Assembly: GCA_008369845.1 (NCBI GenBank)
Contig: MRSU01000065.1
Location: forward strand, 1 to 39,745
Length of the DNA: 39,745 bases
Reading direction: 5' to 3'
Origin: Trichomonas gallinae
Lineage: Eukaryota
In this document: positions 1 to 39,745 of the stretch, piece after piece
Position numbering within the stretch: position 1 is the first letter of the stretch
Layout of the letters: each line of letters opens with the position of its first letter
Made by a program: the position numbers and the translations under genes
The notes under the pieces: model-generated
What the model saw: only the letters and a program-made list of their open reading frames with translations
Databases searched by the model: none
What the model was told of the DNA's origin: nothing

Positions 1-659
1 ATTTTGTCATATTTATCTGATTTGTTAGATTCACCCCCTATAATAGGACCTAGTGCAAACTGTGGCAAAACTGGGTAATCATGGATCTGAATCAATGTTT
101 TGTAAATCGTTTCAACAAGCTTTTATACAAGTTTATATTGTATAACTTGCCTACTCAGGCATTTTCACAGGATATTTTGTTTATTTCTTGATATTATTAA
201 TTGAAATCAAAAATACTTTGTGAATTTGTGTTCTTAACCAATGTAATAGAATATATATCTAGAAGTGATAATAAATCTTTGCTTTACATTCTAATTAATA
301 CACAATATAATGTTTTCGGATGTTGAATTTATATATTAATGCAGAACCACTAAAAACAAACATGACAAAATACTCACAATTAGAAAATAAATAAAAACCA
401 AACATCAAACATCTAGAATTATTGTTGAAATTTTTAGATATTTTATCATATCAAAGCCATTGTTTCAATACCTGTGATTTTACATATGTATAAGAGTGTT
501 ACTTAATTTCGTCATTTTTCAATAAAAAAATCAATATTTGATTTTTAAAAATTAGAAACTGGACATTGTAGTAGTATAAAAACTCATTTATCGTAAATGA
601 ACATGACTTAATTTACTAAAATATAATTTATCGTTGCAAATCTAAAACATTAATATAAA

Positions 660-902
660 TTACTTCTTGTTTTTCAAGAATTGATCCGCGTAAAGATTAA
701 GTTCTTCATCTGTAAGCGTTTCTGGATCAGATACTGCATCTGAATCTGATTTAGCTATTGCGAATAATGGAGGATCAGAATCTTCTGGATCCAATGGGAT
801 TGTTTCAAGAGATATTGGCGCCGGCTTTGAAGTCATAAGCATTTCGTACTGTTCATCAAAGAGATTTTTCCTGAATGAACAAAAGCTCTGCAAGCATCCC
901 AT
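660..902 (-). CDS. Small (80 aa) hypothetical protein, probably N-myristoylated/palmitoylated
   Basis: Lies within ORF 660..962. The ATG at 902 gives MGCLQSFC (MGxxxS plus Cys3). A TCATT initiator on the minus strand at 919-923 supports this start. The C-terminus is acidic and ends in a short helix (LTDEELNLYADQFL). Confidence 0.65.
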   Translation of the reverse strand: MGCLQSFCSFRKNLFDEQYEMLMTSKPAPISLETIPLDPEDSDPPLFAIAKSDSDAVSDPETLTDEELNLYADQFLKNKK

Positions 903-2483
903 TCTTTCTTCTAAAAAAAATGATATTTTCAGACTTTTATATGTCATCTTATCAAGCATCAAATACCCAAAATCTTATCAATTTCCTTTGATTTCAATAT
1001 TATATTCGAAATTTCGAAATATCTTAATATATAACCATCCTCAAGTAAAAATCAATTATCCTTATAGCAAAAAGATTAATGCGAAAATATAACATATCAG
1101 ATTTAGATTTTATCATTTTTCTAATTTTATCTTTATTTTAACAGCTATTATTAGCATGATATCATCTTTTACTCTTTGCCTAACGGTTAATATAAATAGT
1201 TTATATATAATATAAATAAATATGATTTTCAGCATTAGTAACTGTTTTATTATAGTATTGGCTATGTAAAAACGCAGGAATAATAACAAAATCAATTGAG
1301 TAATGTGTATGAAGAGTCATTGCTTGATATTACGGTAAAATTAATAAATCAGTTGATTCACATATCGATTATTATATTATCTGAAATAAAAGCTGATGTA
1401 TCTTGTGTTTCAATCTATCATCATCTTTTTTCGTCAGTTAAAACAAGTAAAATTTGCATTAGATGAATGAAGATATAGTTCTGTAACTTTATTGTAGTTA
1501 GTAAAGGTTTTTAGAGTTAAAATATGTAAACGATCCGTGCAATGGCTGTTGTTATGATGATGTGTAAAATTCTCGTCGAAATTTAACTTGTTTTAAACAA
1601 TGGAAGCATTCATTGTTAAGTATTTCGCGTGTGTTACAAATTCGATAAAAACTGTGGCTTTGAGCTGAAGATTCTTTGAATGAGTCGATTGAAATAGGCA
1701 AATAATAGTATTTTACCCGGTAATTCTTCTTATTTATCGCATATTTGTAGCTGTTTTGCACAAGTGACAAGCATTTCTGCGACAAGTACGCGTATTGAAG
1801 AACTCGAATAAATTAATGATAAATTTTTCCATTAATTTGATGAATTTGGACAATTTGCATCTTTTTATGATTAATCTGAGATTTTATGATTTTTGAAAAA
1901 AAATTGATTTTGAGAAAAATGTAGATGAAAAATAGACAATTTTTTTAAATGAAATTTCAAAAATCAATAAGAATCATGAAAAAATTTCTAAAGTAAAACA
2001 CGAAAGTTATTTTGTAATTGAATCTAGATACACAGACATAATCAAATCAAGAAACAAATTACTCTATGTCAATTGAACTGATATTATTTGAAAGTATCAC
2101 AGTATTGAGAATAAAAAATCACAAGCTATGATCTCATCATTCATAGTTACTACGCGATTTTATCAAGAAAAATTAAATCTATTAAAATCGTATGATTTCA
2201 TAAAGCAATCTTCTTATTATGTTGTTGAGTTATATAAGAAATTTCATGTGTGTAATCATGGCAAAAATAAAACCCTTCAAAAGCAATAATATATTATAAT
2301 CAAAATTCTAACCAATATATTATAATTAAAATTTTAATTATCCATGCACGTAAACGAGTATATAGACCCAGTAGACCATTGCAATGTAAGATAGCTCATT
2401 AATTCTCCAATATCATTCATTACAAAAATTGTTGCCAAATCAATTGTTGCATTTTTTTATAATATAAGGTTATAATTCTAACA

Positions 2484-3632
2484 ATGAGTTTATATACTGT
2501 TACTTTTGAGGATTCCGACGATCCTCAAAGTGACGTTGCACCAGTCCCCATAGATGTTAAAGTATCACCGCCCAGACCGGTCGATGTTGGTCAAGGTTAT
2601 CGTCGAAGAAGATTAATTAAAGATGAACATAACGCTCCTACCGTTGTTACCAAGGAGAAAGTTGATGTAAACAGCATGCAAACTAGAAATAATACAAGAA
2701 AACATGTGACTGCCGAAGAAGAAGAAGAGATCAATATCGAAAAAACACCAGAAGAACAAGAACAGAAGCCTAAAAGAACAAGAATAAAACGATATCGTAA
2801 CAAAGCCTCTTCTGCTGATCATTCTAGAGATGAAACACAAGATGAAAATGTGAATAAACCAAAGTCTGCACCAGAAGTCAAAGAAGACGAAGAACATTCA
2901 GATCCTGATGAACCGGTTGTAAAGACCCAACCAGTTGTCGAAAATAAAACAAATATTAAAACCCCACAGAAAGAAGAAGTCAAAGAAACAGAAGACGACA
3001 TTGATCTTGAAGAAGAAGAAAACGAACTTGTTAAACAGCTTAATCAACTAATATCTAATGATTCGAATTTACTCAGTTACAGATTCCAAATCGATAACAA
3101 AATAACTTTACGAGGCAAAAGGATTCATTTTCAACTTACAAGAGAAGGAAATCCGCTATACCATTCTAAAATTAAGTCTAGAACAGGTATTGAACAAATT
3201 TTTATATCAAAAGGAACAGAATGCCATCTTAGTGATACACAATTCGAAGGTGTCATCCTAGTTGGCGCAGAAAATAGATCGTTTTCGCTTAGGAAACAAA
3301 ACAGATATACAGATGATATTGTTTCAGTGAAAATCACCCAAAACGATTCAGAAAAAAAACCGCGCACAATGAGTGTTCACTTCTTTCAGCCAGGACTCCC
3401 AACAGATTTGTATACAAGGCCATTTATTTTTAGAGATGGTACTTGGCTTATTCGCGTTAAAAATAGAACAGCAACACAGTCAATTAAGAACTGTGTACTT
3501 GTTGATAAGAAAGATAATGAATGGGTTATCATTTTGAAAAAAGATGACGACATTCTTTCGATAGAAGCTGCTCCGGAGATAGATCCACTCATTGTGTTTA
3601 CGCTTGGCGCTGCATCATATATGTGTAAGTAA
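2484..3632 (+). CDS. Tubby C-terminal domain protein with a charged, disordered N-terminal half
   Basis: The C-terminal ~190 aa contain Tubby-like motifs (KPRTMSVHF, SIKNCVLVD, IDPLIVFTLGAASY; compare SVKNFQL and PLSALQAFAICLSS). The N-terminus is E/K-rich with basic clusters (YRRRRL, KPKRTRIKR). The stop reads TAAA. Confidence 0.75.
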   Translation: MSLYTVTFEDSDDPQSDVAPVPIDVKVSPPRPVDVGQGYRRRRLIKDEHNAPTVVTKEKVDVNSMQTRNNTRKHVTAEEEEEINIEKTPEEQEQKPKRTRIKRYRNKASSADHSRDETQDENVNKPKSAPEVKEDEEHSDPDEPVVKTQPVVENKTNIKTPQKEEVKETEDDIDLEEEENELVKQLNQLISNDSNLLSYRFQIDNKITLRGKRIHFQLTREGNPLYHSKIKSRTGIEQIFISKGTECHLSDTQFEGVILVGAENRSFSLRKQNRYTDDIVSVKITQNDSEKKPRTMSVHFFQPGLPTDLYTRPFIFRDGTWLIRVKNRTATQSIKNCVLVDKKDNEWVIILKKDDDILSIEAAPEIDPLIVFTLGAASYMCK

Positions 3633-3731
3633 AATATTAATGTTTTTTATTTCATCTAATGAATTTTATCATGAATGCATAATAAACTCTTTTATAAAAT
3701 TCATTAAGTGATTGTTTCGATTTTATTTTTC

Positions 3732-4820
3732 ATGTTGAACTTATTCTTCGTTATTGGAAATTCTGTTTATTGGGAATTTAAACAAACAGAGCATTTCTCC
3801 AAACTCAGAAATAGCATGAATGTTCCAATTTTTGCGGTTTGCTACTCAGAATTTTGTCCAATTTGCAAAGAAATTCCAAATTTAGTCAAAGAATACACAG
3901 AAGGAAAAGGAAAGCGAGAAGATGTTATTATAACAATGCTGGAATGCACGAATCACCCTTATTTATGCAAGAACTTCCATACAATGGGGTTTCCGCATAT
4001 GGTTCTCGTTATGGGAAGCGATTACAGGCGCTGGCCAAGAGTATATGATAGAGACATTGACAAATGGGATGAATTCATTAATAAATACCTATATCCTGAA
4101 ATTAAAAATAATTCCGAAAGTTATTTGCATTTCGATACAGGAAGCCAATACGTTATAGCAACTCCATCCTTAAATTCATCATATTATCGAAGCATACAAG
4201 AAAAATATAAACATTATCGACTTATGAATGTTGATTTTTATTATGAAATCAACGAAAGCATTACAGAACCAATAATTACTGTCTACAGATCAAAAACAAC
4301 TTCCGAAGTTTTTGATTCTAAAAAAGAATCATTGGATTCTTTCGTTGATCGAACAAGATTTCCAATGTTACACGAATTTAATTTCCACGAGTTTGAGGAA
4401 ATTAGTAAATACCCATACTACCTTTACCATGTAGAAGGGAAAATATCAGATATCGAAAAAACTTTTCTTGCAAATCTTTCGACAATACACGGACAAAACA
4501 TGATAGTTGGATGGACAAGCGACGTCGTAATCGCGAGAAGACACTTCTTAGAATCAAAAGATATTCCTATATCAATTTACAAATCTAAAAAATGCACAGC
4601 ACGATCAAAATACAGAATAATGGATCTAGACAAGATTGATTTCTTTAACCAAACGGACAAAGGAGTTGCTTGTCAATATGAATTTTGGTCTGGACTTAAA
4701 AATAATAATGGAATACGTGGATATACATTCCAGTACTATTTCCTGTCGATTTGCATGCTTCTAATTCTTATATCTCGCATCAAAACAATTATTCCCGAAG
4801 AAACAATCAAATTTAATTGA
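3732..4820 (+). CDS. Thioredoxin/PDI-like type I membrane protein
   Basis: The ORF track starts at a GTG (3708); the first ATG is at 3732 and gives a short signal-like MLNLFFVIGNS. There is a CxxC (FCPIC), a thioredoxin cis-Pro loop (GFPHM) and a C-terminal hydrophobic helix (YYFLSICMLLILI). TCATT lies at 3701-3705. Confidence 0.75.
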   Translation: MLNLFFVIGNSVYWEFKQTEHFSKLRNSMNVPIFAVCYSEFCPICKEIPNLVKEYTEGKGKREDVIITMLECTNHPYLCKNFHTMGFPHMVLVMGSDYRRWPRVYDRDIDKWDEFINKYLYPEIKNNSESYLHFDTGSQYVIATPSLNSSYYRSIQEKYKHYRLMNVDFYYEINESITEPIITVYRSKTTSEVFDSKKESLDSFVDRTRFPMLHEFNFHEFEEISKYPYYLYHVEGKISDIEKTFLANLSTIHGQNMIVGWTSDVVIARRHFLESKDIPISIYKSKKCTARSKYRIMDLDKIDFFNQTDKGVACQYEFWSGLKNNNGIRGYTFQYYFLSICMLLILISRIKTIIPEETIKFN

Positions 4821-4980
4821 TATATGAAATGCTTTGGGCCTATACAGTTCATACTATAAATTGTTTGTATATAAATATTAAAATTTATATTTTTGTAAAA
4901 TAATTTTTTTGTATTTTCGTAATTTTAAATCTATAGATAGCATTATTACAATCCTATCAATGAGAATAAACACAACAATT

Positions 4981-5496
4981 TTATTTAGAAAGATCAGAAA
5001 GCCAATGGAAAATTTCACTAAGGCCAACGCCAACAACTGAGCTTGTTTCAAGGAATGATAAACGTGATGGGTTTGGTACACGATCGAATCCAATAATATC
5101 ATCGATTACATTAAATCTAATGCAATCAGGAACATCGCATTTGCTTAAAACGATCATTATAGGCTTGCTTTCTGTCACGTGGCTTTGGAGAACTTCATTC
5201 AACCAAACAATATTTGTTGCTGTCTTTGTTAAATCGGCAGCATCAAATACGTAAACAATAGCTTTAGCTGTTCTTGCATTTGATTCCCATTGCTGAATAT
5301 TGTCACCAGAAAGCTCTTTAAATATAAAGTTATCGCGGTGATACTTGAAGTTTTGTGAATCGATTCCCTCTGTTGGCTTTGTCGATGGAATTTCATCAAA
5401 AGGTGTAAGGCGTTTCTGATCTGTCAGAATTTGAAGTCTTTTGATCAAAAGCGTTTTACCGCATGATTTTGCTCCAACAAACAAAATCTCAGTCAT
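4981..5496 (-). CDS. ARL16: ARF-like small GTPase, ARL16 type
   Basis: P-loop GAKSCGKTLLIKRLQ, switch I PSTKPTEG, G3 ELSG (ARL16 has ELGG instead of DxxGQ), VYVFDAAD and G4 SKCD. There is no N-terminal myristoylation helix, as in ARL16. The ATG is at 5496; the track start at 5499 is a TTG. Confidence 0.75.
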   Translation of the reverse strand: MTEILFVGAKSCGKTLLIKRLQILTDQKRLTPFDEIPSTKPTEGIDSQNFKYHRDNFIFKELSGDNIQQWESNARTAKAIVYVFDAADLTKTATNIVWLNEVLQSHVTESKPIMIVLSKCDVPDCIRFNVIDDIIGFDRVPNPSRLSFLETSSVVGVGLSEIFHWLSDLSK

Positions 5497-5579
5497 CAAA
5501 AATTAACGTGATGCGTCACTTTTTATTACATTTTTAATACATTTGACATATAAACTAACATTTTTGTCATTTTATATAT

Positions 5580-5646
5580 TTTTGTCATATAAACAATTTA
5601 CAAAGCAAAAATAATATTTTGCGATGTAAATTTTTACATGACAAAA
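5580..5646. repeat. ~65 bp imperfect palindrome made of four TTTTGTCATGTAAA-like units (copy A)
   Basis: Termini TTTTGTCATATAAA (5580-5593) and TTTACATGACAAAA (5633-5646) match at 13/14 as inverted repeats. The inner pair TTTACAAAGCAAAA / TTTTGCGATGTAAA is also inverted. Confidence 0.8.
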
Positions 5647-5706
5647 CTTTATTTCAAAATTATAAATTTACCATCAATTTTTCAAAGCCCAATCCATGAA
5701 GTTTGA

Positions 5707-6301
5707 TCCTGTTCCAAAATTGACCAAGCAATCAACAAAATTATCGAAGAATTCAAAAGAATTTCAAAAACAGAAGATAATTTTGATAAAATCTATGAAA
5801 TTTGCAAAATAATTGCAAGAGAAAAGGATAGAGATGCCATGTCATTTGCCGTCAGAGAGAAATATGTTTATGTGACAGAACAAATTAATACAACTATTCG
5901 GAGAAACATTTTCACTAAAGCAGCAAGAGAAAATCAGCAAGACTTGATACATTTATTGGTCGAATCTAACATTGATATTAACTTAACTGACAATTTCAAC
6001 ATCACAGCTTTGATGACTGCTTCAGCATGGCGTCATCATGAAGTTGTCAAACTCCTTCTCACAGTTCCAAGATTAGATGTCAACGCAAAAGACAAATGGA
6101 ACTGTATAGCTTTGATTTTGGCTTCATATTTTAATGATCAAAAAGTTGTCAATCTCCTTCTTACAGTTCCTGGAATAGATATAATCGCAAAAAATGAAGA
6201 CGACTGTACGACTTTAAGTTTGGCTTCAGAAAAAAGACTATCATGAAATCGTTAAAATGTTGAATGAATTTAATTCATTCATGCAATATAACATTCAATA
6301 A
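5707..6301 (+). pseudogene. Degenerate ankyrin-repeat gene
   Basis: Ankyrin repeats are clear (TALMTASAWRHHEVVKLLL..DVNAKD). The frame stays open and protein-like upstream of the Met at 5839 (EDNFDKIYEICKIIAREKDRDA) but is cut by TGA at 5704-5706. The last repeat is frameshifted in the A6 run at 6230-6235: DYHEIVKML continues in another frame to TAA at 6299-6301. Confidence 0.7.
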
Positions 6302-6554
6302 AGCTTACTACTTCATTTGTTTTTATCATGTTAGCATTTCAATGATTATTCAAATCAAAAAAATTGGGTTTTCCTTGTTTTAAGACCTTTGGACTAATTT
6401 TGATTTTTCTTCAAAAAATACGTTTTAACATAAATAATAAAGATAGATTGCGTAAATTAATATGAATTGGTTGACCTAAGGTGGCCCATATTGTGAGAAC
6501 TGAGGAAAAACGATTAAATATATAAGAGAAGCGCAGTTTTTGGTTTTCATTTTT

Positions 6555-6618
6555 TTTTGTCATATAAATATTTACATAACAAAAATAATTTTGCCAAGTA
6601 AATATTTACGTGACAAAA
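6555..6618. repeat. ~65 bp imperfect palindrome made of four TTTTGTCATGTAAA-like units (copy B), upstream of the kinesin
   Basis: TTTTGTCATATAAA-TA-TTTACATAACAAAA-ATAA-TTTTGCCAAGTAAA-TA-TTTACGTGACAAAA. It aligns end to end with 5580-5646. Confidence 0.8.
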
Positions 6619-6650
6619 TTTAAAATGTGCACGTTTTGAATTTATTTAAA

Positions 6651-8858
6651 ATGAACACGAAAATCAGGGTTGCAATTCGTGTTCGTCCTTCTAATGATGA
6701 CAAAGGCATTTATGACATCAATAAGGACACAAATGAAATTAATTTTATCGAAAAACCCAACGACATCTATAGATTTGATCATGTATACGGACCAGATTCG
6801 AAAACAGGCGATATATACTATGAATCAGTTAAAGATGTTGTTATGGAAACCATTGAAGGCAAAAATTCCACAATTATCGCTTACGGAAGTACTGGATCTG
6901 GAAAAACATACACAATGACCGGCGACGCTAAGCACACAGGCATTATTACATTTGCAGTACAGGATATCTTCCAAACAATAGGGCAAGATATGACAAGACA
7001 TTACGGTGTAAGAATATCTTACTTTGAAATCTACAATGAAAAGATTATAGACTTGCTTGCTAGCAGAACTACAGTTAAATCAGCTGCTACACTGAGTTCT
7101 TTCTATGTTGAGAACTCAACTAATCTTCTTTCGATTTATGCAACTAAATCCGACGAAAGAGCAACAGCATCAACAAAAGAAAACGACAGATCAAGTAGAT
7201 CACATGCTATTTTGAGAATTACGATAGAATCCACAAAAGATAACGGATCCAGCTTGATATCACATTTGGATCTTGTCGATCTCGCAGGTAGTGAGTGCCA
7301 AGAGCGCACAAATGCTACAGGAGAAAGACAGAGAGAAGGAAGCAATATCAATAAATCATTGCTCGCTTTAACAAAATTAATTTATTCCGCAGCAAACAAA
7401 AAACCAGACGCCAAGCAAATAACAAACAGAGACTCCAAGCTGACCCTCGTCTTAGCAGACTCAATTGGAGGAAATTCGAAAACAGTTATAATCACAACTC
7501 TCGCAAACGAAACAGTTCACGCGTCTACGTCATACAGCAGCATCATGTTTGCCATTAATGCCATGAAAATCACCAACAAACCGAAAGTTAACGAAGTTCA
7601 AGAGAATAATGTCAATAAACTTCGTAAAAGAATCAAAGAACTGGAACAAGAACTTTTGGACATGAAAAATAATGCAGCGCAAGCGAATCTTTTCATTGCG
7701 ACTGATCCTGCACTTAAAAGGAAGCGTGATGAGCTTACTACTCTATTGAACATGACACTCGGAGGCCAAGTTGAGCAAGAAAGAACTAAGTTTGCAATCC
7801 CGGAAAATAGAGGAACACAAGCAGCGAAAACAATCGAAAAACTGAAGTTCATAGATGAGCTGCATCTCGGCACAGATGATATAATGGCTGATGAGGACGA
7901 GACTCTTTGGCAGGAATCAGAGCCAGCTCAGCTTCCTAAACGCAAGAAGAAATTATCGAAGAAATTGTTCAACCTCGACAATGATGAACTCAGCGAGCGA
8001 AAAGAAACTAAAAATCTCACACAAATTCAGACAAGCCCCATTAACACGGAGCTACAGAAGGAGAATGAGGCGATGAAAGAAGAGATCAGGAAATTAAAGG
8101 AAGAAATGGAGGAGCTCAAGAAAGAAAGAGAAGACATCGAAGAAATCAAAAGAGAAAAAGAAGAAATTGCTGAAAGATTTTCTAATCTTCAGGCAGAGGA
8201 AAGTTATAAAGAGAAGGTTCTCATTGATGGCCTCAAATCGCAGATATCCAAGCAAAAGGAGGAAATCGCAATGAAAGAGAAGAAAATTGCAGAAATCAAA
8301 AACGAGATGAAAGACAAAATCGCTCAGATCCAGAAAGACTGCAATAATCAAATCAACGAAAAGGAACTAGAGTGTGAAAACCAGATAGAGCTCCATATAA
8401 CTAAAATAGACGAGCTTAATGGAGAAATATACGACTTGAAGACAACAAACAGGGGCATGGAAGTTGGATTTAATGCTCTTCAAGAGTCGCTTAAAATTGC
8501 TCAGCAAAAATTAGTAACAAGCGAAAAAGAAGTTACAAACCTGAGTAGAAGACTACAGTGGCTTAATGATGATAGAGAAGTCAGTAGAAGGCTCGTGATT
8601 GCTAGAATGAAGGATTCGCCTTATGAATGTAATGTTTTGATTGATTGCAAACCTGCGCAAAAAACAGAAACATCCACGCAAATTGATGACGAAAAGGTTG
8701 ATCTTTGCGTTGAAAACTCTTCGACTTTCGAGGAATTAATGAAGGTTGACTACACTTATATAAAGAAGACGAGTGTAGAAAACCAGATTTACAGGATTAT
8801 TACATTTATTATATTAGTTGTTCAAATATTATTCATTTATTCAGTTGTTATGTTATAG
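6651..8858 (+). CDS. N-terminal motor kinesin with a coiled-coil stalk and a C-terminal transmembrane helix
   Basis: Motor motifs IRVAIRVRP, YRFDHVY, GSTGSGKT, NDRSSRSH, DLAGSE and RDSKLT. An E/K-rich coiled coil follows, and the protein ends in IITFIILVVQILFIYSVVML. First ATG is at 6651; the track start is a GTG. Subfamily is uncertain (kinesin-7-like by eye). Confidence 0.92.
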   Translation: MNTKIRVAIRVRPSNDDKGIYDINKDTNEINFIEKPNDIYRFDHVYGPDSKTGDIYYESVKDVVMETIEGKNSTIIAYGSTGSGKTYTMTGDAKHTGIITFAVQDIFQTIGQDMTRHYGVRISYFEIYNEKIIDLLASRTTVKSAATLSSFYVENSTNLLSIYATKSDERATASTKENDRSSRSHAILRITIESTKDNGSSLISHLDLVDLAGSECQERTNATGERQREGSNINKSLLALTKLIYSAANKKPDAKQITNRDSKLTLVLADSIGGNSKTVIITTLANETVHASTSYSSIMFAINAMKITNKPKVNEVQENNVNKLRKRIKELEQELLDMKNNAAQANLFIATDPALKRKRDELTTLLNMTLGGQVEQERTKFAIPENRGTQAAKTIEKLKFIDELHLGTDDIMADEDETLWQESEPAQLPKRKKKLSKKLFNLDNDELSERKETKNLTQIQTSPINTELQKENEAMKEEIRKLKEEMEELKKEREDIEEIKREKEEIAERFSNLQAEESYKEKVLIDGLKSQISKQKEEIAMKEKKIAEIKNEMKDKIAQIQKDCNNQINEKELECENQIELHITKIDELNGEIYDLKTTNRGMEVGFNALQESLKIAQQKLVTSEKEVTNLSRRLQWLNDDREVSRRLVIARMKDSPYECNVLIDCKPAQKTETSTQIDDEKVDLCVENSSTFEELMKVDYTYIKKTSVENQIYRIITFIILVVQILFIYSVVML

Positions 8859-9192
8859 ATTATTTTTATTTATTAAAATATTTTTTATGATTATGTTTCA
8901 GCCAAATTTCATTTTATCAATAACAACAAACTCAATCAAAAAACTCTCCACCAAATTCATTATTTATTATCCTTATGATATTTTAATTGATTACTAATGA
9001 CAAATCATAAAATGCAAGTAATTTAGATGCAAAGATAAATCAATATTTATGAGATATCTATTAATCATGATGATTTGTTATTCCTTGGTATTTTTATATA
9101 TCTTATATAGATTTTGCTTGAATGATAATGTCACAAATGATGTAAATATGTTAGAGGAATTTTAAACAAAATAAATTTTATTATAATATGTG

Positions 9193-11733
9193 TTAATGCC
9201 TCTTGAATTTGGTGATAGGCATTCTTTTATGATTTTGTGGTAGACTCCTGGATTCTTTCAATTGCTGCTCATTAAATTCAATACCTTCTGGAATCCATCC
9301 TTTAACTGAAATGCTTTGGTCGGATCCAATGTCATCACTAAGAGCAATAATGACAGGTTTTTCATTTCCTTCAATCACTGATGGATTGATAAGAGTGAAA
9401 TTTGCCAATCCACTGTCTATATTTGGAGTATTTTCGTACTTTTTAATTCCATCAGTAGTGACATTAAAACACATGAACTCAGCTTCGTCATCCATCTCTG
9501 TGTAAACTCCGACAAGTGATGAGAGAGGTGAAGAGATGACATGTATAGTATGTTCACTAGAGAATCTCTCCATAATTGTAAAGTTCGTGCTAGTTTTTCC
9601 AGTTAGAGGAGCAACAGTGATTTTCAGTTGACTATCAATTTCGTATACAACAACTACTGAATTAACAATGCATTCGAAATGGAAAACATTCGCGCTTCTC
9701 GGAATATTTGCAATCCTCTGGTTTCCATTTGTTATTGTTCCATCCGTTTTCATGTATAAAGGAGTTCCATCATTCATGAGCGCGAAATCTTTAATATATT
9801 CTGCTCTCCATTGGCAGTTAGCTTTGTATAATTCGTCATCAATCAAGTAGTAAATATCATCTGATGATGGCGAGCATTTCATCTTTGATATTTTCTTTTC
9901 TGAACTGAAATTTGTTGAAAACATTGTTTCTTTGTTGCCTGCATCAGTGAAAATAATTTCAGAAGGAGTAACATATGCAATAATGCTATGTGATTTTGTT
10001 CTTAAAACAAAAACGTCTGCAAGATTTTTGATTTGCCTCATGTACATTTGTTTAATGTTATTTTCTATTTTCATCACGAAAACTTGATCATCGTATGATA
10101 AAGCTATATATGGAGAGTTCTGCGATGTTTTGATTGAAACATTTCCGCTATCGTCGAAGCTTGGCTTTTTGAAATTATCGAAATCAAATGCACTATTGAA
10201 TTTAACTGTTTTAATCGATTCAATATCATTTTGTTCTTTTCCTGATATGATTTCTGTGAGCATCTGTCTTACGTAGTTTTTAATATTCTCTGATATTTCA
10301 TTGTGCATGTTGGTGAGTCTGTCTTTCAATATTGGCTCCATTCTCTTAACAAGTTCTTCTATAACACGATTGAGTGCTTCCTCTATTTGAGCCTTTTGCA
10401 ATGGAATTTGACTTGCTGATACTTGCTGCTGAATAATTTGTGGCTGTGTGATTTGCTGCGGTTCTTGAATAATTTGTGGCTGTGTAATCTGTTGTGGTTG
10501 TTGAATAATTTGTTGAGATTGTGGCTGCTGGATAGGTTGAGTTTGCTGTTGTTGAATAGTTTGTGTCTGTTTTTGTTCAACTGGCTGCTGTTGAATGCTT
10601 GGAGTGAGTGGAGGCTGCTGATATAGTTGAGTTTCTTCAGTGATTTCTGAGAGGCAAAGTTTACCAGTGAGTTTATTAAAGGTAACTGGACTGATTGGTG
10701 GAAGATTTGGAAATCTATTAATTTGTTTTGACGGAAGTGGATATGGCAATGGAATTGTGTATTCACCATGAGTTAGTTTCATAACTGTATGATTTGTTTT
10801 TCCATCGTCAGCAGTAGAAAAGAAAATTATAGAATCTCTATAAACTTCAATTTCATAAAATGATTCCGGAATTTCGCCATTGATCTTAATTTGCTCATAG
10901 TAATTTAATGAAGGGCTCTCAAATGCAGATATTATCTTATTCTGGCAATATATGATGGACAATGGCATTGAAAGATGAGAAGCCGACTTGATTTGATCTA
11001 TTTGCTCTTTTGTGTCTATTATGAGCCAGTAAGAGTTTAATATTTCTCCATTTTCTTGTATCTCGTAAATTTGACTATATAAGTTTGCTTTGTTATTTTT
11101 GTAGCCTAGAACACAAAATTGAACAAGGTTAAGCACATAAACTCTCTTGATTTCAAAAGATTCAATTTGAAGTGTTTTAAATGGTTCATTTTCATTGAGT
11201 TTATGAACATAAATAGTGTTTCCAACTTGATATATGTAATAACCATTGGATAATGTATCTACAAACGTAATTTTTTGATCATCTTTCGAAATTTTATTGA
11301 GTTTGGCACCAGTTAAACAGTATAATGTATTTGAGGCAAGAATTAATATCGTATAATTTTGTTCATTCGGAAATATCGAAACATTCGAAATTTCAGAATT
11401 AAATTTGCACTCATTTTGCAGTTTGTAATCAGCATCATAAATTCTTATATTTTCTCCATCGAATGTGAACAAAAATGTCTGCCTATTATTACGCAAAATT
11501 TTTGAATATAATTTTTCATTGGAATTATCATTTGATTTTTCATTTCTGGCATTTTCTCCTTTTGTATTGTGATAATAATCGTATTTAAATACTTTGTCTT
11601 GAGTAAATTCGAAGAAGAATTCGTCACCAAAACAGTATTTCCCGTTGTATTGCTTTTTATGACCTATGGTAACCGAATCTTCAGAATTGTTTGCTGCAGA
11701 ATCAACGCTCGCTTTACTATCTACAGCAGTCAT
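9193..11733 (-). CDS. Hypothetical 846 aa protein: beta-rich (propeller-like) domain, Q/P-rich linker, helical segment, second beta-rich domain
   Basis: Long ORF. Short alternating hydrophobic strands occur at aa ~30-325 and ~510-815, QQP repeats at aa ~370-445 and an amphipathic helix at aa ~445-500. I do not recognise the family. Confidence 0.8.
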   Translation of the reverse strand: MTAVDSKASVDSAANNSEDSVTIGHKKQYNGKYCFGDEFFFEFTQDKVFKYDYYHNTKGENARNEKSNDNSNEKLYSKILRNNRQTFLFTFDGENIRIYDADYKLQNECKFNSEISNVSIFPNEQNYTILILASNTLYCLTGAKLNKISKDDQKITFVDTLSNGYYIYQVGNTIYVHKLNENEPFKTLQIESFEIKRVYVLNLVQFCVLGYKNNKANLYSQIYEIQENGEILNSYWLIIDTKEQIDQIKSASHLSMPLSIIYCQNKIISAFESPSLNYYEQIKINGEIPESFYEIEVYRDSIIFFSTADDGKTNHTVMKLTHGEYTIPLPYPLPSKQINRFPNLPPISPVTFNKLTGKLCLSEITEETQLYQQPPLTPSIQQQPVEQKQTQTIQQQQTQPIQQPQSQQIIQQPQQITQPQIIQEPQQITQPQIIQQQVSASQIPLQKAQIEEALNRVIEELVKRMEPILKDRLTNMHNEISENIKNYVRQMLTEIISGKEQNDIESIKTVKFNSAFDFDNFKKPSFDDSGNVSIKTSQNSPYIALSYDDQVFVMKIENNIKQMYMRQIKNLADVFVLRTKSHSIIAYVTPSEIIFTDAGNKETMFSTNFSSEKKISKMKCSPSSDDIYYLIDDELYKANCQWRAEYIKDFALMNDGTPLYMKTDGTITNGNQRIANIPRSANVFHFECIVNSVVVVYEIDSQLKITVAPLTGKTSTNFTIMERFSSEHTIHVISSPLSSLVGVYTEMDDEAEFMCFNVTTDGIKKYENTPNIDSGLANFTLINPSVIEGNEKPVIIALSDDIGSDQSISVKGWIPEGIEFNEQQLKESRSLPQNHKRMPITKFKRH
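10430..10512 (-). repeat. 36 bp coding tandem repeat (12 aa unit QIIQxPQQITQP)
   Basis: GAATAATTTG recurs at 10431, 10467 and 10503 with near-identical intervening sequence. Confidence 0.85.
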
Positions 11734-12106
11734 TAATTTACTACCCCCTTCTTTATTATGTCAAACCCTTTTATATTTCTATTTGATTTTTTTGTTCTCT
11801 TTTCATTATATTGTTATGAGGAGATAAAAATCCTAATAGAAAAAGTTTTATGTATGAAATGGTATAACACTAATTGCATGATAGTTAACTTTTAATTTAA
11901 TAACAAAAATATAATATAAAATATTCATATTTGATAACATTAATAGACTTAATATGACTCAGAAAATGCAACTAAAGTCGGAAACTAACCAAAATGTTAA
12001 ACATTTTTTGTAATTGAGAAATTTAAAATGGTTTTGCTGAGAATTACATATAAGTATACTATTATATCATCATTATAATGTATTCATTCCAATATTTGTA
12101 TATTGC

Positions 12107-12478
12107 TTAAATAAAATTGAAATCTTGGGATAAAATTACAGCAGAGTGACCATTATGAATAGCTTTGATATAAAATGTTGATATAAAGTGGTGTGTTGGA
12201 CTTCCTGGGATATTCATGTATCCCGAAATAGTAAGCATCGAAATTTTATCATTAAATAGTAATACTTGTGAGTCTACAGATGCTATTTGGTAGCTAAACT
12301 TTGGTACTGTTTTCAAAAATTTAAAAATTTCGATTTTTCCTTTATATAAAATTCCAGTCCACGATAAATTGGCATCGTTAGAATAAAAATCAGCAACAGT
12401 TGTTGCAGATGAAGAAAGCAGGCCAAAGTAGTTATCAATAATTGCCTTAGCAACACCTAATGATACCTCGTTTGCCAT
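12107..12478 (-). CDS. NTF2-family protein (NXT1/p15-like)
   Basis: 123 aa with an NTF2-fold pattern: IIDNYF..., FYSNDANLSWTG..YKGKIEI, IASVDSQ, LTISG, HFISTF, ILSQDF. TCATT initiator at 12487-12491 on the minus strand. Confidence 0.8.
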   Translation of the reverse strand: MANEVSLGVAKAIIDNYFGLLSSSATTVADFYSNDANLSWTGILYKGKIEIFKFLKTVPKFSYQIASVDSQVLLFNDKISMLTISGYMNIPGSPTHHFISTFYIKAIHNGHSAVILSQDFNFI

Positions 12479-12571
12479 TGATTAAAAATGACAATGTAAA
12501 CTGAATTATGACAAATAAACCAAATATTGACGTGTAAAGTGTCAAAAATAATAATTCGTTAATTCATTCAA
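12479..12571. promoter_or_regulatory. 93 bp bidirectional promoter between divergent NTF2-like and MYCBP genes
   Basis: Head-to-head genes with outward-facing TCATT initiators at 12487-12491 (-) and 12564-12568 (+). TGAC/TGTCA-core motifs lie between them, including TTGACGTGTAAA. Confidence 0.7.
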
Positions 12572-12838
12572 ATGAACACACGCCGCGAAAACTTCAGAAA
12601 ATACCTCGAGACAGGTGACGCTATTGAAGCACTCACAAGTGCACTTGTAAACTTATACGAACAGCCCGAGCCACCTGCTGATCCACTCAATTTCCTTCGC
12701 CAGGAACTTGGAGCCAGCGAAGGTGTAGACGTTGATGCCCTTGTTCGTGAGAACCAGGATCTTAAATCTAAAATAGCATCATTGAATCAACAAATCGCTG
12801 AGCTCGAAGCAAAACTCAATAATCCAGAAGCTCAATAA
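12572..12838 (+). CDS. MYCBP: c-Myc-binding protein (MYCBP/AMY-1; FAP174-like)
   Basis: RRENFRKYLETGDAIEALTSALVNLYEQPEPPADPLNFLRQELG matches the MYCBP signature KREQFRRYLE..GV.D.LT..LV.LYE.PEKP..AL.FL...LG. A coiled coil follows. Confidence 0.9.
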   Translation: MNTRRENFRKYLETGDAIEALTSALVNLYEQPEPPADPLNFLRQELGASEGVDVDALVRENQDLKSKIASLNQQIAELEAKLNNPEAQ

Positions 12839-12956
12839 TCTTTTGTATTATTATTTAAACCAATATTGTATGAGAAATTTAAAATCAACTATAGTTTTAT
12901 CCATCTACTTTTACTCTAAACGACCATATTACTGAAATATATACTATAACTACAGA

Positions 12957-13123
12957 TTTTTGTCATGTAAATTTTCGTTATCAAAATCTGTCATGTAAAT
13001 ATCATATTTGTCATGTAATTCAGATTTTTGCCACCTAATATTCTTTTGACATTTGTCAAGTATCTTGGTTTTTGTCATGTAAAATACTTAAAAATTTGTC
13101 ATGTATTTTTGAATTTTGACATA
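12957..13123 (+). promoter_or_regulatory. Direct-repeat array of TGTCATGTA upstream of the GPN gene
   Basis: Five exact TGTCATGTA copies start at 12961, 12989, 13009, 13073 and 13097. Degenerate copies (TGCCACCTA, TGTCAAGTA, two TTTTGACAT) are also present. A regulatory role is inferred from position. Confidence 0.65.
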
Positions 13124-13137
13124 AAACAATTTAAATA

Positions 13138-13929
13138 ATGTCTGAGGGGATTCCTGAAGACCAGATTCCAGACATGTCATATGGCGCATGTCTTATTGGT
13201 CCTCCAGGCAGTGGTAAGACATCTGCCATTAAAGCTCTCAAAGAAATGTGCGAGAAACTGAAAAGGCATGTTATCGTAATGAATCTTGATCCTGCAAATG
13301 ATAAATTACCATATGAAGCAGATTTTGATATCTGTACAACCATTAATGTCAAAAGTATTATGGAATCACAGGATTTAGGCCCGAATGGAGGATTAATTTA
13401 CTGCATGGAAAGCGTTGCTGCTAATGTAAATGAGATCATCGAAGCTGTTAGACCTCGTGTTGAAAAAGCAAGCTACTTTTTAATTGATTTTCCAGGCCAG
13501 GTCGAATTATACACACATTCTGAGTGTGTTCGTCAGTTTCTCGACGCTTTTCAAAAGGAATTAAAGATAAAACTCGCAACAGTTAACTTTGTCGATGTTG
13601 TTCTTACATCAACAAAGCAGGGATATCTTGGCCAATCATTGATGAGTCTTGGAATGATGCTTAGACTTTACACTCCGCATATTAATGTACTTAGTAAATT
13701 TGATTTAGTGCAAACAAAGGAGGTTGACCTTCCATTTGATACAGAAACATGCGATTTCGAAGACATGGTAAGTAGTGGCGTTCCAAGCAAACTTCATCAG
13801 AAAATTGTCGAATTGCTTTGTGACTATGACTTAGTTTCTTATGAATATTTCTCAGTGATGGATGAATCATCCATTATACATTTAATTGAGATCATTGATA
13901 AAGCTGTTGGATGCAACTGGATGCTTTAA
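13138..13929 (+). CDS. GPN2: GPN-loop GTPase, most like GPN2
   Basis: GPPGSGKT, NLDPAN, LGPNGGLIYCME, DFPGQVELYTH and PHINVLSKFDL. GQVEL and the GPPGSGK P-loop favour GPN2 over GPN3. Confidence 0.85.
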   Translation: MSEGIPEDQIPDMSYGACLIGPPGSGKTSAIKALKEMCEKLKRHVIVMNLDPANDKLPYEADFDICTTINVKSIMESQDLGPNGGLIYCMESVAANVNEIIEAVRPRVEKASYFLIDFPGQVELYTHSECVRQFLDAFQKELKIKLATVNFVDVVLTSTKQGYLGQSLMSLGMMLRLYTPHINVLSKFDLVQTKEVDLPFDTETCDFEDMVSSGVPSKLHQKIVELLCDYDLVSYEYFSVMDESSIIHLIEIIDKAVGCNWML

Positions 13930-14283
13930 TCAAAATTTTGTTGTTATTGTTTTATAGATCAAATAAATGTTATATTATTTCCTATTTTTTATTAGTTTAG
14001 CATTTCTGATTGATTCATATATGCTTTATCGCAAATACTTTGTCTATGTATAAATGATATATTCACAGATAATGCTTTCGCCATGAAAGATAAATATTTG
14101 ACAGGATTGTTTTCAGATCAGATCAATTTAATGCAACAAGACCACTATAAAATAGCAGAGTAATAAATTCAACAGTATTTCTTAATTTGAAATAGAAAAA
14201 ATATATACAAAATAATGATTTTTATACTAGTATTTGGATAACAAACAAGAAAATAAATGGGAATAAAACATATAAAAAGTAAA

Positions 14284-15000
14284 TCAATGAAGAATTCTTG
14301 GACTCTGAATTGAATTTGGTGACAAATGCAGTATTTGCGGAGGAGAATCATATGCTATAAGTGCGATCTTAACAAATATAAGTATGAAAGCTAATGATTG
14401 ACAAACTGATGAGATACTTTGTGATGGACCTTGTTTAACAGCATTCATGAATACGTAGCCTAATGATAAGATAATTATGACTCCCGTGCATGCTTTTGAA
14501 ACCATAGAATTCTTAAAATTGAATGTATATTCCTTTCTATCACAAATCAAGTAATGGAAACTGGAGAAAAGATAAAATGCACGAGTAGCCATGTTATGTA
14601 TTAATGAATTCTCGTAAAAAGCAAAACAAGCAGTTCCAAGTAATCCTAATATCGAACTAAATCCAAAGAAAAATGCCATCAGTAGAAAAAGCTTATGTCG
14701 TACATTCAATGTTTCATTATTTTCGCGTATTAGTAATAAGTATGTAAATAATCGCATGAAATATACCAAAAATAACAAAATGGATTCTATAGACATTAAA
14801 ACACTGAATATTCGTGATTCTGGGAAGTCTACAACTGTTAGTGAAACTGTTGGAAGATAATTTATATTCCAGTGTTGATTCTTGAAGTAAAATCCCCAAC
14901 AAATAGCCATTGTTATTATTGGTAATACCGATGCTACATAGTAAACAAACTTAAAATTGATTGATGAAGCATGTGGAACAGCAAGTGCATTGCGTTCCAT
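14284..15000 (-). CDS. Frag1/DRAM/Sfk1 (TMEM150/PGAP2-like) multi-pass membrane protein
   Basis: About six hydrophobic helices, with family motifs LPTVSLT..FPESRIFS and IHNMAT..F. The first ATG is at 15000 with TCATT at 15017-15021 (-); the track start at 15057 is a TTG. Confidence 0.75.
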   Translation of the reverse strand: MERNALAVPHASSINFKFVYYVASVLPIITMAICWGFYFKNQHWNINYLPTVSLTVVDFPESRIFSVLMSIESILLFLVYFMRLFTYLLLIRENNETLNVRHKLFLLMAFFFGFSSILGLLGTACFAFYENSLIHNMATRAFYLFSSFHYLICDRKEYTFNFKNSMVSKACTGVIIILSLGYVFMNAVKQGPSQSISSVCQSLAFILIFVKIALIAYDSPPQILHLSPNSIQSPRILH

Positions 15001-15826
15001 AATTATGGCTTTCGTCAATGAATTCAAATGTTCCGTGTAGATATTTAAAACAGACAATTACAGACAAATAATCAAAAATCGAAATTGTTCAAATAATTTT
15101 TGTAATTTGGTTCTAAAATTACAATTTACAACAGTTTCAAACATAAAATGCAAAAAACATCATAAAATTTCAAAAATATATGGAAGACATTTTTAAAAAG
15201 GGCTTTGAATAAATAAAAAGGGAAATTTCATCAAGAGTTATGTTAAACTTGATCTTAAATTGAATTATATTGTTCATTATATGGAGCTGGAGCTAAATAC
15301 AATAGAAAAGTGGCTGTTTATGATTCAATTTCTTTGTCAATTTTGTTTTTTTTTAAATATAATGATAATTTAGTATTGATTCAAGCCATTTAATGTAATG
15401 GCATCAAAATTAGAGAATGAAAACCTAGATTTTTTTTTGTGATAACCTTTTTGATATATTAGATTGATAGTTTGTTAGTATCTCATCGATATAAGCATTC
15501 ATTGATGATATGGAATTGATTTAGCGATATTATCTTTCCAAGTTTCATCAATTGCTCCAGTTTATTTATTTTTTTACTAGTTTATGTATATTTCTACTAG
15601 TTTATGTAACATATTATATTACTATTATAGTACAATCAATATTGTAACATCACATGGAACTTTTGCCTAATGATGTTTCCCTCGATAAAGAGGATCAAAT
15701 TTGTTGAGGGTGTTTCAAAATTTAGAGGGGGATAATTTACCAAAATTTAATTGTGATCTTTATTTATATACAAAATGAAATGATTATTTTGAGCGAACAA
15801 TTTCAAAAAAAAAAAAAAAAAAAAAC

Positions 15827-18541
15827 ATGATGGATCAGACTTCTCCCGATTATGCTTTTAGGCAAATACAAATGGCAGCCAATCTTACATCAGAGAATGC
15901 TGAGGAAGCTACTAATAATATTTGCGAGCTTATTGCGCATTATCCTATCGAAAGTTTAATAAATTTTTCAAGTTTTATTCTTTCCGATGACCCAAACATT
16001 CAACAAGAGAATATTATCATGTCATGCGTTATATATATGTCACGAATTATCGGGACACCATCGAAATCGAAATTTGGTGAATTTTGGCTAGCAACGAGTG
16101 GCGAATACAAAGACACAGTTGTTAATGCTGTAGGTCGTGGTCTCTTATTCGGCGGCAGTATTGGCCCACAAGCTGCACGTTTATATGCAAAATTATTTAA
16201 CTACGCGTATGCTGGAATGCAGACAAGTGAATATATAATACAACTACTTACAAATCAAGAAATAGGTCCTGAAATTCAACAAGCTGTATTTGAATTAGTA
16301 ATTGAATTAGTTAGTCCAGAGAACGTCGAACAAGATGATCCACACATAACAGAGCTTTCCAATGTATTTACATCTGTGATGAGCGAATTCTTACAAAAAT
16401 TTAATGAGATGGAAAAATTCGATAAAACTTACCAACTTGCAATAATTAATTGCCTTTCTTCATTCATAACACGCATAAAAGTCGACTACTTAAAAGAAAT
16501 GAACGATAGTATTTTATCTATCGCAGAAACTAAATTCCCATATATCTTAGATGAGGATATATTCCTTCAGTTATATCGACTTTTATACGCCATGATCGGT
16601 AATGTCTACAACTCAGATAATATCGAAAACTATATTGATCTCACTAGAATTTATAAATGCGGCCTCAATGGCTTATCATGTCCAGAACCACTTATCAACA
16701 AAGTTTTCGTTTTCTGGTTCTTTATTTTAGACTATGAATGCAAAACAATGAATAGAGCTGACAGAACAAATAAGTTTCTTGAATATTACCACGAAAAATT
16801 CCAAGATACAAAACCATCTTTTCTCATCCTTCCTCCCGAAATTAAACAGCACAACCTTATTCGCGACATTGCTTCAGAGCTCATCGATCCTATGCTCCAG
16901 CTTTCAATCCCGCCTGCTGATGATTTCGAGATAGAATCAGTAAATGATCCAAGCCCGTCAATGTGGGCATGTGAAATCCTGAGACAAATCGCTATCCTTG
17001 ATTCATCGTATCTTGAGAAAATCCGCGAATTCAGGGAAGCAAACATCACATCGGACCAGTGGAATGTCCAGCATGCATTGATTTGTCTCGCTTATGCTTT
17101 CTGCACGCCTGATATGAGAACGCGTGTTCAAAATCGCGATTACTGTAGGGAGATAAACAAATACATCGTCGAGAGCTTGTATTTACCAGACACACCACTA
17201 AGATTGGATGAAACGTCTGTATATATGTTGTTCTATCTCCAGAAGACATTCAACTTCTTCAATAAAGAAATGAAGGGCGAAATTGTCAAATTATTCCAAG
17301 GACTCATGCTCAAATTCGAAAAAGATCCAAAAATCGCCCTGCGTGCAGTCGATTTGATCACACAGATTGCGCGCGACTTCATTTTCGATGAATCAGGCTT
17401 CATAGATAAAATCGAAGAAATCGTTATGACGATGTTCAACAAAGTCAAAGAGGTTTATCCACGAAGCGTGAACTTAACTCAAGTTATCTACAAGCTGTTT
17501 TATATTTACGTGTTTAGAATTTCAAAGTGGGATAATGAAAAAGTTCTGGATTATCTCACGAGAATCTACAACGAAATCATCAGTCTTTTCGATCAACAAT
17601 TGGATGATAGCAGCAACGCGCCTCTCTATCACACAAACATCCAGTGCAACTTGTGGATAGTCACTGCCATTTTCAAGAAATATCATGAATATCTACCTGT
17701 AGCTGCGCCAAATGTTGCTTCGAATTTCCTGGCATTGCTCAAAGCGCATGATGTACTCCACGAAGATATTCTTAACTCTTTGTTCGCTATAATTAACGCT
17801 TTCCCGAAGAACCTCTCAGAAGACACAACTCTCGGTCAGATCATCGAATATATTCCGAGTGCAATTAACTCTAAGAGCCCGACATTGACTGTTTTGTCTT
17901 TGAAGGCATTGTCATACATGTTCGAAAAGTTCGGAGAAAAAGGCGTCGATGTCTTCAATCTTACTTTGGATAACATATTCAATCTCATCGACGACGATGG
18001 TTTCCCAATTAACGAAAAGGGAGAATTATTATGGGCCCTCAGCAGAATTTTGAAAGTTTACACGAACAGTATTTCAACAGAAGATGTTGGAAATCTCTTC
18101 AAGAAGCTCGACAACTACTTGACAGGTGATTTCAAATCGATTGGCGATTACGCTGATGAATTTATGGCCGAGTTGTATGCGGCCATCTATACATGCTACA
18201 CTTCAATTCTCATGTCAACTAATTATCAGGCGTATATCAAGAATGAGATGGATAAGAACGAAAGAAGAAAGTTCTTCAGATTCCTTGTGAAACCGCTCAG
18301 AATATTTATGAGATATAATATCGGTTGCTTCGTTGATAGCAATACATATGGAATTAAGTTGATAGAGGCTGTTTATGATTTTGAAGACTTGATGATTGAT
18401 TCATTCGGAAAAGATTTCAACATTTATGCAAACCATCACCAATTCTTTTTCTTTTTCTTCTGGGGAATCATCAATAACAAGGATTGTACTACAGAAGAAC
18501 AGAATTATAAAAGAATGGTTGAAAAAGTCACAAAATGTTAA
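15827..18541 (+). CDS. Divergent importin-beta-like HEAT/ARM repeat protein
   Basis: 904 aa and all-helical. WLATSGEYKDTVVNAV resembles the IBN_N domain end. An acidic loop followed by SPSMWACEILRQIA and SDQWNVQHAL parallels importin-beta1 NPCKAAGVCL and DWRYRDAA. The stop reads TAAA. Confidence 0.65.
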   Translation: MMDQTSPDYAFRQIQMAANLTSENAEEATNNICELIAHYPIESLINFSSFILSDDPNIQQENIIMSCVIYMSRIIGTPSKSKFGEFWLATSGEYKDTVVNAVGRGLLFGGSIGPQAARLYAKLFNYAYAGMQTSEYIIQLLTNQEIGPEIQQAVFELVIELVSPENVEQDDPHITELSNVFTSVMSEFLQKFNEMEKFDKTYQLAIINCLSSFITRIKVDYLKEMNDSILSIAETKFPYILDEDIFLQLYRLLYAMIGNVYNSDNIENYIDLTRIYKCGLNGLSCPEPLINKVFVFWFFILDYECKTMNRADRTNKFLEYYHEKFQDTKPSFLILPPEIKQHNLIRDIASELIDPMLQLSIPPADDFEIESVNDPSPSMWACEILRQIAILDSSYLEKIREFREANITSDQWNVQHALICLAYAFCTPDMRTRVQNRDYCREINKYIVESLYLPDTPLRLDETSVYMLFYLQKTFNFFNKEMKGEIVKLFQGLMLKFEKDPKIALRAVDLITQIARDFIFDESGFIDKIEEIVMTMFNKVKEVYPRSVNLTQVIYKLFYIYVFRISKWDNEKVLDYLTRIYNEIISLFDQQLDDSSNAPLYHTNIQCNLWIVTAIFKKYHEYLPVAAPNVASNFLALLKAHDVLHEDILNSLFAIINAFPKNLSEDTTLGQIIEYIPSAINSKSPTLTVLSLKALSYMFEKFGEKGVDVFNLTLDNIFNLIDDDGFPINEKGELLWALSRILKVYTNSISTEDVGNLFKKLDNYLTGDFKSIGDYADEFMAELYAAIYTCYTSILMSTNYQAYIKNEMDKNERRKFFRFLVKPLRIFMRYNIGCFVDSNTYGIKLIEAVYDFEDLMIDSFGKDFNIYANHHQFFFFFFWGIINNKDCTTEEQNYKRMVEKVTKC

Positions 18542-18760
18542 AATTACTATTATTTTGCAAATCATTATTTTTTATTACTTCCACACACCTATATTATTGT
18601 TACCAATGAAAATAACATATATAAATTTGCTTAATTTCTTTCATAATTAAAATTTTCAATATATATGTGAATTGACTTAAACTAATAATGTATCGTTGGC
18701 CAATAACATGGTGTTGATAGTAAAATCATAATTTAAATTAAAAAGTTTCTAGATTAGTAT

Positions 18761-19849
18761 TTATTTAGCGTGAACAAGCTTCATTAGTTGTTCATCTTCT
18801 TTCCAAACATTAATTAACAATTCGAGGAACTTGACATCGCGAACACCAAGTCTTAAAGCTGTCGGGCATCCGTAATCATCGCAATGTCTGACTGGAAGAC
18901 CGTGATCGAAAGCAACCTGTGTAGCTTTTTCAGCAGCTTCCTTGGAGTGTAAGTCAACATAGACATAAGGAACCCATGATGGCGCATTTTCATAGACTTC
19001 GCCTCCGAATTCCTTCAAAAGCTTGCGCATTTCTTCGTTCCACTTTGGTGTGATATCCCACATTCCCTGGAAATATGTTGTATCGTGGATGGCAGACACG
19101 AAGAAGGCCTGGGCGAAGCCATTGACTGTCCAAGGTGCCTGAATTTTGGCAATTCTGTTGATCATGTTCTCTGTCGATATAACTGTGCCTAAGCGGAGGA
19201 GTGGGCACGCAAGAACTTTAGTCCATGACGTTAAAATAATGATTCTATCTCCGAATTCTGGGATAAGTTTGATTGCTGAATGCTCCATCCAGTCTGGGCC
19301 ATGGCACATGACGAATGACTCATCAATAATGAATGTAGACTTGGAATCACGTGCAATGATTTCTCTCATCTGATCAATATCGATGAATTCGCCATTTACG
19401 GAGTTGGGGTTGACAACAATTGTGACTGCAGCATCTACATTGTTAACATCTGTCTGTACTTGTCCGGCATTTGTAAATGCGCGCTTGAACTCCAAATATT
19501 GGACTGTTGTTGGATATGGGCGCCATGTTGTACCTGGCTCCCAGATGCGAGACAAAATGTCGATAAACTCAGACGCACCGTTGCCTACACGAATCTGGAA
19601 AGGAGAGATTCCGAAAACATCAGCGACATGGCATCTTGGCACCCACGCGTCCTGATCTGGGTAGTGCTCAATGTCAGAGAAAACGGACTTGGCAGCTTCA
19701 ATGGCGTGTGTTGGCGGACCAGTGACATTTGTTGTGACAGAGAAGTCGCACTTGAAGTCCGGGCAGTACCTGAATGACTGGCCGCCGTGGTAGCACTGCA
19801 CTGGCGGACGTGGATACTTGGTAAGAGGATCAATGCCGTCACCAAACAT
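18761..19849 (-). CDS. PLP-dependent fold-type I enzyme, CobD/HisC-like (threonine-phosphate decarboxylase / histidinol-phosphate aminotransferase family)
   Basis: HGG..DFS.TTN..G, HYPD, VGNGASEFI, VNPN...G, IIDESF, PLP lysine in SWTK followed by LRLG, PWTVNGFAQ and LRLGV. Confidence 0.85.
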   Translation of the reverse strand: MFGDGIDPLTKYPRPPVQCYHGGQSFRYCPDFKCDFSVTTNVTGPPTHAIEAAKSVFSDIEHYPDQDAWVPRCHVADVFGISPFQIRVGNGASEFIDILSRIWEPGTTWRPYPTTVQYLEFKRAFTNAGQVQTDVNNVDAAVTIVVNPNSVNGEFIDIDQMREIIARDSKSTFIIDESFVMCHGPDWMEHSAIKLIPEFGDRIIILTSWTKVLACPLLRLGTVISTENMINRIAKIQAPWTVNGFAQAFFVSAIHDTTYFQGMWDITPKWNEEMRKLLKEFGGEVYENAPSWVPYVYVDLHSKEAAEKATQVAFDHGLPVRHCDDYGCPTALRLGVRDVKFLELLINVWKEDEQLMKLVHAK

Positions 19850-19910
19850 TTTTTTTTTTTTTTGAATCCGTTTCTGGTCTCAAAGTATTTTACTATTCTT
19901 CTCAAATTAG

Positions 19911-20030
19911 TGTCACGTTTCGATCGGAATTGTCACGTTTAATTCAATTTATGTCACTTTTCGTTCGGAAAATATTTTTTCTGAGGAATTGTCAGGTTTC
20001 GTTCGGGATGTCATTTTTTAATTCCGGAAT
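19911..20030 (-). promoter_or_regulatory. Five ~20 bp degenerate repeats upstream of the PLP enzyme gene
   Basis: Units start with TGTCA at 19911, 19931, 19952, 19990 and 20009. Three carry TTTCG(A/T)TCGG. One reads AAAGTGAC on the coding strand, the reported trichomonad upstream motif M2. Confidence 0.65.
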
Positions 20031-20514
20031 TATAAAAACTGTCTTTGGGAAAGCCCAAGCATCAATTTAACATCCATACAACGCAAATAGTATAATATTG
20101 CAATTCAGCATCTTCTTTAGTAATGAAATTCTCAATTCAAAATATATTATTATACTTTAGATTAACAATAGACATGCATTTGAAAAAGAATGATTTATTT
20201 TGTGATGTATATTTCTTTCACTAGAGTAATTCACTTAAGTTGTCTGATATAATATTGTGTTACAAAAGCCAAAAGTTTATGCCACAAATTTGACATGTAT
20301 CTTTGATGATAAAAATGAATTTAAATCTAAGTTTTCAAACTGGTTAGGTTTTATACTTTTGTAGGTAATTTATCTATTTTGAGATTCTTTGTGGAATTTG
20401 TTTCCAAATATGAAAGGTCTTTTTAATACACATTAATGATTGAAAAATAAAAAAGTATCATGATTTTTTTAGTAAAATAAAATCGAATGTTTTAGTAAAT
20501 GAGCAGAAATAAGA

Positions 20515-23500
20515 TTATCCGAGTTTTGCAAGGTCTTTTTCATACTTTTCGAGAAGAGTTCTTGCGCGGATGACTTTCGCTTCGAGTTCAAGTCTCTTGA
20601 GAAGGTTGGACTTGACTGCGTGTGAAGTTGCTCCGCCAGATGGATTCTGGCCTGTCTTTGGTGCTGATTTTCGCTTTGCTGTGGCTTCTGTTGTTGCAGC
20701 GAGATTTTGTGTAACTTCGCACAGCTGAGCAATGGCTTCAGCAAGTTTCGTTGCTTCAAGGCTTAATGTCTTGATCTGTGAAAGTTCTTTGCCTGATTTA
20801 GCAACTTTAGACAAAACAGGAGCAATTGTTGCTTCTGGTATTGCTGGTTTCTGTTGAATAATAGTTCTGGATGCTTGAATGGCTTCATTGAGTGCCTCAA
20901 GAAGAGTCATTGACTTCTCTGCGAGTTTATCAACGTTTTCTACAACATTGAGTTTTCCGCATGCGAGAATCAATAACTTCTGCGTAGCACTTGTTATACT
21001 TGTGCAAGGCTCGTTGATTGTTGTCCTTGAGAGTTCTGAGAATCTTGTGACTAGCTGGTCTTTGATTTCGGCGATCATTGCTTCGAACTCATGCTTAACA
21101 TTTCCTAATCCAGAAACAGCTGGATGGAGTTTCTGGCGAATTGCACTGAGTTCGTCGTTCGCAGATGCTGCCTGTTCGTTCGCTTCACTCGATGCTGAAA
21201 TAATTCCGTTGATGAGTTCAAAGACTTTCTCTGAATATGCCTTGGAAACACCATCGAAATCGCCTCTGAGGAGGAACCTGTCTTTAAGTGAATTCATTAA
21301 TTGCGCAAAATTAACTGTTAAAGCACCTGCAGCATCGGCTAAATAGGACTGATGTGAGATAGAGAAGCATGTTGCAGAGCAAGCTAAGACACGTGTAATC
21401 ATGTCCTGCATCTGCTGCATGTATGGTGTGAAGGATTGGACTATGTACTGATTCGTTGCCTGTGGATGGTTGACGATTTGGAAGAAAATCGTGTTCTTTT
21501 CGTTGAATTGTGCGATTGAGTTCTGCAGTTCGTTGTAGCAGACGCTGATGTCTGTGGAAGAAACATCAGGAACTGGTGGAATGTCGAATGATTTAGGAAG
21601 CATGTCGGCGCTTTCAATGTCGGGTGTTCTTGGAACAACATCTGTTAATGTGTTCATCTTGTTGAGAACTTTGAGAGTTTTATCGACAACTGACACGAAA
21701 GCAGCTGCTGTGATATCAACAGTAGACTTCACGTTGTATGCTTCTTTCTGGAAACCTAGAATTGCTTCAGATAGTTCGTTAATTGCATCACTAAAATCAA
21801 CTTCAGCCTGCTTGTTTGTATTGATTTCTTTGATTGCTTTGACATTTGCAGTGATTTGCGGCAAAAGTTTGTCGAAGTTTGCTTTCTCACTCGACAAAAT
21901 CGATAAAGTAACATCAGGAATCTTGCTGGATGTAATAGTGGCGAGTGTTGATGACAGTGTGTTGATTGTGTTGGACACTGATTGAATAAATGTGCACTTG
22001 GCATTTTCCCATGGTGTCTTTTGTTCTTCGTCGTTGTGTGATTCTTGCAGCATCGATGACATAGAATCAATGATTCTGTTGTATGACCTTGTTGCTCGCT
22101 TGATCATTGTCGATGAAACAGCTCTCATCTTAGTGATGTCGATGATGTTTCTTGTTGCTGTTGTACTGTTGTATATCATTGTGATATAATCAGTGGCAAT
22201 TGATGTTGACATTGTCTGGTTGGAGACAGAGAAGCCTCTGTACATGGCTGACTGGCAGCTTGCGAAGTTCTTGATGATTAAATTGATGCAGTCCTGTTGC
22301 TTGTCTTTGTTTCGTGCTTGAATAGCTTCGATTAATCTTGTTGATGCATCATCGATTTCAGTCTTCGCTGCGTTGAAGTATAAATCAACTGCTTTAGTAT
22401 CAGCGAGTTCTCCGACTTGCACGAAAACGTTTGGTGTTTCTCTCTTCAAAATCTGGATGGAGTTGGCCTTAATTGTTTGCAGAACTTGCGAAAGTTGCTG
22501 GTCAGCAGATGCATCTGCGATATAATACTTTTGGACTGCTTTGTCAATCTGAACGATTTGGTCGATGATTGGATCCAAGTCTGCTGCTTGTTCGTTCAAT
22601 GTCATTCTCTTGACTTTCATCGCTGAGAAGTCGATGAGCTCTCTCGAGATTATTTCGAGGTCATTAGTGTCAATTGCTTTGACAAGTTTCTCGAAGCTCT
22701 TGATTGGCTCAGTTTTCGCGCTCTGAACATTAACAAGTGCAGCATCGAAGTTCTTCAGTGCCTGGAATAAAACAGTGCACATCTGCCTGAATCTTTGAGC
22801 TGATTGTGTGTTTGATAAATCAGTAGAAACTGTGATGATTTCGTTGACTACTTGCAACAACTGTGCTGGATCAGTGACAAGCATTGCTCTGACTTTCTGG
22901 TCAGTAACAAGTGTCAAGTTTCTCGCGAGTGATGCAATGAGTTTCGGTGAAAGCTTGGAGAGTTCCATGACAAGTTGATCTATTTCCTGAGAATATTTCG
23001 TCTTCATAAGCTTCTCGACAAGTTGAATTGCTTCTGTATTTGTCTTTGCAAAGATGTTCTTGCACTCTGAGATAGGAAGGTGAGAGAACTGCGACAAAAT
23101 CGGGATAACATCGCTGGCTGTTTGTGCTGCATTCGCGACACTGTTGAGCTCTGATCTGTAGTTCTTTGTTGCCAAAGGTGCAGCTGAAACTGTTGCAACG
23201 TCGATGTTAAGATTTGTATTGAGAATTGAGTCAAGGCCTGCAATATTGGAGAATGTCGTGACAACAGGTGTAGATGGCTTGGTGATCTGAATAAGATTAT
23301 TGAGAACAGCGAGCTTCTTAACGATCTTGTCGTTGCTTGATTCGCGGGTTATTGTCTTAACAGCTGCTGGCGCTGAATTTGTTGATACTAACAATTTCAT
23401 TTCTCCCTGGTATTCTTTGATTTCGTCTGTTGATATGTCGAGAGATTGAGCTTGTGGCTTCCCTGCGATTGCTGAAATAGCTTGAATGATCTGCGGGTTG

Positions 23501-26500
23501 CTAGCAATCAAATCACGTTGAATTGCAGACATCTTTGTTCTAAGTTGAAGTCTCTGCAGATTCTCCTTAGATGCTGTTGAGATTGCGTCGACTGTTGTAA
23601 TTGATGGAGCTGCAATTTGAGCAAGCTGTGCTGGATTTTGCTGCAGCAAAGCTCGCTGGAATCCGATGAGTTTTCCGCTGATTTGTGTCGCGTTGTTTAC
23701 AGTGAGTGCTGTCATCTGTGATGCCTGGTTGAGTTGTGCTGTCTTGCTGAAGTCAACATCTTTGCATGAGGCAGCCATGTATTGAGGAGAAGCAGCCGCC
23801 ATAGAAAGATGCTGAAGAAGCAAAGTTTGAGCTGCTTGTGATTCTTTGTCTTCTTGTTTCACTTGCTGCTTGACTTGATCTGGATTGATACTGATCTGAT
23901 ATAGCTGCTGATAAGTTTGCTGCTGGAGCTGTGCGAGTTTATCAGGATTAAGCTGGATGTTCTTGATCGCATTAGTTTTGTCTGTTTGAGAAACTTCAGC
24001 GATTTCTGTTCTGATCTTGAGTAAGTCAGCGATGTTCGAGCAGAGCTGTGCTTGTGCGAGATCCTTCATGGAGTCAGCAAGTTCAGCATCGACTTTCTGA
24101 GCGTCAGGGACGAGCTTCTTCGCATCGACCTTGCGCTTAGTCTGCTGAATCAAAAGTGATTTGTCGAAGATTCTTGACTCCATAGACTTAGATTTGACAG
24201 TGTTCACTACATTGTCTAAGTCTTTCATCTTGATCATCTGCGTCGACATCAATGAGAAGATGACAACCAAGTCATCAACTTTGACATCGCTGACAGCATC
24301 AGCCAATGATGTGAATCCTTCACGAGTTGAATGCTGCAAAGCAAGCATTTTATCTTTGGCGTCTGTTAGCTTCTGCTCGTTTAAGTTTGCCTGCAAGATT
24401 TGGTTCGCTTGTCCACTCGTCAACATCTGATCGATGTTTGGAACTTTCTGGCGGATGACTTGGAGAACGTTGCCCATCTCGAGAGTCTGCTGGCAAGTAT
24501 TGAGAAGCTGCTGATGCTGGTGGAAGAATTCTACAGTTTTCTCGTTGTTGACTTTAACGAGATGCAATTGCTCTGGGTCATCAGCGAGTTTATCAGAGAC
24601 AGATTCATGGACTTTGTCAAGTAAAGCAGCTGTTGTATTCTTCAATGCAGACAAATCGTATTTGATGTCAGAACTCTTGGATGTCGCCAATGTTGCTGCG
24701 AGATTAGATATAACTGCCTGCTGATTCTCTAAATCTTCAATTCTTAATTGCGGAATTGCCATAGCAAACTCTTGTGGATGATTGATGTACTCGAGCTGCT
24801 GTGTAATCATCTGCGTGTAAGTGTCAACAAGTTCTCTGTCGACCGGCTGAGAAACATCAATGGCAGAAATCTTCTGCTGGAGCTGTGGGAGACAGTTCGT
24901 GTGGAACTGTTGTATTGCAACAAGAGATTGTGCGAGATTGAATCTCTGTAAAGCATCAACTACGAAGTCTTGTGCTTTGAGTGCTGTTTCTGTTTGAATT
25001 AAAGCATTCATCTTTGAAACGGATTCGTTTGTCTTTATCGTTTCGATGATCTTGTTGTTCGTTGATTTGAGCAAACCAATAGGCGTTGTTTCGACTGATG
25101 TATCAGCAATCATGTTATATACATCATCAGACGCTAAAACATTAAGTGAAGCATCAATCATTCTCATTGTCGTAACCATGTCTTCGGGTGAAGTGTTATG
25201 GATAACAACATCGAGTTGTTCCGGTCTGTCAGCGATGTTTACGAGTTGAATAAGTTTCTGCTGAACATCGACAAGCTTTGTTGGCGCAATTGGTGCTTTG
25301 AGGAGCTGCTGTCCTTCTGGAGACCTGACGTATTTGCACAATTCAGGGACTTTAGCAACAACAAGTTGCTGCAATGCTTGAAGTGTTTCGACAAGATTGA
25401 CTGCTGAGAAGCCTCTTTGTACTGATCTGTTGACATCTTCAACTGTCTTTAATTTGATTTCTTGTGTTGTCTGAGCGTTTGCAACAGCTTCGAGCAACTC
25501 TGTCTGCTTCATCTGGAATGTTTGAGCTGCTTCAGTGATATTTGTGTCTACTTGCTTTTCAAGAATGTTTTCTGTCATCAACTTCAAAGCGTGCTGCTGG
25601 ACAATGATTTCATCTGGTGTGAGTCTTGCGATTGTCTTCTTCAGTTCAATTGGATCGTTGAGAAGCTGAGACTGTTGCTGTATTGACATCATCGCGTTCG
25701 TTATTGCGTCTTCGTTGAGCTTGGCATCGATTGGCTTATCTAGCATTTTAACGATATCTGGGAATTCATCAAGCTGCTTCTGTCTGAGTCCTTCGATTCT
25801 CTGTGCGAGCATTACACCAAGATTAGACTCAACAAGCTTTCCTTGCTGTTGTACAGGAACAGAAGAAGTAACAACAGTTCCTAGTTGCGTAGTTTCAGCG
25901 ATGTTGTTCATGATTGTTGGAACTTCAGCTGTTGTGATTGAAATGATTGGATTAAGCGCAACTGATATTGTTGATGTGTTCTCTGTGGTTTGTTTAGCAA
26001 TGAGTTCTGGTGTAGAAGCCTTTGTTTGGATTATTGTTGGCTTGGCTGTCTTCTGCAGTGTGTCAAGTTTCGTTCTGTATTGGTTGAGAACAACTGTTGC
26101 ACTCTTTGCGACATTGAGACATGAAGCATCAGCAATTGCCGGCAAATAGATTTCAGCATTGACTAGTTTAACAGCTGTTGCATTTTCATTGAATTCTGTG
26201 ATTGGAACAACCATTGTTATCTCTGTCTTAAGAGCTTCTGCGCAGTTCTTGATCACATTTACTGATTCTTTGACCTTCTCGAAATCTTTTGCATCGTTAG
26301 AAATTTCGAATGACTTTTGGGCTTTGACGCAGTTCTGGATGATTGGTTCAATCCTTGATACATCAATTCCAGCTGCTTTGGCGCGAAGTGTTGCTATCTG
26401 CAATGACTGAGAAAGTGCCAAAACATCTGACATGTTCTGATCAAGTGAAACCAATGAGTCAGCAATGTCTTCGATTTGAACAGCAGAACCACGAATTGCG

Positions 26501-29500
26501 TTTCTCAGCTCTTGCTTGCCTGTGAGTGGAATTGGTGTCTTCCATGTATTGATTAGCGGTTGTATTGGTGTGATTGTCTTCAATGCAGCAGCAATCTCTT
26601 CCTTGTAGTTGTTAGGCATGGTTGTGAGTGTTGGAACAACAGTCTTAGTGAATGCTTCGTAAAGATTAGAGAACTGGTTGAGTTCCGATGGACCAATTGC
26701 AATTGATCTGTTTGCGTTCTTCAATAAAGCGTATGTCTGTCTTACGAATGATTTAACAGCTGGTGATGATGCTCCTGGGTTCTGAATAATGGAATTGTCG
26801 CATGCTGTAACAATTCTATCTAACTGGCTCAACAACATCTCGCCGAGACACATGTCGAATTGATGAAGTGTCGAAATAAGCTTGGTGTTGGACTCAGCGA
26901 CAGGATAAACGATGTCCTTGACTTGCTCGTTGTTCTTGAGTGTGTCAAGGAGAAGAGAAACAGCTTGTGATGCATCATTGAGTGAATCCCGGTTGACCAT
27001 TGCTGACGCGAATGATTTAGTCTGCATCAATAATTTAGCATCAGACTCTTTGACACTTGACTGAGCAACAGAATCATAATATTTGGTCTCATTGCTGAAC
27101 TTATCAGGAGACTGCGTGATTTTGTCGTGAAGAACTTTGATTGTGTTCTGAAGTTCAATGACTTGCTGTGCTGCATTAACTGCTGCTGCAGTTGCAACAT
27201 CACTTAAGAGATGGTTCCTCATTTCATAGTCTGTTTCGCATTGTGAGATTAATCTTACAACATCAACTAAAGCGCGAGTGTTACCTTCCTTGATATGTGG
27301 TGTATAGATGTTAACTGACTTGAGGACGTGGTTAGGAAGAGCATCCTTGTGATCATTGATTGCATTGAGATCTTCAACGATAGAAGCAATATATTCTTGT
27401 GGCAATTCTTTTTCGCCGCCTTCCATGATTAAGTCGCATGACTCTTTGATTGCACTTATGATATTGTTCTGCGCCATGACTGGTTCCTTTAAGATGAGCT
27501 GGTATGATTTTGGTTTACGAGTTTTAGGAAGGGAAGTGAAAACTTCTGAAACAAGTGCAACATTTTGTGTTGCTTCTTCAAGTTGATCGAAGTTTGAATC
27601 ATAAAGCGTTGGCAATAATGCACATGTTGCACTGTACAAATCATCGCAGACGATCTGTGCTTGGCGTGGCTTGAGTGTTGGCAAGTCTTTCATTACATTA
27701 GATGCAGTGATAATCAAATTATCGAACTGAGACTTGAGCTGTGGATTTTCGGCGACTTCTGGTGCTTGTGCAGCGGCCGTCAATTGAGCGACAAATTTCT
27801 GAAGCTGAGGATGAGCGTGCTGAATGAATTTAGTTGCTGTGGCTTTGTTCATGTGTGGGACAGAGATGATCTTAGCAATTGTACCTGATGAGTCATTGAA
27901 CGTCTTAAGCAAGTCGGTAAATTGTGATGAGTCAACCATTGGCTCAATTAACTCTGCATTTGATATAAGTTTCGGCATTTCATTCTTGATAGAGTTGAGC
28001 TGCTGTATTAAGACTTTCTCATCTTGTGCATTAAGTCTGTCTGTTGAGAATGCCTGCATGTTCTGTCTGATCTGAGAAACCAAAGCCTTTGCACTTGGAC
28101 TCTGATCAATTTGTCCGCATGATTCGATTTGGTTGAGAACGTTGTTGATCATTGCTGCTTGTTGTTGAACGACGACGATTGTTTCTTCGATATCATCATC
28201 TTCTTTGATAACTGGAACATTTTCGACCATGATTTCGACTTTCTTCGCTGTTGGAATGTTTCTGACAGCGGAAACGAAAACATTTGTCTTGTTCATAACT
28301 TCACTTATGTTGTTGTTCAGTTCAGAAACAAGAGAAAGATCTATTGCCTTCCTGACATTTATTGGGACCAAGTTGACTTTCTTCTGGAGCTGTATAAGTG
28401 TCTCTTTATCAAGCTTAGCCTGCTTGAGAGAGAACTGTGGACTCTGTAAGTGAGCATTGACTCTTTCGATTGTTGCGTTGATGGAATTCGTCCAATCATT
28501 GAGTGTCCTGTTGACGATTTCGTTGTTTGGATTTTCTGCGACAGAGTTTTGTACTTCGACGATCTTCTGCGAGAAATTGCCAAGAGATTGAGAAACTTCG
28601 GCAAGCTTAGCTTTGATAATTTCTGGAGAAACTTCAGGCTCAATGATTTCTTCAGCTTTAGGTCTCTCAGATTCTTCTTGGATAACAACTGGCTGAACGC
28701 CAGCTATCATCTGCAACCCGTATGGAACGAGCTGGTCAGCATTCTCGTTTGCCATGAATGATGGAACAGTGATAGCAATTTGCTGGAACTTCTGAGCGAG
28801 ACGGTTGATCTGGATGACAAATTCGTAGACTTCATCAGTGAGATTTTCACCCATTTCCTTAAGTGAGACTAAAACACTTGACATGTAATCATAGAGTCTG
28901 ACAGCGTCCTTGCGCAAATCATCGTTGTCTTCGACTTCAGGGAGAGTAATGTAATACTGGACAATCTGAGCGAGATGAGTGACGCAGTCGATGACAGCCT
29001 GGATCTGTTCAGGCGTTGGCTTAGCGAACTGCATCTTGTTTTGTCCTACCATGCTCTTCTTCTCTTCAAGCTTGGCGCTCGATGTCTGCTTCTGCGCAAG
29101 AGTGAGCGAGTCTTGTAATTGAGAAGTGATTTCTTCGTTGATTGTTGCGATCTTGACATTGTTCGTGACATCAACAATTCTCTTCGACAGGACTTGGATC
29201 TCGTTCATTGATTCGATTGCTTCCCTAACAATGTCGCATGCACATTTGACGACTTCATCGTTATATGGATCTTCAATTAATTCGTTTCTCCTATCGACCA
29301 TCTCTAAGTAAATCTTCTTGGCTTTAGCGAGTGTTGACATCGCACGATCGTTGAGTGTAGCATCCTGTTTGACACTATCTGAAGATGATGTTGTGACCAA
29401 TTCACTGATGAGATCTTGGAATGAATTCATAGACTCCTGGAATTTGAGAATGTAAGGAATGTTGGAGATGTTCTCTGACGGTTTCTCAGTGATAGCTTTA

Positions 29501-32500
29501 TCGATATCCATTGCGAGTCTTTCAATGATGACTGGCATTGCGACATCATTAGATACAGCTGAAAGCTGCTGAATATCATGCTGCAGCTGTGGCAGCATCG
29601 TCTTTAATTCGACAATGTTTGCTTGCGCGAGCGAAACTGCTCCGATATCTGCAACATTTGTCTCCAATGTACTCTGAGCCTGCTGAATGTCATAATATTT
29701 CGTCTTGACTTCGTTGAAAGCATATTTGATTCTATCCTGTGTCTGGTTATCAAGCTTGGAAAGAACATCTGGCGCCAAAATCGCTTCTTGGTTATTGACA
29801 AGATAAGCGAGATCGTTTGTGATCTTCGATGTTGTGACAGAAGTAATATTTCTTGATGAAATGAGATCTTCCTGGTGTTTGATCTGCATTAAGACTTGGT
29901 AATAAACAGAATAAAGATATGCTGCAGTCTGATCACTATTATATGGATACAATTCAGTGATCAAATCAGTTATATCTGCATCAACTTTGCTAAGCTCTGA
30001 AATGCATTCGAATCTCAATGCATCGTTTGCTGGAGACTGGGAAAGGTTGATAAGCAGCTGCTTGAGATTTGCAATGGACTGATTTGCAATGCTGAACAGT
30101 GATAAGACATGCTGTGGAATGTTTTGAAGATTTGGAGAATTCAAATCTAATGAAGACAAGGTATCAACAGTAACCAAAATTGTTTCATCGCCTGGAAGCG
30201 AAACAGCTCTTGATGCATTTGATGAACGCGACTCTGTAGCTGCTGATGAGTGTTGTTCGATGGCAGCTGATGAATGCTGTTCAACGTTTTCAATGATGAT
30301 TGGCTGGCCAGGAGTTTCTTCGATGAATGTTGGTCTCGCTGAAATTGATTGTCTCTCCATTAATATTGATGGTCTTGATGAAATCGAGACCCTCTCCTCC
30401 ATGATCTTCTTATCTTCATCATTTGTGATGATCTCGTTGACATTTCTCACGAGCTCTTTGAGTTTCCTGATTGATTTGACCGTGACAGGTAGATCAACGT
30501 TCTTTTCTCTTGCCAATGCAACGATTTCGTTTAGCTTTTGAATGTGGCTAGCAATCATTGGAATGTGCGGCTTGATGTGGATATTGAACTGCGAGGAGCT
30601 TTGTGCGTCTTTGATGGTTCCAGCAAGAACAGTCAGTGTCGAAGAAGATCCTTGCAATGACTGAATGATTGAGCTGACATCGATGCCGGCGGATGCTGCA
30701 TATAAAAGGAGCTCGTTAGCAATTTTGTCTTCTCTTGCTGATATACTGATAAGATCTTTAGTAATTGGAGGTGCCTCGACTTCTGGCTGCATCGAGAATG
30801 TTTGTTGATCTTGGATCCTTTCGATGAGCTGAACCTTGGCAGTTTCTGTTCTTTCTATTGTTGGCTTGACAATAGAAATAGTTGACTGTATCTTGTTCTG
30901 GATTTCGGCAACATATGGAGTAATGTCTTGGTTGCTCTGAACTAAATTCTGCGTTGTTGAAACGAGAGAATCAATCTGTGTATAGATCTGTGAGAACTGA
31001 TCTCTCAAGTCATCGTTGTAAGTCGAATCAACGAAGTTTCCGATTTGATCGTTGATTGTCGCCAACTGCTGGAATAATGCTTGTGCGCCAATGTCAACAA
31101 TCTTTTCTTCATTTAGATCGAGCTTGATTTCAATGGCATTGAGAAGATTCTCTGCACGAGAAATATTGAGGCCTTCTTCATTTGCACGCCAAACTATGTC
31201 TTCTTCTTTGATTTCGACGTCATCACCTTTATCATTGTCTAAATTGATCTTGTTGAACTGATAGGAATCATCCAATGTTATGTTTTCGAGATTAGGAACA
31301 TCGAAAAGCTCGACTTTCTTTTCTTCCTTCAACACATCGTCGATATTGATTTCGACGTTATTGATGTGCTCTTCGAAGTGGTTCATGAAGTCCATATCAT
31401 CGAGATAGACATCATCTTCGCCATCTTCATTAGATGTTTCATTTTGTTGTACGATTGGCTCTTCGAATGCAATTGTCGAAAGTTTGCCCATTGTGAGCGA
31501 AATTCTCTGGCCATTGTTGATGAAGCATGAGCCTTCTGTGCCAATCTGTACGCACTGGAACTCATCGAGCTGGTACAAGTAGATGAGGTTGATGATATAC
31601 ATACCAATTCTCTTGTAATCATCTGAATAGATGTTGAAGTAAATCTCTTCTGTTTGATCTAATGCTGAAATCATAACTTTTTCGTTGCCGATTTCGTTCG
31701 TGAGAATTGTGCCAATCGAGAAGTTGTAGATGATGTTGTTATCGTTGTTTGCATCCCTGATCATGATTCTCCATGGATTCATGCAGAGTTTGCCGATGAT
31801 TTGGCTGTTGTAATTAAGAGAATGTATGTTTGTAATGTATGTTTCTTCGCTGAATCCTCTGTAATCCATGATGAGACCGATGTAGTAGAACATGGCTGGT
31901 GTTTTATCAAGGACAGGAAGATGTGTCAAGAAAGCGAGTAACTTCTTCTTGAACATCTCGCTGATCTCGAAATCAGCTGGGCATATTGAGTTCCATTCTG
32001 GTCTCTTCAATGTGCTGACCATCAAAGTGACAGCACTTGGATTCTCAGCCATTGCATACAAAGATAAAGCAATTAACTGAGTCATTGAATCATCGCTGAC
32101 ATTGATTATCCTGTTGATGACGAGATACTTGCAATCATTGTAAACAGAGCTCAAGATTGTGTAATCGCGGAGCATCTGGTTGGAATACAAGAAGTATCTT
32201 CTCTTGACGAGAATAGGAACAGAAAGATTCGCCTGGAAAACAAGTGGCTGCATAATGTCGAGTGGTATATAGTCTCCTTCATCTTCTCTTATCCAGCATG
32301 TGTAGCCGATCCATGTTCCATATCCGAATTCATTGCAAACGTCTTTGAGGAGATCTTCGACTTTTGTCATAGATGGGAATGTCTTTGTCACAACAACATT
32401 TGAAATGGAAATGAACTTGGCAGTAGAAGATTCATCCAACAGAATGAGTCCATCTCCATCTGTAGCATCGATTGACATGAGATTTTCTGTCGTCAACAAT

Positions 32501-35500
32501 CTCCTGTATTCGTTGTTCTGGCCCTGGTGAACGAGGATATATTTGCCGGATGCATATGGCATGACTAAGAAGTAGCAGATGACTTTGATGATGCTCTCGT
32601 AGTCGAGTGTTGTGGAGATGCTGAACTGCGGTGGATCTGTGATGAACATTCTCTTCGAGACCAAAACATCGATGAGGCCAGCCCTGTTGTCGAGGATTGC
32701 CTGCAATTCTGGTGTGACTTTCTGGAGCTCTTCTCTCTTGGTGAGATATGGATAGAAGATGTACTTGTATGATCTGAGGAGAATGAACATTTCGTAGACA
32801 TCAGGTGTCGTGAAAATGAATGTTTTGACTCTTCCTGTAACGAGAGAAACGCGGACAACCAAGTGATCAATCATGCGGCTGAAATCGCAAACGTAGTTGT
32901 AAGTTATTTTCTCGTCCAAGTCGACAATTTTTTCGACTTCATCCTCGAAGCCTCTGACTCTACCAAATATGTGAACACCAAGTGGGCCAATAGAAACAGT
33001 CACTTCTTGTGCCGCAAGAATGAACTGATCATCTGTCATCTGGACTTTGAACAAGGTGCAGCCGAAATGCAATGTTTGCTTAGCAATGCCGATGTATTTC
33101 TGCATGGCGATGTCCCTGTGGATGAGTTTTCCGTTGCGGATTGTATCCATAATGTATTGCTCGTGGATTTTAGATCCATCTGTGCCAACTGGATAGAGCT
33201 TGTCCATTGGTGGAATTGTGATCTTCATTGGATCCTTCTCGCGGTTATCTGCGTAGATTGAGTAGATCGCGAGCTCTGTTGCTTTTGTGTCTGATGTGAC
33301 TGGGACACCAGACATGATGTTCTTCTTGACATCCTGGTAGAATGAGCGACAGATGTACGGGAAGAATCTGTCTGAGTGTGTGAAGACGAGGAACCTTCTG
33401 ATGAATAAGAATTCGAATTTGCCTGTGTACTGCTCAGGAATAGAAAGCCAGAGATCAAGTGGTGTTGGCGCCTTTCCTGGATTGTCAACATATAATGTAA
33501 GGCCAGCTGGATACTCGATGTTGAAGCATTCGCCAAGGATTGGAATGATCTGATGAAGTGGATGAGTGATATTGACGTAAATATCGATTGTTGTGTCGTT
33601 GTATGTGACTTGGATCTGGAAGATTGTCGGATACAGTGTCAGCCACATGTTGTCGCATGGGAAGTAATGTCCGAGAATGTCCTTTGGATGGATCCAGCGA
33701 TATTCATCGTTCGTGAGTTTGAGGAGTGGCGTCCATTCTCGTGATGCTTCAAGATGCAAAGCTCTGACAGCTCTCTTCCTGACCATTTCACCTGTGTATC
33801 TCATGTCGAACGCGATGTTGAGGATGCGCTGCTTCTTATCGTCCCATCTCTTTGACTTGAGAACGACTCTGTCGATTGACGTATTGACGTCTTCAGTCTT
33901 CGGATTGAAGCCTTCTCTTCTCATGTCGAGGAAGATGTTGTAGAGCTCAACTGTTCTGTTAATGAATGCGTGTGGACGCTCAGGATTATTCAGGATGCAC
34001 AAGATCTGCGCTGGCTCATCTGAATCGTCCTGTGAGAACTTGACAGCGAGTTCGTTTGCTATTGTTTCGCACTTGATGAAGTGTCTGTACTCGCATATGG
34101 TGAAAGTGCGTGTGAGATCCTCTGAGACAACGCGAACAGTCTGCGGGCTCGCAACCATCAGCGCTGAGATGTCTGCTCTTGTTCCTTTCTTGAATTTGAC
34201 GTAAGTAATTTCGACACTGATGGATCCGAAAGTTGGAAGTGTTCTCGCGAGTGCTATGTATTTGAACATTGCATCTTTGTGGCCTTTGCATGGCTTGTGC
34301 TTCATCATGCTCCAAAGTTCTGACTTCGTCGTCTTATTAACTTTGAAGTGAGGTGGGAAAAGTGGCTCCAAAATCTCCGGGAGCTCTTCTTTCTTCGGTT
34401 TGTGCTTAGACTCAGCAATTAAAGCGTAGCCAGCTAGTTCGAGTGCGACATCGCGAATCATAGAAACTTCTCCACTCAAGATGAGATCTTTCGCGTCGTA
34501 ATAAAGAATCTTAAGAGCGCTGTGATCTGTGAGTTCTGTCTTGTTGATGACGAAGAAGTATCTGAAGAAGTAGAGCGTGTCGTATTGCCTTGTCTGCTCT
34601 GGAATTGTCAATGTTGTGTTGAGTGGAACCATCTTGTTATCTTCCTTGTAGAAGAATGTATATCCTTGGCAGAATGTGATGTCAAACAAGACGCCAACTT
34701 TGGGAATGAGCGATGTAACTGGTTCATCGATCGAAACAGTCATCGTTGACTTCTTGCCGAAGATGTTGACGAAAGTGATCTTCGCGAACTGTGGATGGAA
34801 GTAGATGATTGACTCGCGATATGGCTGAGCATCTCTTAAGACCATTCCTGGCTTCAACCATTTGATGATGCCTTTGAGAACTTGAACCATTGTTGAGTAT
34901 GGAGTGTTAGGATCATGTGGGAGCTGTGAAAGCAATGTTTTTGCGAGTTCTTCTTGCGGAGTGTCGATGTCGAACCATTGTGCTGGCTTGAGAATGTTGT
35001 CGCTGAGGAGACCAAACCTCAAGTCGACCATAGGACCATGAACAACGCCTTTCTCGTCCTTCCAGCCACCTGAGAGTCTCAAAGCCATTTCTTCGAGTCT
35101 CTTCTTCTCCATCTCGCGGTTGAAGATTGCGACTTGTCTCATGATCTTCAAGTTGTATGAGATGACGCAGTCCATGTCGTTGACATTATCACTCGTGAAC
35201 GTACCGTAAACTATCCTTCCTGTTTTAGGAGGATATTGGTACTTGATGATGTAGTTGTTTCCGATAATATAGAAACCTTTAAGCGAGTGATATGTGATTT
35301 TCTCGACGACTGGCTTTCCTTTTGCATTGAGGATAGAAAGCTGGAGTGGTGTGATGACGAATGTGCCGTGCTGAGCTTCTCTTGGTGGATCGAAGTCATC
35401 CCAGTAATGCTCGAATGTGAAAGATTCTGAACCAAATCCTTCGATTTTTCTGACAAGTCCGATGTACTTCTTCGCGGCGCTTTTCTGAGTCATATCTTCT

Positions 35501-38175
35501 GATTCTTGGATCATCTTGCGGAACTTCTTCTCTAGAGATGAGCCGACAGACACTGATGATGGAACAAGCTCTTTGAGATTGTGTTTCGTCGTGCGGATGT
35601 TTTTGACGCCAAATGCATAAAGAGAATACATCGCGAGTTTGAGTGCTGTTTCAGTGTCAACTTTGATGTCGTTCTCATTCAAGTAGTTCCTGCAATCGTG
35701 CAATGCTTGAATGGCTGATGATGTCTGCTGTAAAACTTCCTTTGAGAGAATGAAGAATCTCCTCTTGACGTGTAGATGCCTGAAATAGTTGATCTGCTCT
35801 GGAATTGTCTTTCTGAGATCAAGTGGATATAATTGTTTGTCGACTCCTTCATACCACAAAGTGTAACCGAGCATTGGCTGCATGTGATTCTCTGAGAACA
35901 ACCATGGAACAATTTCATCGACTGTTTTTGTGATTTCTGTCTCGCATTTGAAATGGGAGCCATCAGGGAACGTATACCTGATCTTATATTTCGGCTCCAA
36001 CAGATAAAGAGTCATATCGTTCTGAAGGCAAAGGCTTTGAATGAGATCTGTATCTCTCATGAATGTGAAGATTTCATCCATCATGTGAACCAAAATAACC
36101 TTCTCGTGCTTGAAAGGAATCGATAGATAATAAGAAATTGCGCGCTTGACGATTTCACCTGTGAATTTCTTGTCGAATGCGTATTGTTTAATTTCCTTTG
36201 TATTTGCTGAGATGTCGTCTGTCGCGTACAAGTTGATCTGCGTCTTCTTGTTGATTAACTTCTTGAAGTTGCCTGCAACAGTAGCATAACGCTTAGAACG
36301 ATCCTGGAAAATCAAGTTTGTTATCTCTCTGTATCTCGAAATTGTTTTCGCCATCTGTTCAACGCCTTTTCCTGAGAAAGTGTATGTCTGGAAACTATTC
36401 CTCTTCGGAGAGAATTTGATAATCAAATCTTGCGCTGTTGTAACTGAAACAATCTCTGAATAGGAAATCTTTTCTTCGATTAGTCCTGAAATGCCATCAT
36501 ATATTGCGAGTCTGTATGGCGAGAGATAAACGACGGCTGGATCAAGAACGTAATCTTTGTAGCCGACAGTGACAGTGACATAGCATTCGTATTTGCGCTC
36601 AGCGAAGCCGACCAACTTGCGGCAAAGTTTGATGAATTTTCTCATCGCGTTGAATCTGTTGCAGGTTCCGTTGTTTTGGTAGAAATCTCTAAGCACTGGG
36701 CCCCTTCCTGCTCCTTTTCCTTTCTTGGCGAGTCTCGCTGGCATCCACTGTGAGATATCGTCGGGAACTTTCTTGATATTAAATTTTTCGTCGGCCATTA
36801 ATCTGTAGGCGCAATATTTGAGTAATTCTTCCTTCGTGAATTCGATTTCTGAATGATTGACGCAGTCTATGACGTCCTTGAATGCAATTTCTGTTGTGAT
36901 TGCTGTCTCAAGATCTTCGAGTGTAAAGATATAATACTGGCGAGCGAAGAAAACTTCATTGATCGCGCGTGTTTGTTCTGGTAATGATTTGTTGATTGAT
37001 AGATAAACAGCCTTCCGGCTTTTGTTCAAGACGCACAGTGTGTAGCATCTGTAGGAGCCGATCTTGAAGTATGTTGCAATGTCAGCGACTAAATCTGAGA
37101 CTTTCTTGGAAATATCGAGAGTTAATTTTTGTGATTTGAAATGCTTTGAGTGAACCATGATAGGCTTCAAAAGCTTGATGACGTATACATGTGTTTTCTC
37201 GTTTGGTGTGTAATCTTCGAGGAATTTCTCTGGTTCTACCCATCTGGCATCAGATCCATCTTGATTTGATAATAAAATGCCGTATTTATCATCTTGATAT
37301 CTTCCTAGAGCTGTTAAAGCAGCCTGAAGCATCTCTGGCTGGCTCATGCCGAGCTTGTAGCTTTTTGGAGCTCCGCGTTCCGAAAACATGTAATGTGTTT
37401 CGAGAGTGATGCTTTCACCTTCTTGTTGGATGCTTTGATCTGCCATGGCACCGAATCCCATCATTGTCTGGAATTCCGTAAGCTGCTCGTTGATATTTAA
37501 TTCGAGATCGATACCTACTTGTGCAGCGTTTTGATCTCCTTCGACACTTTGAAGCTGTGATGGATCATAGTCGCTATCGTAGAAATCTGCGAAGTTTAAG
37601 CTTGCGTATTGTCCTGTTGCATATAATTGTTCATCACTTCCGCTTGCAATTCCGTAGTGTGAATTTACTAATGACTGGAAGCCACTTGTACTGTTAAACA
37701 TTCCTGAACTGTAATTATAATTCGATGAATATAAAATCGAAAGATCCGTTTGATCTTGGCCAACTGGCTGTGCCATGTTTTCTTGATTTTGAGAATTGTA
37801 TTGATGTGAATTTTGATAATTTTGATTTGGATCATAATTTGATTGATATCCTTCAACGCCAGTGACTTGAGAATTAACAACCATGGATTGTCCACCTTGA
37901 TATTGTATGTTAATATTCGTATTTGCAAGAACTAGGCCCAAGATGTAACCATCTTGGATGCCTTGTTGTCTTAAAGTGATTTCAGGATCAATCCAATCTG
38001 ATGCTCCATCTGGACGTTGATAAAATGCATCGTATTCCATACTAGGATTAATATTTAGATACCGCTTCGCAAAATCAATTGCGAGATTACCCGGCTGATC
38101 TAAATAATACTGAAATGGAGAGAATTCTGGATGTGTTTGTGGTTCTACAGTATATAAACCAACAATAGAATCCAT
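20515..38175 (-). CDS. Giant (5886 aa) talin-like protein: five tandem FERM heads, long helical rod, I/LWEQ-like C-terminus
   Basis: Uninterrupted 17,661 bp ORF. Talin-head motifs recur five times (see the repeat feature). The rod is A/Q/L/I/S/T-rich and amphipathic. The terminal helix LKRLELEAKVIRARTLLEKYEKDLAKL resembles the THATCH dimerisation helix. Confidence 0.85.
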   Translation of the reverse strand: MDSIVGLYTVEPQTHPEFSPFQYYLDQPGNLAIDFAKRYLNINPSMEYDAFYQRPDGASDWIDPEITLRQQGIQDGYILGLVLANTNINIQYQGGQSMVVNSQVTGVEGYQSNYDPNQNYQNSHQYNSQNQENMAQPVGQDQTDLSILYSSNYNYSSGMFNSTSGFQSLVNSHYGIASGSDEQLYATGQYASLNFADFYDSDYDPSQLQSVEGDQNAAQVGIDLELNINEQLTEFQTMMGFGAMADQSIQQEGESITLETHYMFSERGAPKSYKLGMSQPEMLQAALTALGRYQDDKYGILLSNQDGSDARWVEPEKFLEDYTPNEKTHVYVIKLLKPIMVHSKHFKSQKLTLDISKKVSDLVADIATYFKIGSYRCYTLCVLNKSRKAVYLSINKSLPEQTRAINEVFFARQYYIFTLEDLETAITTEIAFKDVIDCVNHSEIEFTKEELLKYCAYRLMADEKFNIKKVPDDISQWMPARLAKKGKGAGRGPVLRDFYQNNGTCNRFNAMRKFIKLCRKLVGFAERKYECYVTVTVGYKDYVLDPAVVYLSPYRLAIYDGISGLIEEKISYSEIVSVTTAQDLIIKFSPKRNSFQTYTFSGKGVEQMAKTISRYREITNLIFQDRSKRYATVAGNFKKLINKKTQINLYATDDISANTKEIKQYAFDKKFTGEIVKRAISYYLSIPFKHEKVILVHMMDEIFTFMRDTDLIQSLCLQNDMTLYLLEPKYKIRYTFPDGSHFKCETEITKTVDEIVPWLFSENHMQPMLGYTLWYEGVDKQLYPLDLRKTIPEQINYFRHLHVKRRFFILSKEVLQQTSSAIQALHDCRNYLNENDIKVDTETALKLAMYSLYAFGVKNIRTTKHNLKELVPSSVSVGSSLEKKFRKMIQESEDMTQKSAAKKYIGLVRKIEGFGSESFTFEHYWDDFDPPREAQHGTFVITPLQLSILNAKGKPVVEKITYHSLKGFYIIGNNYIIKYQYPPKTGRIVYGTFTSDNVNDMDCVISYNLKIMRQVAIFNREMEKKRLEEMALRLSGGWKDEKGVVHGPMVDLRFGLLSDNILKPAQWFDIDTPQEELAKTLLSQLPHDPNTPYSTMVQVLKGIIKWLKPGMVLRDAQPYRESIIYFHPQFAKITFVNIFGKKSTMTVSIDEPVTSLIPKVGVLFDITFCQGYTFFYKEDNKMVPLNTTLTIPEQTRQYDTLYFFRYFFVINKTELTDHSALKILYYDAKDLILSGEVSMIRDVALELAGYALIAESKHKPKKEELPEILEPLFPPHFKVNKTTKSELWSMMKHKPCKGHKDAMFKYIALARTLPTFGSISVEITYVKFKKGTRADISALMVASPQTVRVVSEDLTRTFTICEYRHFIKCETIANELAVKFSQDDSDEPAQILCILNNPERPHAFINRTVELYNIFLDMRREGFNPKTEDVNTSIDRVVLKSKRWDDKKQRILNIAFDMRYTGEMVRKRAVRALHLEASREWTPLLKLTNDEYRWIHPKDILGHYFPCDNMWLTLYPTIFQIQVTYNDTTIDIYVNITHPLHQIIPILGECFNIEYPAGLTLYVDNPGKAPTPLDLWLSIPEQYTGKFEFLFIRRFLVFTHSDRFFPYICRSFYQDVKKNIMSGVPVTSDTKATELAIYSIYADNREKDPMKITIPPMDKLYPVGTDGSKIHEQYIMDTIRNGKLIHRDIAMQKYIGIAKQTLHFGCTLFKVQMTDDQFILAAQEVTVSIGPLGVHIFGRVRGFEDEVEKIVDLDEKITYNYVCDFSRMIDHLVVRVSLVTGRVKTFIFTTPDVYEMFILLRSYKYIFYPYLTKREELQKVTPELQAILDNRAGLIDVLVSKRMFITDPPQFSISTTLDYESIIKVICYFLVMPYASGKYILVHQGQNNEYRRLLTTENLMSIDATDGDGLILLDESSTAKFISISNVVVTKTFPSMTKVEDLLKDVCNEFGYGTWIGYTCWIREDEGDYIPLDIMQPLVFQANLSVPILVKRRYFLYSNQMLRDYTILSSVYNDCKYLVINRIINVSDDSMTQLIALSLYAMAENPSAVTLMVSTLKRPEWNSICPADFEISEMFKKKLLAFLTHLPVLDKTPAMFYYIGLIMDYRGFSEETYITNIHSLNYNSQIIGKLCMNPWRIMIRDANNDNNIIYNFSIGTILTNEIGNEKVMISALDQTEEIYFNIYSDDYKRIGMYIINLIYLYQLDEFQCVQIGTEGSCFINNGQRISLTMGKLSTIAFEEPIVQQNETSNEDGEDDVYLDDMDFMNHFEEHINNVEINIDDVLKEEKKVELFDVPNLENITLDDSYQFNKINLDNDKGDDVEIKEEDIVWRANEEGLNISRAENLLNAIEIKLDLNEEKIVDIGAQALFQQLATINDQIGNFVDSTYNDDLRDQFSQIYTQIDSLVSTTQNLVQSNQDITPYVAEIQNKIQSTISIVKPTIERTETAKVQLIERIQDQQTFSMQPEVEAPPITKDLISISAREDKIANELLLYAASAGIDVSSIIQSLQGSSSTLTVLAGTIKDAQSSSQFNIHIKPHIPMIASHIQKLNEIVALAREKNVDLPVTVKSIRKLKELVRNVNEIITNDEDKKIMEERVSISSRPSILMERQSISARPTFIEETPGQPIIIENVEQHSSAAIEQHSSAATESRSSNASRAVSLPGDETILVTVDTLSSLDLNSPNLQNIPQHVLSLFSIANQSIANLKQLLINLSQSPANDALRFECISELSKVDADITDLITELYPYNSDQTAAYLYSVYYQVLMQIKHQEDLISSRNITSVTTSKITNDLAYLVNNQEAILAPDVLSKLDNQTQDRIKYAFNEVKTKYYDIQQAQSTLETNVADIGAVSLAQANIVELKTMLPQLQHDIQQLSAVSNDVAMPVIIERLAMDIDKAITEKPSENISNIPYILKFQESMNSFQDLISELVTTSSSDSVKQDATLNDRAMSTLAKAKKIYLEMVDRRNELIEDPYNDEVVKCACDIVREAIESMNEIQVLSKRIVDVTNNVKIATINEEITSQLQDSLTLAQKQTSSAKLEEKKSMVGQNKMQFAKPTPEQIQAVIDCVTHLAQIVQYYITLPEVEDNDDLRKDAVRLYDYMSSVLVSLKEMGENLTDEVYEFVIQINRLAQKFQQIAITVPSFMANENADQLVPYGLQMIAGVQPVVIQEESERPKAEEIIEPEVSPEIIKAKLAEVSQSLGNFSQKIVEVQNSVAENPNNEIVNRTLNDWTNSINATIERVNAHLQSPQFSLKQAKLDKETLIQLQKKVNLVPINVRKAIDLSLVSELNNNISEVMNKTNVFVSAVRNIPTAKKVEIMVENVPVIKEDDDIEETIVVVQQQAAMINNVLNQIESCGQIDQSPSAKALVSQIRQNMQAFSTDRLNAQDEKVLIQQLNSIKNEMPKLISNAELIEPMVDSSQFTDLLKTFNDSSGTIAKIISVPHMNKATATKFIQHAHPQLQKFVAQLTAAAQAPEVAENPQLKSQFDNLIITASNVMKDLPTLKPRQAQIVCDDLYSATCALLPTLYDSNFDQLEEATQNVALVSEVFTSLPKTRKPKSYQLILKEPVMAQNNIISAIKESCDLIMEGGEKELPQEYIASIVEDLNAINDHKDALPNHVLKSVNIYTPHIKEGNTRALVDVVRLISQCETDYEMRNHLLSDVATAAAVNAAQQVIELQNTIKVLHDKITQSPDKFSNETKYYDSVAQSSVKESDAKLLMQTKSFASAMVNRDSLNDASQAVSLLLDTLKNNEQVKDIVYPVAESNTKLISTLHQFDMCLGEMLLSQLDRIVTACDNSIIQNPGASSPAVKSFVRQTYALLKNANRSIAIGPSELNQFSNLYEAFTKTVVPTLTTMPNNYKEEIAAALKTITPIQPLINTWKTPIPLTGKQELRNAIRGSAVQIEDIADSLVSLDQNMSDVLALSQSLQIATLRAKAAGIDVSRIEPIIQNCVKAQKSFEISNDAKDFEKVKESVNVIKNCAEALKTEITMVVPITEFNENATAVKLVNAEIYLPAIADASCLNVAKSATVVLNQYRTKLDTLQKTAKPTIIQTKASTPELIAKQTTENTSTISVALNPIISITTAEVPTIMNNIAETTQLGTVVTSSVPVQQQGKLVESNLGVMLAQRIEGLRQKQLDEFPDIVKMLDKPIDAKLNEDAITNAMMSIQQQSQLLNDPIELKKTIARLTPDEIIVQQHALKLMTENILEKQVDTNITEAAQTFQMKQTELLEAVANAQTTQEIKLKTVEDVNRSVQRGFSAVNLVETLQALQQLVVAKVPELCKYVRSPEGQQLLKAPIAPTKLVDVQQKLIQLVNIADRPEQLDVVIHNTSPEDMVTTMRMIDASLNVLASDDVYNMIADTSVETTPIGLLKSTNNKIIETIKTNESVSKMNALIQTETALKAQDFVVDALQRFNLAQSLVAIQQFHTNCLPQLQQKISAIDVSQPVDRELVDTYTQMITQQLEYINHPQEFAMAIPQLRIEDLENQQAVISNLAATLATSKSSDIKYDLSALKNTTAALLDKVHESVSDKLADDPEQLHLVKVNNEKTVEFFHQHQQLLNTCQQTLEMGNVLQVIRQKVPNIDQMLTSGQANQILQANLNEQKLTDAKDKMLALQHSTREGFTSLADAVSDVKVDDLVVIFSLMSTQMIKMKDLDNVVNTVKSKSMESRIFDKSLLIQQTKRKVDAKKLVPDAQKVDAELADSMKDLAQAQLCSNIADLLKIRTEIAEVSQTDKTNAIKNIQLNPDKLAQLQQQTYQQLYQISINPDQVKQQVKQEDKESQAAQTLLLQHLSMAAASPQYMAASCKDVDFSKTAQLNQASQMTALTVNNATQISGKLIGFQRALLQQNPAQLAQIAAPSITTVDAISTASKENLQRLQLRTKMSAIQRDLIASNPQIIQAISAIAGKPQAQSLDISTDEIKEYQGEMKLLVSTNSAPAAVKTITRESSNDKIVKKLAVLNNLIQITKPSTPVVTTFSNIAGLDSILNTNLNIDVATVSAAPLATKNYRSELNSVANAAQTASDVIPILSQFSHLPISECKNIFAKTNTEAIQLVEKLMKTKYSQEIDQLVMELSKLSPKLIASLARNLTLVTDQKVRAMLVTDPAQLLQVVNEIITVSTDLSNTQSAQRFRQMCTVLFQALKNFDAALVNVQSAKTEPIKSFEKLVKAIDTNDLEIISRELIDFSAMKVKRMTLNEQAADLDPIIDQIVQIDKAVQKYYIADASADQQLSQVLQTIKANSIQILKRETPNVFVQVGELADTKAVDLYFNAAKTEIDDASTRLIEAIQARNKDKQQDCINLIIKNFASCQSAMYRGFSVSNQTMSTSIATDYITMIYNSTTATRNIIDITKMRAVSSTMIKRATRSYNRIIDSMSSMLQESHNDEEQKTPWENAKCTFIQSVSNTINTLSSTLATITSSKIPDVTLSILSSEKANFDKLLPQITANVKAIKEINTNKQAEVDFSDAINELSEAILGFQKEAYNVKSTVDITAAAFVSVVDKTLKVLNKMNTLTDVVPRTPDIESADMLPKSFDIPPVPDVSSTDISVCYNELQNSIAQFNEKNTIFFQIVNHPQATNQYIVQSFTPYMQQMQDMITRVLACSATCFSISHQSYLADAAGALTVNFAQLMNSLKDRFLLRGDFDGVSKAYSEKVFELINGIISASSEANEQAASANDELSAIRQKLHPAVSGLGNVKHEFEAMIAEIKDQLVTRFSELSRTTINEPCTSITSATQKLLILACGKLNVVENVDKLAEKSMTLLEALNEAIQASRTIIQQKPAIPEATIAPVLSKVAKSGKELSQIKTLSLEATKLAEAIAQLCEVTQNLAATTEATAKRKSAPKTGQNPSGGATSHAVKSNLLKRLELEAKVIRARTLLEKYEKDLAKLG
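31560..37420 (-). repeat. Five tandem ~390-400 aa talin-type FERM modules (F0-F1-F2-F3)
   Basis: The motif (G/C)(Y/L)T....PL....(I/L)PEQ.....RR(F/Y)F recurs near 37045, 35865, 34665, 33500 and 32305, a spacing of ~1160-1200 nt. Each copy is followed by Y.D.K..I....V....A.ELA and by A..KYI..AR....FG. Boundaries are approximate. Confidence 0.85.
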
Positions 38176-38811
38176 AATATCTTCTCTATATCAGAATAAA
38201 CAAAAAAATTGATTTGCGATAGAAAAAGTGACATCAAAGAGAAATCAAAGAAAATATTGATCAATGATCAATTTTCTGTATATTTTATTTTTCATCTGTG
38301 AATTTTTTTCTCTCAATTTTTTGTCAAAAATTTTACTTTACACGTCACATTATTTTAACTTTCTTATTTTCTTTCTAATATCTATATATTAGACCTAATA
38401 CTATTCCGTTTGTAAATTAGAGACTTAACCTAGTCATTTAAATAACCTAAACACTTAATTTGTATTCAAAATATTTTAGTATAGATAAGCTGATAATACA
38501 TATTTTTCATTGTCATATTATATTAGTACATTTTGTTTTTATTAGAGGCGATGAATGAATCTATACGCATGAGTTATTAGTGATTTACCATATTTAATCA
38601 GTCAAAAATAAATAAATATTCATTTGAATGTTATTCTTTGATGTTCTATCCATTAATATGGAGATTTATTCACTCAACTAAGATATAATTCGTTCAATTT
38701 ATGTTTGATAATTTTCATAATTAATTAAAAATCAAATAAATGATCGATATATCCTTGAAATGCATAGATATTGAATGCTCTAACAATAAATACTTTACTC
38801 TATGATACAAA

Positions 38812-39525
38812 TTATTTCTTAAGATTGAGCTTGAGGTTCAACTTTGGCATAGCAGGATTGGCAAGGTCAGTCTTAGGAGCATCTCCTCCATCGTTTGCTG
38901 GTTTGGTTGGTAAAGAGAATTTTGTGAGTCCTTTTCCGAGTGTGTTACCAGCTGGAGCTGCTGCAGCAGGCTTTTGTTCAGTAGATTCGGCTAATTTGGC
39001 TGATTTGTCTGTTTCTTTGATGGATGAATGAATAACTGTAGGAACTGTAGCTTCTTCGATCAAATGGTGTCTTGAAGCAGGAGAGAACTCCTTCCAGAAT
39101 CCATTTGATGCTTCGTTTACCTTTGAAGCAGCAACTGGTTTTGCAGTAACTTGATTAGTCTGACTATTCATTGCTAATGCGCGTTGATTTTTAACAAATG
39201 AAGGCTCAGGAATGAATGATGGAGCGATATAATGCGAAGATTCTGTTGATATTTGTTTTGGTGAAGATAATATTTTTGTGAATATTGAAGGGGCGAATGT
39301 AGAAGATCTATATGTAGGAACATAAGAATACTTTTCTTCGTATTCATCAACTTGGCGCTCTAATGCAATTGTTGGCTTAGATTTTGGAAGTTTTTCTAAT
39401 GTTTTAGAACTGCGCCTGAAAAACTTCCTGATAGAATACCTGAGATCTTGGAGGTACCGGGACTGAATGAATGTGATTGATAAAACAATAATTAAGATAA
39501 TAAATAATATCGAATTAACACTCAT
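38812..39525 (-). CDS. Hypothetical protein with an N-terminal signal anchor and an S/P/A/K-rich disordered tail
   Basis: ILFIILIIVLSITFI is followed by a basic segment (SIRKFFRRSSK); the remainder is low complexity. CCTTT (M5-like core element) lies on the minus strand at 39542-39546. Confidence 0.75.
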   Translation of the reverse strand: MSVNSILFIILIIVLSITFIQSRYLQDLRYSIRKFFRRSSKTLEKLPKSKPTIALERQVDEYEEKYSYVPTYRSSTFAPSIFTKILSSPKQISTESSHYIAPSFIPEPSFVKNQRALAMNSQTNQVTAKPVAASKVNEASNGFWKEFSPASRHHLIEEATVPTVIHSSIKETDKSAKLAESTEQKPAAAAPAGNTLGKGLTKFSLPTKPANDGGDAPKTDLANPAMPKLNLKLNLKK

Positions 39526-39564
39526 TTAAATTAAGGTTCTTAAAGGCATTTTTGGCATTATGAA

Positions 39565-39623
39565 TTTACATGTCAAAATAATTTTAACATGTAAATATTT
39601 TGAAAAAAGTTTTGACGTGTAAA
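39565..39623. promoter_or_regulatory. Inverted pair plus one extra copy of the TTTTGWCATGTAAA motif between the CDS and the tRNA
   Basis: TTTACATGTCAAAA (39565-39578) and TTTTAACATGTAAA (39582-39595) match at 13/14 as an inverted pair. TTTTGACGTGTAAA lies at 39610-39623. Confidence 0.6.
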
Positions 39624-39669
39624 CATTAAATTATTATTTGATATATAAAGGAAATTAAAAGAAATGTGC

Positions 39670-39741
39670 GGGTGAGTAGTCTAGTGGTATGATTCCTGTT
39701 TTGGGTACAGGAGGTCCCGGGTTCAATTCCCGGCTCGCCCC
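39670..39741 (+). tRNA. tRNA-Pro (anticodon TGG), intronless
   Basis: Acceptor stem GGGTGAG/CTCGCCC, D arm AGTCTAGTGGTATGATT, anticodon stem CCTGT/ACAGG with TGG at 39702-39704, and T arm CCGGG-TTCAATT-CCCGG. Length 72 nt with no encoded CCA. Confidence 0.96.
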
Positions 39742-39745
39742 ATTT

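What the first reader, a model, noticed from the sequence alone, without database searches (positions are those of the whole stretch)
6651..8858. Tail-anchored kinesin: a motor with its own C-terminal transmembrane helix
Seen: the protein ends in a 20-residue hydrophobic stretch (IITFIILVVQILFIYSVVML, 8796-8855) immediately before the stop, after a long coiled coil. Established: nearly all kinesins bind membranes through adaptors; integral-membrane kinesins are rare (Dictyostelium Kif9 at the nuclear envelope is one example). Inference: this motor could be inserted directly into the nuclear envelope, ER, Golgi or hydrogenosome. A nuclear-envelope location would be notable because trichomonads use closed mitosis with an extranuclear spindle.
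Basis: partly seen in the sequence, partly recalled or inferred. Interest (0 to 1): 0.7.

Follow-up and report, generated by a model that had tools for sequence, protein, structure and literature searches.

The report
Membrane-anchored CENP-E-like motor of trichomonads
Trichomonads and their relatives carry a motor protein most similar to the chromosome-moving motor CENP-E that ends in a conserved, predicted membrane anchor; it likely sits in the nuclear envelope, where it could help a spindle outside the nucleus pull on chromosomes inside.

Summary
Window 6651-8858 is an intact 735-aa kinesin ending in a 20-residue hydrophobic helix (mean hydropathy 2.82) at the stop. It is not read-through: 17 of 18 full-length relatives in its clade, including proteins of Tritrichomonas foetus (two), Histomonas meleagridis and Trichomonas vaginalis, end in such a helix, against 2 of 334 other kinesins retrieved. 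Published tables file the T. vaginalis members as unplaced 'X6' and score T. vaginalis as lacking CENP-E. The tails are strongly hydrophobic with no basic residues after them, which favours ER, nuclear-envelope or Golgi membrane over hydrogenosomes; there is no KASH tail. Parabasalids divide with a spindle outside an intact nucleus, and hypermastigote kinetochores are embedded in the envelope. Most likely this is an outer-nuclear-membrane motor that couples the nucleus, possibly at kinetochore sites, to cytoplasmic microtubules. Location and function are untested; an ER/Golgi cargo motor is the main rival. Dictyostelium Kif9 is a convergent precedent from another family.

The parts
6651..8858 (+). 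Whole gene: 735-aa kinesin-7-related motor with C-terminal predicted transmembrane helix
6651..7598 (+). N-terminal kinesin motor domain (aa 1-316)
   Evidence: Pfam PF00225 E 1.2e-77; best PDB sequence hit CENP-E; kinesin fold
6885..6908 (+). P-loop (GSTGSGKT), intact
7182..7205 (+). Switch I (NxxSSRSH), intact; the loop-8 region before it is about 10 residues shorter than in typical kinesin-7
7278..7298 (+). Switch II (DLAGSE) followed by a clade-specific Cys
   Evidence: 17 of 18 clade members, 1 of 374 other kinesins
7569..7748 (+). Neck linker and neck coiled coil (aa 307-366), as in N-terminal, plus-end-type motors
   Evidence: directionality is inferred
7749..8039 (+). Predicted disordered linker (aa 367-463) holding a conserved LP[KR][KR] motif in a basic, NLS-like stretch (7920-7964)
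   Evidence: pLDDT under 50; motif in 14 of 18 clade members, 7 of 220 other hits, 0 in 9,921 aa of other window proteins
8040..8525 (+). Long predicted coiled-coil stalk (aa 464-625)
   Evidence: continuous helix in the model
8526..8750 (+). Predicted disordered spacer (aa 626-700), longer and more acidic in several relatives
8796..8855 (+). Predicted transmembrane tail anchor (aa 716-735), no residues after it

Best explanation
This is a kinesin most closely related to kinesin-7/CENP-E whose clade has a conserved hydrophobic C-terminal helix, predicted to be a tail anchor that likely places the motor in the outer nuclear membrane, where it would couple the intact nucleus, possibly at envelope-attached kinetochore sites, to the microtubules outside it. 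Shown: gene, motifs, conserved tail, placement next to kinesin-7. Inferred steps: (1) the helix is inserted after translation by the ER route, motor facing the cytoplasm; (2) neck and stalk coils dimerise it; (3) it is an active, probably slow or short-range plus-end motor (catalytic motifs intact, loop 8 shortened); (4) it is held in the ER-continuous outer nuclear membrane by an unknown partner, not through a KASH peptide; (5) walking along extranuclear spindle or axostyle/mastigont microtubules, it would slide envelope patches and the centromeres tethered beneath them, replacing CENP-E's protein-protein kinetochore tail with a membrane anchor.
For: Tail in 17 of 18 clade members versus 2 of 334 other kinesins of 404 aa or more. 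All named clade members are parabasalids. CENP-E is the top PDB hit for the single motor (182 vs 167 bits next) and the profile (359 vs 343). Clade plus kinesin-7 is one side of a branch in three trees: 99, 97, 100/99. No other kinesin-7 is assigned among 19 T. vaginalis kinesins (PMC2867816 supplement) and the CenpE row is empty for T. vaginalis, which has Ndc80 complex, Mis12, CenpA and CenpC (PMC8516963 supplement). Tail hydropathy 1.77-2.82 with net charge 0 or -1 after the helix, against 1.41-1.68 and +1 to +4 for three hydrogenosomal tail anchors (PMC7446849 Table 5). Trichomonad mitosis is closed with an extranuclear spindle (PMC9698047); Barbulanympha kinetochores are embedded in the persistent envelope (PMC2110152 abstract). 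Kif9 shows that a short kinesin tail helix can target the nuclear envelope without KASH (PMC11816917).
Against: No localisation, expression or activity data. The clade is sister to, not nested in, sampled kinesin-7; AU tests do not reject a union with kinesin-2 (p 0.128); a published 45-genome tree left it outside kinesin-7 as X6. The post-neck RRxTW-like motif of 145 of 223 other hits is absent from all 21 clade sequences examined. No similarity to a CENP-E kinetochore-binding tail was found. One helix with 0-8 luminal residues cannot cross both membranes. Tail chemistry does not separate nuclear envelope from ER or Golgi. T. vaginalis has no assigned kinesin-1 or -3, so a cargo role is open. 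P0005 lacks the tail. The tail of the direct T. vaginalis orthologue was not seen.
Confidence: 0.45

Rival explanations
1. It is a self-anchored cargo motor of the ER, Golgi (parabasal body) or vesicles, spreading or positioning these membranes along axostyle and pelta microtubules, with no special mitotic role.
For: Same tail chemistry fits any ER-route membrane. T. vaginalis has no assigned kinesin-1 or kinesin-3 among 19 kinesins. Kinesin-7 members need not be kinetochore motors: Dictyostelium Kif11 lies on cytoplasmic microtubules (PMC7140473). The CENP-E post-neck motif is absent.
Against: Closest family is a largely mitotic one; the clade is so far found only in a lineage with an extranuclear spindle; the only characterised natural precedent, Kif9, is at the nuclear envelope.
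Confidence: 0.3
2. It is a membrane-anchored but poorly motile tether that holds the nucleus to the mastigont/axostyle (Kif9-like positioning role) rather than a transport or congression motor.
For: Loop-8 region about 10 residues shorter in 17 of 18 clade members, altered loop-12 entry and switch-II flank; Pfam score is low for a kinesin. The axostyle constricts the nucleus in karyokinesis.
Against: P-loop, switch I, switch II, neck linker are all conserved across the clade, as expected for a working ATPase.
Confidence: 0.15
3. It is anchored in the hydrogenosomal outer membrane and lines hydrogenosomes up along the axostyle and costa.
For: Trichomonads have hydrogenosomal tail-anchored proteins; alignment of hydrogenosomes along the axostyle is recalled knowledge, not from a call.
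Against: None of 18 distinct tails (window plus 17 relatives) has net positive charge after the helix, and all are more hydrophobic than the three hydrogenosomal examples.
Confidence: 0.07
4. The hydrophobic end is an artefact of AT-rich read-through or mis-assembly.
For: The 60 nt are 15% GC and 55% T, like the 3' flank.
Against: Identical tail in a strain about 5% divergent in DNA; equivalent tails of unrelated sequence in 17 of 18 relatives down to about 30% identity.
Confidence: 0.02

Closest known systems
Kinesin-7 / CENP-E (human CENP-E motor, PDB 1T5C, 6M4I; plant KIN-7, NACK1)
   Same: N-terminal motor with best sequence match and tree placement here; neck coil and long coiled-coil stalk.
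   Different: 735 aa rather than about 2,700 (human length recalled); loop-8 region 10 residues shorter; no RRxTW post-neck motif; no detectable kinetochore-binding tail; ends in a predicted transmembrane helix; branches as sister to sampled kinesin-7.
Dictyostelium discoideum Kif9
   Same: [quoted passage not shown]
   Different: Kif9 is an internal-motor, kinesin-13-type depolymeriser linking centrosome to nucleus with an intranuclear spindle; this protein has an N-terminal kinesin-7-related motor in cells with an extranuclear spindle. The tails are most likely convergent (inferred; Kif9 was not in my trees).
Kinesin 'X6' of Wickstead et al. 2010 (T. vaginalis XP_001330811, XP_001305935)
   Same: Same clade: XP_001305935 is P0238; the trimmed motor row of XP_001330811 matches the window protein at 229 of 268 columns by hand count.
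   Different: That study listed the architecture as motor only, with no transmembrane annotation and no family assignment; other members of its X6 group could not be read.
KASH proteins (nesprin-4, UNC-83) of LINC complexes
   Same: Tail-anchored proteins with a cytoplasmic coiled region that bring kinesin force to the nucleus.
   Different: They recruit kinesin-1 as adaptors and have a luminal KASH peptide; here the motor itself carries the anchor and there is no luminal peptide.

Membership tests
Kinesin superfamily, active motor | Motor fold with P-loop, switch I and switch II | tested here: met
   Pfam, Foldseek TM 0.85-0.88 to target motors, motifs conserved in 18 of 18 relatives
Kinesin superfamily, active motor | Microtubule-stimulated ATPase and motility | not testable with these tools
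   needs purified protein
Kinesin-7 (CENP-E family) | Motor domain groups with kinesin-7 to the exclusion of other families | tested here: inconclusive
   Best tree joins it to kinesin-7 at 100/99, as sister; best PDB hits are CENP-E; but AU p 0.128 for a union with kinesin-2, outgroups lacked kinesin-5, -6, -9, -12, -13, and a published tree left it as X6
Kinesin-7 (CENP-E family) | N-terminal motor, neck coil, long coiled-coil stalk | tested here: met
CENP-E proper (kinetochore motor) | Post-neck RRxTW motif (its role as an Aurora/PP1 site is recalled) | tested here: not met
   0 of 21 clade sequences, 145 of 223 other hits
CENP-E proper (kinetochore motor) | C-terminal kinetochore-binding region | tested here: inconclusive
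   No Pfam family and no Atlas hit at 0.9 for aa 321/340-735; no curated model of that region was available
CENP-E proper (kinetochore motor) | Localisation at kinetochores, role in congression | not testable with these tools
   needs imaging
Tail-anchored membrane proteins | Single hydrophobic helix within about 30 residues of the C-terminus, none elsewhere | tested here: met
   Hydropathy scan: tail 1.77-2.82, best elsewhere at most 1.22, 0-8 residues after it; helix in model. No dedicated TM predictor was available
Tail-anchored membrane proteins | Carbonate-resistant membrane insertion with cytosolic N-terminus | not testable with these tools
   needs fractionation
Hydrogenosomal tail-anchored proteins | Moderately hydrophobic helix followed by a basic C-terminal element | tested here: not met
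KASH / LINC proteins | Luminal KASH peptide after the helix | tested here: not met
   0-8 residues after helix; no KASH Pfam match in 11 of 11 scanned
Kif9-type (Kin-I) transmembrane kinesin | Internal motor of kinesin-13 type | tested here: not met
   Motor starts at residue 2-5; kinesin-13 not among the 60 best PDB matches shown

The most novel reading that the evidence does not exclude
Parabasalids did not lose CENP-E: they converted it into an integral membrane motor that is the cytoplasm-facing, membrane-embedded part of their nuclear-envelope kinetochores, giving a first molecular handle on how an extranuclear spindle moves chromosomes across an intact envelope. The conserved NLS-like LP[KR][KR] motif could route it through the inner membrane or pore rim during kinetochore insertion.
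Probability: 0.3. Interest if true: 0.9.

Novelty: new variant of a known kind. Interest (0 to 1): 0.72.

Why it matters
[quoted passage not shown] A CENP-E-related motor with its own conserved membrane anchor, in species that can be cultured and tagged, makes that question directly testable. It would also correct comparative tables that score T. vaginalis as lacking kinesin-7/CENP-E, and be a second, independent origin of an integral-membrane kinesin. Even under the cargo reading, a self-anchored motor with no host counterpart in parasites of people, cattle and birds is of interest.

Tried and rejected
No whole genome was held, so paralogues and SUN or kinetochore genes in this organism could not be listed. 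No RNA holder was listed and nothing from two RNA runs of the same study laid on the stretch: no evidence either way. The individual base changes within the tail codons of the second strain were not seen. The direct T. vaginalis orthologue XP_001330811 did not appear in any protein search; the word-based searches also missed XP_001305935, so absence from them means little. The mixture-model careful tree did not finish; its quick tree is. ESM Atlas hits for aa 340-735 were all under 0.9. Foldseek does not rank kinesin families usefully. Members of Wickstead's X6 group beyond T. vaginalis could not be read (figure is a picture; one search found no rows). Two non-clade proteins with hydrophobic ends were judged unrelated: P0085 (low-complexity end) and P0237 (brachiopod isoform whose cluster mate is 833 aa longer). 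Fragments P0236 and P0240 and seven near-copies of P0134 were left out of the counts. No earlier scan findings. Complex prediction was not used: no candidate partner was in hand. Hydrogenosome, KASH and read-through readings were considered and scored low.

Full report
Observation. The window holds one open frame at 6651-8858 (+) of 735 aa with a kinesin motor at residues 2-307 and no other Pfam family. Their mean hydropathy is 2.82; the best other 19-residue window is 1.04. The DNA there is AT-rich, so read-through was a fair worry, but 2 of 2,971 stop-free intergenic 20-codon windows reach that value. A 2,661-base contig from a bird metagenome run covers 6534-9101 with 132 substitutions and no indel in the coding part; 35 of the 40 listed changes are at third codon positions, and the matching protein P0001 differs at 9 of 735 residues, none in the tail. 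The AlphaFold model (mean pLDDT 67.5, 11-sequence alignment) shows motor, neck helices 318-366, a disordered stretch 367-465, a continuous helix 464-625, a second low-confidence stretch to about 700 and a confident last helix 701-734.

Organism. Named relatives are from Tritrichomonas foetus, Histomonas meleagridis and Trichomonas vaginalis. A trimmed motor row for T. vaginalis XP_001330811 in the supplement of PMC2867816 matches the window protein at 229 of 268 displayed columns by hand count. The window is therefore most likely from a Trichomonas species, plausibly a bird-associated one (inference).

Conservation of the tail. Four searches gave 18 full-length clade members besides the window protein and its near-copy P0001; two fragments (P0236, P0240) and seven near-copies of P0134 were left out. 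Seventeen of the 18 end in a hydrophobic helix with 0-8 residues after it; P0005 (586 aa, short contig) does not. The 17 include T. foetus TRFO_04250 and TRFO_21471, the Histomonas protein and T. vaginalis XP_001305935 (P0238). Tail sequences are not alignable residue by residue, but position and hydrophobicity are kept while overall identity falls to about 30%. Among 334 other kinesins of 404 aa or more in the same results, 2 pass the same threshold, both probable artefacts. The tail of XP_001330811 itself was not seen.

Family. CENP-E is the top solved-structure match for the motor (182 bits, next KIF3B 167) and for the clade profile (359, next 343), and the named non-parabasalid hits of the profile search are mostly CENP-E or plant KIN-7. 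FastTree on 219 motors, an IQ-TREE mixture-model quick tree on 56 and a full LG+G4 tree on 38 all recover the clade (95, 96, 100/99) and join it with kinesin-7 (99, 97, 100/99). In one search it is sister to the other kinesin-7 (95/97), which fits either a fast-evolving kinesin-7 or an old sister line. Against certainty: AU tests reject neither a union with kinesin-2 (p 0.128, 32.6 log units worse) nor with animal CENP-E (p 0.098); my outgroups lacked kinesin-5, -6, -9, -12 and -13, although these rank lower in the PDB lists; and Wickstead et al. placed both T. vaginalis proteins in a minor group X6 outside named families, architecture motor only. Salas-Leiva et al. leave the CenpE row empty for T. 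vaginalis while listing its Ndc80 complex, Mis12, Nnf1, CenpA, CenpC, Ska2 and Ska3. I call it kinesin-7-related, not a proven CENP-E orthologue.

Derived features. P-loop, switch I and switch II are intact in 18 of 18. The stretch spanning loop 8 is 52-56 residues in 17 of 18 against a mode of 65 elsewhere; loop 8 as a tubulin contact is recalled knowledge. A Cys follows DLAGSE in 17 of 18, and in 1 of 374 others. The post-neck RRxTW-like motif seen in 145 of 223 other hits is missing from all 21 clade sequences examined. In its place, an LP[KR][KR] motif, often twice and in a basic NLS-like context, lies in residues 321-520 of 14 of 18, against 7 of 220 other hits and none in 9,921 residues of other window proteins. 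Its function is unexplained.

Which membrane. PMC7446849 (passages and Table 5) gives three hydrogenosomal tail anchors with hydropathy 1.41-1.68 and net +1 to +4 after the helix, and states that ER tail anchors are more hydrophobic. The clade's tails score 1.77-2.82 with net charge 0 or -1 after the helix. That favours the ER route, which serves ER, nuclear envelope and Golgi alike. There is no luminal KASH peptide, so any SUN contact would be non-canonical, as proposed for Kif9, and one helix cannot span both nuclear membranes.

Mechanism. Most likely (0.45) an outer-nuclear-membrane, dimeric, plus-end-type motor that couples the envelope, possibly where centromeres attach, to extranuclear spindle or axostyle microtubules. 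The reasoning: nearest family is the kinetochore motor; no tail-less kinesin-7 is known in T. vaginalis; trichomonads have closed mitosis with an extranuclear spindle; Barbulanympha and Trichonympha kinetochores sit in the envelope. The strict kinetochore version I put at 0.3. The main rival (0.3) is an ER/Golgi cargo motor, helped by the lack of assigned kinesin-1 and -3 among 19 T. vaginalis kinesins. A static tether (0.15), hydrogenosome (0.07) and artefact (0.02) follow. Every step after the sequence analysis is inferred.

Novelty. Ten literature searches over the open library returned no paper describing a transmembrane kinesin in parabasalids or a tail-anchored kinesin-7, judged from listings and the passages below; accession searches gave 0 hits. 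Subscription papers are not covered; Rada et al. 2019 on T. vaginalis tail-anchored proteins (seen only as a reference) may list this protein, and UniProt-type automatic annotation may already flag the helix. What I saw: PMC3603444 passages and two whole sections; PMC2867816 passages and supplement rows, its tree figure being an unreadable picture; PMC8516963 passages and part 1 of Supplementary Data 4; PMC5579357 passages and a partial supplement search that did not settle T. vaginalis CenpE (37, 40); PMC2110152 abstract; passages of PMC7140473, PMC13071381, PMC7446849, PMC11816917, PMC7889174, PMC9698047, PMC6881465, PMC3507195. Kubai 1973 and Tikhonenko et al. are known to me through these reviews only.

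Verdict. Real, conserved and apparently undescribed: a new variant of a known kind, combining a kinesin-7-related motor with a Kif9-like but probably independent membrane anchor, in a lineage where such a part has been predicted. Interest 0.72.

Noticed in passing
window 20515-38175 (-): A 5,886-aa protein with three FERM-central matches in its first half and a long helical second half ending in a talin-like C-terminal helix (resemblance recalled, no Pfam hit): a giant talin-like multi-FERM protein in a trichomonad.
   Followed up: partly
window 5839-6296 (+): Ankyrin-repeat ORF stops at 6246, while another frame continues the last repeat for about 20 residues across an A-run near 6230: probable frameshift or decayed copy.
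   Followed up: partly
window 9193-11733 (-): 846-aa protein with no Pfam match, a Gln/Pro-rich middle and two beta-rich-looking ends, convergent with the kinesin gene.
   Followed up: no
window 13138-13929 (+), 15827-18541 (+), 12107-12478 (-), 4981-5496 (-): GPN-loop-type GTPase, HEAT-repeat importin-beta-like protein (resemblance only; weak TOG hit), NTF2-domain protein and Arf-like GTPase: ordinary neighbours.
   Followed up: no
window 6557-6626: Several unrelated contigs of run X1 match 33-39-base pieces just upstream of the kinesin start: a repeated upstream element or AT-rich chance matches.
   Followed up: no
P0134 (unnamed, 819 aa): Deepest-branching clade member, with the tail anchor but a nearly full-length loop 8 (63 residues), suggesting the anchor may predate the loop deletion; source organism unnamed.
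   Followed up: partly
PMC2867816 supplement: T. vaginalis kinesin set is 5 kinesin-2, 6 kinesin-6, 2 kinesin-8, 3 kinesin-9, 2 X6 and 1 unplaced, with no kinesin-1, -3, -5, -13 or -14 assigned: an unusual kit for building a spindle.
   Followed up: no

What the first reader, a model, noticed from the sequence alone, without database searches (positions are those of the whole stretch)
20515..31150. Oversized talin-like rod ending in an I/LWEQ-like actin-binding and dimerisation module
Seen: ~3500 aa of amphipathic helices with very few aromatic residues, then a helical bundle, a flexible linker (AKRKSAPKTGQNPSGGATSH) and a terminal helix (LKRLELEAKVIRARTLLEKYEKDLAKL). Established: talin, HIP1R and Sla2 end in a THATCH bundle, linker and dimerisation helix, and the talin rod is ~2000 aa. 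Inference: combined with the FERM array, this is a talin-like protein more than twice normal size that could link membrane to actin and sense force, for example during amoeboid adhesion to host cells. The diagnostic Trp of I/LWEQ is not obvious, so the domain call is tentative.
Basis: partly seen in the sequence, partly recalled or inferred. Interest (0 to 1): 0.78.

Follow-up and report, generated by a model that had tools for sequence, protein, structure and literature searches.

The report
Five-headed giant talin in trichomonads
This single 5,886-amino-acid gene of a Trichomonas-like protist encodes a distant relative of the animal adhesion protein talin, with five talin-type heads in place of one and an extra-long helical rod; it likely ties the cell membrane to the cytoskeleton in a group where no talin had been reported, although its tail appears to lack several residues that talin needs to bind actin.

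Summary
Real and conserved. The stretch is the last 3,545 aa of one intronless 5,886-aa ORF, colinear end to end with Trichomonas vaginalis TVAG_252220 (58%), so not a chimera. It is a divergent talin homologue. Its five FERM repeats match the talin head, F0 included, best of all PDB proteins (E 2e-16). The predicted last 600 aa fold into talin-type bundles ending in an R13/THATCH bundle, linker and terminal helix. That tail aligns (hhalign 99.7%) with parabasalid paralogues that pass Pfam's I_LWEQ cut-off, though the protein itself does not pass. Parabasalids hold three classes: five-headed giants, talin-sized single-head proteins, and headless I/LWEQ proteins. The extra size comes from four added heads and about 900 aa of giant-specific ~150-aa repeats with no fold match, so the rod is not uniformly talin-like. 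Actin binding is doubtful: by a hand-set register, the Arg that talin needs for dimerisation and actin binding is present in 17 of 17 headless paralogues and 0 of 28 head-bearing proteins. Metamonads also lack myosin. A 2023 review says talin is unidentified outside the well-studied lineages. The scan's notes showed no earlier record. New variant of a known kind.

The parts
20515..38175 (-). Whole intronless ORF, 5,886 aa plus stop: giant five-headed talin homologue
   Evidence: colinear over full length with TVAG_252220 (58%) and P0003 (31%)
37906..38175 (-). Extra lone F0-like domain, aa 1-90
   Evidence: F0 profile from the family's own heads scores 37 bits here and 16-59 bits in 15 of 15 giant N-termini tested; best shuffled control 5.3 bits
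37417..37905 (-). Q/N/S/Y-rich then acidic low-complexity linker, aa 91-253
   Evidence: sequence
36307..37416 (-). Talin-type head 1 (F0-F1-F2-F3, no F1 loop), aa 254-623
   Evidence: Pfam FERM_M, weak FERM_f0 (E 0.013) and FERM_N; profile hit to talin head
35128..36282 (-). Talin-type head 2, aa 632-1016
33916..35028 (-). Talin-type head 3, aa 1050-1420
32743..33894 (-). Talin-type head 4, aa 1428-1811
31561..32703 (-). Talin-type head 5, aa 1825-2205 (acidic, net charge about -15)
31156..31560 (-). Acidic head-to-rod linker, aa 2206-2340
   Evidence: sequence; no amphipathic signal
25864..31155 (-). First part of the helical rod, aa 2341-4104; amphipathic; aa 2701-3100 and 3301-3900 shared with the single-head class; essentially unmodelled
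23206..25863 (-). Six ~150-aa all-helical repeats found only in the giant class, aa ~4105-4990; no significant fold match
22720..23178 (-). Predicted talin-type five-helix bundle, aa ~5000-5152
   Evidence: VIA: talin R6 Z 13.0, rmsd 4.8, 149 aligned
21631..22014 (-). Predicted four-helix bundle, aa ~5388-5515, in the place of talin R11
   Evidence: aligns with the next bundle onto talin R11R12 (3dyj Z 13.1, rmsd 8.5, 255 aligned) and with vinculin/catenin four-helix bundles
21166..21624 (-). Predicted talin-type five-helix bundle (R12-like / Sla2 REND-like), aa ~5518-5670
   Evidence: VIA Z 13-14.3 to talin rod bundles and Sla2 570-733; shared by 10 of 10 single-head and 16 of 16 headless/other proteins tested
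20659..21165 (-). Predicted R13/THATCH (I/LWEQ) five-helix bundle, aa ~5671-5839
   Evidence: talin R13 2jsw Z 14.1, rmsd 3.5, 162 of 189 aligned; HIP1R 1r0d Z 13.3; Foldseek ranks 1-2 Sla2 and HIP1R THATCH
20620..20658 (-). Flexible linker, aa ~5840-5852
   Evidence: pLDDT below 50; variable in length and sequence
20518..20619 (-). Terminal helix homologous to the talin/HIP1R/Sla2 dimerisation helix, aa 5853-5886; ends at the position of talin's invariant Arg (hand-set register)
   Evidence: residues named

Best explanation
This is a divergent, enlarged talin homologue that likely works as a cortical linker: five talin-type heads at one end would grip the membrane and the tails of surface proteins, a long helical rod would act as spacer and spring, and the terminal helix would join two molecules tail to tail. 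Shown by sequence: one gene, six F0-like domains and five FERM heads closest to talin's, and a tail homologous to I/LWEQ proteins. Predicted: talin-type bundles in the last ~900 aa and a rigid repeat block before them. Inferred by analogy: lipid and receptor-tail binding by the heads (ten per dimer, favouring clustering), antiparallel dimerisation, and unfolding of bundles under load. Least certain: attachment to F-actin. The classical tail site looks degenerate, so actin would be bound weakly, through another surface or through a partner such as the headless I/LWEQ paralogues. Any load would have to come from actin polymerisation or flagellar and axostyle movement, not myosin. I put talin homology at about 0.88 and the whole linker mechanism at about 0.6.
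For: Head-repeat profile: best PDB hits are talin-1 heads, E 2e-16 over F0-F2, against 3.5e-9 for the next FERM (PTPN21), 7.6e-8 moesin, 1.7e-6 kindlin. The single-head class gives the same ranking independently, E 3e-16 over F0-F3. Tail model: Foldseek's only hit under E 0.001 is Sla2 REND+THATCH (1.5e-4), then HIP1R THATCH. VIA assigns residues 385-553 to talin R13 and the two bundles before it to R11R12, in talin's order. Among 48,161 chains the top four rows are talin or TLNRD1. The tail profile retrieves 105 proteins from 1.84 billion, including paralogues passing Pfam I_LWEQ (15 of 17 headless proteins). hhalign joins the two at 99.7%, E 5.5e-26, 577 columns through the terminal helix (also 98.8%). 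A mixed family tail profile hits talin R13 at E 2.9e-5. Hydrophobic positions of the terminal helix are near-invariant. The giant paralogue TVAG_180570 is 2.49-fold more abundant in the membrane-enriched fraction of more-adherent T. vaginalis (PMC7885099 Table 1).
Against: The window protein and its five closest tails have no Pfam I_LWEQ hit, and neither the tail nor its profile hits talin in the PDB. A second mixed profile missed talin R13, so that direct link depends on the alignment. With the terminal helix removed, the giant bundle profile scores no headless paralogue above 12 bits, and the reverse search misses the window protein. VIA Z of 13-14 is near what unrelated helical bundles reach (tool notes). 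The position of talin Arg2526 is Arg in 0 of 18 giants and 0 of 10 single-head proteins, and R2526G/A make talin monomeric with 33-37% actin binding (PMC2168396 Table 1). Talin's K2443-V2444-K2445 falls in an insertion against the family profile. T. vaginalis is reported to lack all myosins (PMC3942036). The direct orthologue was listed in a hydrogenosome membrane preparation (PMC3174187), not at the cortex. No binding, localisation or dimer was tested here.
Confidence: 0.6

Rival explanations
1. A talin-derived protein repurposed as a static scaffold or tether of the parabasalid fibrous cytoskeleton or organelles, with no actin binding at the tail and no force sensing.
For: Loss of the terminal Arg in all 28 head-bearing proteins while 17 of 17 headless paralogues keep it. 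A ~900-aa repeat block with high internal rigidity in the model (pTM 0.60 over 1,200 aa). No myosin in metamonads. Orthologue found in a hydrogenosome membrane preparation.
Against: The R13-type fold and terminal helix are retained and the helix is the most conserved part of the tail. The hydrogenosome paper itself names cytoskeletal carry-over. A giant paralogue is enriched with Arp2/3, coactosin and gelsolin in the adherent-cell membrane fraction.
Confidence: 0.24
2. Not a talin by descent: talin-type FERM heads were joined independently to a Sla2/HIP1R-derived helical tail in parabasalids, giving talin's architecture a second time.
For: Foldseek's best hit is Sla2 REND+THATCH, not talin. 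The clearest I/LWEQ carriers in the family have no FERM head. No named non-parabasalid talin appeared among the 30 representatives looked up (29 distinct). F0-F1 pairs occur outside talin (unchecked scan note e1-7154525).
Against: Talin-sized single-head proteins with head, rod and tail in talin's order exist in T. vaginalis, T. foetus and Histomonas. The head is closer to talin than to any other FERM. A third bundle aligns in the R11 position. No ANTH domain was found on the headless class.
Confidence: 0.14
3. Assembly artefact joining separate genes.
For: Unusual length; no RNA holder was listed to show one transcript.
Against: Full-length colinear orthologues, one on a 20-Mb record. 17 further giants of 4,697-7,437 aa. 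Heads only 16-20% identical to each other and grouped by position across species.
Confidence: 0.01

Closest known systems
Talin (talin-1/2; PDB 3ivf, 6mfs, 2jsw, 3dyj, 9az6)
   Same: F0-F1-F2-F3 head type; N-terminal heads, helical-bundle rod, R11-R12-R13-like end, linker and terminal helix.
   Different: Five heads plus a lone F0; no F1 loop (best hits are loop-deleted constructs); rod about 3,550 aa with a ~900-aa non-talin repeat block; Trp, KVK and terminal Arg not kept; below Pfam I_LWEQ detection.
Sla2 / HIP1R (PDB 9hdd, 1r0d)
   Same: Five-helix bundle followed by THATCH bundle and terminal helix; best Foldseek hits.
   Different: No ANTH domain found; FERM heads and a far longer rod instead.
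Parabasalid single-head talin-sized proteins (TVAG_101030, TVAG_329890, TRFO_11406; annotated only as FERM or hypothetical)
   Same: Same head and tail (hhalign E 1.8e-65); share aa 2701-3100 and 3301-3900 of the rod; also lack the terminal Arg.
   Different: One head, 2,481-2,782 aa, none of the ~150-aa repeats (0 of 10).
Parabasalid headless I/LWEQ proteins (TRFO_21942, labelled I/LWEQ domain-containing by UniRef)
   Same: Homologous last 400-580 aa.
   Different: No FERM; about 1,540-1,850 aa when complete; pass the Pfam cut-off and keep the terminal Arg.
Vinculin / alpha-catenin
   Same: Related four- and five-helix bundles.
   Different: No FERM heads or I/LWEQ tail; lower ranks for the terminal bundle.

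Membership tests
Talin | N-terminal atypical FERM head with F0 before F1-F2-F3 | tested here: met
   Profile match spans F0-F2, talin best at E 2e-16; single-head class F0-F3, E 3e-16. Present five times.
Talin | Large loop inserted in F1 (recalled as typical of animal talins) | tested here: not met
   Profile aligns almost without gaps to loop-deleted talin constructs and scores full-length talin lower.
Talin | Rod of four- and five-helix amphipathic bundles | tested here: inconclusive
   Met for bundles at aa ~5000-5152 and 5388-5839; aa 4105-4990 is a different repeat; aa 2341-4086 amphipathic but not modelled.
Talin | C-terminal R13/THATCH five-helix bundle | tested here: met
   Predicted fold: 2jsw Z 14.1, rmsd 3.5, 162 of 189; Foldseek Sla2/HIP1R top; sequence link through paralogues.
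I/LWEQ (Pfam PF01608) | Score at or above the gathering threshold | tested here: not met
   No hit for the window protein or 5 close tails at E up to 5-10; homologous paralogues pass.
I/LWEQ (Pfam PF01608) | Core Trp (talin W2389) | tested here: not met
   Aligns to Asn in the family profile; no Trp in the last 215 aa; also absent from most Pfam-positive paralogues.
I/LWEQ (Pfam PF01608) | Terminal dimerisation helix with conserved hydrophobic face | tested here: met
   Helix predicted, in register with paralogues; Leu/Val/Ile near-invariant at positions matching I2498, I2502, M2508, L2509, L2515, L2522, I2525 (register set by hand).
I/LWEQ (Pfam PF01608) | [quoted passage not shown] | tested here: not met
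   R2526 position Arg in 0 of 18 giants; R2519 position Glu in 18 of 18 giants and 17 of 17 headless, with Arg at the E2512 position; KVK in an insertion. Register set by hand.
Talin | Homodimer through the terminal helix | not tested
Talin | F-actin binding, receptor-tail and PIP2 binding, force-dependent unfolding that exposes vinculin sites | not testable with these tools
   Needs experiments.
Sla2/HIP1R | N-terminal ANTH domain | tested here: not met
   The N-terminus is an F0-like domain and FERM heads; no ANTH hit.
   The 1,800 aa modelled consist of short-to-medium helices in bundles and repeats with no significant HEAT or spectrin match; 1,750 aa unmodelled.

The most novel reading that the evidence does not exclude
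Talin is older and more widespread than thought, and parabasalids run a myosin-free talin adhesion system in which the job is split: five-headed giants cluster surface adhesins and bear load through a new repeat spring, while headless I/LWEQ paralogues supply the actin grip.
Probability: 0.33. Interest if true: 0.88.

Novelty: new variant of a known kind. Interest (0 to 1): 0.72.

Why it matters
A 2023 review (PMC10846614) states that talin has not been identified outside the lineages it discusses (animals, Amoebozoa and their opisthokont relatives) and leaves open what links adhesion receptors to actin in other crawling cells; it counts T. vaginalis among crawling cells. This family supplies named candidates in T. 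vaginalis, T. foetus and Histomonas. It would move the origin of talin deeper, or else show a second assembly of the same architecture. A fixed array of five complete talin heads did not turn up in my searches. A talin in cells without myosin lets one ask what talin does without actomyosin tension. For parasitology it gives testable candidates for the intracellular side of host-cell attachment.

Tried and rejected
Direct sequence tests of the tail found nothing: Pfam (FAP206 and Cep192_D7 at E 0.0002-0.002 are below cut-off and were rejected as helical noise) and PDB. Profile A9 and paralogue P0065 did not hit talin R13. The headless-class profile A4 hit neither talin nor an ANTH protein. A search with the single-head alignment for talins of other lineages returned only one input protein, so no eukaryote-wide tree was built. 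The repeat block had no Foldseek match under E 0.46, no row centred on it in the wide VIA search, where one bundle filled the list, and no usable Atlas hit; this does not prove a new fold. No RNA holder was listed and two same-study RNA runs laid nothing; this says nothing on expression. No whole genome is held, so vinculin-like partners and receptors could not be sought. Dimer prediction and the Atlas search of the tail were not available. Literature searches listed no paper naming a trichomonad talin by title or opening abstract; I read passages of only some hits, one search showed 40 of 426, and most subscription papers, including cytoskeleton proteomes I recall for trichomonads, are outside the library. 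Three scanned supplement files of PMC3174187 could not be read.
Full report
Observation. The window is gene-dense eukaryotic DNA. One minus-strand frame is open from 38190 to 20515 and encodes 5,886 aa from the first Met at 38175. The finding covers its last ~3,545 aa. The quoted linker and terminal helix are there, aromatic content is 4.0% against 11.9% in the head region, and helical amphipathicity is well above shuffles in six of eight rod segments.

One gene. The protein aligns end to end with Trichomonas vaginalis TVAG_252220 (5,920 aa, 58%) and with P0003 (5,839 aa, 31%), and over 4,200 aa with a Histomonas meleagridis protein. The organism is therefore a trichomonad-like parabasalid by homology, and a chimera is excluded. 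TVAG_252220 is listed as 'Unknown' in a hydrogenosome membrane proteome (PMC3174187, passages), which shows that the orthologue is made as protein; that paper notes cytoskeletal carry-over. No RNA holder was listed for the window itself.

Heads. Pfam finds five FERM_M stretches. The five ~375-aa repeats are 16-20% identical to the first. Their profile matches talin-1 heads best among all PDB sequences, E 2e-16 across F0, F1 and F2, ahead of PTPN21 (3.5e-9), moesin (7.6e-8) and kindlin (1.7e-6); the best hits are constructs without the F1 loop. The first 90 aa are a sixth, lone F0-like domain in 15 of 15 giants tested. In a tree of 95 heads from 28 proteins, heads group by position with support 0.87-0.998 (two off-position labels come from renumbering after short heads were dropped, and P0004 starts mid-array), so the array of five is old and each position has its own history.

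Tail. The AlphaFold2 model of the last 600 aa (7 sequences, pLDDT 80.9, pTM 0.47) shows successive bundles, a loose linker and a terminal helix. Foldseek's single hit under E 0.001 is Sla2 REND+THATCH, followed by HIP1R THATCH, with catenin, vinculin and talin rod domains below. VIA places model residues 385-553 on talin R13 (Z 14.1, rmsd 3.5, 162 of 189), 232-384 on talin five-helix bundles (Z 13-14.3) and 98-380 on R11R12; talin and TLNRD1 also lead a search of 48,161 chains. These Z values are close to the ceiling for unrelated helical bundles, so the fold alone is suggestive. By direct sequence search the tail hits neither Pfam I_LWEQ nor talin.

The bridge. A profile of six tails retrieved 105 proteins from 1.84 billion. 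The long ones fall into three classes: giants with five heads (17 besides the near-identical P0001, one N-terminally short; 4,697-7,437 aa), ten single-head proteins of talin size, and headless proteins. All 10 lookups among 30 (29 distinct) that returned a species name are T. vaginalis, T. foetus or H. meleagridis. Of 17 headless proteins, three of them possibly fragments, 15 pass Pfam's I_LWEQ cut-off at their C-terminus. hhalign aligns the giant tail to the two headless subfamilies at 99.7% (577 columns) and 98.8% (404 columns), through the terminal helix. A mixed tail profile hits talin R13 (E 2.9e-5), R13-DD and HIP1R, but a differently chosen one does not. The last 215 aa alone link to the headless class at only 31 bits at best, and not at all without the terminal helix. 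Homology of the whole tail is solid; the terminal bundle itself has drifted far.

Is the actin site intact? Gingras et al. (PMC2168396, passages and Table 1) show that K2443, V2444, K2445, R2519 and R2526 are needed, and that R2526G or R2526A gives monomers with 33-37% binding; the cryo-EM study (PMC11831117, passages) places R2513, R2519, R2526 and Q2527 on actin. I set the register of the terminal helix by hand from these residue numbers; it puts Leu, Val or Ile at seven hydrophobic positions and, in the headless class, Gln or Glu at Q2505, Lys or Arg at R2513 and Arg at R2526. At that last position Arg is found in 17 of 17 headless, 0 of 18 giant and 0 of 10 single-head proteins, and the window protein ends there on Gly. 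All classes mostly have Glu at R2519 and Arg at E2512. Talin's Trp aligns to Asn, and KVK falls in an insertion. The head-bearing classes have extra conserved leucines in the helix, so a more hydrophobic dimer is plausible, but this was not tested. Classical actin binding by this tail is therefore doubtful.

Why it is oversized. Four extra heads add about 1,500 aa. Aa ~4105-4990 hold six ~150-aa repeats, detected in 15 of 16 giant homologues tested, 0 of 10 single-head and 0 of 16 headless or other proteins. The model of aa 4087-5286 (14 sequences, pLDDT 80.6, pTM 0.60) shows a recurring long-helix, short-helix pattern. It has no Foldseek match below E 0.46, and VIA matches concentrate on one talin-type bundle at aa ~5000-5152 (R6, Z 13.0); the repeats were not searched alone, so a new fold is not shown. 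Aa 2701-3100 and 3301-3900 are shared with 8-10 of 10 single-head proteins; aa 2341-4086 were not modelled.

Mechanism. By analogy with talin, the heads would hold membrane lipid and receptor tails, the rod would span and stretch, and the terminal helices would pair. The five differentiated heads suggest clustering or several partners (inference). T. vaginalis is reported to have lost all myosins (PMC3942036, passages), so load would have another source. The giant paralogue TVAG_180570 is 2.49-fold up in the membrane-enriched fraction of more-adherent cells, beside Arp2/3, coactosin and gelsolin (PMC7885099, section 7): a correlation, for a paralogue. Rivals are a static scaffold without actin binding (0.24) and independent assembly from FERM and Sla2-like parts (0.14).

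Novelty. [quoted passage not shown] My searches listed no paper naming a trichomonad talin, within the limits given under Tried and rejected. Databases label these proteins only as FERM, hypothetical, 'cytoskeletal anchoring' or I/LWEQ-containing. The scan's notes held no matching finding. I also read passages of bioRxiv 2020.06.12.142943 and PMC2651865; neither addresses this. Verdict: a real, divergent talin-family variant; interest 0.72.

Noticed in passing
P0026, P0031-P0036, P0039, P0043, P0047 (for example TVAG_101030, TVAG_329890, TRFO_11406): Ten talin-sized single-head proteins (2,481-2,782 aa) with talin's overall architecture, annotated only as FERM or hypothetical where named. These are the plainest candidates for a trichomonad talin.
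   Followed up: partly
P0062, P0068, P0073, P0081-P0083, P0087, P0089, P0093, P0095, P0101, P0102, P0104, P0106: Headless 1,540-1,850-aa I/LWEQ proteins in two well-separated subfamilies (tree); their N-terminal ~1,000 aa had no convincing Pfam or PDB match.
   Followed up: partly
window 20518-20619 (terminal helix): Arg at the position of talin E2512 and Glu at R2519, near-invariant across all classes: a possible compensatory charge swap (hand-set register).
   Followed up: partly
P0112 (TVAG_180570): Second five-headed giant in T. vaginalis, 2.49-fold enriched in more-adherent parasites in a published proteome (PMC7885099).
   Followed up: partly
P0042, P0055, P0103: Headless 1,000-1,720-aa proteins whose tails group with different classes and lack a Pfam I_LWEQ hit; may be truncated or secondarily headless.
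   Followed up: no
window 2463-19879: Neighbours are unrelated housekeeping genes: thioredoxin/PDI-like, Arf-like GTPase, ankyrin, kinesin, NTF2, GPN-type GTPase, DRAM/Frag1, a HEAT-like 920-aa protein and an aminotransferase. No functional cluster.
   Followed up: no
window 9193-11760 (-): 855-codon ORF with no Pfam hit: two beta-rich regions around a Gln/Pro-rich linker and short helical stretch; possibly a double beta-propeller.
   Followed up: no
window 38812-39525 (-): 237-aa ORF just upstream: N-terminal hydrophobic anchor followed by a low-complexity Pro/Ser/Lys-rich tail, no Pfam hit.
   Followed up: no

What the first reader, a model, noticed from the sequence alone, without database searches (positions are those of the whole stretch)
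31560..37420. Five complete talin-type heads in tandem in one polypeptide
Seen: a ~395 aa unit repeats five times (aa ~255-2200). Established: the talin head is F0-F1-F2-F3 (~400 aa), and each subdomain has a counterpart here. F0 GIWLEAGKALDYY corresponds to ARWVEPEKFLEDY. F1 WLDHGRTLREQ...LLLRRKFF corresponds to PLDLRKTIPEQ...LHVKRRFF. F2 YVQARDDILNG....DKACEFAG corresponds to YYDAKDLILSG....DVALELAG. The F2/F3 junction EAKVRYVKLARSLKTYG corresponds to DAMFKYIALARTLPTFG. Canonical talins have a single head. Inference: this is a multivalent membrane or receptor-clustering adaptor in a lineage not known to have integrins, so it may belong to an undescribed adhesion system. The units are highly diverged, so the amplification is old. 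I cannot check whether this architecture has already been described.
Basis: partly seen in the sequence, partly recalled or inferred. Interest (0 to 1): 0.92.

Follow-up and report, generated by a model that had tools for sequence, protein, structure and literature searches.

The report
Five-headed giant talin of trichomonads
A trichomonad gene encodes a 5,886-residue protein with five copies in a row of the head of the adhesion protein talin, followed by a predicted talin-like rod, and it likely ties the cell membrane to the actin skeleton in these parasites.

Summary
One uninterrupted ORF (20515-38175, minus strand, 5,886 aa) holds five ~395-aa units. Each aligns to canonical talin heads over F0-F3 (hhalign P 99.3-99.8%). 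A model of units 3-5 folds as ubiquitin-ubiquitin-helical-PH, and its top 12 Foldseek hits are talin heads. The architecture is a family: 27 of 35 long relatives have exactly five heads (named ones in Trichomonas vaginalis, Tritrichomonas foetus and T. musculus), and 8 are single-headed, talin-sized proteins. Heads group by position, so the array is old. Rod and THATCH homology is only moderately supported. Best reading: a divergent talin homologue that likely links membrane to actin. Recent papers place talin's origin in Amorphea, and my searches found no report of this protein family. The scan's own earlier notes held nothing on it.

The parts
20515..38175 (-). Single ORF, 5,886 aa, no intron needed; aa n starts at 38175-3(n-1)
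   Evidence: full-length relatives of 5,710-5,977 aa
37900..38175 (-). Lone extra F0-like (ubiquitin-like) domain, aa 1-92; not folded here
   Evidence: matches profile positions 3-99 of the family head HMM at 40 bits; present in 25 of 27 five-headed proteins
37414..37890 (-). Acidic N/Q/S-rich linker, aa 96-254, with no Lys or Arg; length varies among relatives
   Evidence: composition; first head starts at aa 36-862 among 23 proteins
36295..37413 (-). Head 1 (F0 255-336, F1 337-417, F2 418-523, F3 524-627)
   Evidence: hhalign P 99.6, 349 columns; FERM_M E 0.0011 and weak FERM_f0 E 0.015; boundaries set by eye from the alignment; not folded
35119..36240 (-). Head 2 (aa 646-1019)
   Evidence: hhalign P 99.6, 347 columns; FERM_M E 6.6e-6; not folded
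33907..35034 (-). Head 3 (aa 1048-1423), the closest to talin in sequence
   Evidence: hhalign P 99.8, 354 columns; phmmer to talin-1 head E 1.8e-8; AF2 model
32734..33870 (-). Head 4 (aa 1436-1814)
   Evidence: hhalign P 99.3, 347 columns; AF2 model
31555..32676 (-). Head 5 (aa 1834-2207), the most diverged
   Evidence: hhalign P 99.5, 335 columns; VIA four-lobe match to kindlin-3 (Z 25.4, rmsd 4.1, 349 aligned) and to the FERM-folded talin head (Z 22.9, rmsd 6.7, 354 aligned)
31186..31554 (-). Acidic neck, aa 2208-2330 (26% Asp+Glu)
26239..31185 (-). First rod segment, aa 2331-3979; aa 2686-3982 is homologous to the rod of single-headed parabasalid proteins; not folded
   Evidence: 191 bits against the single-head HMM, positions 421-1597; no significant Pfam hit
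23131..26238 (-). ~1,000-aa insert absent from single-headed paralogues; holds an unannotated ~125-150-aa repeat (aa 4109-4233, 4247-4380, 4400-4524, 4864-4990, and a weak copy near 4700-4810)
   Evidence: gap in the single-head HMM match; repeat in 15 of 17 five-headed, 0 of 8 single-headed, 0 of 4 canonical, 0 of 8 reversed proteins
21160..23130 (-). Last rod bundles, aa 5016-5672; predicted chain of 4/5-helix bundles
   Evidence: AF2 pLDDT 82.2 for aa 5059-5886; talin R11R12 aligns to model 331-608 (Z 12.6, rmsd 8.8, 258 aligned)
20650..21159 (-). THATCH (I/LWEQ)-like five-helix bundle, aa 5673-5842
   Evidence: HIP1R THATCH core Z 13.4, rmsd 4.6, 166 of 194 aligned, rank 2 of 48,161 chains; hhalign to the canonical talin end P 72.5%; no Pfam I_LWEQ hit
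20518..20610 (-). Separate terminal helix, aa 5856-5885, after a low-confidence linker; sits where talin has its dimerisation helix
   Evidence: helix 798-827 of the model; conserved L-x-L-E-x-x-V-x-x-x-R motif in 27 of 35 long proteins; aligned to the canonical terminal helix

Best explanation
This is a 5,886-residue protein with five talin-type heads in tandem, a predicted helical-bundle rod and a THATCH-like end, and it likely works as talin does, as a mechanical link between the membrane and actin filaments. Shown: five complete F0-F1-F2-F3 units, a lone extra F0, a rod shared with single-headed talin-sized parabasalid proteins plus a 1,000-aa insert, and exactly five heads kept across Trichomonas and Tritrichomonas. 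Inferred history: a single-headed parabasalid talin homologue multiplied its head to five before these genera split and before the gene itself duplicated (at least three five-headed genes in T. vaginalis). Inferred mechanism: the C-terminal bundle and helix would dimerise and bind F-actin, and the rod would bear load. The five heads would form a packed array at a membrane, in which each position has its own, non-canonical role (lipid, receptor tail or spacer) instead of five equal NPxY-binding sites. Odds: real talin homologue about 0.85; membrane-to-actin linker about 0.55.
For: Heads: hhalign P above 99% for 5 of 5 units. The profile of the 5 units against the PDB puts talin-1 first at 63 bits, then PTPN21 39, moesin 34, kindlin-2 30. 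With F0 removed talin still leads, 58 against 48.5 bits. AF2 of units 3-5 gives pLDDT 88.1, pTM 0.81; Foldseek ranks 1-12 are all talin heads. Tail: all-helical model; Foldseek top hits are vinculin, Sla2 THATCH, talin and alpha-catenin. Full-length talin aligns colinearly (model 1-777 to talin 1485-2479, Z 13.8, rmsd 27.3, 491 aligned). R11R12 is followed by a THATCH match, the same order as in talin. The last 230 aa best match the last 230 aa of canonical talin among 16 windows (P 72.5), and reciprocally among 11 windows (next P 2.1); the reversed control reaches at most 14.8. Eight single-headed relatives are 2,481-2,737 aa, the size of canonical talins, with the same tail. Heads group by position. 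Dictyostelium talin-A bears force without integrins (PMC12686525, abstract, introduction and passages), and T. vaginalis crawls using actin (PMC10846614, section 3).
Against: No Pfam talin-rod or I_LWEQ hit in the window protein or in 8 of 8 single-headed relatives, while P0067 and P0069 give them. A canonical talin HMM hits heads in 21 of 25 parabasalid proteins but gives only weak (9 bits or less), out-of-register rod hits. With only the 8 single-headed sequences, none of the 8 rod windows matches the canonical rod (P 4% or less), including the last one. Another canonical rod window scores P 58.7 against the tail, and Z near 13 may be only a common helical-bundle arrangement (notes); the unrelated HHM protein ties or leads in both. 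The Trp of I/LWEQ is not kept in the alignment. For head 5, kindlin-3 superposes better than talin, and ESM Atlas features of head 3 tie SNX17-like, FRMD8-like and IRS-FERM clusters at 0.93. The F3 profile alone found no FERM protein in the PDB. F3 R-W and most RA-type lysines are lost. The T. vaginalis orthologue is listed in a hydrogenosome membrane proteome (PMC3174187, table passage). No functional data exist here.
Confidence: 0.55

Rival explanations
1. It is a structural element of a parabasalid-specific fibre or organelle tether. The heads have become a rigid spacer or ruler and the rod a long strut, with no role in substrate adhesion.
For: Ligand residues are lost while core residues are kept. 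Head number and spacing are nearly fixed: periods 365-442 aa in 23 proteins, always five. pTM 0.81 for three heads suggests a defined packing (coordinates not inspected). The orthologue is listed in a hydrogenosome membrane fraction. The rod has a family-specific repeat insert.
Against: The THATCH-like end and the terminal helix are the best-kept part of the tail in both five-headed and single-headed proteins, which fits actin binding. Variable F3 surfaces can also mean fast co-evolution with parasite receptors. Cytoskeletal giants often co-purify with organelles (own knowledge).
Confidence: 0.2
2. One reading: five equivalent F3 sites cluster the tails of one adhesion receptor by avidity.
For: All five heads keep a PH/PTB-like F3 lobe. 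Integrin-free amoebae use talin with other NPxY receptors such as SibA (PMC12686525 passages).
Against: R/K-W in 0 of 90 units and DFG in 0 of 98, against 16 and 19 of 19 canonical heads. F3 identity is 20-25%. F3 sequences differ by position and show no homogenisation. R358 and W359 matter for integrin-tail binding (PMC2958305 passages).
Confidence: 0.15
3. It is not a talin homologue but a convergent mosaic: kindlin-like or FRMD8/SNX17-like four-lobed FERM units joined to an independent vinculin/HIP1R-type helical rod.
For: Kindlin-3 leads the VIA ranking for head 5. Atlas features do not single out talin. No sequence homology of the mid rod. A long branch separates parabasalid from canonical heads.
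Against: Sequence profiles rank talin well above kindlin (63 against 30 bits; 58 against 30). F2 is 103-110 aa with no PH insertion. Single-headed relatives have talin's size and domain order.
Confidence: 0.1

Closest known systems
Talin (animal talin-1/2; Dictyostelium TalA/TalB; PDB 3ivf, 6vgu, 8vdq)
   Same: Four-lobed head F0-F1-F2-F3 with the same core motifs; helical-bundle rod; THATCH-like last bundle and terminal helix; short F1 loop (8-9 aa) as in most non-animal talins of the set. The model's heads fit the compact FERM-folded talin head better (TM by target 0.55-0.62) than the linear form (0.35-0.37).
   Different: Five heads plus a lone F0 instead of one head; 5,886 aa instead of about 2,500; ~1,000-aa repeat insert; F3 R-W, DFG and most RA-type lysines lost; no Pfam rod or I_LWEQ match.
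Single-headed parabasalid proteins TVAG_101030 and TVAG_329890 (annotated only as FERM domain-containing or hypothetical)
   Same: Same head family, rod and C-terminal motif; the likely form from which the giant arose.
   Different: One head, no lone F0, no repeat insert; they keep the F1 lysines (7 of 8) that the window's five heads lack (0 of 5).
Kindlin (FERMT2/3)
   Same: The only other family here whose structures cover all four lobes; best VIA superposition for head 5.
   Different: Kindlin has a PH domain inserted in F2 and no rod (recalled); weaker sequence match.
Dictyostelium FrmA
   Same: A multi-FERM protein that controls turnover of adhesion sites (title and review passages in PMC9197732): a precedent for more than one FERM domain in an adhesion protein.
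   Different: Two talin-like FERM domains and no talin rod or THATCH (recalled; the paper itself is not held).
HIP1R / Sla2
   Same: THATCH core is the best structural match to the last bundle; Sla2 REND-THATCH covers the last two bundles.
   Different: ANTH head instead of FERM heads, about 1,000 aa (recalled).

Membership tests
Talin | Four-lobed head F0-F1-F2-F3 (ubiquitin, ubiquitin, helical, PH/PTB) | tested here: met
   hhalign for 5 of 5 units; AF2 and structure search for units 3-5
Talin | Head closer in sequence to talin than to other FERM families | tested here: met
   63 bits against 39 or less; 58 against 48.5 or less without F0
Talin | Head closer in structure or phylogeny to talin than to kindlin and others | tested here: inconclusive
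   Foldseek ranks talin first, VIA ranks kindlin-3 first, Atlas features tie three families; no non-talin outgroup in the trees
Talin | A single N-terminal head | tested here: not met
   five heads plus a lone F0; met by the 8 single-headed relatives
Talin | F3 R358/W359-type site for NPxY receptor tails | tested here: not met
   R/K-W in 0 of 90 units and 0 of 8 single heads against 16 of 19 canonical; role of the residues from PMC2958305 passages; mapping of the numbers to the alignment column is recalled
Talin | Rap1-binding basic residues of the F0/F1 RA folds | tested here: inconclusive
   F0 beta-2 Lys/Arg: 17 of 19 canonical, 1-11 of 18 per unit, kept in the window only by head 2; F1 lysines 0 of 5 in the window, 7 of 8 in single heads; K16 role from PMC4861126 passages; column mapping recalled
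Talin | Rod of 4- and 5-helix bundles (R1-R13) | tested here: inconclusive
   only the last 828 aa were folded: bundles with Z 12-14 to talin rod domains; no sequence match in the mid rod
Talin | C-terminal THATCH (I/LWEQ) domain | tested here: inconclusive
   Z 13.4, rmsd 4.6, 166 aligned to HIP1R THATCH; hhalign P 72.5 but 1.2 with 8 sequences; no Pfam hit
Talin | Terminal dimerisation helix | tested here: inconclusive
   a separate, conserved terminal helix is present; whether it dimerises is open
Talin | Binds F-actin and vinculin, localises to adhesions, bears force | not testable with these tools
   needs experiments
Kindlin | PH domain inserted in F2, and no rod (recalled) | tested here: not met
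   F2 is an uninterrupted 103-110-aa helical lobe; about 3,680 aa follow the heads
ERM / 4.1 / PTPN21 / MyTH4-FERM | Three-lobed FERM without F0 | tested here: not met
   these chains align only from model residue about 870 (F1) on, while talin and kindlin align from about 787 (F0)

The most novel reading that the evidence does not exclude
Parabasalids run an integrin-free, talin-based force-coupling system that has been overlooked. It has two classes of talin: a talin-sized single-headed form, and a giant five-headed form in which tandem heads make a packed, position-specialised membrane-binding array. This would put talin outside Amorphea as an inherited gene, push its origin deeper in eukaryote history, and supply a candidate mechanical core for Trichomonas attachment to host epithelium.
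Probability: 0.45. Interest if true: 0.92.

Novelty: new variant of a known kind. Interest (0 to 1): 0.8.

Why it matters
[quoted passage not shown] A 2025 paper places talin's origin in an Amorphean ancestor and never mentions trichomonads (PMC12686525). Here are at least five named candidate genes in T. vaginalis, three of them five-headed. They make an open question directly testable: what couples the membrane to actin when Trichomonas turns amoeboid and attaches to host cells? They also bear on when talin arose. For talin structural biology, a natural array of five heads with a predicted defined packing, fixed in number over a long time, was not found described in the papers searched. One caveat on range: a talin homologue in the brown alga Ectocarpus is mentioned in 10.1101/2020.04.29.069435 (passage), so this is not the first claim outside Amorphea.

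Tried and rejected
Assembly artefact: rejected, since independent genomes of T. vaginalis, T. foetus and T. musculus give the same five-head layout. Recent tandem duplication or gene conversion: rejected, since units are 20-28% identical and group by position. Self-BLAST of the whole protein and of the rod found no repeat; only profiles did. phmmer of the rod against the PDB: 0 hits at E 1. The 'shorter' homologue search scored 7,995 candidates and found none, although the exhaustive search later found many fragments, so that blank means nothing. F0-only profile: weak hits to ubiquitin and to talin F1. F3-only profile: 3 unrelated weak hits. Sequencing runs: no RNA holder listed. One DNA run holds a relative about 94-95% alike over the rod only, and the two RNA runs gave nothing usable; none of this is evidence on expression. 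No whole genome is held for the window, so its own paralogues and possible receptors were not searched. No loci were obtained from the metagenome collection, so gene neighbourhoods were not compared. No dimer prediction and no Atlas look-up of the tail were obtained, so both questions are open. The window's neighbours (kinesin, Arf-like, thioredoxin-like, GPN GTPase, Frag1, aminotransferase) show no link to the gene. Earlier scan notes: none on this family. Literature searches: talin+Trichomonas+FERM 5 papers; TVAG_252220 1 paper; talin+parabasalid 0; talin+Trichomonas 17, listing only, 2 opened; six other gene or accession ids 0; talin+Metamonada+evolution 1, unrelated by title; adhesome distribution 17, of which 16 listed; FrmA 0; six phrases for multi-headed or giant talin 1, unrelated by title. 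Subscription papers (such as Kusdian 2013 and Patel 2008), figures (Fig. 2 of PMC10846614 charts T. vaginalis) and supplements were not seen and may mention these genes.
Full report
The gene. The finding lies in one ORF, 20515..38175 on the minus strand, 5,886 aa, open from start to stop. The given coordinates are aa 253-2206. Its nearest named relative is Trichomonas vaginalis TVAG_252220, 60% identical over the head region, so the window is inferred to come from another trichomonad. The neighbours are ordinary eukaryotic housekeeping genes.

The repeat is real. Pfam finds five FERM_M stretches. Cut into five units of about 395 aa, the pieces are 20-28% identical, and an HMM built from any four finds the fifth at iE 3e-27 to 7e-42. 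Profiles of each unit from 18 proteins align to a profile of 18 canonical talin heads over 335-354 columns from F0 to the end of F3, P 99.3-99.8%. AlphaFold2 on units 3-5 with 23 sequences gave pLDDT 88.1 and pTM 0.81, with two ubiquitin-like lobes, a helical lobe and a PH-like lobe per unit. Units 1 and 2 were not folded.

Which FERM family. The five-unit profile ranks talin-1 heads first in the PDB (63 bits, continuous from F0 to F2), then PTPN21 (39), moesin (34) and kindlin-2 (30). Without F0, talin still leads, 58 against 48.5. Foldseek ranks 1-12 are talin heads, and the compact FERM-folded form fits better than the linear one. Two results temper this. VIA superposes head 5 best on kindlin-3 (Z 25.4, rmsd 4.1, 349 aligned) ahead of talin (Z 22.9, rmsd 6.7, 354 aligned). 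ESM Atlas features of head 3 tie SNX17-like, FRMD8-like and IRS-FERM clusters at 0.93. Only talin and kindlin cover all four lobes, and F2 has no inserted PH domain. The units are therefore talin-type.

A lone F0-like domain sits at aa 1-92, before an acidic linker with no Lys or Arg. After the heads come about 3,680 aa. The last 828 fold as a chain of helical bundles and a separate terminal helix (pLDDT 82.2, pTM 0.50). Foldseek's best matches are vinculin, Sla2, talin and alpha-catenin. In a search of 48,161 chains the last bundle matches the HIP1R THATCH core (Z 13.4, rmsd 4.6, 166 aligned; rank 2), and the two bundles before it match talin R11R12. By profile, the last 230 aa best match the last 230 aa of canonical talins (P 72.5, best of 16 windows and reciprocal best of 11; reversed controls 14.8 or less), though another rod window reaches 58.7. 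Against this: no Pfam I_LWEQ or rod hit, only weak out-of-register rod hits from a canonical HMM, no rod match at all with the 8 single-headed sequences alone, and Z near 13 is within the range of common helical bundles. Tail homology is moderate, not proven.

A family. Of 72 proteins examined, 35 are 2,100 aa or longer. Of these, 27 have exactly five heads (23 distinct after removing 4 near-duplicates; 25 of 27 also carry the lone F0), 8 have one head, and none has another number. Two shorter proteins, probably fragments, have 3 and 2 heads. The queries were multi-head pieces, which favours multi-head hits. Of 25 proteins looked up, named five-headed members are T. vaginalis TVAG_252220, TVAG_445430 and TVAG_107970, Tritrichomonas foetus TRFO_05648 and T. 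musculus KAK8899504.1. Named single-headed members are TVAG_101030 and TVAG_329890. All are annotated only as hypothetical or FERM-type proteins. The rest have no name, so the family's range beyond these genera is not known.

History. The single-headed proteins are 2,481-2,737 aa. Their HMM matches each of the five heads, then aa 2686-3982 and aa 5015-5885 of the window protein, skipping about 1,000 aa. That insert holds an unannotated repeat of about 125-150 aa, found in 15 of 17 five-headed proteins and in none of 8 single-headed, 4 canonical or 8 reversed controls. In trees of single heads, units group by position: FastTree on 111 rows; IQ-TREE quick, LG+G4, on 59 rows, with support 99, 99, 95 and 97 for units 1, 2, 4 and 5, and unit 3 unresolved. 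The 59 rows were 8 of the 18 five-headed proteins, 8 single heads and 11 of 19 canonical heads. Parabasalid and canonical heads are separated by one long branch (support 100, with a long-branch warning), and no non-talin outgroup was available. The array thus predates the Trichomonas-Tritrichomonas split and the paralogue duplications. Whether the gene was inherited or acquired long ago cannot be told.

What the heads have lost. In canonical talins F3 is the best-kept lobe (48.9% mean identity) and carries R/K-W in 16 of 19 and DFG in 19 of 19. In parabasalid heads F3 is 20-25% identical within a position, lower than F1 (26-36%). R/K-W occurs in 0 of 90 units and 0 of 8 single heads, and DFG in 0 of 98. 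R358 and W359 are the residues tested for integrin-tail binding (PMC2958305, passages). The RA-type lysines are also eroded: the window keeps the F0 one only in head 2 and neither F1 one in any head, while single-headed relatives keep the F1 pair in 7 of 8 (K16 role from PMC4861126, passages; mapping of residue numbers to columns is recalled). Core motifs are kept. So the heads are folded talin heads whose canonical binding surfaces have changed, each position in its own way. This argues against five equal receptor-clustering sites.

Mechanism. Most likely the protein works as talin does: the tail would dimerise and grip F-actin, the rod would bear load, and the head array would hold a membrane or parasite-specific receptors. 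Dictyostelium talin-A does this without integrins (PMC12686525: abstract, introduction, passages), and T. vaginalis crawls using actin (PMC10846614, section 3). All functional steps are inferred. The main rival is a structural strut or organelle tether. The high pTM of three heads, the fixed number and spacing, and the listing of TVAG_252220 as 'Unknown' in a hydrogenosome membrane proteome (PMC3174187, table passage) fit that rival.

Membership and novelty. Two defining features of canonical talin were tested and not met (one head; the F3 R-W site), so I do not file it as a canonical talin. It is a talin homologue of a new architecture. My ten literature searches found no description of it. 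[quoted passage not shown] PMC9453864 and 10.1101/2020.04.29.069435 have no metamonad passage (term searches), though the latter cites a talin homologue in Ectocarpus. 10.1101/2020.06.12.142943 mentions Trichomonas only in a formin analysis (passages). Dictyostelium FrmA is a precedent for several FERM domains in one adhesion protein (PMC9197732, passages). Subscription papers, figures and supplements were not seen.

Verdict. Observation confirmed; interpretation partly supported; new variant of a known kind; interest 0.8.

Noticed in passing
P0046 (TVAG_101030), P0056/P0074 (TVAG_329890), P0038, P0039, P0042, P0044, P0051, P0058: Single-headed, talin-sized (2,481-2,737 aa) parabasalid-type proteins with the same rod and tail. 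They are the best candidates for a conventional trichomonad talin and keep the F1 lysines.
   Followed up: partly
window 23131-26238 (-), aa 3980-5015: Unannotated helical-looking repeat of about 125-150 aa with a conserved Pro, 2-6 copies, found only in five-headed proteins (15 of 17); not folded.
   Followed up: partly
window 37900-38175 (-): Lone F0-like domain cut off from head 1 by a variable acidic linker; kept in 25 of 27 five-headed proteins, so probably functional.
   Followed up: partly
P0049, P0064, P0070: Short (581-631 aa) proteins with one parabasalid-type head and a short tail; they form their own branch. Origin and completeness unknown.
   Followed up: no
P0030 (TVAG_107970), P0032: Five-headed paralogues of about 5,000 aa on long branches whose last residues lack the conserved terminal-helix motif; they may have lost the talin-like end.
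   Followed up: no
P0019: A 7,437-aa member with an 860-aa N-terminal region and six copies of the insert repeat.
   Followed up: no
window 6627-8858 (+), 4981-5499 (-), 3708-4820 (+), 13138-13929 (+), 14284-15057 (-), 18761-19849 (-): Kinesin motor, Arf-family GTPase, thioredoxin-like protein, GPN-type ATP/GTP-binding protein, Frag1/DRAM protein and class I/II aminotransferase by Pfam; ordinary.
   Followed up: no
window 2484-3632 (+), 9193-11733 (-), 15827-18541 (+), 38812-39525 (-): ORFs of 382, 846, 904 and 237 aa with no Pfam hit above cut-off; the 904-aa one has weak HEAT/TOG-like hits.
   Followed up: no
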